Assembly (NCBI GenBank): GCA_039029375.1
Contig: JBCCGH010000020.1
Span: 26,409-50,408 of the forward strand
Source: Planctomycetota bacterium
Lineage (GTDB): Bacteria; Planctomycetota; UBA1135; UBA2386
Length of the DNA stretch: 24,000 nucleotides
Direction: 5' to 3'
How positions within the stretch are numbered: the first letter of the stretch is position 1; each line of letters begins with the position of its first letter. Below, one piece after another: positions 1-24,000 of this stretch. The position numbers were made by a program, and so were the translations under genes. Below the pieces are notes generated by a model that did no database searches, was not told where the DNA came from, and saw only the letters and a list, made by a program, of their open reading frames with translations.

Positions 1-1
1 C

Positions 2-226
2 GAGCCGCGGGTCTGGTTCGATTTCGATACCGCGCGCGGCGACGTCGAACGCCGCCTGAGCGTGCTGACCGGCTGGGTCCTGCAGGCGCGCAGTCAGGGG
101 ATCGAATTCGGGCTGCGGCTGCCGGGCCAGGAACTGGCCCACGGCCTGGGCGAGGCTCACACGACCGCGGCCCTCGAACGCATCGCGCTCTATGGCCTCG
201 ACGGCGCCCGCGGCGAGCCCGGCTAG
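2..226 (+). CDS. C-terminal fragment of an upstream operon gene, possibly DUF58-family; 5' end lies outside the window
   Basis: Frame 2 is open from the window edge (EPRVWFDFDTARGDVERRLSVLTGWVLQARSQGIEF...) and ends at TAG 224-226. That stop overlaps the GTG start of the next gene (TAGTG). The family assignment rests only on the common MoxR-DUF58-transglutaminase operon context. Confidence 0.35.
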   Translation, partial: EPRVWFDFDTARGDVERRLSVLTGWVLQARSQGIEFGLRLPGQELAHGLGEAHTTAALERIALYGLDGARGEPG

Positions 227-2337
227 TGGCTGCCGCCGACTACCAGATTCCGCGCAAGGCGCTCTTCATGCTGCTGGCGGCGACGCTGGCTGCGGTGGGC
301 CCGTTTGCCTGGCACCTCGCGCTCTGGATTCCGCTGCTTGCGCTGTTCTGCGTGTTCTGGCGCGGCATGGTAGGCGAGGGGCGTTGGCATCACCCGCCGA
401 CCTGGCTCAAGGCGGTGCTGGTGGCCGCCGCGGCGGTGGCGGTCGCCGTCGAGAGCCGCGGTCGCTTCTCCGTCGAGGCGGCCAGCGGCCTCCTGATCAT
501 CGCCTTCGCGCTGAAGCTGGTGGAGATGAAGTCGCGTCGCGATGCCTGTCTCGTGGTGTTCCTCGGCTACTTCGTTATCGCGACCGCGTTTCTGTTTTCG
601 CAAAGCCTGTTTCTGGCCGTCTACCAGCTCGTCGCGATCGCCCTCGTCACCGCGGGGCTCATCGGCCTCAACCAGCGGCACAACGACGTGCGACCGTTCG
701 CATCGCTGCGGCTCGCCGGCGCGCTGCTCGCGCAGGCGCTACCGCTGACGCTGATCCTGTTTCTGTTTTTCCCGCGCATCGCGCCGCTGTGGAACGTGCC
801 CATTCCCGCGGGTGGCACCAGCGGTATCTCCGAATCCGTGACGCCGGGCGATATCGCCAACCTGTCGCAATCGGATGAGATCGCACTGCGCGCCGTGTTT
901 ACCGGCGAACCGCCGTCGCCGGCGCAGATGTATTGGCGCGGCGTGGTGTACGAAGACTACGACCGGGGTACCTGGACGCAGGCGCGCGATCGCGGCGCGG
1001 TCTTGCCGCTGCCCATCGAGGAGATACCGCAACCGACGGCGGGATTTTCGTACACCGTCTTTCAGGAGCCCAGCCTCGCGAAGTTTCTGTTTGGCCTCGA
1101 GACCGCGTTCCCCATCGACGCCGAGGAACAGAAACTGCGGCGCGACTTCACCCTGCGCGCCAATCAGCCGTTGATGTCTGTGATGCGCTACGACCTGATC
1201 AGTGATCCCGGCTACGTTCGCGGTCCGCTCGCGGGCGCGAGCACCCCGCGACAAGGCACGAGCGCGCTGCCGAACAACGACAATCCGCGCGTCGTCGAGT
1301 GGGCGCAGCGGGAGTTTGCTGCCGCCGGCAGTGCGGATGCCTTCGTCGAGCGCATCCTGCGTGAGATTCGGGGTCGCTACGTCTACACGCTGTCGCCACC
1401 GACGCTGCCTCGGGTCAATGCCGTCGATACCTTCTGGTTCGAGACGCGTGCCGGTTTCTGCTCGCATTTCGCCGGTGCCTTCGTGTACATGATGCGCGCG
1501 GCGGGCATTCCGGCGCGCATGGTGGGCGGCTATCAGGGTGGCGAGATCAATCCGCTGACCCGCCACGTCGTCGTGCGTCAGTACGACGCACACGCGTGGG
1601 CGGAAGTCTGGACGGCGGACGACGGCTGGCGGCGCGTTGATCCGACCGCCGCCATCGCGCCGGAACGCATTCGCTCGGGGCTGCGCGCGGCGCTGTCGCC
1701 GGAAGAGCGCGCAGAGCTGTCGGCGCTCACGAACGCGCGGCTCGGTTTCGGCGCGGCCGAGAGCGTGCTGCAGTGGCTCGACTCGGTGGAGCACCGCTGG
1801 AACCTGTGGGTGGTCGGGTACGACTCGGATTCGCAGTTCGAGCTGCTGTCGGAGTGGTTCGGCGAGCGCCCCACGACCTGGCAGGTTGGCGTGGTGGTGT
1901 TTGTCGGCGGCATTCTGACGATGCTGGTGACGGCGATCGCGCTCTATCTGCGCCGCCGGCCGCGGCGCGCGGATCCGCTGCTGCGCGCCTTCGATGCGCT
2001 GCGCGCTGCCGCGGCGCGACGCGGCATGCGCGCCGAGCCCTGGGAATCGCCGATGGCCTTCGTGCGACGGGTCGGCAACCGTACCGACTATGCGACCGCG
2101 GAGCTCGAACGCTTGATCCAGCGTATCGAGTGCCTACTATACGCAGGCCCCGCAGTCGTCTCAGGTCAGCCGCTATCTTCGTCCACGATGCCTTCTTCAG
2201 ACCGACAGCAACACAGCGCCCTGCCGGCGAGCGCCGGCGCACGGGGCGACAACCGCGAGCGGCCGGAGCGATTGCGATCCGAAGCGCTGCGCGGGCTGCG
2301 GGCGCTGCGAATGCGGACGCTGTTTGCCGCGCGCTGA
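226..2337 (+). CDS. Transglutaminase-like membrane protein (TgpA-like; N-terminal multi-TM region plus transglutaminase core)
   Basis: 703-aa ORF with hydrophobic N-terminal segments. The transglutaminase-core Cys motif is present (TRAGFCSHFAGAFVYMMRAAGIPARMVGGY), followed by HAWAEVW and a VDPT segment, then a late TM helix. The GTG start is coupled to the upstream stop. Confidence 0.8.
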   Translation: MAAADYQIPRKALFMLLAATLAAVGPFAWHLALWIPLLALFCVFWRGMVGEGRWHHPPTWLKAVLVAAAAVAVAVESRGRFSVEAASGLLIIAFALKLVEMKSRRDACLVVFLGYFVIATAFLFSQSLFLAVYQLVAIALVTAGLIGLNQRHNDVRPFASLRLAGALLAQALPLTLILFLFFPRIAPLWNVPIPAGGTSGISESVTPGDIANLSQSDEIALRAVFTGEPPSPAQMYWRGVVYEDYDRGTWTQARDRGAVLPLPIEEIPQPTAGFSYTVFQEPSLAKFLFGLETAFPIDAEEQKLRRDFTLRANQPLMSVMRYDLISDPGYVRGPLAGASTPRQGTSALPNNDNPRVVEWAQREFAAAGSADAFVERILREIRGRYVYTLSPPTLPRVNAVDTFWFETRAGFCSHFAGAFVYMMRAAGIPARMVGGYQGGEINPLTRHVVVRQYDAHAWAEVWTADDGWRRVDPTAAIAPERIRSGLRAALSPEERAELSALTNARLGFGAAESVLQWLDSVEHRWNLWVVGYDSDSQFELLSEWFGERPTTWQVGVVVFVGGILTMLVTAIALYLRRRPRRADPLLRAFDALRAAAARRGMRAEPWESPMAFVRRVGNRTDYATAELERLIQRIECLLYAGPAVVSGQPLSSSTMPSSDRQQHSALPASAGARGDNRERPERLRSEALRGLRALRMRTLFAAR

Positions 2338-2373
2338 ATCCCGTTTCGCTCCCAAGTGCGGCGGTGATCTAAC

Positions 2374-2820
2374 GTGGCGGTGCGACGAACCCCCTGCGTC
2401 GGCATCTGCTCCACCACCTACGGCGATCTGGTGTGTCGGGGCTGCAAGCGCTTCGCCCACGAAGTTACCGGCTGGAACGGCTTCAGCGAGGCCCAGCGCG
2501 ACACGATTCGCATGCGGCTGCAGGAACTGCGCGATGGCGCGGTGCGCGAGACGCTGCCCGCGATGGATGCTGACGCGCTGATGCAGCTTTCCCGCGAGCG
2601 CGGGCTCGATCCGGAGCAGGGGGCGGCGTCGCTCGCGTACGTCGTCCTGCGCCTGGCGCTGAACGAGGCGGACCTCGTTCGCCAGGCCGGACTGACCCTG
2701 CCGGCGGATCTGGACGGCGACGGCGTGCTCGAGACGCTGCAGCGCATCGATCGGCTGTTTCTAGAGCGCTCGTCGGCCTACTACGAGCGCGCCTTCAAGA
2801 CGCCGCTGTCGCCGGCGTGA
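2374..2820 (+). CDS. DUF1289-like Cys-rich protein with a C-terminal extension
   Basis: The N-terminus PCVGICSTTYGDLVCRGCKRFAHEVTGW matches the DUF1289 pattern (C-x-G-x-C ... C-x-G-C-x-R ... E ... W). GTG start. Its stop overlaps the miaE GTG start (GTGA). Confidence 0.6.
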   Translation: MAVRRTPCVGICSTTYGDLVCRGCKRFAHEVTGWNGFSEAQRDTIRMRLQELRDGAVRETLPAMDADALMQLSRERGLDPEQGAASLAYVVLRLALNEADLVRQAGLTLPADLDGDGVLETLQRIDRLFLERSSAYYERAFKTPLSPA

Positions 2821-3476
2821 ACGCGCGCGCGATCCCCGGTCTTGGCGAGATCCGCGAGTTCCTGCGGGTCCCCACGCCGCAGCGCTGGGTCAGCGCCGCG
2901 CTAGCGGACCTCGAGCTGCTTCTGATCGACCACGCAAACTGCGAGAAGAAGGCGGCGGGCACGGCGCTCAGTCTCCTCATGCGCTACGTCGATCGGCCCG
3001 AGCTGCTGCAGCAGCTGTCGCGGCTCGCGCGCGAAGAACTGCGCCATTTCGAACAGGTTGCGGCGCTGCTGAGCGCGCGTGGGATCGAATATCGGCACAT
3101 CGGCGCCGCCCGCTACGCGGGCGAACTGCGGCGGCTCGTCGCGTCCGACGAACCCTGGCGCCTGGTCGACACGCTGCTGGTTGGTGCGATCGTCGAGGCC
3201 CGGTCCTGCGAGCGCTTTGCGCTCGTCGCCGACGCGCTGGAACCGCTCGACCCCGAGCTCGCAGAATTTTACCGCCGCCTTCTCGATTCCGAGGCGCGCC
3301 ATTACGCGGGCTACCTCGCGCTGGCGCGACAGTATGCGCCCGAGGCAGACGACCCGACCGACGGGACGGTGGACGGCCGGCTCGCGAGGCTGCTTGCGCG
3401 CGAGGCCGAACTCGTCGTGGCAGGGGATAGCGAGCTGCGGTTTCATTCCGGGCCGCCGGAGCGAGCAACGGGCTAA
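2817..3476 (+). CDS. miaE: tRNA-(ms2io6A)-hydroxylase
   Basis: 219 aa with a di-iron four-helix signature: LIDHANCEKKAA, EELRHFEQV, EARSCERF and LDSEARHY (paired E...ExxH motifs typical of MiaE). Confidence 0.85.
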   Translation: MNARAIPGLGEIREFLRVPTPQRWVSAALADLELLLIDHANCEKKAAGTALSLLMRYVDRPELLQQLSRLAREELRHFEQVAALLSARGIEYRHIGAARYAGELRRLVASDEPWRLVDTLLVGAIVEARSCERFALVADALEPLDPELAEFYRRLLDSEARHYAGYLALARQYAPEADDPTDGTVDGRLARLLAREAELVVAGDSELRFHSGPPERATG

Positions 3477-3521
3477 ACCCTCGTCGGGCGCGATGTGCGG
3501 TTGCCGCGGTCTATTCCCGGT

Positions 3522-4253
3522 CTATTCAGCCAGCAGGGCAAGGGGCGCGCACCGCAGCCGCCACGTTTGCTCTGTACCGCGCTGCTCCGACTCCAGCCAC
3601 CAGCCGCAACGCTCCCAGGCCCCCAATGTGTAGCGATCCCAGTCCGACGAGCGCTCAATGCCTGGCCGGTGGGTGTGTCCATGCACCAGGACCCGCACGG
3701 CGTGCGTCGCGCAGGTTGTGCTTACGGTAGCCGCGTTCACGTCCATGATGTTGTCCGCCTTGAAGGCGTTGGCCTCGCGGCTGGCCGCGCGCAGCGCGTC
3801 GCCCATCGCGCGCCGCTCGGCGATGGGCTTAGCCAGCGTCTCACGCCGCCACTCGGGACTGTGCAGGACGGTGCGCAGCTGTTGATAGGCCGCGTCATCG
3901 GTGCACAGCGTGTCGCCGTGGCACACGAGCGTTCCGTCCTCAAGCCGCGCAACGTCGCCCAGCAGCTCGATTCCCGTGCCGCGCGCAAACGTATCGCCAA
4001 CGAGAAAGTCGCGATTGCCGACCAGAAAGCTGATGCGCGCGGTCGCGCTGGCCTCGCTTAGCGCCGCGCGCGCGCGGCGCGCCAGCGGCGCGTCGTCGTC
4101 GTCGCCGATCCACATCTCGAACAGATCGCCCAGCAGATAGATCTCGTCCGCGCTGCGGGCAGCGCGGCGCAGCCAGCCGAGGAACGCCGCCGTGCGCAGC
4201 TCGTGCTCGGCGCCGTCGTCTAGATGCACATCGGAGGCGAACCAGCGCTGCAT
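3522..4253 (-). CDS. lpxH: UDP-2,3-diacylglucosamine pyrophosphohydrolase
   Basis: Metallophosphoesterase motifs are present: FASDVHL, YLLGDLFEMWIGDDD, GNRDFL and VLVHGHTHRP. I start it at the internal ATG 4253 (MQRWFASDVHL) instead of the longest ORF start at 4352, which gives about 243 aa. Confidence 0.85.
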   Translation of the reverse strand: MQRWFASDVHLDDGAEHELRTAAFLGWLRRAARSADEIYLLGDLFEMWIGDDDDAPLARRARAALSEASATARISFLVGNRDFLVGDTFARGTGIELLGDVARLEDGTLVCHGDTLCTDDAAYQQLRTVLHSPEWRRETLAKPIAERRAMGDALRAASREANAFKADNIMDVNAATVSTTCATHAVRVLVHGHTHRPGIERSSDWDRYTLGAWERCGWWLESEQRGTEQTWRLRCAPLALLAE

Positions 4254-4293
4254 CAGCGCGCGCTCGCCGCAGGTCGCCTGGTTGGTGCTTGGC

Positions 4294-5151
4294 CTATGAC
4301 GTACGGGCTTCCGAGGCCTCGGCAGCCTGCAGCGTGTTCTGCAGCACGCCAATGCGCGTCATCGGACCGACGCCGCCAGGAACCGGGGTAATCCATCCCG
4401 CACGCTCCACGGCGGTGTCGAAATGCACGTCGCCCTGCAGCCGGCCGCCTTCGCGCGTGATGCCGATATCGATGACCACACTGCCGGGCTTGATCCAGGC
4501 GCCGGGAATCAGGTTCGGTTTGCCGACGGCGCTGACCAGGATGTCGGCGCGCTCGACGTGCTCGCGCAGATCCTTTGTGAAGCGATGGGCGATGTTGGTG
4601 GTGCAGCCGGCCAGCAGCAGCTCGAGGCTCATCGGTCTGCCCACGTGATTCGAGGCGCCGACGACCAGGGCGTCTTGCCCGCGGATGGGCCCGGTGAGCT
4701 CCAGTAGCTGCATCACGCCTTTCGGCGTAGCCGGGCGCAGACTGGGATCGCGCAGGGCCAGGCGCCCGACGTTGTAGGGGTGAAAGCCGTCGACGTCCTT
4801 GGCGGGCAGAATCAGCTCGACCAGGACATTGGCATCGATCTGCGGCGGTAGCGGCGCCTGCACGAGAATGCCGTCGATGGTCGGGTCTTCGTTCAGGGTC
4901 AGGATCATGTCGGCGACCTGCGCCTCGCTCGTGTCCTGGGCCAAGTGGCGCAGCTCTGACTTAAAGCCAACGGCGAGGCAGTCGTTGCGCTTGTGGCGCA
5001 CGTAGATCTCCGAAGCCGGATCGTCCCCAACCAGCAACACGGCGAGCCCCGGCGGACGCAACCCGGCGGCCGTGCGCTCGGCCACCTGCTGCTTGATGTC
5101 GGCTCTGAGGCTGGCGGCAAGTGCCGCGCCGTCGAGGATCTGTGCGCTCAA
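4294..5151 (-). CDS. folD: Bifunctional methylenetetrahydrofolate dehydrogenase/cyclohydrolase
   Basis: Sequence ([53 protein letters not shown] and [10 protein letters not shown]) is typical of FolD. I start it at TTG 5151, preceded by AGGAG, which gives 285 aa. The 334-aa ORF in the track over-extends the N-terminus. Confidence 0.9.
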
Positions 5152-5345
5152 CCGTTGACTCCTGAGGCTGGGGTAGGGGAAGGGGCGAATCGAGCGCGAG
5201 AGTCTACACCGCTTCCGCCTTGGCTGGCGCGCAGAGGCCATGGTGATGGGCTGGTCGACGGGCGCGCCACCACTCGAGCGCCGGCTGCGGCCGCCCAAGG
5301 CTGCTGGCCGCGGCTCAGCGGAAGCGAGCGGCGCGCGCGGCTCGA

Positions 5346-5374
5346 TTGACGGGTTTTCGGGCCGTCAGTATGAT
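5346..5374 (+). promoter_or_regulatory. Sigma70-type promoter for the tRNA operon
   Basis: TTGACG (5346-5351), a 17-nt spacer and TATGAT (5369-5374) are followed by a GC-rich discriminator. It lies about 90 nt upstream of tRNA-Pro. Confidence 0.55.
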
Positions 5375-5464
5375 CCGCCGGCTACGCCCCCTGTGGGGCG
5401 TGGAGCTGTCGCCAAATGCGTCTGAACGGTCTCTGTTGGTTCTCGGCAATGCGAAGCAGCGACT

Positions 5465-5541
5465 CGGGGTATAGCGCAGTCTGGTAGCGCGCCTGCTTTG
5501 GGAGCAGGATGTCGGGAGTTCGAATCTCTCTACCCCGACCA
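5465..5541 (+). tRNA. tRNA-Pro (anticodon TGG)
   Basis: The cloverleaf folds by hand: acceptor CGGGGTA/TACCCCG, D stem GCGC/GCGC, anticodon stem CCTGC/GCAGG with loop TTTGGGA, a TTCGAAT T-loop and an encoded CCA. Confidence 0.95.
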
Positions 5542-5599
5542 TTTCGCAGCAGGAGGTCTTCGCAGCAGGCGCCGAGCGTGGCTGGTCGCGACTCGCATT

Positions 5600-5676
5600 G
5601 CGCCCGTAGCTCAACTGGATAGAGCATCGGCCTTCTAAGCCGAGGGTTGAAGGTTCGAGTCCTTCCGGGCGTGCCA
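5600..5676 (+). tRNA. tRNA-Arg (anticodon TCT)
   Basis: Acceptor GCGCCCG/CGGGCGT, anticodon stem TCGGC/GCCGA with loop CTTCTAA, a TTCGAGT T-loop and an encoded CCA. Confidence 0.95.
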
Positions 5677-5854
5677 GTGCGAGGTACCCTGGCGAGACGT
5701 ACTGACTGTGAGCCGGGACGCTCTGCGGGAATCTCTTCGGAGACTCTCTTCGGAGGTGCTCTTTGGAGAAAGAGGAGACGAGGCGACAGAACAGTTCGCG
5801 ATCTTGGCCGATCTCTCGACAGGGAGCGCCGGGGTCGCTTGACCGATTTACGAT

Positions 5855-5931
5855 GGTGGACGTAGCTCAGTTGGTAGAGCCCCGGGTTGTGATCCCGGTG
5901 GTCGCGGGTTCGAACCCCGTCGTCCACCCCA
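5855..5931 (+). tRNA. tRNA-His (anticodon GTG) with the extra 5' G(-1); likely prophage integration target
   Basis: G(-1) plus acceptor GTGGACG/CGTCCAC, then C73 and CCA. Anticodon stem CCGGG/CCCGG has loop TTGTGAT, and the T-loop is TTCGAAC. Base composition changes abruptly right after the CCA. Confidence 0.95.
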
Positions 5932-6027
5932 TTAAATCAAGGACTTAGGTCCTAACTAGGTGGTGCCAAGGATGGCAACATTTGGCAACAATGGTGTTTT
6001 GGTGCCATTTTTGGGCACCGGGTTGTT

Positions 6028-6294
6028 TTAGAGCGATTGGAGCCTCTCCAGCCCCGCCTTGAGTGCCTCGTTTTCCCGCGACAACGAGACCACCGTTTGC
6101 CTCAGTTCGTCCAGCTCCGCGAACAGTCGAGATACGGGAATCTTCTCCCGCTCAACCCGACCCCGGAACTCTCGAAGCGATCTCTCAGCAGCAGCCCGGC
6201 CGCGGGTCCCAGTGCTTATTCGGTGGCGAGTCCCGTCTTCATCAACCCAATGAATCAGGTAGTACCCGTCTCGGGCTCTTGGCTTCAAATGCAT
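6028..6294 (-). CDS. Stand-alone paralogue of the integrase N-terminal (arm-type DNA-binding) domain fused to a coiled coil; candidate directionality factor
   Basis: The 88-aa N-terminus MHLKPRARDGYYLIHWVDEDGTRHRISTGTRGR aligns with the integrase N-terminus MRLTPRARDGIYMLSFTDPTSGKRRRISTGKRDK. The C-terminal half has heptad-like leucines (LFAELDELRQTVVSLSRENEALKAGLERLQSL). Its ATG abuts the integrase stop (TAGATG). Confidence 0.65.
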   Translation of the reverse strand: MHLKPRARDGYYLIHWVDEDGTRHRISTGTRGRAAAERSLREFRGRVEREKIPVSRLFAELDELRQTVVSLSRENEALKAGLERLQSL

Positions 6295-7329
6295 CTATCG
6301 CCTCCTGTCCTCTAACTGGACGACCTCTCCGGTCGGTTTCTCCAGGCTCGCTGCCATGCCCTTCAGGGAGCTGGGCGCGAGATGCGCATAGCGCTCAGTC
6401 ACGTTGATGGTCGAGTGCCCCAGCCACTCCTTCACGAGGTAGAGATCGTGCCCGGCCTGAACCAGCCGGCTCGCGGTGGTGTGCCTGAGGGTGTGCAATG
6501 AGACATCCGGCAGCCCGGCCGCATTGCGGACCTTCGTGAACCTCTTCACGCACCACGACTTCGCACTGTCGCGCCGTGTGACGCTCGTGCGGACGCCTCG
6601 GGTGATCTCCAGCCACTCAGGGGTCACATGCAGACATCGCAGCGAGGCGGCCGCACGGGACGTCAGGGGCACGTTCCGGCTCTTGCCGTTCTTGGTGTCC
6701 TCCAGCCTCAGGTCGCCTCCTACGACGTCGCTGGGGCGGCTCTTGGTGATCTCCGAGAGTCGCGCGCCGGTGTCCAGCAGGACACACACGAGGTGATAGA
6801 TCGTAGGACTGATCTCCATCGCCTTGGCGAGGATGATCTGTTCCTCGTCGGCGTCGAGGTAGCGGACCTTGGTGTTGTTGACGGAGATGGTGGGGAAGGG
6901 AGGCTTGGAGGCGAGCTTGCGGCGCTTCACGGCGTGGTCAAGGGCGACCGACACGACGCCGAGGCGGGTGCGTATGGTGGCCGCCGCTAGGCCCTGCCCG
7001 CGTAGCTGGTTCACCCACTCCTCCAGCCAGATGTAGTCGATGGCTGTGCACTGCAACGAGCCGAACTGCTCGCGGATCACGCCGACGACATAGGAGAGCT
7101 GCTTGGCTCCCTTCTGCCGGTCCCACCGTGCGCGCCAGGTGTCGTCCAGCGCTTCCGCAAGGGTGTATCCGAGTGACGTCGAGCCCCGCCCGGCGAGAAT
7201 CTCCTGCGCGGCCAGTTGGGCCTCGCCCTTGTCCCGCTTTCCGGTGCTGATTCGGCGGCGCTTGCCGGACGTCGGGTCCGTGAAGGACAGCATGTAGATG
7301 CCATCCCGAGCCCGTGGTGTAAGCCTCAT
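6295..7329 (-). CDS. int: Tyrosine recombinase / phage integrase
   Basis: 344 aa with the catalytic signature: TGARLSEI (Arg), HTLRHTTASRLV (H-x-x-R) and GHSTINVTERYAHL (Tyr). A GGGAGGTGAGAC ribosome-binding site precedes the ATG. Confidence 0.95.
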   Translation of the reverse strand: MRLTPRARDGIYMLSFTDPTSGKRRRISTGKRDKGEAQLAAQEILAGRGSTSLGYTLAEALDDTWRARWDRQKGAKQLSYVVGVIREQFGSLQCTAIDYIWLEEWVNQLRGQGLAAATIRTRLGVVSVALDHAVKRRKLASKPPFPTISVNNTKVRYLDADEEQIILAKAMEISPTIYHLVCVLLDTGARLSEITKSRPSDVVGGDLRLEDTKNGKSRNVPLTSRAAASLRCLHVTPEWLEITRGVRTSVTRRDSAKSWCVKRFTKVRNAAGLPDVSLHTLRHTTASRLVQAGHDLYLVKEWLGHSTINVTERYAHLAPSSLKGMAASLEKPTGEVVQLEDRRR

Positions 7330-7332
7330 GTC

Positions 7333-7680
7333 TCACCTCCCGAGTATTCTCGTGATCTTGTTGGCGAGCTTCTCGCCGGTTTTGGTCAGGACCATCACCT
7401 TGCGGCGGCGATCCGAGTAGTCGGCCCGAGAGGTGACGAGGTCAAGTCCCGGTCGGTTCTTGTAGCTCCACTCGCCGATCGCGCCGAGAGCACGGCTACA
7501 GGCTGCCGAGGTGAGTCCGCTGGATTCCTGAAGGGCGCGGACGTCCACCTCTCTGTCCGTCGCCTGGGCTTCGGCGATGTGTAGAAACAACTGCACGTTG
7601 TGAAGAGGTGCTTCCCTCTCCATCTCCTCGCATAGCGTGTCGATCAGCTTCCTTGCTGTCTGTATATCTGACTTGTCCAC
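7333..7680 (-). CDS. MarR-like winged-helix transcriptional regulator
   Basis: 115 aa. The pattern VDVRALQESSGLTSAACSRALGAIGE ... SDRRRKVMVLTKTGEKL matches the MarR HTH plus wing (D-x-R-R-K ... LT-x-x-G). GTG start preceded by AAGGAG. It sits immediately upstream of int in the same operon. Confidence 0.65.
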   Translation of the reverse strand: MDKSDIQTARKLIDTLCEEMEREAPLHNVQLFLHIAEAQATDREVDVRALQESSGLTSAACSRALGAIGEWSYKNRPGLDLVTSRADYSDRRRKVMVLTKTGEKLANKITRILGR

Positions 7681-7724
7681 CAGTTTCGCTCCTTGGGGTC
7701 AGTCCGTGACTTCATATCTGCCAT

Positions 7725-7898
7725 TCAAGCGCGTTTTCCCTCACGCTTGCCATGAATTACGGAAAGTAGTAGGACACGCCTAAATGCGATCAATTCCCAC
7801 TCTCGGACTATACTGCCAGAATAATGACGACCTGTATATGTGGAACAATCGAACCAAACTTCGGCCGCTCCGGGCTCCAGATACCACTCGATCCGCAT
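7725..7898 (-). CDS. Possible small protein (57 aa), below the ORF-track size cutoff
   Basis: Hand translation gives MRIEWYLEPGAAEVWFDCSTYTGRHYSGSIVREWELIAFRRVLLLSVIHGKREGKRA. The ATG at 7898 is preceded by AGGAG 6 nt upstream. It is open for 57 codons in an AT-rich spacer where stops should be frequent. I recognise no homology. Confidence 0.3.
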   Translation of the reverse strand: MRIEWYLEPGAAEVWFDCSTYTGRHYSGSIVREWELIAFRRVLLLSVIHGKREGKRA

Positions 7899-7973
7899 GT
7901 GAAACTCCTGTTTCTTTCAGAAGTGATCTGCGATCCATCGCCTAGTCCTCTCACTTTGTTGACTCAATACATG

Positions 7974-8002
7974 AAAAAAAATAGGCACCCCGAAGGGGTG
8001 CC
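7974..8002 (-). terminator. Rho-independent terminator ending the long accessory operon
   Basis: The minus-strand RNA reads GGCACCCC-UUC-GGGGUGCC followed by UAUUUUUUUU, about 16 nt after the stop of the 401-aa gene. A second hairpin (ACACGCCG/CGGCGUGU) spans the stop codon itself. Confidence 0.85.
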
Positions 8003-8018
8003 CGGAAGACACGCCGGA

Positions 8019-9224
8019 TTACGGCGTGTTGTCGATGACGCGGTGGTTCGGGAAGCGGACCTCCGCCAGCGTCTCCCCTCCCTGGGGGCGCTCGTCAATC
8101 TGGTCGCGGTCGCACGGCGCGGTGCGCATGTCGTGCTCGGTGCCATCGATCATCTCGAAGTCCGCCCAAGTTGGCAGACCAGGGTAGAACCACAGCGCGA
8201 AGGCGTTGAAGTTCGCCAGAGAGGACCACTTGGTGTCCCGCCCGACGTCGTTCATCGAGGGAATCTGCTGGTCCCCCGTGGTGCCGTCGATGTGGTAGAA
8301 CCCGTATGTCTTCATCGCCTGAAGCAGCGTGCGGGTGTGCTCCGTGCCGACGCCGGTGACGTCGAAGTCGGCCCGCAGGCGGAACCGCGCGCCGTACGGC
8401 AGGAAGCCGCCGGTGTCGTACTGGAGCGGCGAATGCTGCCCCGGCTCGATGAACTTCCAGCCCTCAGGGACGTCGTTCGGGAGCGTCATGGCGACCGCGT
8501 GGTTGATCTCCTGCGCGGCGAAGTCCTCCGCCGTGACGACGAACGGGGCGTACTCCGCGCCCGCCGCGTTGGGAGACGTGCAGCCCAGCCCACGACCGAC
8601 ACTCGCGGCGCTTAGGTCGTAGATCGCGGAGTTGCCGATGGTGATCTGCGAGAAGTCGCCCGTCTCGTAGTTCTGGACGAGGTACAGCTCCCGAAGGACG
8701 GGCGCGGTCGGGTCGCTCAAGTCCACCACATAGAGGTGGTTGTCGGCGGACTGGCCGAACTCCTGCACGGCGAACGTCGGATGGTAAGGCACCTGAACGT
8801 AGTCACTGTGCGGGTCGTAAGGGCCGTCCAGGTTGTACCCACTGGGTACACCCCACGTCACCTCGCTGGCGATCTCCGGCGTGATGACGTTGACGATGTG
8901 CCCGTAGCGGCCTTCCTCGGTCGCCGTGTCCTGCGACAGGTTGAAGTCCAGCCGGGGGAACCAATACTGACCACCGGAGCCGTCGAGGCCCCAGTTGTGG
9001 TCCCGCACGAGCGCGGTCTGCATCTGCGCCATGATGGCTGCCGAGTTCGGGTGAACGGGAAGGTCCGTGACCGGCGTGTTGTACCAGCTATCGGGGTGTC
9101 CGATCGTGCGTGCCAGCGCGGCAGGCGGATCGGTCGGATCAATGGGAGTCCCGCCGGCTTCTTCCAGCAGGACATTCAGGCGAGCCACCAGTTCGTTGAT
9201 GGCGTTTACTCGTAGTGTGGTCAT
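8019..9224 (-). CDS. Hypothetical 401-aa protein, possibly a virion-associated or polysaccharide-active enzyme
   Basis: Long ORF with an ACGGAG ribosome-binding site. The short helical N-terminus (MTTLRVNAINELVARLNVLLEE) resembles the N-termini of the neighbouring large protein and of the second fibre protein. No catalytic motif is recognised with confidence. Confidence 0.75.
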   Translation of the reverse strand: MTTLRVNAINELVARLNVLLEEAGGTPIDPTDPPAALARTIGHPDSWYNTPVTDLPVHPNSAAIMAQMQTALVRDHNWGLDGSGGQYWFPRLDFNLSQDTATEEGRYGHIVNVITPEIASEVTWGVPSGYNLDGPYDPHSDYVQVPYHPTFAVQEFGQSADNHLYVVDLSDPTAPVLRELYLVQNYETGDFSQITIGNSAIYDLSAASVGRGLGCTSPNAAGAEYAPFVVTAEDFAAQEINHAVAMTLPNDVPEGWKFIEPGQHSPLQYDTGGFLPYGARFRLRADFDVTGVGTEHTRTLLQAMKTYGFYHIDGTTGDQQIPSMNDVGRDTKWSSLANFNAFALWFYPGLPTWADFEMIDGTEHDMRTAPCDRDQIDERPQGGETLAEVRFPNHRVIDNTP

Positions 9225-9238
9225 TGCGACTCCGTGGG

Positions 9239-11143
9239 TCAGGCTGCGGCGGGGGCTGCGCCGAGTTCGGTCCAGCGCGTGGGGAAGGCCATGAAGGCGT
9301 GGTCGGTTCCTTGGTCAGAGATGACCGCGAACCATGCGTCCTCCGAGGCGTACTTGACGCCCTGCGGCGTCTCGACTTCCTCGTTGGGGATGAGCACCGG
9401 GTGCGTCGCGCCGTGGCTGAAGTTCGTACCGCCGGGCGGGACAGTCGCCTCCGGCGTGACTCCGTCAGGATTCCACGGGTTCACCATGCAGGTGCCTTCC
9501 CAGTGGCGTGCAGTGCCGTTGTAGTAAGTGTTCTCGGGCCGCTGGAAGTCCAACATCTGACCGTATAGGCCCTGAAGCCCTTGGCCCATCTTGGCCGCGT
9601 CCCAGTCAGTGTGTGGGACGTATGGCTTGCCGTCGCTGGCCCGGACACCCGGCCGCGTGTAGCAGTCCGGCTGGCGGAAGCCAATGCCCGGCTGGGAATC
9701 AGCGAACGCGAGGATTTTCGCGGTGCGTGATGCGATGACGTCCGGGTCGCTGCCCAGTCCATTCGCGGGAAGTTGCAGCCAATATTCGCCGCCGCGCTGG
9801 TTGATCTCGCCAGTGAGGTCGAGAAGGTAGTCGAGGTAGCGATCGAAGCCGCTGTCAACGCCGATCGTGCCGGTGTTGTAGTTGGCGTCGTTGTAGGCGT
9901 TGTCCTGCGTGCTGCCGGGACTGCCGAGAGCCAGTTCGCCCTTGAAGCCGATGGACTCCACCATAGGTTGCGTATCGGCCCACTCCGCGAGGCGGATCGC
10001 CACGGCGCGGAAGCGATTGCGGACAACGGTGCCGGCGGGGGTCGTGTCCCACAGCCGCGCGAGGGCGCGGTTCTTGCCGGTGGTGCGAACGAACCAATGG
10101 ACTGAGTTCGGATCGCCAGCGAGGTCCGACGGGACCGCCATGATGGGGTTCGACGGAGTCTCAGGGAAGACACCCGCGAACTGGTTGTTGGCCTGCGGAT
10201 CAACAACGACGGACACGAGGTAGCCGCTGTCGATGTATGCCTGAATGACACCCGTGAACAGCTCGTTCGGGACGCGCTCAAGCTCGCGCCAGTTGAACCG
10301 GAGGCGGACGCCCTTGACGTAGGGCAACCAGCGATCCTCGGCGTACCATCGGCTTGAGATGCGAGCCAGGGTTTCCTCATAGGTGGGGAAGTCGAGGCTG
10401 CCCCAGTTGGTCTCACCGTTGGCCCAAAGGCCGGGGTTCCAGCGGAAGGTTCGCGGGCCGCCGCCGACTGGGACTTCCGCCACCGGCGCGGTCGGATCGG
10501 AGCTGAGACTCTCGGCGTTCCCTTGGCCGTCGGTGAAGGCGGTAGACACGCGGAGCGCTTGGCCGACATCCGCCGCTGAAGTCTGATAGCTCGCCGCAGT
10601 CGCGCCGGAGATCGGCGTCGAGTCGGTCGCGCCATACCACCACTGGTAGCTCAGCGGGCCGACGCCTTCGGCGTCCTGCGCGTCTACCGTGGCGGTCAGA
10701 AGGACGCCGGCGGTGGGGTTCAGGTCGTCAATGGTGACGGTCCCGGTGGCAGGCGTGTTCTCGCGACTAACGGGCGCAGTGTCGGCCGACTCACGGACGT
10801 AGGCGTTACCCTGGCCGTCGGTGAAGCTCGCAACCACGCGCAGCGCGAAGCCTTCGTCAGAGGGCATCACTACATACGTCGAGGCGGTGCCGCCGGGGAT
10901 GTCTTGGCCGGCTCGTTGCCAGCGGTAGGTGATACCGGCGGGGATACCGTCGGGATCGTAGATGGTCGAAATAACGGACAGCGTTTCGCCTACGCGTGGG
11001 GCGGTGTTGCTGACCCGCACGGTGCCGGTCGGAAGGGTATCTCCGATGGGATCAGGTGCCGGGTTCGACTCACTGTAGATGTCAGTGCGTCGGAGTTGCC
11101 GGAGAATCCCAAGCACCTCTAGGTTGAGGTCTCGATTGGACAT
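9239..11143 (-). CDS. 634-aa protein with two tandem Ig-like repeats and a large C-terminal enzyme-like domain; candidate tailspike or depolymerase
   Basis: Two internal repeats of about 85 aa are visible (GTVRVSNTAPRVGETL...YRWQRAGQDIPGGTASTYVV...FTDGQGNAYV and GTVTIDDLNPTAGVLL...YQWWYGATDSTPISGATAASYQT...FTDGQGNAESL). About 400 aa of non-repetitive sequence follow. The enzyme function is inferred, not shown. Confidence 0.75.
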   Translation of the reverse strand: MSNRDLNLEVLGILRQLRRTDIYSESNPAPDPIGDTLPTGTVRVSNTAPRVGETLSVISTIYDPDGIPAGITYRWQRAGQDIPGGTASTYVVMPSDEGFALRVVASFTDGQGNAYVRESADTAPVSRENTPATGTVTIDDLNPTAGVLLTATVDAQDAEGVGPLSYQWWYGATDSTPISGATAASYQTSAADVGQALRVSTAFTDGQGNAESLSSDPTAPVAEVPVGGGPRTFRWNPGLWANGETNWGSLDFPTYEETLARISSRWYAEDRWLPYVKGVRLRFNWRELERVPNELFTGVIQAYIDSGYLVSVVVDPQANNQFAGVFPETPSNPIMAVPSDLAGDPNSVHWFVRTTGKNRALARLWDTTPAGTVVRNRFRAVAIRLAEWADTQPMVESIGFKGELALGSPGSTQDNAYNDANYNTGTIGVDSGFDRYLDYLLDLTGEINQRGGEYWLQLPANGLGSDPDVIASRTAKILAFADSQPGIGFRQPDCYTRPGVRASDGKPYVPHTDWDAAKMGQGLQGLYGQMLDFQRPENTYYNGTARHWEGTCMVNPWNPDGVTPEATVPPGGTNFSHGATHPVLIPNEEVETPQGVKYASEDAWFAVISDQGTDHAFMAFPTRWTELGAAPAAA

Positions 11144-11194
11144 TACGCAATGTTTCCTTTTGGGAAAAGGAGGGGAGGGTTCGGACGAGTGGTT

Positions 11195-11288
11195 GCCTCA
11201 TCAGCGACCGGGGACCACCCGGCCGGACGCTCACACCCCCGAAGTCAGCGAAACTTCTAGGAGGGCGTGGGGGCGTGAGCGTTTCGGC
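11195..11288 (-). ncRNA. Hammerhead ribozyme, type II topology (stem II open)
   Basis: Minus-strand RNA from 11288 to 11195 reads GCC-GAA-ACGCUCACGCCCCC-[ACGCCCUCCUA GAAGU UUCGCUG ACUUC]-GGGGGUGUGAGCGU-C^CGGCCGGG-UGGUC-CCCGGUCG-CUGAUGA-GGC. The full core is present: CUGAUGA, GAA, the A15.1-U16.1 pair, the G10.1-C11.1 pair and C17 in a GUC triplet. Stem III has 14 bp and stem I has 8 bp. The open stem II has only 3 bp (GGC/GCC). Confidence 0.8.
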
Positions 11289-11289
11289 T

Positions 11290-11484
11290 TTACTGATAGT
11301 CCTCCACCAGCTCGCCATCAGCGTCGAAGATAGCTGCGGCGTGTAGAGGAGAGTTGGAGTAGGCGAGGGCGGCTCCATGAGCGAGCGTGTGGTGATCGAA
11401 TACACCTTCGAGCGTGATCGAGTTGTCGGTGTCCACCGGAGCATGGGCCAGGCGGACCTTCACGGTGTAGGACGTGGGGTTCAT
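11290..11484 (-). CDS. Hypothetical 64-aa protein
   Basis: ORF with a GAGGAGAA ribosome-binding site upstream of the ATG. Its TAA stop lies 2 nt before the type II hammerhead. Confidence 0.6.
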   Translation of the reverse strand: MNPTSYTVKVRLAHAPVDTDNSITLEGVFDHHTLAHGAALAYSNSPLHAAAIFDADGELVEDYQ

Positions 11485-11577
11485 CGTGCAGTTCTCCTCG
11501 TGTGTTCAACTTCAAGTAATTCATCCGGTTGACTTTCGGTTTCCCTGAGCCACCGGAGGAGTGCGGAGATTTGGCAG

Positions 11578-11859
11578 TTAGTCATTGAAAACCACCTCGC
11601 CGTTGTCGTCGTAGCGCTTAAGGGTTTCTTGAAGTTCGCCGTAGGTGGGCATTGAGTCTCCGGTCGCGTTGCCTAGTTCTTCGTGGAGCCTTGCCCCAAG
11701 AAGCGATAAGCTATGCCGGCTAGCCTGCCCGCTACACCTATCGATACTGGTGAGGTAGTCGCCCACCGCACAAGTGCTCCACATGGCATGATTAATACGG
11801 CACGCTGGCGGCTGCGCGTTCACGAACTCACGGAAGCCCGCAAGGGTTGGTTCAGTCAT
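11578..11859 (-). CDS. Hypothetical 93-aa protein
   Basis: Its ATG overlaps the stop of the pentapeptide-repeat gene (ATGACTGA, an 8-nt overlap), implying translational coupling. Confidence 0.6.
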   Translation of the reverse strand: MTEPTLAGFREFVNAQPPACRINHAMWSTCAVGDYLTSIDRCSGQASRHSLSLLGARLHEELGNATGDSMPTYGELQETLKRYDDNGEVVFND

Positions 11860-12604
11860 CGTCTTGTCCCTCCTGCGCTTCTAGCTTGGTCTTCAGCCAT
11901 TCCACCGCATAGACGTACATGTCGCCTATCGCACGGTCGCCTACGTAGCCCCTGCCCCAATGGTCGAGTGCTTCGGGGATCGTGAAATCTCGGCAGCCAG
12001 ACCGGATGCGGTACTCGCCGTCGATTTCTACCGCGTGCGGGAAGGCGTACCCGCGAGGGTCTTGAAGGGGTAGCAGATAGAAGCCTTTTGCATCGATCAG
12101 GTTTGCACCGCGCAGGTTTGCATCGATCAGGTTTGCACCGATCAGGTTTGCACCGCTCAGGCTTGCATCGCTCAGGCTTGCATAGCGCAGGTTTGCACCG
12201 CGCAGGTTTGCATCGCTCAGGCTTGCATAGCGCAGGTTTGCACCGCGCAGGTTTGCATAGCGCAGGTTTGCACCGCGCAGGTTTGCATCGCTCAGGTTTG
12301 CATCGCTCAGGCTTGCACCGCTCAGGCTTGCACCGCTCAGGAGTGCACCGCTCAGGCTTGCATAGCGCAGGCTTGCATAGCGCAGGTTTGCACCGCGCAG
12401 GCTTGCACCGCTCAGGCTTGCACCGCTCAGGAGTGCACCGCTCAGGCTTGCATAGCGCAGGCTTGCATAGCGCAGGTTTGCACCGCGCAGGTTTGCATCG
12501 CGCAGATCTGAACCGCTCAGGTCTGCACTGCGTAGGTTTGCACCGCGCAGGTCTGCATCGCGCAGGTTTGCATCGGGGCCTATGTCATATCCGTTAACTT
12601 TCAT
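11852..12604 (-). CDS. Pentapeptide-repeat protein with a non-repeat C-terminal domain
   Basis: About 32 consecutive A(D/N)LxX pentapeptides (ANLRDADLRGANLRSADLSGSDLRDANLRGANLRYASL...). The C-terminal domain follows (GFYLLPLQDPRGYAFPHAVEIDGEYRIRSGCRDFTIPEALDHWG). I start it at ATG 12604 (MKVNGYDIG), preceded by GAGGAG, not at the TTG at 12622. Confidence 0.9.
   Translation of the reverse strand: MKVNGYDIGPDANLRDADLRGANLRSADLSGSDLRDANLRGANLRYASLRYASLSGALLSGASLSGASLRGANLRYASLRYASLSGALLSGASLSGASLSDANLSDANLRGANLRYANLRGANLRYASLSDANLRGANLRYASLSDASLSGANLIGANLIDANLRGANLIDAKGFYLLPLQDPRGYAFPHAVEIDGEYRIRSGCRDFTIPEALDHWGRGYVGDRAIGDMYVYAVEWLKTKLEAQEGQDDD
12311..12490. repeat. Perfect 90-bp tandem duplication inside the pentapeptide-repeat gene
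   Basis: Base-by-base comparison shows 12311-12400 is identical to 12401-12490. Each copy encodes 30 aa, which is six pentapeptide units. It lies within a 15-nt periodic coding repeat spanning about 12088-12570. Confidence 0.95.
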
Positions 12605-12707
12605 CGTCTTGTTTCTCCTCAAGTCGTCGTAACGTGACCTTCACCAGCACCCCCAACGCGATCAGCGCGAGGATGCCGGGGAGGTGTTGGATTAGTTGTG
12701 CTGTCAC
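12594..12707 (-). CDS. Possible 37-aa single-pass membrane peptide, not in the ORF track
   Basis: Hand translation gives MTAQLIQHLPGILALIALGVLVKVTLRRLEEKQDDES. The GTG start sits immediately after the upstream TAA (TAAGTG), and the 3' end overlaps the pentapeptide-gene ATG by 11 nt. There is no clear Shine-Dalgarno. The call is supported mainly by analogy to the three membrane-peptide genes at 16.1-16.9 kb. Confidence 0.3.
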   Translation of the reverse strand: MTAQLIQHLPGILALIALGVLVKVTLRRLEEKQDDES

Positions 12708-13190
12708 TTACAGCGTTGCATTCGCCAGGACGGCCCCACGCCGCTCACCACCCGCGACAAACTCCCGCACGAACTTGCGTTGGTCTGTAGGAAACCGCCC
12801 ATGGCGGTTGTGGTAGATCGACTGTCCGGCTGTGTCGGCAGTGATGATTGCGGCCGCTTCGTCGGCGAACACACCAAGACTGTCGAGAACGCGCCGGGCG
12901 TGTTCGCTGGCGGTTGCTATCTCGCCCTCGAAGTCAGTGCCATAGTCGTGGGCAAGGTGAATAGCGTCATGCCACGCGCGAAAGGCGACGTTAGTTGCGC
13001 GGTCGCGGTAGATGGTTTGCTCGCAGTGGTCGCCGCTTACGGGCAGCGAATCAACACCTAGGATGTTGCCCTCGTCTCGCCATGCTTTGAGTTCAGCAAA
13101 CGTGTCCGGCGCATTGGGTGAAATGTGATGCTTAGGCGCTTGCGCGTGGATGAACTGTTCAAGCGCCTGTAGTGCTGTTTGTGGTCGCAT
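12708..13190 (-). CDS. Hypothetical 160-aa protein
   Basis: I start it at ATG 13190 (MRPQTALQALEQF...), which has AGGAGG 8 nt upstream. The ORF-track start at 13211 lacks a ribosome-binding site. It is the first cistron after the type III hammerhead. Confidence 0.7.
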   Translation of the reverse strand: MRPQTALQALEQFIHAQAPKHHISPNAPDTFAELKAWRDEGNILGVDSLPVSGDHCEQTIYRDRATNVAFRAWHDAIHLAHDYGTDFEGEIATASEHARRVLDSLGVFADEAAAIITADTAGQSIYHNRHGRFPTDQRKFVREFVAGGERRGAVLANATL

Positions 13191-13223
13191 TGAGTTGCCC
13201 TCCTGAGGCATTCGGTCTGTGCT

Positions 13224-13274
13224 GACGTTTCGTCCTTTCGGACTCGTCAGGCCCGGTGCACACCGGACGACGTC
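13224..13274 (-). ncRNA. Hammerhead ribozyme, type III topology (stem III open)
   Basis: Minus-strand RNA from 13274 to 13224 reads GACGUC^GUCCGGU-GUGC-ACCGGGC-CUGACGA-GUCC-GAAA-GGAC-GAA-ACGUC. All conserved core nucleotides are present: C3 U4 G5 A6 N7 G8 A9, G12 A13 A14, A15.1-U16.1, G10.1-C11.1 and C17 in GUC. Stem I has 7 bp, stem II has 4 bp with a GAAA tetraloop, and stem III has 5 bp. Confidence 0.85.
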
Positions 13275-13333
13275 GAGTGTCCCGCAAGTGAAGCACTACG
13301 GGACATGTGGAAGTAGATGGACGCGGCTATGCC

Positions 13334-13756
13334 TCAGCGAACCCAGTAGGTAACACCGTCGAAATCAATCGCTGAGTAATCGTATTGAAGATGCTGCGCG
13401 GCACGCGTCCAATCAATGCAGTTGTTCGGCCACGTCACATTGCTATCAATCAGGCCGCAGTCTTCCGCAAGCTGCTCTGCGTACTCTTCAAAGTAGCTAT
13501 CTCGAACCAGCGCTTCGCCGTGTACCCAGTCTGCCGCGTAGTCTTCGCCCTCGGCGGCGAGCGCTTCGAGCGCATCCAGTTCGCACCCTTCGTCGGTGTG
13601 GGCGTTGTGCCAGTCCACCTCGGGAGCCATATCAAACTCGCCACCGTTCTCCACGACTTCGTCAATCCAGTCGTCCCGAATTTCGCGGAGTTCTTCGATA
13701 CGCTCAATAACGTCGCGGCTATCAATCACGTCGTCCATGTTGGAAATTGCGTTCAT
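13334..13756 (-). CDS. Highly acidic ArdA-like protein (putative antirestriction DNA mimic)
   Basis: 140 aa from ATG 13756, which has a GGAGGT ribosome-binding site, and very rich in Asp/Glu. The C-terminal part YFEEYAEQLAEDCGLI...CIDWTRAAQHLQYDYSAIDFDGVTYWVR resembles, from memory, the ArdA C-terminus (...YFDYEAYARDLFLDSFTFIDGHVFRR). The N-terminal half does not resemble ArdA domain 1. Confidence 0.55.
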   Translation of the reverse strand: MNAISNMDDVIDSRDVIERIEELREIRDDWIDEVVENGGEFDMAPEVDWHNAHTDEGCELDALEALAAEGEDYAADWVHGEALVRDSYFEEYAEQLAEDCGLIDSNVTWPNNCIDWTRAAQHLQYDYSAIDFDGVTYWVR

Positions 13757-13968
13757 GCTGCTACCTCCGCGCGTCGTAATTCCGACCGCCACGCCTGTCC
13801 GCGCCAGCCGTCTTGGGCCTCGATCTCGTACATACCCTCGCCTTCGTAATCGAACTCATCCTTTCTAAGACGCCGCAGAACGCTGATGCGCTTGCCGCGA
13901 TGCGCGTTGTACTCAGGCAGGGATGTGAATCCCTCGGGGTAGTCGAATATGTAGTCGAATTTCCTCAT
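13753..13968 (-). CDS. Hypothetical 71-aa protein
   Basis: An AGGAGGG ribosome-binding site precedes the ATG. Its stop overlaps the ArdA-like start (ATGA). It is the first cistron after the long leader. Confidence 0.6.
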   Translation of the reverse strand: MRKFDYIFDYPEGFTSLPEYNAHRGKRISVLRRLRKDEFDYEGEGMYEIEAQDGWRGQAWRSELRRAEVAA

Positions 13969-13969
13969 C

Positions 13970-14021
13970 GTGTTTCGCCCTCCTAAGGCACATCAGTACG
14001 GCTGGAAGTAGCCGCAGACAC
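13970..14021 (-). ncRNA. Hammerhead-like motif (type III architecture) with U instead of A at core position 9
   Basis: Minus-strand RNA from 14021 to 13970 reads GUGUC^UGCGGCU-ACUUCC-AGCCGUA-CUGAUGU-GCC-UUAGGAG-GGC-GAA-ACAC and is followed by G-AUG of the 71-aa gene. Stem I has 7 bp, stem II has 3 bp with the Shine-Dalgarno in its loop, and stem III has 4 bp. GUC, GAA and the A15.1-U16.1 pair are all present. Only A9 deviates (plus-strand base 13990). Confidence 0.45.
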
Positions 14022-14224
14022 TTTCCCGCAGCCGCTGTCACTATCCGTCCTGATGTGGACATGTGGAAGTGTCGGCGCGGGCCTCGGTGTGTGTCGCTGA
14101 ACGCCTCGCCTGCTAGGGTTCGCAGGGTCTCAGGGTGCGGACTCTTTTTGACTGTGGACCGGCTGGGTCGCTGCGCTGTCTCGGGGAGTCGTTCCGATGC
14201 GCCGTTAGTGGCGACTTAAAGAAA

Positions 14225-14253
14225 AGCTTAAATAATTCCACATGCAGTGTCAA
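14225..14253 (-). promoter_or_regulatory. Sigma70-type promoter flanked by CATGTGG(T/A)A operator-like repeats
   Basis: On the minus strand, TTGACA (14253-14248) is followed by a 17-nt spacer and TAAGCT (14230-14225). CATGTGGTA lies immediately upstream of the -35 box and CATGTGGAA lies inside the spacer. Confidence 0.5.
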
Positions 14254-14283
14254 TACCACATGCGGAATTAATTAAGATTCTCC

Positions 14284-14790
14284 CTAGCGAGTCGCTACCA
14301 GGCTGCCGATGGCGTTGCCGCCTACGCCGGTCACTACGTGAGACACACGCGCTACAGTGAGCGCGTGGTGTAGTGTGGTACCGGGTTTCCTCATGCGCCT
14401 CGTGCAGGCCGCCCATTGACTCTTAGAGAGACCATAGCGCTCTCGGAGTTCAACGGAGGTGATCGTATCGCCGGGCTTCATGGTCTCGATGTGGGACGCT
14501 ATGAGGTCCGAGGGGCCGCCTTTGCGAGCACGCGGGATGTGCTGTAAGGGGCTGGTAGGTGGCGGCTCTGCGGCCATTACTGGAACTCCCACGGACGAAT
14601 CGACGGAGCCAGTAGAGTTGTTGCCTACAGCAATGTCGTAGATGTTGTGGAGGTCAAACCAGAGCATGTCCGTGTCTATCGGACGCTGCTCGTCTTCTGC
14701 ATGAAGGTTGCGTATGTACGCTGAGATTGTCGCTAAGCGTTGTGCGGGAGACAGGGATGGAGAAGGGCGCAGGGTTGCGTAAGTGTTCAT
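14284..14790 (-). CDS. Hypothetical 168-aa protein with a possible C-terminal helix-turn-helix
   Basis: ORF downstream of the 14854-14882 promoter. The segment ITSVELRERYGLSKSQWAACTRRM looks HTH-like. The ribosome-binding site is weak (TAGGA). Confidence 0.55.
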   Translation of the reverse strand: MNTYATLRPSPSLSPAQRLATISAYIRNLHAEDEQRPIDTDMLWFDLHNIYDIAVGNNSTGSVDSSVGVPVMAAEPPPTSPLQHIPRARKGGPSDLIASHIETMKPGDTITSVELRERYGLSKSQWAACTRRMRKPGTTLHHALTVARVSHVVTGVGGNAIGSLVATR

Positions 14791-14853
14791 GGTGTTGGTC
14801 CTAAGTTGCCGGGCAACGCCCCGGAGCGCGTGACTTTCCTAAGCCACGAGAGA

Positions 14854-14882
14854 ACCATACTCCCTACGTTTTGTTATGTCAA
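14854..14882 (-). promoter_or_regulatory. Sigma70-type promoter
   Basis: On the minus strand, TTGACA (14882-14877) is followed by a 17-nt spacer and TATGGT (14859-14854). It lies in an AT-rich spacer directly upstream of the 168-aa gene. Confidence 0.55.
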
Positions 14883-14887
14883 GCATA

Positions 14888-15088
14888 TCAAATATCTTTT
14901 TCCACGGCGGAGTTGAGCCGGGCAGTCACCCACTCGGCTAGCTTCATGTTTTCTGCCTTGGCTGCCCTAGTCCACGCCACTTTTTCCTCGTGAAGGCATC
15001 GGACATATAGCGTTGAACTGCGGCGTTCCTCAGGCGGCTTCTTAGCGTTCTGGTTGCCGGTGTTCCCGTGCTGCTTTGAGTCATCCAT
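14888..15088 (-). CDS. Small ribbon-helix-helix-like DNA-binding protein (candidate regulator)
   Basis: 66 aa. A basic N-terminal tail is followed by a beta-strand/helix/helix pattern (STLYVRCLHEEKVAWTRAAKAENMKLAEWVTARLN), reminiscent of Arc/CopG-type folds. A candidate own promoter has TTGCGG (15155-15150), a 16-nt spacer and TATTAT (15133-15128). Confidence 0.5.
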   Translation of the reverse strand: MDDSKQHGNTGNQNAKKPPEERRSSTLYVRCLHEEKVAWTRAAKAENMKLAEWVTARLNSAVEKDI

Positions 15089-15174
15089 TGTCTTACCTAC
15101 TGTGGCCTGAGCCTATCAATCAGGTAGCATAATACAGCAAGGAAAAAGTTCCGCAAGTGGAATAATCAAAACAA

Positions 15175-15483
15175 ATGGATTTAAAACTGATTGTGGTTGC
15201 CGGGACATTACTGGCCGGCTGCTCCGAGCCTAGCCCCTATGAGATATCCAGTTCGGGCTCAGGGACTGGGCAGGCGGCCTGGATACTGAACAAGCGCACG
15301 GGAGCTGTGAGGGCGTGCCTGCTCGACCTGCAAAGACAGTCTTCCCGTTTGCCCTACCTTACCGACGAGAAAGGCATTGCCTGCACTGGATGGGCCAACC
15401 CAAAGACACAGCGCGAGCAGGCGCAGGAGATTCGCGAGTTGATCCGAGAGACCGAAAGGGAAAAGCATCAGGGTTCCCCTTAA
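15175..15483 (+). CDS. Lipoprotein; the only plus-strand prophage gene, candidate moron
   Basis: The signal peptide has a lipobox (MDLKLIVVAGTLLAGC). It is divergent from the RHH-like gene and flanked by low-GC sequence. The Shine-Dalgarno is weak, which lowers confidence. Confidence 0.55.
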   Translation: MDLKLIVVAGTLLAGCSEPSPYEISSSGSGTGQAAWILNKRTGAVRACLLDLQRQSSRLPYLTDEKGIACTGWANPKTQREQAQEIRELIRETEREKHQGSP

Positions 15484-15700
15484 GGGATCAAAACAGGAGG
15501 GAGGACAAGCGCGCGTGCTGTGTGGCGGAGCACGATAGGCACGCCAGATGATGCCTTACCGCATCCATTACCCGGCGCTAGGCACCGTGTGGTGCGGGCT
15601 GCGGGCGGATGGTGCCACGCATGGTGCCACGGGACGCCCCCGCCAGCGATCCGCAGGGGTACGGGGGGAATCGCGGCGGGCGGGGGTACGTAGTCAGCGC

Positions 15701-15943
15701 TTAGAGATCGGCGTCAGATATTTCGACTTCTTCCTCCAGGGCGAGGATGCGGTCGGAAAACCTCGGGCCACACTCGTGACACAGCACGAACATCCACCCA
15801 ATGTTCCCATTCGGCCACGGGCGGCCCGTCCTCGGGTTCTGCCCTGCGCCGTCTCCGTCATCCCAATCGTCGTAGTTCAGGTTCGCATCGTAGAACGTCT
15901 TGCTGCCACAGCAGTCGCACAGGTAGAAATCAGCTAGCGCCAT
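15701..15943 (-). CDS. Small zinc-ribbon-like protein (80 aa)
   Basis: Two Cys pairs are present (CDCCGSK ... CHEC). An AAGGGGG ribosome-binding site lies upstream of the ATG. Confidence 0.6.
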   Translation of the reverse strand: MALADFYLCDCCGSKTFYDANLNYDDWDDGDGAGQNPRTGRPWPNGNIGWMFVLCHECGPRFSDRILALEEEVEISDADL

Positions 15944-16103
15944 GTGGCCCCCTTGACTGGGCCAGATTGGATGGGTAGTTTATCATCTGTGGGCATACAT
16001 ACTCCTCAGGCCGCCTCAGGACCTCCCTGAGACGACTTCAAGTCAAACTAGTGGTTTTCCATGGGTAAGGCTTAACGCCTCTCTACGGGCTTCTCAGGCG
16101 CTC

Positions 16104-16232
16104 TCAGCGCCCCTCAGCAATCTGCTGCATATCCTCGTCCCACTTCAGGTACACCTTCAGGTTCCACAAGACGAGCCCGAAGAGCCAAAGGAGCTGCGCG
16201 AGGATGATGAGGACGTCGAACACCTCAGTCAT
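16104..16232 (-). CDS. 42-aa single-pass membrane peptide (cassette 3)
   Basis: MTEVFDVLIILAQLLWLFGLVLWNLKVYLKWDEDMQQIAEGR. The ATG is preceded by GGAGGTG and overlaps the upstream stop by 8 nt (ATGACTGA). The ORF-track version (69 aa) over-extends the N-terminus. Confidence 0.5.
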   Translation of the reverse strand: MTEVFDVLIILAQLLWLFGLVLWNLKVYLKWDEDMQQIAEGR

Positions 16233-16446
16233 CCGCCACCTCCAGTAGCTTGTCGATGACCACAAGCTCCTCATCAGGGAAGAAGCTGACAGCGGTATTC
16301 TGGCCGTCGGCAAGCCGCACGTAGCCTCGGGAGGTTAGCTCCGTCACGCGGAACGGGACTAAGGAGGAGAACTCTCCGCCACAGGAAGCGATTGCCATCA
16401 GGACCTGCGCGCCCACAGTCACCTCTTGGTTCAAAGCGTCACGCAT
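16225..16446 (-). CDS. Hypothetical 73-aa protein (cassette 3), paralogue of 16569-16799
   Basis: It shares MRDA..EV.VG..VL at the N-terminus and VV.D...EVAD at the C-terminus with the 76-aa neighbour. Confidence 0.6.
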   Translation of the reverse strand: MRDALNQEVTVGAQVLMAIASCGGEFSSLVPFRVTELTSRGYVRLADGQNTAVSFFPDEELVVIDKLLEVADD

Positions 16447-16576
16447 CAGGCTTCCCCTTCCAGTTCGCCCAAAGGCCCACCAACATGCCCACGAGGACCC
16501 ACCCGACGAGCAGCCCGTAGGCCACAGCCACCAGGATGATCGGGGTCAGGATCAGCAGGGCTATCCACTCAAGCAT
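16439..16576 (-). CDS. 45-aa single-pass membrane peptide (cassette 2), not in the ORF track
   Basis: Hand translation gives MLEWIALLILTPIILVAVAYGLLVGWVLVGMLVGLWANWKGKPDA. A GAGGAGGTG ribosome-binding site is present. The gene overlaps both neighbours by 8 nt (ATGCTTGA and ATGCGTGA). Confidence 0.5.
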   Translation of the reverse strand: MLEWIALLILTPIILVAVAYGLLVGWVLVGMLVGLWANWKGKPDA

Positions 16577-16799
16577 CCGCCACCTCCTCATCGTCCGTCA
16601 CGACGACGAACTGCGAGCGGTCCACGAGCCAGAATTGCCGCCGTCCAGCCGCCGACACGATCGGGGCGATCGGAGTGACCAAAATTGCCGTGCGTGGCTG
16701 CGCAGCCTCCACCCGTGCCGGCTCCAGAGCGTCGGTGCCAACCGAGGAGAAGAGTACGAGGTCGCCCACAGCCACCTCGCGTCCCATTGCGTCACGCAT
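16569..16799 (-). CDS. Hypothetical 76-aa protein (cassette 2)
   Basis: Paralogue of 16225-16446 (MRDAMGREVAVGDLVL...VVVTDDEEVADA). Confidence 0.6.
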   Translation of the reverse strand: MRDAMGREVAVGDLVLFSSVGTDALEPARVEAAQPRTAILVTPIAPIVSAAGRRQFWLVDRSQFVVVTDDEEVADA

Positions 16800-16914
16800 C
16801 GCGATCCTCCCCGTCTTTGTCCCGCTTCCCCCACCAGAGGCCGCCGAGGGCCGCCAGTAGCGTGAGGACGGCTTCGAGTAGCATCCCCGAGACGCCGTGT
16901 GCGTAGTGCTTCAT
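16792..16914 (-). CDS. 40-aa single-pass membrane peptide (cassette 1)
   Basis: MKHYAHGVSGMLLEAVLTLLAALGGLWWGKRDKDGEDRDA. The ATG at 16914 is preceded by AGGAGGTGGAGG. It overlaps the upstream stop (ATGA) and the downstream start (ATGCGTGA). I prefer this to the 160-aa ORF 16792-17274 in the track, which runs across two better-supported genes. Confidence 0.5.
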   Translation of the reverse strand: MKHYAHGVSGMLLEAVLTLLAALGGLWWGKRDKDGEDRDA

Positions 16915-17132
16915 GCCTCCACCTCCTGAAGCAGCGCCTCCTTCAGCGCGGCCTCGCCGGGGAAGGTGAACATGTACACACGCGTGCCGGAGGCGGGTTC
17001 GGCACGGAGCATGACGACCCGGTGGCCGCAGCAAGAGCAGGAAGTCCCGAAGCTGTGGGAGTCGAGGGCCTCCCAGCCAAACTGGTCGGCCACCTTCCCG
17101 GCCTCGATGTAGGTCATCGTGATGGCGGTCAT
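16911..17132 (-). CDS. Hypothetical 73-aa protein (cassette 1)
   Basis: ORF coupled by ATGA overlaps at both ends. Its C-terminus LLQEVEA resembles the LLEVADD and EEVADA ends of the other two cassette proteins. Confidence 0.55.
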   Translation of the reverse strand: MTAITMTYIEAGKVADQFGWEALDSHSFGTSCSCCGHRVVMLRAEPASGTRVYMFTFPGEAALKEALLQEVEA

Positions 17133-17329
17133 TCGTCACCTCCAGCGATCCGGCGGGCGCGCTCGGCTTCCATCGCCTTTGCCAAGCTGTAGGCGCACTG
17201 AGCCATGAGACGAAAAGCCGCTCCCTCAGGAAGAGAGGCATACACTGCAGGGAGGGCAGCCTTAGCGAAGTCATCGAGCCTGGCCTGCTTGGCCTCTTCA
17301 GTGTCAGGCATCAGTTGGGGTGTGCCCAT
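17129..17329 (-). CDS. Hypothetical 66-aa protein
   Basis: A GAGGAG ribosome-binding site precedes the ATG. It is the first cistron after the terL-downstream spacer. Confidence 0.55.
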   Translation of the reverse strand: MGTPQLMPDTEEAKQARLDDFAKAALPAVYASLPEGAAFRLMAQCAYSLAKAMEAERARRIAGGDE

Positions 17330-17488
17330 GTGTGGGTATCTCCTCAGTAGTAGGACAATTACTAGGCCAAGCCCTCAGCTCTCTTTAAGTACCCTTCAAG
17401 CTATCTTTAGGTATTACTTCAAGTAGTTACTCAGGGGATGGGACCTCAGCCTTCAGGGTGCTGCACTTACCTGGTCTGACCAATTCCC

Positions 17489-19207
17489 CTACCGCCTTCT
17501 GCCCCGCCTTCGGGCCTTTCCTACGGTGTTGCTGAAGACTCCACCGGCCCTGCACACGGAGGCGTGCCGGGCGAGTTCCTCGGCAAGGAGCTTCGCCTTG
17601 CGGGCGTCTTCCTGCTGCTCGGTGTCCACTCGGAGCCGCGACTGCCAGTACCCCACGGCCTCCGCCAGCACATCCACCCGGTCGTCATGTCGGAGAGACT
17701 GGCGGTCCTTGGTGATGTGGCTAAGCTGGTACAGTCCCGTCTTGGCGGTACGCTCGGCGTCGCTGTTCTGGAGCGCCACGCGGGAGTCGATCACGAGCCG
17801 ATGCTGATTTAGCACGGGCTCCAGCTTGTCGATGATCCTCCGCTCCTTCTGGCCCGTGACGGTGTACTCCTCAACGTGACATGGGTAGATGCTCGCCAGC
17901 ACGGGCTCGAAAAGCGCCTGGTACATGCCGGCACCGAAGTTCTTCTCGACCCCGATGTGGTTCACCCCGTGCTTCTTGGCGATCTTTGCCAGTGCTTCGA
18001 GGGTGTCCCGATCGTAGCCACCTTCCAGGCCGCCCCAGGCGATGAGGTACAGCATCGAGTTGAGCTGCTTGATGACCGCGTAGGCGGTCTCGTCTTCGCC
18101 GGTGCCGGATGGGTCGATGTGCATGGAGCACCCCTGGTACGGCACGAAGTCCTCGCTGCTGACCCACATAGGGCGGTGCAGCCGGTCGCCGTTCAGGCCG
18201 ACGTTGGGGATGTGCTCCACGACTTGCTGCGGCCCGGAGGCCCAGCTCATCTGGACGGGGCCGTTGGTGGGGTCCACGTCCATGCAAAGTAGGTCGGAGA
18301 TTCTTAGGGGGTACTTCAGGGCGTCACTGAGCGACGTGTCGAGCATGAACTGCAAGGCGAACCCTGAGCGCCCGTAGGACGTCTCGCGCTCGGCGAGGTC
18401 CATGTCGCTGAAGCGCGCCGGCTCGGTGGTGGTGCCAGCTAGCTCAGGCCGCTTCCCGAGCATCTGTGTGATGATCGGGGCCAGCCTTCCGTGGTACTTA
18501 TCGATGCCGTCAACGAAACCGTTGGTGAACCTCGCGGGCCACACGCGGACCTCGTAGCCGCGATCGGCGAGGTCGTTGTAGAGCGATTGCTCCACCTGAG
18601 GCGTGCCGAGGTAGACCACCTGTCCGCCCGGCTTCAGGACCGCGTCGAATTCCTTCACGAGGTCGCCGAGCTTCTCTCGCTGCTGCTCGGTGGCAGAGTT
18701 CGAGGGAACCTCGATGTCGTCCGCCACGATCGTGTCGGCACGGGAGCCAGTGAGCTGGCCGGTGATTCCGACTGACTTCACGGAGGGCGACTGGTCCGGG
18801 CGGGCCGGGCCGACGTCGAAGGAGACGTTGGACGTCCGCTGCTCATCCCGTGGTTCCAAGAATCGCAGGAACTCCACATCCGAGATGAGCCGCTTACAGA
18901 AGATCGAGAAGTCGTCCGCGCGCTTCTGCGAGGCCGAGACCACCATGATCTTCTGCTGCGGATCGCGGTACAACAACCACAAAACGTATGCGGCCGTGAT
19001 CCATGACTTGCCCACGCCCCGGAAGGCTTCGATGATGCGCCGCCTCGGGCCGTGCTGGAGGTACTCCCCGATGTCCGCCTGAATCCAGGTCAGCTTCGGT
19101 AGCCCGAGGTGCATCCAGATTGCCGAGGCGAACATGATGAAGCTGTCATGCATCCGCTTCTCGGACGGCTGAATGACCCATTCCGGGTACTTAGACGGTC
19201 TCGACAT
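17489..19207 (-). CDS. terL: Terminase large subunit (T7 gp19 / DNA maturase B type)
   Basis: 572 aa. It has a Walker A-like AFRGVGKSWITAAYVLW and long stretches matching T7 gp19 as I recall it (SFDVGPARPDQSPSVKSVGITGQLTGSRAD, DDIEVPSNSAT, YLGTPQ, GFALQFML and DPSGTGEDETAY). Confidence 0.95.
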   Translation of the reverse strand: MSRPSKYPEWVIQPSEKRMHDSFIMFASAIWMHLGLPKLTWIQADIGEYLQHGPRRRIIEAFRGVGKSWITAAYVLWLLYRDPQQKIMVVSASQKRADDFSIFCKRLISDVEFLRFLEPRDEQRTSNVSFDVGPARPDQSPSVKSVGITGQLTGSRADTIVADDIEVPSNSATEQQREKLGDLVKEFDAVLKPGGQVVYLGTPQVEQSLYNDLADRGYEVRVWPARFTNGFVDGIDKYHGRLAPIITQMLGKRPELAGTTTEPARFSDMDLAERETSYGRSGFALQFMLDTSLSDALKYPLRISDLLCMDVDPTNGPVQMSWASGPQQVVEHIPNVGLNGDRLHRPMWVSSEDFVPYQGCSMHIDPSGTGEDETAYAVIKQLNSMLYLIAWGGLEGGYDRDTLEALAKIAKKHGVNHIGVEKNFGAGMYQALFEPVLASIYPCHVEEYTVTGQKERRIIDKLEPVLNQHRLVIDSRVALQNSDAERTAKTGLYQLSHITKDRQSLRHDDRVDVLAEAVGYWQSRLRVDTEQQEDARKAKLLAEELARHASVCRAGGVFSNTVGKARRRGRRR

Positions 19208-19328
19208 GCGGATTAATCCTCAGATATGGGGATAGCAGCTCCGCACGCCCGGTCTCAGCCGTTTTTCAGGCGATCGAGTAGTAGCGGGTGGGTCAGACTT
19301 GGAGGGGCTCTACGGGGCTCTCAGGAGG

Positions 19329-19604
19329 TCAGTGGGCTTGGCCCTCGAATTCCATCAGGTCCTTCGCGTTGGCCGGCAGCAGCTCCGAGAGCTTGTCCTC
19401 GACGTCTTCGTCGCGGCCAGGACGGTCCACGCCGTTGTCCTTGAGGAACTTGATGGCGGCCGCGAGGATGCTTGCGGGCACCGGGAGAGGGTTCCCTTCC
19501 TTGTCCACATGCTCGCCGGCGGAGTACGCCTTGATCTCGTTAATGAGGGTCTGAGCGGCGAGTCCGTGCAGCGCGTCCATCAGCTCTTCTGTGGCTTTAC
19601 TCAC
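19329..19604 (-). CDS. terS: Terminase small subunit (T7 gp18 position and size)
   Basis: 91 aa, immediately upstream of terL as in T7, where gp18 is about 89 aa. The GTG start has a GGAGG ribosome-binding site and overlaps the upstream stop (GTGAGTAA). Assignment is mainly by position and size. Confidence 0.6.
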   Translation of the reverse strand: MSKATEELMDALHGLAAQTLINEIKAYSAGEHVDKEGNPLPVPASILAAAIKFLKDNGVDRPGRDEDVEDKLSELLPANAKDLMEFEGQAH

Positions 19605-19794
19605 GGCCGGCCTCCATGTACTTCACGATGAGATCGAGCTTCGCGTTGATCGCGGCGACTTGCGCCGGCAACGATTCGAGCCTCTCGACGTCCTTCTCCA
19701 GGTTCGCGATGCGGGTGCGGTGCGCGCCCCAGCCAGCACCGCCGGCGAGTAGACCGGCGATGATCGTGTAGGCGGATTCAAACTGCTCGAACAT
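19597..19794 (-). CDS. Small membrane protein, holin-like (T7 gp17.5 position); an i-spanin-like role is not excluded
   Basis: 65 aa from ATG 19794, which has an AGGGAGG ribosome-binding site 5 nt upstream and a TGATG overlap with the upstream stop. One TM segment (AYTIIAGLLAGGAGWGA) is followed by a coiled-coil-like tail. The TTG start at 19818 in the track lacks a ribosome-binding site. Confidence 0.45.
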   Translation of the reverse strand: MFEQFESAYTIIAGLLAGGAGWGAHRTRIANLEKDVERLESLPAQVAAINAKLDLIVKYMEAGRE

Positions 19795-21059
19795 CAGCGC
19801 CTCCCTGCGATTCGGCAATGGGTGTCGGCGGGTATGATCGTCACGGTGTTCGCTGCGATCGTCTCGTTGGAGTCAATCATCAGGAGAGCCAGCGGGACCC
19901 AGCCGGAGTTGAACTCGGGGTTCTTGTGCTCAGACCGCCACCACTCCGGCAGCGCGCTCTCAGCGGCCACCGCCCCGGTGTTATGCGAGACGGCTCCGAG
20001 CTGGACCGCGAGGGTCCCGTCGGAGACCTTCATCCAGATGGCCTTGACGTCGGCGTTGTTGCCGCCGTTGCTGCCCCGAGAGCCGCCGTTGTCGTAGTCC
20101 GGTTGCACGGAGGAGAACAGCTCGGTTGCGCCACTGTTCAGCGCCGCGCCGGTCCTCAGGTAAACCTGGAACGCCGTCGGGTCTGCGGGCGTGATCGCCT
20201 GCTCCTGCCAGTCGCTCCCGTCCCAGTGATGCAGGGAGCCGGGGAGGACCGCCACGTCGGAGCCGGAGACAACCACGTCTAGACCTTGGCGCACATAGGA
20301 GAGCGCTGCTGAGATTTCGTCAGGGATACCGCCGGCGTCGGCGTGAGTGTGCCCGAGGGCGGAATACACCGCGTCGTGGTTGTGCCCTGAGTCGGCGTAG
20401 GTGCCGTCGTGGTTGTGCGTGCCCGCCGCAAACCCAGTGTGCGTGTGTGCGACGTCGGCATAGTCCGCGTCATGGTCGTGATCGGCTGAGGCGAAGTCGC
20501 CGTCGTGAACGTGACTGATCGACGCGTACTCCGCGTGAACGTGGCCCGTCTCCGAGTAGATTCCCGCATGGTCATGCGCCAGCGCCGCGTAGGCCGCGTC
20601 GTGATCGTGTGCGATCGCGGAGTAGTCTGCGTCGTGATTGTGATCGCCGCCCGGCGGGTGAACGTGCCCAATCCCCGCGTAGCGGAGATCAAAGACCGGG
20701 GTGTGATCGTGATCGGAGAACGCGTAGACATCGTCGTGGTGGTGCGCATAGGCCGCATAGAGATCGTCGTGAACGTGCTCCACCGGGGCATGAATCCCGG
20801 CGTGGTCGTGCGCCTTCGCCGCGTATGCGTCGTTGTGGTTGTGTACCAAGCGCGCGTACCGGATGTCATGCTGGTGATCGCGGTCCGCATATTGATCCGC
20901 GTGCGAGTGACCGAGCTTCGAGAAGACGATGTCCAGGGGCGGCTGGGGTGAGCCAGCCGTGATCCCTGCGTTCCAGGCTTCGATGACTTCCACCGCATCG
21001 CGGTAGCGCTGAAGGAGGTCGTTGAGCTGTGCTGCCAGCTCGGCGTTCGATACGTCCAT
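19794..21059 (-). CDS. Second tail-fibre protein with 18 His-x-His repeats and a C-terminal globular domain
   Basis: 421 aa. Residues about 50-240 carry 18 HxH motifs at a period of roughly 10-11 residues (GHSHADQYA, DHQHDIRYA, VHNHNDAYA, AHDHAGIHA, EHVHDDLYA ... GHTHADAGG). The start overlaps the stop of the gp17-like fibre gene (TAATG). Confidence 0.8.
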   Translation of the reverse strand: MDVSNAELAAQLNDLLQRYRDAVEVIEAWNAGITAGSPQPPLDIVFSKLGHSHADQYADRDHQHDIRYARLVHNHNDAYAAKAHDHAGIHAPVEHVHDDLYAAYAHHHDDVYAFSDHDHTPVFDLRYAGIGHVHPPGGDHNHDADYSAIAHDHDAAYAALAHDHAGIYSETGHVHAEYASISHVHDGDFASADHDHDADYADVAHTHTGFAAGTHNHDGTYADSGHNHDAVYSALGHTHADAGGIPDEISAALSYVRQGLDVVVSGSDVAVLPGSLHHWDGSDWQEQAITPADPTAFQVYLRTGAALNSGATELFSSVQPDYDNGGSRGSNGGNNADVKAIWMKVSDGTLAVQLGAVSHNTGAVAAESALPEWWRSEHKNPEFNSGWVPLALLMIDSNETIAANTVTIIPADTHCRIAGRR

Positions 21060-23317
21060 TAATCCTCCGTGCTTCGGATGCTGATTGTTTGAGTCATGTA
21101 TGTGAAGCCGCTATGCAGGTTGCCCCTCGCGGTGAGGCGGGCGCGGTACTCGATGTTCCCGCTGCCCGCGCCTGCGTCCGTGAACGTGTGAGAGCCCGCC
21201 ATGGACTCGTTCGCGTTCCAGAAGGTACCGAGTTCGTTCAACTCCTGGTCCTCTTGGTTAGGACCGCTGAAGGTGAATGAATCGAGGAAGACCCAGCCGC
21301 CGCCGTTTACACGACGATGGACTTCGATAGTGGCGTCGATGGTGTCGCCGTGGTCTCCTGGCGGGTTCGTCGTAGAGAGGATCACCTGGTTTGCGTAGGA
21401 GTAGCTCAGGACGAGCTGCTTGTTGCCGCCGTTGGTTCCGAACGGACCCACGATGATCTCCGCGTCCGGCAGTAGGCTCTGCGTGGAGTTCGCGTGAGTC
21501 AGCGCGCCGGCGCTCAGGGAACCACCAAAGTAGGCCGAGCCGTCGGTCGCGAGGTACATCGTCGCATTCGCGCGGGAGCACAGCGACACGTCGCCGCCGG
21601 CAGGCCGCACACCGAACCACTCGATGAGGTCCGAGTCCACGCCAAAGCCAACGCCCTGCACTTTCATGTGGGTGCCGTTGTCGAAGATGATCCGACCGGC
21701 TGCGACATTCAGGTCGCCGTCAACGTCCACGTTGGCGGACAGCGAGCCGTCTACGAGTTTGTCTACGGACAGCGTGCCGATGTTCGCCGTGTCGATCACG
21801 ACGTTGCCCATCGTGACGACGCCTTCGGAGACGCTGAAGGGAACGATCGGATCACTCAGTCCGTTGCCGGGGTCCACAATGCCGAACTTGTTGGCGGCGA
21901 CGATGAACTCGGAGACAACGCTACCGTCATTATCCTCGCTCAGGAGACCGAAGCCGGCCACGTGACCGTTCACGTCTACCTTCACGGCATACTTGGCGGA
22001 GATACCGCCCACCGAGGACTGCACGGTGGTCAGCACGGCTTCGTTGGTGTCCACCTGTGACTGGAGGGTGGCGCGCGCGCTCGCTTCGGCAGAGACCGCG
22101 TCGCTTCGCGCCGTCTGTTCGGCCAGGATCGCGGCCTCATTGTCGGCAACGTCGGTCGTCAGGCCGGTGATGCTGCTGGCTTGCGCGGTGATGTCGGCTT
22201 CGGTCTGCGTTACTCGCGTGTCGAGCGCGGCGATAGCCGCTGCCGACGCCGGATCGGTTGAACCGGAAGCCGCAGCGATTGCGGCATCGAGCGCCACTAT
22301 GTTCGAGGCGTTCGTCGCAATGCCGCCTTCAGCAGTCGTCACGCGCGTCTCCAGCGCATCCACGGCGGAAGCCTCGGCGTAGTCGCCGTCAGGGTCGCCA
22401 AGCTGCGTCTGGAGCTGAGTGATCGCTGACGATTGCGCCGTCAGCGTTTCGCCGTGGTCAGTAACGGTGGTATTGAGGATTCTCTGCGCCGAGGAGGACA
22501 CGGCGAGGTCGATGGAAGTATCGACAAGGTGCGAAAGGATGGCATCGAGGAGGGCTTCGTGGTCGGCCACGCGGGCGTCTGCGAGAGAAATCCACGCGCC
22601 TGCGTCGGAGTTCCAGAAGCTGGGCTCGTTGTTCTGTGCCGAGTTGTACCAGATTGCGCGGTTCGGGATCGGGTCGGGGATACCGTCCACACCTGGCACG
22701 GGCTCGGAGGCTTGGATAAACACCCGGCCGCCGACGCTCGCGCCTGCGCCGGCGAGCAGTTCGTTGATCGTCGCGTCGGCCCCGAGGCGGCTCAGGCGCT
22801 CGTTGTCGATGATGGCCTGAAGGTTCAGGATCGACTCGGCGTTCAGCTCGGAGCCGGCGACGTTGCCGAGCAGTTCATTCACCAGGTCAGACTGGAGAAC
22901 CTCGGCGATCATCGCGTCCACAAAGGACTCAGTGTCCGTGGCGATCACGCCTTCTTCGCCGGCGATGCGCAGCGCGCCCGCTTCGAGAAGATGCCGGAAG
23001 CTGTCTTCGACTTCCTCGGTTCGGTACTGCTTCTGGCGATGCGCGAGGTCGAGTTCCGCCTCAGTGATTACCGCGCCGTTCTCGAAGTCCACCAGAGGCT
23101 CGTTCGGCGTCTTGCGGATCACCTCAACGGCCGAGCCGTTCGTGGGCGCAGCGAGAAACTCGATGTGCTGATCGTCCGCCCATCGGTAGTTCGACGGGTC
23201 GAGCTGGAGGGAGCCGTTGAGTTCAACCAGCACATGCTCACGGTTGATGTAGGGGAAGGAGACCGTGAACAGCGTGGTCTCACCATTGGCGGTGTACAGG
23301 GTTCTGGCGTTTGCCAT
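21059..23317 (-). CDS. Tail fibre protein (T7 gp17-type N-terminal domain, Ala-rich coiled-coil shaft, distal binding domain)
   Basis: The N-terminus MANARTLYTANGETTLFTVSFPYINREHVLVELNG...LVDFENGAVITEAELD follows the T7 gp17 N-terminal pattern. The central region has heptad-like repeats (ALETRVTTAE, ALDTRVTQTE). The segment KYAVKVDVNGHVAGFGL is common in phage fibre and tip proteins. Confidence 0.9.
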   Translation of the reverse strand: MANARTLYTANGETTLFTVSFPYINREHVLVELNGSLQLDPSNYRWADDQHIEFLAAPTNGSAVEVIRKTPNEPLVDFENGAVITEAELDLAHRQKQYRTEEVEDSFRHLLEAGALRIAGEEGVIATDTESFVDAMIAEVLQSDLVNELLGNVAGSELNAESILNLQAIIDNERLSRLGADATINELLAGAGASVGGRVFIQASEPVPGVDGIPDPIPNRAIWYNSAQNNEPSFWNSDAGAWISLADARVADHEALLDAILSHLVDTSIDLAVSSSAQRILNTTVTDHGETLTAQSSAITQLQTQLGDPDGDYAEASAVDALETRVTTAEGGIATNASNIVALDAAIAAASGSTDPASAAAIAALDTRVTQTEADITAQASSITGLTTDVADNEAAILAEQTARSDAVSAEASARATLQSQVDTNEAVLTTVQSSVGGISAKYAVKVDVNGHVAGFGLLSEDNDGSVVSEFIVAANKFGIVDPGNGLSDPIVPFSVSEGVVTMGNVVIDTANIGTLSVDKLVDGSLSANVDVDGDLNVAAGRIIFDNGTHMKVQGVGFGVDSDLIEWFGVRPAGGDVSLCSRANATMYLATDGSAYFGGSLSAGALTHANSTQSLLPDAEIIVGPFGTNGGNKQLVLSYSYANQVILSTTNPPGDHGDTIDATIEVHRRVNGGGWVFLDSFTFSGPNQEDQELNELGTFWNANESMAGSHTFTDAGAGSGNIEYRARLTARGNLHSGFTYMTQTISIRSTED

Positions 23318-23385
23318 TGAGTGGTCTCCGAGGGAATAGGGACGCCCGGCCTTGCACCGGGCGAGGAGAGGAGCCTGGGGAAGGC

Positions 23386-24000
23386 TCAGGGGGAGGGGGA
23401 GGGGGAGTTGCCGCGCAGCAGTTCAGCAGCGCGGACTTTGCGGTCGCGGATGCGCGCAGCGAGGTCGGGGTACTCCGCCAGCAGCCGCCGCTTGGCGAGG
23501 CTCTTCGCGCCGGAGTAGATCGCCTTGAGCTGCGCCTCTTTGCCGCCCGTGTCGAAGTCCGACTCGGTAGCGTTGCGGTACGCGGGCGTCTGTATGTGCG
23601 CCCGCAGGAGGTCCTCCAGCGTGCGTCCACCGAACTGCTCGTAGCGCTCCTGCCCGATGAACTTCAGGAAGTCCGAGCGCTGCCTAGTGGTGAGATTCAC
23701 ACCGTCCAGCGAAGCGGGGATCGGAGAGAAGTCGTAGGAGAGTCGCGCGAGTTCCTGATCGAGTGGGTCGTCAGATTCCGCCGAGGAGGCGAAGGGATTG
23801 ATCCAGTGCCATTGGTGGTTCTGACGGACGATCTCTCGGCCGAGGTAGTCGCGGATCGGGGGAAGCTCTGAGGATTCGCCGGGTATTCCGCGAGAGAGCC
23901 GCTCACTGATCTCCTGCGCCTGCCGGACCACCGGGTCCTGCGTCTGCGCTACGCTGCGGAACAGCGAGGAGAACGGCACGAGCTTGTTGAGCTGGTCGCC
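23386..24000 (-). CDS. C-terminal part of a large virion protein (T7 gp16 position, internal virion protein); 5' end lies outside the window
   Basis: The reading frame is open to the window edge (GDQLNKLVPFSSLF...), so the M in the ORF track is an internal GTG. Function is assigned only from its position immediately upstream of the gp17-like fibre gene. Confidence 0.45.
   Translation of the reverse strand, partial: GDQLNKLVPFSSLFRSVAQTQDPVVRQAQEISERLSRGIPGESSELPPIRDYLGREIVRQNHQWHWINPFASSAESDDPLDQELARLSYDFSPIPASLDGVNLTTRQRSDFLKFIGQERYEQFGGRTLEDLLRAHIQTPAYRNATESDFDTGGKEAQLKAIYSGAKSLAKRRLLAEYPDLAARIRDRKVRAAELLRGNSPSPSP

Follow-up and report, generated by a model that had tools for sequence, protein, structure and literature searches.

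Three hammerhead ribozyme motifs on one strand of an integrated phage raise the question of whether self-cleaving RNAs divide a single accessory transcript into separate messages. This was proposed in the initial annotation of the locus. The window analysed here is a stretch of 24,000 nt from an uncultured MAG. The motifs (termed HH1, HH2 and HH3) probably form a cis-acting self-cleaving hammerhead cluster in an accessory (moron or early-type) block of an integrated T7-like phage.

The assignment to a T7-like prophage is upheld. Pfam and PHROG matches comprise a T7-type large terminase and a gp18-type small terminase, together with tail fibre, tube, nozzle, gp14 and Gp10A-like capsid proteins, and the integrase adjoins tRNA-His. 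The accessory block is located between the terminase/small-ORF region and the regulator-integrase-tRNA junction. Its genes run in a single direction, as described in the initial annotation, with promoter-like sites at one end and a strong terminator at the other, and the gene content of the three proposed blocks also agrees with that description, including the 37-aa hydrophobic ORF at 12707-12594. The features in order of transcription are:

14854..14882, minus strand: promoter-like site P1, TTGACA-17-TATGGT, 10/12 consensus positions matched
14284..14790, minus strand: 168-aa ORF between P1 and P2, upstream of HH1; no family match
14225..14253, minus strand: promoter-like site P2, TTGACA-17-TAAGCT, weak -10 hexamer
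14057..14070, minus strand: exact 14-mer ACTTCCACATGTCC, copy 1, about 36 nt upstream of HH1
13970..14021, minus strand: HH1, type III hammerhead-like motif (Rfam Hammerhead_3, 27.3 bits, E=0.049)
13753..13968, minus strand: 71-aa ORF; relatives searched, none found
13334..13756, minus strand: 140-aa acidic protein, divergent ArdA-family relative (PHROG matches; PF07275 in relatives)
13301..13314, minus strand: exact 14-mer ACTTCCACATGTCC, copy 2, 27 nt upstream of HH2; a GUCCCG…CGGGAC hairpin comes next
13224..13274, minus strand: HH2, canonical type III hammerhead (explicit descriptor), predicted cleavage after C13269
12708..13190, minus strand: 160-aa ORF (phrog_7806, unknown function)
12594..12707, minus strand: 37-aa ORF with one hydrophobic segment, known as an ORF only and previously called a membrane peptide
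11852..12604, minus strand: pentapeptide-repeat protein of the Qnr/MfpA-type repeat class (PF00805, 3e-53; NCBIfam pentapeptide families)
11578..11859, minus strand: 93-aa ORF, no family match
11290..11484, minus strand: 64-aa ORF, no family match, stop codon 1 nt from HH3
11187..11289, minus strand: HH3, type II hammerhead (Rfam RF02276 Hammerhead_II), predicted cleavage after C11226
9239..11143, minus strand: 634-aa protein with two Ig-like repeats, then a glycoside-hydrolase-like domain (GH42 type)
8019..9224, minus strand: 401-aa protein without a Pfam domain, predicted fold matching phage proteins
7974..8003, minus strand: intrinsic terminator, 9-bp G+C-rich stem (7 G-C pairs), then a T-run

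Both TTGACA sequences proposed as promoters are present, and sites of the form TTGACA-N17-TANNNT number two against 0.15 expected; however P2, with its weak -10 hexamer, is not recovered by a stricter promoter scan. The spacer of P2 holds an inverted copy of TTCCACATG. No other minus-strand terminator is found within the block between the promoters and the 7974-8003 terminator, and the genes would be transcribed together.

The positions 14017, 13269 and 11226 given in the initial annotation are the C17 cleavage nucleotides of three minus-strand motifs. HH2 and HH3 are canonical, but HH1 has a core substitution. HH3 scores 42.8 bits (E=8e-6), above the gathering score of 37, and displays the core CUGAUGA (11204-11198) and a stem III of 14 bp with a 41-nt insert. 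A pseudoknot between loop I and the 3′ tail pairs GUGGU (11218-11214) with ACCAC (11193-11189), which is typical of the type II class. HH2 fits the consensus perfectly, with the core CUGACGA (13250-13244) followed by GUCC-GAAA-GGAC and then GAAA. Its stems I, II and III are of 7, 4 and 5 bp, with GUC as the cleavage site and GAAA as the loop of stem II; in Rfam the sequence is misaligned (23.9 bits, E=0.46). HH1 has a predicted cleavage site after C14017 and all three stems (7, 5 and 4 bp). However its core reads CUGAUGU, where U at 13990 replaces the invariant A9, and self-cleavage by HH1 is therefore doubtful. The screening criteria of 2011 rejected any core change unless activity was demonstrated, and HH1 would fail them (PMC3088659). 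Loop II and stem II of HH1 contain the Shine-Dalgarno sequence AGGAGG, and a single nucleotide (1 nt) separates the end of the motif from the ATG that opens the 71-aa gene.

A strict-core descriptor gives two matches in the window (HH2 and HH3) versus 0.02 per shuffled window. With one core mismatch allowed, 0.29 chance matches arise per shuffled window, thus HH1 alone is not significant. No further hammerheads, strict or relaxed, are found on either strand of the window. A scan past the window was also proposed with the initial annotation, and a further 10 kb of this prophage (neighbouring virion genes) has no strict-core hammerhead. As isolated motifs, the canonical folds lie 1.3-2.0 kcal/mol above the MFE. 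In a 121-nt context the canonical fold of HH1 is the MFE, and that of HH2 is less stable by 3.7 kcal/mol than a competing CUGACG/CGUCAG helix.

All three hammerheads are on the coding strand, in intercistronic or 5′-UTR positions, and the distance from cleavage site to next start codon is 48-82 nt. HH3 starts 1 nt after the stop codon of the 64-aa ORF; for HH1 the distance to the stop codon before it is 262 nt. The first nucleotide of each predicted 3′ product is directly at a 7-8 bp hairpin, and the predicted 5′ product of HH3 ends in a long hairpin. This bears out the earlier proposal of hairpin-flanked ends.

During RNA synthesis HH2 and HH3 would fold and cut themselves, and HH1 might cut too, more slowly or not at all. 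The predicted pieces are the 168-aa gene; the 71-aa gene with the ArdA-like gene; the 160-aa gene with the small peptide, pentapeptide-repeat, 93-aa and 64-aa genes; and the 634-aa and 401-aa genes. Every downstream piece would start with a 5′-hydroxyl directly on its hairpin of 7-8 bp, and every upstream piece would end with a 2′,3′-cyclic phosphate near a hairpin. The likely result is that stability and translation of each piece would be uncoupled from its neighbours and from the promoter used, and protein ratios may be set in this way.

The genes so divided are of mixed character. The 140-aa ArdA-like protein matches phrog_25535 (2.8e-34) and the anti-restriction family phrog_2059 (3.6e-6). 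PF07275 is matched by 11/24 relatives. It is also present in relatives of 72% identity, some of which are named antirestriction protein. The only relative of the 634-aa hydrolase-like protein is a chromosomal gene, and the predicted fold of the 401-aa protein resembles domains of phage minor-tail and parallel beta-helix proteins. Of the encoded proteins, only the ArdA-like one and the pentapeptide-repeat one fit the term “anti-defence operon” used in the initial annotation; the third block, with its GH-like protein and tail-protein-like fold, does not, and the label is overstated.

The region might instead comprise several units with internal starts, in which the hammerheads are trimmers or insulators of 5′ leaders, similar to RiboJ, and not separators of cistrons. 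RiboJ is an engineered type III hammerhead in a 5′ leader that trims upstream RNA and leaves a defined, hairpin-led 5′ end. The layout of HH1 and HH2 resembles it, and from this layout they may act as insulators. Two promoter-like sites are inside the region, the hammerheads are near downstream start codons, HH1 is far from the preceding stop codon, and type III ribozymes are predicted to remain on the downstream mRNA. In addition the motif TTCCACWTG has four copies versus 0.2 expected. The divergent control region and the spacer of P2 contain copies, and HH1 and HH2 are preceded by copies at a distance of 27-36 nt, which could mark internal control sites. However the promoter scan gives no sigma-70-like site close to the HH1 and HH2 copies or ahead of HH3. 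The virion genes are not preceded by the motif, which therefore is not a phage-polymerase promoter, and HH3 directly adjoins the preceding stop codon. Internal starts are considered an unlikely explanation.

Somewhat less probable again is that the hammerheads are passengers or relics of horizontally acquired cassettes with little present effect on expression, HH1 being a decaying copy. Hammerheads are not found in the closest ArdA-like relatives (62-74% identity) or in the syntenic T7-like relatives L006 and L009. Their occurrence is thus sporadic, and they are dispensable for these genes. The core substitution of HH1 and the rare, mosaic cargo, with a hydrolase whose relative is chromosomal, are also in keeping with passengers, as is the finding that the genes flanked by prophage hammerheads differ between elements (PMC3088659). 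Against this, HH2 and HH3 keep perfect cores and full stems, and HH3 its tertiary pseudoknot. In 645 kb of ArdA-like loci there are 11 strict hammerheads, and all are intergenic and on the gene strand, which argues for selection.

Excision and ligation of the intervening RNA by paired ribozymes, to give circular or spliced RNAs, is highly improbable. In its favour, each block has a same-strand hammerhead on either side, and ligation is a reaction that hammerheads can catalyse, a possibility raised in PMC3088659. However such products were sought by the 2011 authors and not detected (PMC3088659), and the blocks here are mRNAs of 0.7-3 kb that carry ordinary ribosome-binding sites.

The preferred reading, that of a self-cleaving cluster acting in cis, resembles the early RNA of T7. 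In T7 the R0.3 RNase III site is upstream of the anti-restriction gene. Both would involve intercistronic cuts in polycistronic RNA made by the host polymerase in a T7-type phage, although the hammerheads and the T7 sites have no homology. RNase III, a protein of the host, cleaves double-stranded RNA and leaves a 5′-phosphate and a 3′-OH, whereas a hammerhead cuts itself and leaves a 5′-OH and a 2′,3′-cyclic phosphate. The T7 cuts produce mRNAs of one or two cistrons and are important for translation (PMC4858673). The earlier description of ribozymes standing where T7 uses RNase III sites is a reasonable analogy; positional equivalence is not demonstrable from sequence, and independence of RNase III would be by analogy only.

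The proposed scan of related genomes did give further hammerheads, including those of loci L037 and L077. L037 is a prophage in the Rhizobiales isolate AFS091568 with a homologous backbone and a tRNA at the junction (T7-type large terminase 45%, MarR-like regulator 32% and integrase 28% identical to those of the window). Its order is terminase, type III hammerhead, type II hammerhead, MarR-like regulator and integrase. As in the window, a few nt separate the end of the type III hammerhead from the ATG of a small gene, and a hammerhead of type II comes after it. However the two ribozymes are around one 77-aa gene, ArdA-like, pentapeptide and hydrolase genes are absent, and the type III core, unlike that of HH1, is canonical (CUGAUGA). 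In L077, a metagenomic ArdA-like cassette array, same-strand hammerheads also bracket the ArdA-like gene and single genes each have a ribozyme before them. Unlike the window, L077 packs five type II variants, near-identical and with stem I covarying, into 1.75 kb. They are among the 11 strict hammerheads counted above and are not detected by the Rfam model at E<=0.01. It is known from a short contig only, so its phage setting is not readable.

The closest precedent is the prophage of Agrobacterium tumefaciens C58, which likewise has three same-strand hammerheads around an ardA-type gene and a gene of unknown function, and the order tail … marR … integrase (PMC3088659). The window is not the C58 locus, as the C58 primer sequences are absent from it. 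In C58 every ribozyme is of type II, and the primer sequences show two of them to be near-duplicates, whereas the window combines two of type III with one of type II; the ArdA relative here is divergent and the cargo larger. Cleavage of the triple flanking ardA was demonstrated in vitro and in E. coli (PMC3088659); in the window it is predicted from sequence. Perreault et al. 2011 described gene-flanking hammerhead clusters in prophages and proposed processing of long phage transcripts (PMC3088659), and the hypothesis of processing or differential stability has been restated (PMC6765202). The novelty suggested in the initial annotation is thus not sustained, since clustered prophage hammerheads, the ardA triple and the processing and stability idea are all published (PMC3088659, PMC6765202), and the use of several topologies is not special to the window, as types III and II occur together in L037 too. 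The window is a further example of the hammerhead arrangement described and tested in 2011 and not a new kind of system.

Three hammerhead motifs are present on the minus strand of the window, the same strand as the genes, and all lie inside 2.8 kb. They delimit blocks of two, five and two open reading frames: block A (the 71-aa gene and the ArdA-like 140-aa gene), block B (the 160-aa to 64-aa reading frames, including the pentapeptide-repeat gene) and block C (the 634-aa and 401-aa genes). The observation in the initial annotation is real, and its positions 14017, 13269 and 11226 are the C17 cleavage nucleotides, with two reservations: a core defect in HH1 and a weak −10 element in the promoter-like site P2.

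Hammerhead motifs, with distances to the neighbouring genes
HH1, minus strand, predicted cleavage after C14017; upstream stop codon 262 nt away, downstream ATG 1 nt away
HH2, minus strand, predicted cleavage after C13269; upstream stop codon 59 nt away, downstream ATG 33 nt away
HH3, minus strand, predicted cleavage after C11226; upstream stop codon 1 nt away, downstream ATG 51 nt away

The invariant core (C3 U4 G5 A6 N7 G8 A9 … G12 A13 A14, the A15.1-U16.1 pair and H17) is complete in HH2 (CUGACGA … GAAA) and HH3 (CUGAUGA … GAAA), both with a GUC cleavage site. HH1 departs from it in reading CUGAUGU, where U at position 13990 replaces A9. On this sequence HH1 should rather be termed hammerhead-like, and it may be slow or dead. 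The literature yielded nothing useful on the activity of A9U hammerheads. The 2011 survey rejected any core change unless activity had been shown, and still deemed variants in a prophage context worth testing. By the descriptor, all three motifs have three helices around the core with the core-adjacent pairs intact; stems I/II/III are of 7/5/4 bp in HH1, 7/4/5 bp in HH2 and 8/3/14 bp in HH3.

The descriptor covers the three topologies and specifies the core CUGANGA…GAAA, the A15.1-U16.1 pair, H17 and minimum stem lengths. Applied strictly to both strands of the window it returns exactly HH2 and HH3, and with one core mismatch permitted HH1 is the only motif added. In 150 dinucleotide-preserving shuffles the strict form gave 0.02 and the one-mismatch form 0.29 motifs per window. 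Thus HH2 and HH3 are far above chance, and a chance origin is ruled out for them (two strict motifs observed, 0.02 expected), whereas HH1 alone is not significant by the same statistic. HH3 is the sole ribozyme found at curated Rfam thresholds (type II, 11289–11187, minus strand, 42.8 bits against a gathering score of 37, E = 8e-6). In a permissive scan HH1 (14024–13967, 27.3 bits, E = 0.049) and HH2 (13266–13222, 23.9 bits, E = 0.46) are sub-threshold type III matches, the RF00008 threshold being 48.5. The low score of HH2 is due to a visible misalignment of stems I and III; read directly, its sequence GACGU-C^-[GUCCGGU GUGC ACCGGGC]-CUGACGA-[GUCC GAAA GGAC]-GAAA-CGUC is a textbook type III hammerhead. 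No other ribozyme class appears in the window at E ≤ 10 in the permissive Rfam scan.

The motifs are located in a prophage. On the minus strand the order starts with an internal virion protein, a tail fibre, a His-rich 421-aa protein and the small and large terminases. Small open reading frames come next, for about 2 kb, followed by one opposite-strand open reading frame and the accessory block. The features of the block and of the region beyond it include:

14882–14854, minus strand, promoter-like site P1
14253–14225, minus strand, promoter-like site P2
8003–7974, minus strand, strong terminator closing the accessory block
beyond the terminator and before the integrase, 115-aa regulator (phrog_9665)
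6295–7329, integrase (phrog_1, 1.3e-51), adjoining tRNA-His
thereafter tRNA-His, tRNA-Arg and tRNA-Pro, then the ordinary chromosomal genes TgpA, MiaE and FolD

A contig assembled independently from SRA data agrees at 100% identity across 8.8 kb, and its gene calls show Pfam matches to Gp10A-like, Tube, Phage_nozzle, T7_gp14, Phage_T7_tail, DNA_Packaging_2 and Terminase-T7. The terminase matched 2761 phage records, none above 57% identity, with podoviruses of about 40 kb ranking first. These T7-type virion and packaging matches, together with the terminase relatives, support the description of the element as a T7-like prophage. The 421-aa protein (19794–21059, minus strand), downstream of the tail fibre, has His/Asp-rich repeats (HxH, DHDH), contains the DNA repeat families D2 and D3, and has weak tail-fibre PHROG matches only. 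The sole opposite-strand reading frame of the phage part (15175–15483, plus strand, 102 aa) gave no family match. It is divergent from a 66-aa gene across 86 bp, a layout reminiscent of a lysogeny switch, and the 66-aa gene has a weak NikA-like match (E 0.0085) that is under the Pfam cut-off.

Both promoter-like sites have the form TTGACA-N17-TANNNT and are at the positions first annotated. P1 agrees with the consensus in 10 of 12 positions; P2, with its weak −10 hexamer, does not pass a stricter promoter scan. The terminator scan gave no further minus-strand terminator within the accessory block. A rival explanation is that transcription starts internally and the ribozymes serve as leader trimmers, for which the short distance from each hammerhead to the next start codon and the two promoter-like sites inside the region may be cited. 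It is the strongest of the alternatives, and an improbable one.

Folding of the isolated motifs places the canonical hammerhead fold 1.3–2.0 kcal/mol above the minimum free energy, tertiary contacts uncounted. In a 121-nt context the hammerhead fold of HH1 is the minimum-energy structure, and that of HH2 lies 3.7 kcal/mol above a competing CUGACG/CGUCAG helix. HH3 displays a 5-bp pseudoknot between loop I and the 3′ tail (GUGGU 11218–11214 with ACCAC 11193–11189), which is typical of type II hammerheads (PMC3088659). For a stem I–stem II contact, loop I of HH1 (CUUC) could pair with its loop II (GGAG), as read from the sequence; the HH2 loops GUGC and GAAA have no Watson-Crick pairing option. 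The claim that stable hairpins flank the cleavage ends holds in silico. All predicted 3′ products start exactly at a hairpin of 7–8 bp, the HH3 5′ product terminates in the long stem III hairpin, and the HH2 5′ product is predicted to be structured up to the cut.

Loop II and stem II of HH1 (13970–13990, minus strand) contain AGGAGG, the Shine-Dalgarno sequence of the 71-aa gene, and HH1 loop I (ACUUCC) is its complement. The ribosome-binding site could therefore be masked when the hammerhead folds. Upstream of HH1, CACAUCAGGACGG is complementary to CCGUACUGAUGUG in 12 of 13 pairs (13985–14052, minus strand), and CCGUACUGAUGUG spans the 3′ strand of stem I and the core, the deviant U9 included. 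This anti-core pairing is treated as weak: it wins in a 110-nt context, loses in the 121-nt context, and is equalled by 106 of 2000 shuffles (5%).

A 9-mer, TTCCACWTG, occurs four times in the window against 0.2 expected, and all copies are within 1.9 kb:

15162, minus strand, in the divergent control region upstream of the 66-aa gene
14236–14244, plus strand, inverted copy inside the P2 spacer
14068 and 13312, minus strand, within an exact 14-mer, ACTTCCACATGTCC, 27–36 nt upstream of HH1 and HH2

The 9-mer may serve a phage regulator as its operator, and it is absent from the virion-gene region. A role of the 14-mer ACTTCCACATGTCC as a phage-polymerase promoter is ruled out, since no copies precede the virion genes. 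In the Agrobacterium tumefaciens C58 prophage a palindrome, TCCACATGTGGA, is found 4 nt upstream of that prophage's own HH2. A TCCACAT core is common to the window, C58 and a Rhizobiales locus (L037, isolate AFS091568), but was rejected as diagnostic because it is too short.

The accessory block had been termed a candidate anti-defence operon, and this applies at best to blocks A and B. The acidic 140-aa protein of block A is, from sequence comparison, a divergent ArdA relative. It shows no Pfam match at E ≤ 1 and no PDB sequence match, but PF07275 is matched by 11 of 24 relatives (best 1.1e-5). Relatives at 72% identity carry PF07275 as well, some of them named antirestriction protein by their source, and the window's protein itself matches a PHROG anti-restriction family at 3.6e-6. 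The assignment of the pentapeptide-repeat protein is strong (PF00805, 3e-53; Qnr/MfpA-type families). Its gene is a DNA repeat of 15-nt period (11968–12642); the independent SRA assembly of the prophage breaks exactly at this repeat, within which its L036 and L038 end. The order of an ArdA-like gene and, close behind, a pentapeptide-repeat gene (11852–13756 in the window) is also seen in the unrelated phage contigs L008 (6001–8297), L028 (6001–7203) and L124 (1656–3091). The two proteins, both of DNA-mimic type, may move together.

Block C looks like surface- or polysaccharide-acting cargo. The 634-aa protein (9239–11143, minus strand) has two Ig-like repeats and a C-terminal hydrolase-like domain, which has a single relative among 5.8 billion proteins, a chromosomal GH42-annotated gene of 36% identity (L119, 8001–9443, from a Pseudomonadota MAG of the same sample). 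That this lone relative is chromosomal and from the same sample suggests a recent capture by the phage. The 401-aa protein (8019–9224, minus strand) has 54 relatives, in phages, and its family has no Pfam domain. One relative lies within a T7-type DNA-metabolism module (L126, 6515–7639). The structural model is confident (pLDDT 80, pTM 0.81) and finds no PDB fold match, but it does resemble domains from phage minor-tail proteins and from parallel beta-helix proteins, with E values as low as 1e-12 and TM ~0.5. Location and modelled fold are conflicting hints as to its role. Comparison of the cargo with known defence-system models gave no meaningful matches. With respect to window positions 1–5950, the MAG is labelled Planctomycetota, yet the best terminase matches listed are Proteobacteria phages; as the hydrolase-like domain's relative is also from a Pseudomonadota MAG, the binning or taxonomic label may merit checking.

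The initial annotation suggested a wider hammerhead scan. A further 10 kb of the prophage (virion genes) has no strict-core hammerhead, and one relaxed-core type I match there, within a 1146-aa gene, is at chance level. Strict hammerheads were found in 6 of 112 ArdA-like loci from viral and metagenome collections. These loci total 645 kb and contain 11 strict motifs, all on the gene strand, where about 0.5 would be expected, split between strands. Rfam supports L002 and L016 only among the six, and the rest are based on the explicit descriptor. In L077 (1–1755) a 1.75-kb stretch contains five type II hammerheads that are nearly identical; an open reading frame follows each, and one of these reading frames is ArdA-like. 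Stem II (CUAGC/GCUAG) and a GUCAGCAAAC tail are conserved among the five, stem I covaries, and stem III has an internal loop. The Rfam type II model does not report these hammerheads at E ≤ 0.01.

The closest ArdA-like relatives (62–74% identity) and the syntenic T7-like phages L006 and L009 contain no hammerheads, thus the ribozymes are recurrent but sporadic. No orthologous copies of the three motifs were found in relatives, and the sole other copy of the prophage is 100% identical. The terminase search gave nothing in genome contigs and only 28%-identical matches in viral contigs, and no viral relatives of the 160-aa, 634-aa and 71-aa proteins were found. The sporadic distribution and the altered core of HH1 would suit passenger or relic elements. 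The complete cores of HH2 and HH3 and the gene-strand bias in the ArdA-like loci would suit them less, and this explanation is somewhat less probable than internal starts.

RNA circularisation is the weakest of the alternatives and is very improbable; circularised RNA was looked for in 2011 and not seen (PMC3088659).

The published processing explanation is the best-supported one for this locus. Self-cleavage would yield four pieces from a co-directional transcript. A downstream piece would begin with a 5′-OH on a hairpin and an upstream piece would end in a cyclic phosphate near a hairpin, and the stability and translation of the pieces would become uncoupled. What the sequence shows is which motifs are present, where they are placed, what type of phage it is and which ends are predicted; co-transcription, cleavage and any effect on expression are what we infer.

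A more elaborate proposal joins several of these features. Among the temperate T7-like phages of this lineage the hammerheads could be a modular, host-independent substitute for RNase III processing, with exchange of accessory genes as ribozyme-delimited cassettes. HH1 could be a retuned slow or conditional switch that couples cleavage to translation of the ArdA-like block; it has U9, a ribosome-binding site within its stem II loop and a 3′ end 1 nt from the start codon. TTCCACWTG upstream of HH1 and HH2 would tie this switch to a phage regulator. As a whole this combination is improbable.

The processing explanation is reasonable, but it restates an existing hypothesis. The arrangement had been thought possibly novel; an arrangement of the same kind and the hypothesis were published in 2011 (PMC3088659), and the hypothesis was restated in 2019 (PMC6765202). 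Tandem hammerhead arrangements from three bacteria cleave in vitro (Perreault et al. 2011, PMC3088659). For A. tumefaciens the same authors report a triple arrangement around ardA and a gene of unknown function, with cleavage in vivo in E. coli, and in three Legionella strains ardA is just downstream of a hammerhead (PMC3088659). The C58 gene order, tail … ardA … marR … integrase (PMC3088659), is the same synteny as that of the window. The window resembles these clusters in having at least two close, gene-flanking hammerheads and a prophage context near an integrase. It is not the published C58 or Azorhizobium locus, as no primers of either match. According to the 2019 review most bacterial and phage hammerheads are functional orphans, and the processing of polycistrons into pieces differing in stability or translation efficiency is still unproven (PMC6765202).

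Nor do several topologies set the locus apart. L037, fetched with the C58 ribozyme sequence from the primer table (PMC3088659), shares with the window a T7-type terminase (45% identity), a MarR-like regulator (32%), an integrase (28%) and the presence of a tRNA. It has a type III hammerhead that stops a few nt short of a small gene's ATG, and a type II hammerhead (Rfam, 42.4 bits), thus mixed topologies are not unusual in this backbone.

The locus leaves existing knowledge unchanged. It is a tidy case, with three motifs of two topologies, promoter-like sites, a terminator and a recognisable T7-type phage, and it could serve for comparison in asking if mRNA stability or translation is set by self-cleavage. 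As the host is an uncultured MAG, synthetic constructs would be required for direct tests. In T7, host RNase III cleaves the roughly 7-kb early precursor at five sites, which affects translation of several phage mRNAs (PMC4858673). T7, a relative of the phage, thus solves the same problem with a host enzyme; the comparison is apt as an analogy and is not evidence about this locus.

Follow-up and report, generated by a model that had tools for sequence, protein, structure and literature searches.

The minus strand at positions 11289-11189 is a genuine and complete type II hammerhead ribozyme by sequence and structure, located in a prophage of a Planctomycetota MAG (locus tags AAF628_08245 to _08260). 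Positions refer to the window, i.e., the whole stretch of 24,000 nucleotides that was analyzed. Very probably, the RNA folds with a pseudoknot and cleaves itself after C11226, thereby splitting a polycistronic prophage mRNA. A preliminary description had given the extent as 11195-11288, which located the element correctly but lacked A11289 and the tail to 11189; the functional element is 11289-11189 and thus extends past those limits. Its parts are listed below; the two strands of stem II and the pseudoknot tail were read from the sequence, and the two core segments from the sequence together with the RF02276 match.

11289-11189, minus strand: complete type II hammerhead ribozyme with its conserved 5' A and 3' pseudoknot tail (Rfam RF02276 and phage-derived model R1)
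11286-11288, minus strand: stem II, 3' strand GCC (11.3-11.1), paired with GGC at 11197-11195
11283-11285, minus strand: core G12 A13 A14
11227-11282, minus strand: stem III hairpin, 14 bp (11282-11269/11240-11227) with A15.1-U16.1 at its base
11226/11225, minus strand: predicted cleavage site GUC^C, with C17 at 11226
11205-11225, minus strand: stem I hairpin, CGGCCGGG (11225-11218) paired with CCCGGUCG (11212-11205) over 8 bp, loop UGGUC (11217-11213)
11198-11204, minus strand: core C3 U4 G5 A6 U7 G8 A9 (CUGAUGA)
11195-11197, minus strand: stem II, 5' strand GGC (10.1-10.3)
11189-11193, minus strand: pseudoknot tail ACCA(C), paired with loop I (G11218)U11217 G G U11214

The 5' part of the minus-strand RNA reads UAA (11292-11290), A11289, GCC (11288-11286), GAA (11285-11283), ACGCUCACGCCCCC (11282-11269), a distal segment of 28 nt (11268-11241), GGGGGUGUGAGCGU (11240-11227) and C17 (11226). 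The 3' part reads C11226^CGGCCGGG (11225-11218), UGGUC (11217-11213), CCCGGUCG (11212-11205), CUGAUGA (11204-11198), GGC (11197-11195) and AACCACUCGU. All 13 conserved core positions (C3 U4 G5 A6 N7 G8 A9, G12 A13 A14, A15.1-U16.1 and H17, i.e., not G) and the pair G10.1-C11.1 are present, with CUGAUGA at 11204-11198, GAA at 11285-11283, the pair A11282-U11227 and C11226. The three-way junction has the topology of type II, a circular permutation in which loops close off stems I and III and stem II is open: stem I (8 bp) and stem III (14 bp) are capped, and stem II (3 bp) is open. The complete core, the topology and the GUC site are therefore found where the preliminary description had placed them, and the predicted cut between 11226 and 11225 follows, as it had proposed, from alignment to the hammerhead core.

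The 14 pairs of stem III are contiguous and include one G-U pair, as had been described. Its distal 28 nt comprise an 11-nt 5' bulge, ACGCCCUCCUA (11268-11258), and a hairpin of 5-6 bp (11257-11241); the latter is the GAAGU/ACUUC hairpin of the preliminary description and has 6 bp according to RNAfold. The length of stem I was also given correctly as 8 bp, but one G-U pair within it had been left out. The stop codon TAA occupies 11292-11290, with the G of GCC two bases further on, in agreement with the described start 2 nt after a stop, but the element proper starts at A11289, a position conserved in 90% or more of the relatives. The bulge of stem III contains the motif CCUCC, and CCUCUUCC-like motifs were observed in several relatives with a long stem III.

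The type II covariance model of Rfam (RF02276), to which the preliminary description had pointed for the minus strand, yielded 42.8 bits at 11289-11187 on that strand, above the curated gathering score of 37, with an E-value of 8e-6 for a search of the whole window against all 4227 families. A second covariance model, R1, was built from 70 type II hammerheads of IMG/VR phage contigs with the window sequence left out; it scored 55.5 bits (E 2e-12) over 11289-11185, and its next-best match anywhere in the window reached 9.9 bits. A strict, hand-written type II descriptor, which, besides stems of a minimum length, demands the core motifs together with U16.1 and H17, found 185 elements in 1.2 Mb of phage DNA and two in the reversed-sequence control (both strands). 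The region is GC-rich and folds strongly (z = -4.6), as would be expected if the element resembled a hammerhead by chance, or were a plain intrinsic terminator or stability hairpin without ribozyme ancestry. This explanation is nevertheless scarcely credible: the two E-values and the two false positives of the descriptor per 1.2 Mb, counted on both strands, rule out chance resemblance, and the terminator reading was rejected because neither hairpin is followed by a U-run and a terminator scan found nothing at the element.

Relatives of the element provide evidence at the level of the family. The pattern AGCCGAAAC...GTC...CTGANGAGGCA, which fixes no stem bases, was found in at least 120 IMG/VR stretches and in seven with a long stem III. 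Both stems (at least 5 contiguous pairs) form in 117 of 140 unique pattern matches, compared with 0 after shuffling of the inserts. An alignment of 70 relatives showed double-sided changes in 16 of 18 pairs; the number of cells with both sides changed was 355, compared with 100 +/- 9 in shuffles and 59-112 with slid partners, and the observed stem covariation score of the relatives was reached by none of 500 shuffles. Covariation of stems and pseudoknot is thus strong at the level of the family.

The surroundings of the relatives are regular in some respects. Relative to the stop codon of the upstream ORF, 76% of 178 phage copies have their 5' end between -6 and +1 nt (the window copy is at -1); overlap of this stop codon with the conserved 5' AG is frequent in phage type II hammerheads. 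A Shine-Dalgarno sequence and start codon follow in 162 of the 178 relatives, at a median of 27 nt past stem II, compared with about 51 nt in the window copy. The genes on either side of the relatives are of diverse function and short, with medians of 94 aa downstream and 113 aa upstream; the 634-aa gene downstream of the window copy exceeds both the downstream median and the 90th percentile of 227 aa. A common function of the downstream genes was sought, but 141 downstream proteins fell into 54 PHROG families, none with more than three members, and a shared downstream partner gene was therefore rejected. Up to nine copies per contig stretch occur in the IMG/VR loci L001-L003 and L027-L152. 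The window copy has the longest contiguous stem III among 185 relatives, although other variants with a long stem III exist.

Loop I of the element (U11217 G G U11214) pairs with A11193 C C A11190, and together with G11218-C11189 this gives a pseudoknot of 4-5 bp. A pseudoknot between loop I and the 3' tail was recognized by Perreault et al. 2011 (PMC3088659) as the tertiary contact that belongs to the type II consensus; mutation and compensation showed it to be needed for fast cleavage at physiological Mg2+, and a longer stem II to be harmful in this type (PMC3088659). Among 178 relatives, pairing of the loop with its own tail has a mean of 4.74 bp, compared with 3.67 +/- 0.06 bp with tails swapped, and a pseudoknot of at least 5 bp is present in 108 of them, compared with a mean of 37.7 (maximum 52) over 500 tail permutations. 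Stem II has exactly 3 bp in 173 of 185 relatives. The preliminary description was thus right about the 3 bp of the open stem II, but not in treating this length as a shortcoming, because 3 bp is the norm of the family and the pseudoknot of loop I with the 3' tail compensates for it.

For RNA prefixes ending at 11205, 11198, 11195 and 11189, the minimum-energy fold is the hammerhead secondary structure. With 4 nt more transcribed (to 11185), the nested minimum-energy fold of 11292-11185 switches to an alternative consisting of an 8-bp CGGGUGGU/ACCACUCG helix and a GCCG/CGGC helix, with -55.3 kcal/mol compared with -50.9 kcal/mol for the hammerhead fold without a pseudoknot term. The tail complementarity of 8 bp reaches 4 bp into stem I. 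Since the alternative is the more stable of the two and tail invasion this far is rare (2 of 178 relatives), some molecules could be trapped in an inactive form. A simple estimate assigns about -2.5 to -5.2 kcal/mol to the pseudoknot duplex, which would make the two folds roughly equal in energy. The predicted folding agrees with cleavage during transcription and leaves a smaller probability for a kinetic trap or a switch.

The same calculations bear on whether the hammerhead is a constitutive cutter or a conformational switch in which the tail helix and the GCCG/CGGC helix compete with the active fold. A switch would restrict cleavage to a brief interval during transcription or couple it to translation of the ORF upstream, and stem II, together with the base of stem III, would be covered by a ribosome that terminates at the adjoining UAA. 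The advantage of 4.4 kcal/mol of the alternative nested fold over the pseudoknot-free hammerhead fold, the invasion of stem I at the extreme of the family, and a stop codon 1 nt from the ribozyme, an arrangement common to three quarters of the relatives (76%), are in keeping with a switch. We regard it as unlikely, however: the energy of the pseudoknot largely levels the two folds, the three or four extra pairs could be due to chance, the tight packing of stop codon, ribozyme and Shine-Dalgarno sequence may merely reflect compaction of the phage genome, and no ligand or protein partner is indicated. Equally improbable, in our estimate, is a gated ribozyme in which the 8-bp tail complementarity and GCCG/CGGC would give the inactive fold and in which stem II and the lowest part of stem III would be opened by the terminating ribosome.

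The ribozyme with its stabilizing pseudoknot lies within an operon on the minus strand of the prophage, for which the following features were recorded.

6295-7329, minus strand: prophage integrase
7333-7680, minus strand: prophage regulator
7983-8003, minus strand: strong intrinsic-terminator-like hairpin, GGGCACCCC-TTC-GGGGTGCC followed by T8, right after the gene of a 401-aa protein
9239-11143, minus strand: downstream 634-aa gene with N-terminal Ig-like repeats, starting 45 nt past the pseudoknot tail
11290-11484, minus strand: upstream 64-aa gene with coding-like codon-position GC (0.66/0.40/0.72), its TAA abutting the ribozyme
13224-13274, minus strand: canonical type III hammerhead with a predicted cut after C13269, checked by hand and with a descriptor
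13970-14021, minus strand: type III hammerhead-like element with the core variant A9->U (CUGAUGU), Rfam 27.3 bits (gathering score 48.5)
14854-14882, minus strand: sigma-70-like promoter candidate upstream of the operon, from a consensus scan only

In coordinate order, host DNA with tRNA-Pro, tRNA-Arg and tRNA-His is followed by the prophage, whose minus strand carries the integrase, the regulator, the terminator, the 401-aa and 634-aa genes, the type II hammerhead and a series of small genes that extends to about 15090. Beyond these are the large terminase, tail fibres and internal virion protein (17489-23979), in a T7-like late gene order. The hairpin at 8003-7983 lies between the operon with the hammerheads and the genes of the regulator and integrase, the integrase being about 4 kb downstream of the type II hammerhead. 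The prophage is integrated beside tRNA-His (5856-5931).

A 120-aa ORF (11082-11444) that overlaps the type II element was rejected as a gene (codon-position GC 0.52/0.65/0.60, non-coding). Since the 64-aa ORF looks coding and the overlapping 120-aa ORF does not, the type II element is intergenic; an independent gene call on an identical Logan contig likewise placed no protein gene between the 64-aa and 634-aa genes. The locus tag AAF628_08255 falls between _08250 (634-aa) and _08260 (64-aa), so the public record may already annotate a non-protein feature at the ribozyme. The leader of the 634-aa gene contains a hairpin, UCCUUUU-CCC-AAAAGGA (11155-11171, minus strand), that would sequester its Shine-Dalgarno sequence and is preceded by a pyrimidine-rich CCCUCCCCUCC tract. 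In the improbable case of a gated ribozyme, the CCUCC bulge of stem III and this hairpin could tie cleavage to translation of the flanking genes.

The preliminary description had referred to two large enzyme-like genes on the downstream side, a characterization that no family search supports. The 634-aa protein yielded only Ig-like repeats, with no match beyond about 180 aa of these, the 401-aa protein received no assignment in family searches, and PADLOC assigned the downstream genes to no defence system. Homologues of the 401-aa protein (44-49% identity; loci L154-L158) are found in T7-like DNA-metabolism/replication modules, where they adjoin DNA polymerase A, 5'-3' exonuclease and endonuclease I and have no hammerhead nearby; because these modules are without a hammerhead, the ribozyme is not linked to the 401-aa gene. 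By analogy with such neighbors, an enzymatic role for the 401-aa protein is possible. On two contigs, its homologue directly follows an ECF-sigma-like gene.

The block of small genes upstream of the ribozyme includes a 256-aa pentapeptide-repeat protein (11852-12622, minus strand; Pfam E 6e-62, with weak Qnr/MfpA-type matches), the gene of which consists of about 30 tandem 15-nt repeats; this protein may be an anti-host factor of the DNA-mimic type. GC3 is 0.80-0.87 in the two large downstream genes and the integrase, compared with 0.61-0.72 in the small upstream genes (genes at 8019-11143 compared with those at 11290-15088, minus strand). The ribozyme therefore sits at a compositional boundary, which is possibly a junction of modules of different origin.

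The type II element is accompanied in the operon by a canonical and a variant type III hammerhead, all three intergenic and on the minus strand; the prophage thus has at least two hammerheads on one strand that flank genes or short blocks near an integrase, the multi-hammerhead arrangement of prophages described by Perreault et al. 2011 (PMC3088659). The canonical type III element (13274-13224) lies in the gap between a 152-aa and a 167-aa gene and consists of GACGUC^, a 5-bp stem III, a 7-bp stem I (loop GUGC), CUGACGA, GUCC-GAAA-GGAC, GAA and ACGUC. With Rfam it scores 23.9 bits, below the gathering score of 48.5, and is therefore missed by scans at the gathering threshold. It was found by a type III descriptor that gave 5 matches in 1.2 Mb and 1 in the reversed control.

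In the variant element (14021-13970), stem II holds the Shine-Dalgarno sequence AGGAGG of a 71-aa gene, of which the ATG at 13968 comes 1 nt after the end of the element. The activity of this element is doubtful. Loop I of this element (UACUUCCA) could pair with the AGGAGG. The 152-aa gene between both type III elements (13334-13792) weakly matches an anti-restriction family in PHROG; with this as the only match and none in Pfam or PDB, its identification as ArdA was rejected. An exact 14-nt repeat, ACTTCCACATGTCC, occurs twice on the minus strand (14057-14070 and 13301-13314), each time about 25-35 nt upstream of a type III element, and with up to 3 mismatches it has 5 matches in the window, compared with 1.3 expected by chance; it may be a promoter, operator or anti-SD-like motif. 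Just upstream of the first hammerhead-like element is an AT-rich, near-perfect palindrome (14218-14285) with TTGACA-like hexamers, probably an operator or promoter region, which gave spurious microRNA-family matches on both strands.

An orthologue of the type II locus was found in none of the collections searched (phage records, IMG/VR, proteins, genomes and metagenomes). Megablast of 10000-12500 against 50,697 phage records yielded no match, and a protein-guided IMG/VR search with the 634-aa gene yielded no relative. Full-length homologues of the 64-aa and 634-aa proteins were absent from the databases searched: among 5.8 billion proteins, an Ig-like stretch was all that the 634-aa protein had in common with others, and the sole match of the 64-aa protein was itself (AAF628_08260). 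The two pattern scans of metagenomes found either nothing or no more than an identical copy of the viral locus L002. A scan of genome contigs with GTGGT..CTGATGAGGC..ACCAC, a pattern that specifies the structure too loosely and the sequence too strictly, gave 23 loci, all of them chance matches in coding sequence and none a hammerhead. The only other contig with these genes is from Logan SRR22824298 and is identical to window positions 5870-12192; its ends lie within the tRNA-His gene (5870) and within the pentapeptide repeats (12192).

Because no orthologous copy was found, the covariation evidence applies at the family level only. The lack of an orthologue that would show purifying selection at the locus would also suit an inactive relic, a descendant of a hammerhead that no longer cleaves and is at most a stable intergenic hairpin, and the A9U substitution in the sibling at 14021-13970 makes decay of hammerheads in the phage conceivable. 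In a relic, however, damage to the core or the stems would be expected, whereas every core nucleotide, all three stems and the pseudoknot of the type II element are intact, and we consider this explanation very improbable.

The preferred reading is that of an active ribozyme. The minus-strand transcript of 11289-11189 would fold as a type II hammerhead, with the open 3-bp stem II held by the 4-5 bp pseudoknot of loop I and 3' tail, and would cleave itself after C11226 via internal transesterification. By this cut, a polycistronic prophage mRNA that starts near 14880 and reaches the terminator near 7990 would be divided in two. The small genes would be on the upstream product, which would end in the 14-bp stem III bearing a 2',3'-cyclic phosphate, and the 634-aa and 401-aa genes on the downstream product, which would begin with a 5'-OH on the stem I hairpin. 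We infer self-cleavage after C11226 from experiments on other members of the family (PMC3088659, PMC8782182). The role of the element is likely to be co-transcriptional cutting of polycistronic phage mRNA. That the hairpins would protect the new RNA ends is a reasonable inference. As a hypothesis only, the cut might uncouple the stability or translation of the small-gene block from that of the 634/401-aa block; such a role has likewise been proposed for phage hammerheads but is unproven (PMC3088659, PMC6765202), as their biological purpose still is in the literature (PMC6765202).

A 2011 paper (PMC3088659) had already described type II hammerheads along with their pseudoknot, as well as groups of hammerheads in the vicinity of prophage integrases. 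The present analysis adds a well-supported hammerhead in a Planctomycetota prophage and an example of hammerheads clustered near a prophage integrase, with type II and type III in one operon. Genome annotation pipelines that use Rfam would flag the type II element. The regularities of the family (starts at stop codons in 76%, a Shine-Dalgarno sequence and start codon about 27 nt further on, and small, diverse flanking genes) could guide work on function. Should the improbable gating by a terminating ribosome be true and general, type II hammerheads, 76% of which start at a stop codon, would be translation-sensing punctuation of phage operons, and the long-sought function of bacterial hammerheads would take a testable form.

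Early polycistronic mRNA of phage T7 is processed by RNase III. With these sites the type II element shares, as a functional analogy only, an intergenic cut, an operon of small genes and a stable hairpin on the upstream 3' end; it differs in that self-cleavage is predicted in place of a cut by a host enzyme and in the end groups. The late genes of the window prophage are also in a T7-like order (internal virion protein, tail fibres, large terminase).

The prophage of Agrobacterium tumefaciens has triple hammerheads that flank ardA near marR and an integrase (PMC3088659, Figs 3, S2, S3), and hammerheads of Agrobacterium, Azorhizobium and Clostridium prophages cleave in vitro and in vivo (PMC3088659). 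Common to the A. tumefaciens arrangement and the window are up to three elements within about 2.8 kb on one prophage strand, single genes or short blocks flanked by them, and tail genes on one side with a regulator and integrase on the other. In contrast, the elements in the window are two of type III and one of type II, include one with A9U, and flank genes in which Pfam did not detect ardA.

Type II hammerheads near phage genes of Desulfovibrio vulgaris are active in vivo according to cyPhyRNA-seq (PMC8782182). They resemble the window copy in their position beside hypothetical or phage-like genes and in their products with 2',3'-cyclic phosphate and 5'-OH, which for the window are predicted; they differ in the organism and the flanking genes and in a 5' fragment of 29-32 nt (minimal length), compared with 64 nt in the window.

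Within the family RF02276 (PMC3088659), the window copy stands apart by a stem III of 14 bp with bulge and distal hairpin (56 nt, compared with roughly 12-25 nt typically), by the tail complementarity reaching 4 bp into stem I, by the 634-aa downstream gene (median 94 aa) and by its host, a Planctomycetota MAG. It shares with the family the core, the topology, the very short open stem II, the loop I/3'-tail pseudoknot of at least 4 bp, and the 5' AGCCGAAAC and 3' CUGAUGAGGCA signatures, which were found in at least 127 IMG/VR contigs.

Follow-up and report, generated by a model that had tools for sequence, protein, structure and literature searches.

The window, by which we mean the whole stretch of 24,000 nucleotides of DNA analysed here, is occupied from position 6295 to position 24000 by a T7-like prophage. 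All of the prophage genes lie on the minus strand; the original prediction had placed the element inside a polycistronic prophage operon. They include genes encoding a T7 tail-fibre N-domain and terminases of the gp18 and gp19 types and, further upstream, capsid, tube, nozzle and gp14 genes. In the order of the RNA, the region of interest consists of a hammerhead-like element in which A9 is replaced by U (hereafter referred to as the A9U element), a 71-aa ORF, the ArdA-like gene (ardA), a type III hammerhead and a 160-aa ORF; these are followed by a gene for a pentapeptide-repeat protein, ORFs of 93 and 64 aa, a type II hammerhead, and ORFs of 634 and 401 aa. A second, independent assembly of the locus (L137) is identical across the overlap. 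The genes and signals to which we refer below are as follows.

13334..13756, minus strand: ArdA-like anti-restriction gene, the upstream cistron, 140 aa from the ATG at 13756 (phrog_25535, phrog_2059)
12708..13204, minus strand: 160-aa ORF, the downstream cistron (phrog_7806), with ATG at 13190 and AGGAGG at 13204-13199
7329..6295, minus strand: integrase gene, beside three tRNA genes
7983..8003, minus strand: intrinsic-terminator-like hairpin with a T-run

The mechanically called ORF of the ArdA-like gene reaches 13792, and NCBI holds a protein identical to its 140-aa product. The assignment of this cistron to ArdA, which had been proposed from the letters of the DNA, agrees with the description of phrog_2059 as ‘anti-restriction protein’ and with PF07275, which is found on homologues. 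The spacer from the ardA stop codon (13336..13334) to the next ATG (13190) is 143 nt long, as had been stated. Because no other terminator-like site is present on the minus strand from 15200 to 7300, the hairpin at 8003..7983 probably marks the end of the transcription unit that would hold the ribozymes.

Read 5′ to 3′ on the minus strand, the spacer contains at 13274..13224 the sequence GACGU-C^GUCCGGU-GUGC-ACCGGGC-CUGACGA-GUCC-GAAA-GGAC-GAA-ACGUC, in which the caret marks the predicted cut. The sequence can be divided into the parts of a hammerhead as follows.

13224..13274, minus strand: type III hammerhead ribozyme, on the grounds of the sequence, a descriptor scan, shuffles, and scores of 27.0 bits with RF00008 and 64.4 bits with the family model R1 described below
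13274-13270 and 13228-13224, minus strand: stem III, 5 bp, open
13268-13263 and 13256-13251, minus strand: stem I, 6 bp when the inner U-A pair is left open, otherwise 7 bp
13262-13257, minus strand: loop I, UGUGCA
13250-13244, minus strand: core, CUGACGA (C3 to A9)
13243-13240 and 13235-13232, minus strand: stem II, GUCC and GGAC, 4 bp
13239-13236, minus strand: loop II, GAAA
13231-13229, minus strand: GAA (G12 to A14)

All the conserved positions of the type III core are present (C3, U4, G5, A6, N7, G8 and A9, together with G12, A13 and A14), A15.1 (13228) is paired with U16.1 (13270), and G10.1 (13243) is paired with C11.1 (13232). Rereading of the sequence thus confirmed that every invariant hammerhead nucleotide is in place on this strand. 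The core is surrounded by three helices, of which stems I and II end in loops while stem III is open; their lengths are the 7, 4 and 5 bp given previously, and stem I is better described as 6 bp closed by a hexaloop. The cleavage triplet is GUC, in which C17 (13269) is a non-G residue that conforms to NUH, and the predicted cut falls between 13269 and 13268, exactly where it had been placed. One distance had to be corrected: the AGGAGG of the downstream cistron (13204..13199), which was said to follow at about 50 nt, begins 20 nt past the 3′ end of the ribozyme and 64 nt past the cut.

We wrote a type III descriptor for this analysis and scanned the 24-kb window with it; 13274..13224 was the sole match. 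With helices of at least 4, 3 and 4 bp, one of 2000 dinucleotide-preserving shuffles of the window gave any match, and with helices of at least 7, 4 and 5 bp, as observed, none of the 2000 did. The hammerhead at 13274..13224 is not a product of chance. Sequence, shuffles and the family model agree that the spacer between ardA and the 160-aa ORF contains a complete type III hammerhead, and we regard it as highly probable that the element is a real type III hammerhead with the ability to cleave itself.

The loops of the element were compared with the loop-loop motif of Dufour et al. (2009), in which loop 1 is UNmYN and loop 2 is RNnA (PMC2632901). The commonest loops 1 in that study are UN3YN hexaloops, with those closed by U...A counted in, and the commonest loops 2 are GNRA or AAAA (PMC2632901). 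Loop I of the window ribozyme, UGUGCA, fits UN3YN, and loop II, GAAA, fits RN2A (RNnA). The original prediction had found tertiary contacts not to be obvious. When stem I is read as 6 bp with the UGUGCA hexaloop, this conclusion therefore changes: at the level of sequence, the two loops match the published motifs (PMC2632901). We infer that loop I contacts loop II in the window ribozyme, where U13262 of loop I and A13236 of loop II would be placed for the conserved interaction. The type III hammerheads of sTRSV(+), viroids and satellites (RF00008) have the same topology, core and stem II (GUCC/GGAC) as the window ribozyme, and sTRSV(+) also has the same loop I (UGUGC...) together with a GNRA loop II, a pairing that underlies the crystallographic loop-loop contact (PMC2632901). 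The window ribozyme differs from sTRSV(+) in that it is encoded in DNA, within a phage mRNA, whereas the sTRSV(+) type resides in a rolling-circle RNA replicon. It also differs from the viroid and satellite members of RF00008 in its low score with that model.

With its curated thresholds, Rfam reported three tRNAs and the type II hammerhead at 11289..11187 in the window and missed the type III element. In sensitive mode, RF00008 (Hammerhead_3) gave 27.0 bits for 13274..13224, against a gathering score of 48.5. The original prediction had named this Rfam model as a check; the outcome is equivocal on its own terms, since a match exists but lies below the threshold.

We then turned to viral contigs. 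A search of IMG/VR with CTGANGAGTCCGAAAGGACGAAAC, which comprises the core and half of stem II, returned 19 contigs, most of which have type III hammerheads in which a UGNGYN hexaloop caps a stem I of 6 bp. A second IMG/VR pattern, in which only the GUC triplet, the UGNGYN hexaloop and the core were fixed and the stems were left free, was found on more than 120 contigs among the matches listed. All three helices are formed in 130 of the 132 pattern matches, among the matches listed. In a gap-free alignment (A1) of 98 distinct phage copies, from which the window element was left out, standard pairs occupy 94.3% of the cells, as compared with 65% after shuffling, and the covariation score is 0.795, as compared with 0.20 after shuffling and 0.07-0.12 in slid registers. 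The covariance model R1, built from these 98 phage members without the window, assigned 64.4 bits to 13274..13224 (E 1.2e-18). The training members score 58-78 bits with this model, and additional copies on the same contigs that were not used in training score 42-67 bits. The RF00008 gathering threshold, by contrast, detected one and missed about 34 of 35 clear phage type III copies at 13 loci. Because this threshold loses nearly all of the family copies and the R1 score of the window element is high, the low RF00008 score reflects the coverage of the model and does not count against the element.

As judged by its sequence features, the window element is a member of an abundant phage-borne type III subfamily. 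The traits of the subfamily are the GUC triplet, a 6-bp stem I, a UGNGYN hexaloop, a 4-bp stem II with a GNRA or AAAA tetraloop, and a stem III of 4-6 bp. Among the matches listed, the UGUGCA hexaloop recurs in 6 members, the GAAA loop II in 24 and the complete GUCC-GAAA-GGAC in 11, and N7 is C in 15 of 130. The window copy also shares with the subfamily an abutting upstream hairpin and a placement between co-directional ORFs. It differs from the subfamily in being GC-rich (0.64) and in having an extra, alternative helix formed with its own core.

Two further elements of the hammerhead type lie on the same strand.

11187..11289, minus strand: canonical type II hammerhead, 42.8 bits with RF02276 (above its gathering score of 37), also found with a descriptor written for this analysis
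13968..14023, minus strand: element resembling a type III hammerhead, with U in place of A9 (13990), 27.3 bits with RF00008 (14024..13967) and 26.7 bits with R1

The type II hammerhead, 2 kb downstream of the type III hammerhead, extends from the stop codon of the 64-aa ORF to a point 44 nt short of the 634-aa ORF, and its predicted cut lies between 11226 and 11225. Its loop I, GUGGU, is complementary to ACCAC just 3′ of stem II, which is the classic type II pseudoknot. The A9U element lies 0.75 kb upstream of the type III hammerhead, and its R1 score corresponds to an E value of 2e-6. Its core is not intact, everything else fits, and its cut would be expected between 14017 and 14016; the A9U change was absent among the phage-family variants inspected. 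The AGGAGG of the 71-aa ORF (13984-13979) lies within loop II and stem II of this element, and the ATG (13968) is 1 nt past its stem III. The element is hammerhead-like and possibly represents a weakly active or a degenerate, decayed copy. Depending on how it is counted, the window holds two or three putative hammerheads around the anti-restriction gene.

This arrangement has precedents. According to Perreault et al. (2011), bacterial hammerheads are frequently found close to integrases within prophages, and it is common for several of them to flank a single gene or a short block of genes (PMC3088659). The triple hammerheads flanking ardA in A. tumefaciens cleave in vitro as well as in E. coli, and three strains of Legionella have a hammerhead followed by ardA; of the 18 consensus hammerheads that were assayed, 14 showed activity (PMC3088659). 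The role proposed by these authors was the processing of long phage transcripts (PMC3088659), and reviews regard the biological role of bacterial and phage hammerheads as still open (PMC6765202; PMC6155905). The clusters of Agrobacterium tumefaciens, Azorhizobium caulinodans, Clostridium scindens and Legionella (PMC3088659) resemble the window in having several same-strand hammerheads within a few kb, which bracket ardA together with small genes of unknown function in a prophage; tail, marR-like and integrase genes are close by. The window differs from them in its origin from a Planctomycetota-labelled MAG and in its T7-like phage, and also in the layout, with the type III hammerhead downstream of ardA, the type II hammerhead four genes further on and an upstream element that deviates in the core. 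With at least two same-strand hammerheads within a few kb, an integrase and an association with ardA, the window is a further example of the published clustered arrangement. Of 92 ArdA-like loci, 6 have, at a distance of up to 1.5 kb and on the same strand as ardA, a type I or type II hammerhead, where about 0.4 would be expected from shuffles; a type III copy was found at none of the 92.

Immediately upstream of the ribozyme, two more features were seen.

13278..13305, minus strand: predicted hairpin of 12 bp with one bulge and a CUU loop, −16.5 kcal/mol, with 3 nt between its end and stem III
13301..13314 and 14070..14057, minus strand: exact 14-mer ACTTCCACATGTCC, 5′ strand of the upstream hairpin

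According to the fold, the upstream fragment produced by cleavage at the predicted site would have a 3′ tail of 9 nt after the hairpin 13305..13278. In the phage family, a hairpin of −10 kcal/mol or lower is present within 40 nt 5′ of stem III in 76% of 103 members, as compared with control rates of 4% downstream and 11% at a control upstream position. Such hairpins nearly always abut stem III with a gap of 0-2 nt, as against 3 nt in the window copy. The positions with respect to the genes are also recurrent: the median distance is 38 nt from an ORF stop to the cut and 32 nt from the ribozyme to the next start, the corresponding distances in the window being 65 and 38 nt. Many contigs of the phage family carry 3-6 same-strand copies that bracket single genes, and the bracketed genes are mostly unknown or encode a gamma-glutamyl-cyclotransferase-like ‘moron’. 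We also considered whether the upstream hairpins are 3′ halves of tRNAs (UUCAAA loops), an idea that was rejected as ARAGORN found no tRNA beside any hammerhead at 13 loci.

The two copies of ACTTCCACATGTCC are located 32 and 40 nt 5′ of the two type III predicted cuts. Because this exact 14-mer is common to both, the two hairpin-plus-ribozyme modules (13274..13224 and 14023..13968) can be read as duplicates, which suggests that they are paralogous. A MAFFT alignment of the two modules revealed no likeness that was informative beyond the shared 14-mer.

The folding predictions bear on the question of whether cleavage is constitutive. The original prediction had pointed out that part of the core can pair with the 3′ strand of stem III and had proposed that this could make cleavage conditional.

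13222..13250, minus strand: alternative hairpin CUGACG (13250-13245) / CGUCAG (13227-13222), which encloses stem II; the minimum-free-energy (MFE) structure

The alternative hairpin does exist, and it cannot form at the same time as stem III and the active core. It is the nearest-neighbour MFE structure both in the isolated element and in a 161-nt context, with −23.7 kcal/mol against −21.3 kcal/mol for the hammerhead fold. On these energies one could propose a regulatory switch, in which CUGACG/CGUCAG traps the RNA in an inactive fold until stem III is favoured by, for example, a ribosome, a protein or the kinetics of co-transcriptional folding. We consider such a switch unlikely. A comparable helix of at least 6 bp is present in one of 106 family members, which is close to the chance rate of about 0.6%, and the switch therefore receives no comparative support. 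Since the MFE structure also misses stem III in 41 of the 106 members, it is a poor guide to the hammerhead fold, and the gap of 2.4 kcal/mol leaves out the energy of the core and of the loop-loop tertiary interactions. Even a small active population would be enough, because cleavage is irreversible. Furthermore, because the same hairpin is also the MFE structure of the 3′ cleavage product, it could equally serve after the cut, in release of the 5′ fragment and prevention of re-ligation. Thus, the hairpin of the original prediction stood up to analysis, but conditional cleavage found no comparative support; if the hairpin is of any importance, it may act after the cut.

The repeated 14-mer could be explained in another way: some 35 nt before each type III element, ACTTCCACATGTCC would be an internal promoter, either of the phage or of the host, and transcripts that start there would have their variable 5′ leader removed by the ribozyme. 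T7-like phages use repeated promoter sequences, and the two exact copies stand at similar offsets from the cuts. There are, however, two copies only and none near the type II hammerhead, no sigma-70-like site was called at ACTTCCACATGTCC, and a scan of JGI metagenomes for the 14-mer core combined with the hammerhead core yielded only 20 matches, all attributable to chance. Moreover, ACTTCCACATGTCC is the 5′ strand of a hairpin that the family keeps as a structure and not as a sequence. Leader trimming from a promoter at this site accordingly appears improbable.

It might still be asked if the element is a chance motif or a decayed, inactive relic. The sub-threshold RF00008 score would be compatible with this, and the neighbouring A9U element shows that hammerhead-like sequences can decay at this locus. 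Conservation of the element likewise found no direct witness in the databases searched: there was no sequence-varying orthologue of the window ribozyme in phage records, viral contigs, GTDB genomes or JGI metagenomes, blastn of the window locus against phages gave no match, and neither did the protein of the 160-aa ORF against viral contigs. The few homologues of the 160-aa ORF have loci from which the ribozyme is absent, and next to the closest ArdA-like homologues the following gene comes directly, again with the ribozyme absent. Against a chance motif or a relic stand the shuffles, with a single loose match in 2000 and none at the observed helix lengths, and the 64.4 bits from the independent model R1. 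The core, both loops of the tertiary motif, the upstream hairpin and the intergenic placement are all intact. We regard this explanation as very improbable. Excision of a 2-kb RNA (13268..11226) by the two ribozymes, with its 5′-OH and 2′,3′-cyclic-phosphate ends joined into a circular or spliced RNA by an RtcB-type ligase or by hammerhead ligation, is an idea raised before (PMC3088659) and fits the presence of two same-strand ribozymes on either side of a four-gene block, but Perreault et al. sought such products and found none (PMC3088659), and no sequence feature brings the two ends together, so that we give it hardly any credence.

The explanation that we prefer is a hammerhead that belongs to the phage subfamily and contributes to punctuation of the prophage mRNA. 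Taken as a whole, this is probably the best account of the locus; for the punctuation role by itself, in which the ribozymes would divide the polycistronic prophage mRNA and set the stability of its pieces, we see the scales as evenly poised. The course of events would be as follows. A polycistronic RNA is made from the minus strand, the ribozyme would fold, and self-cleavage would follow on the 3′ side of C13269. The upstream product, carrying the 71-aa ORF and ardA, would end in the 12-bp hairpin with a 9-nt tail and a 2′,3′-cyclic phosphate. Hairpin-type ends tend to resist decay by bacterial 3′ exonucleases, and the upstream product would be expected to be protected in this manner. The downstream product would start with a 5′-OH and a compact ribozyme body, 20 nt before the Shine-Dalgarno sequence of the 160-aa ORF. 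A 5′-OH and 5′ structure are expected to slow decay that depends on the 5′ end, as initiated by RNase E, and the downstream product would have both. The type III hammerhead, acting along with the type II hammerhead at 11289..11187 and possibly also with the A9U element at 14023..13968, would convert a long transcript into gene-sized mRNAs, the stability and translation of which would be uncoupled with no host nuclease needed.

The translation of the downstream cistron was also considered from the point of view of RNA folding. The predicted change in accessibility of the Shine-Dalgarno sequence on cleavage varies with the length of the upstream RNA included in the fold. A long-range clamp between CUGAGGCAU, which lies over the ardA stop, and AUGCCUCAG, which overlaps the Shine-Dalgarno sequence, appeared in the 161-nt fold and was rejected, as its duplex energy did not exceed that of shuffles (z = −0.8, with 20 of 100 shuffles as good); in the phage family, such clamps showed no enrichment (mean z 0.05).

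Two known systems offer analogies to the proposed punctuation. The RNase III sites of T7 early mRNA are cut by a host protein enzyme, which leaves 5′-phosphate and 3′-OH ends. By analogy, the window would resemble them in the intergenic position within a polycistronic RNA, beside an anti-restriction gene, and in the hairpin on the 3′ end of the upstream product, and would differ from them in that the RNA cuts itself and leaves a 5′-OH and a 2′,3′-cyclic phosphate. RiboJ is an engineered insulator composed of the sTRSV hammerhead and a downstream hairpin. In RiboJ, too, a type III hammerhead removes the upstream RNA and gives a fixed 5′ context to the downstream ribosome-binding site; the hairpin of the natural module is upstream of the ribozyme, whereas that of RiboJ is downstream.

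A more elaborate version of mRNA punctuation can be put forward tentatively, as a possibility that we think has less than an even chance. The hairpin abutting stem III and the type III hammerhead would form a two-part punctuation module, arrayed in many phages as a host-independent replacement of RNase III sites, in which the hairpin caps the upstream mRNA and the ribozyme body with its 5′-OH caps the downstream one. In the present prophage, the duplicated A9U copy would have become a leader that hides a ribosome-binding site, and the CUGACG/CGUCAG helix would eject the 5′ product after the cut and block re-ligation.

Taken by itself, the window ribozyme is one more prophage hammerhead among thousands, in a context that has already been published. 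The wider meaning lies in the subfamily to which it points. Because the RF00008 threshold loses the window copy and about 34 of 35 other clear copies, the phage type III subfamily is under-reported by routine annotation. Its recurrent layout, in which a hairpin is followed by a hammerhead and, after about 30 nt, by the next gene, makes the function of phage and bacterial hammerheads testable.

An element resembling type III hammerheads lies upstream of the 71-aa ORF and ardA, and a 14-mer accompanies both it and the type III hammerhead at 13224-13274. The features of this region, all on the minus strand, are:

13968-14023, minus: hammerhead-like type III element with A9 replaced by U at 13990 (26.7 bits with R1, our covariance model of 98 phage type III hammerheads built without the window; 27.3 bits with Rfam)
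13301-13314 and 14057-14070, minus: two exact copies of the 14-mer ACTTCCACATGTCC
14025-14283, minus: AT-rich spacer of 260 nt, just 5′ of the genes that are interspersed with the ribozymes

Within the A9U element, stem II and loop II contain the AGGAGG that precedes the 71-aa ORF, whose ATG follows the end of stem III by 1 nt, and loop I carries a further occurrence of CUACUUCCA. The 14-mer copies are situated at comparable offsets 5′ of the two type III elements. The two modules, each consisting of a hairpin and a type III element, are probably duplicates; that the 14-mer is a promoter or a protein-binding site is less likely. The AT-rich spacer, in which TTGACA is flanked by two direct repeats of GCATGTGG(T/A)ATT, looks operator- or promoter-like, and a sigma-70-like site is predicted farther upstream (14882..14854).

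Three further features were found on the same strand:

11852-12622, minus: gene for a 256-aa pentapeptide-repeat protein, with about 30 tandem 15-nt units
11485-11577, minus: 93-nt spacer with the sequence GGGAAACCGAAAGUCAACCGGAUGA, separating the ORFs of 93 and 64 aa
11187-11289, minus: canonical type II hammerhead (Rfam, 42.8 bits vs the gathering score of 37)

The independent assembly L137 breaks within the pentapeptide-repeat gene. The 93-nt spacer contains hammerhead-like fragments (GAAA, GUC and CGGAUGA, the last with one mismatch to CUGAUGA) and no complete hammerhead motif. The type II hammerhead starts, at its 11289 end, with the stop codon of the 64-aa ORF, and 44 nt past it begins a 634-aa ORF whose matches are Ig-like or tail-like. 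Its stem III accommodates a 41-nt insertion, and ACCAC, located 3′ of stem II, is complementary to GUGGU of loop I and can pair with it.

Hammerheads accompany ArdA-like genes elsewhere as well, including an unannotated one in Cellulophaga phage phi18:3:

L250 2990-3050 (NC_021794, ~21900-21990): canonical type I hammerhead, GAUUAA-CUGAAGA-GUCC-AGAA-GGAC-GAAAC-AAGG...CCUU-GUC-UUAAUC

It is placed between gp050 and gp049, 0.9 kb upstream of the annotated ArdA gene (gp045) and on the same strand. At six other loci (L151, L153, L154, L196, L199 and L216), an ArdA-like gene has a type I or II hammerhead on its own strand, no more than 1.5 kb away; the L196 hammerhead starts 12 nt after the end of the gene, and that of L199 ends 20 nt ahead of it.

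The phage type III subfamily is abundant, with more than 120 IMG/VR contigs among the matches listed, and the gathering score of Rfam RF00008 recovers about 1 in 35 of its copies. These are often arrayed, three to six on the same strand bracketing single genes (for instance, L062 8490-12977). Recurrent variants combine a GUA cleavage triplet with a U10.1-U11.1 mismatch (CUGAUGA-UUCC-AAAA-GGAU-GAAAC); tolerance of the U-U mismatch was already described by Perreault et al. 2011 (PMC3088659). Examples, among others, are:

L062 10402-10454 and 11269-11321: GUA/U-U variants
L059 8120-8172: GUA/U-U variant
L078 8853-8905: GUA/U-U variant

On phage contig L005, a type III hammerhead is followed after about 530 nt by an Rfam DUF805b RNA motif (3733-3765; 42.7 bits vs the gathering score of 35.6). 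In 76% of the subfamily members, a hairpin abuts stem III. This pre-ribozyme hairpin, resembling GGUGUCUUCAAAGACAC, is kept in sequence as well as in structure across many different contigs (L007, L009, L014, L019, L025, L032, L037, L040, L049, L062 and L075), a hint that it may serve as a specific signal or be bound by a specific partner.
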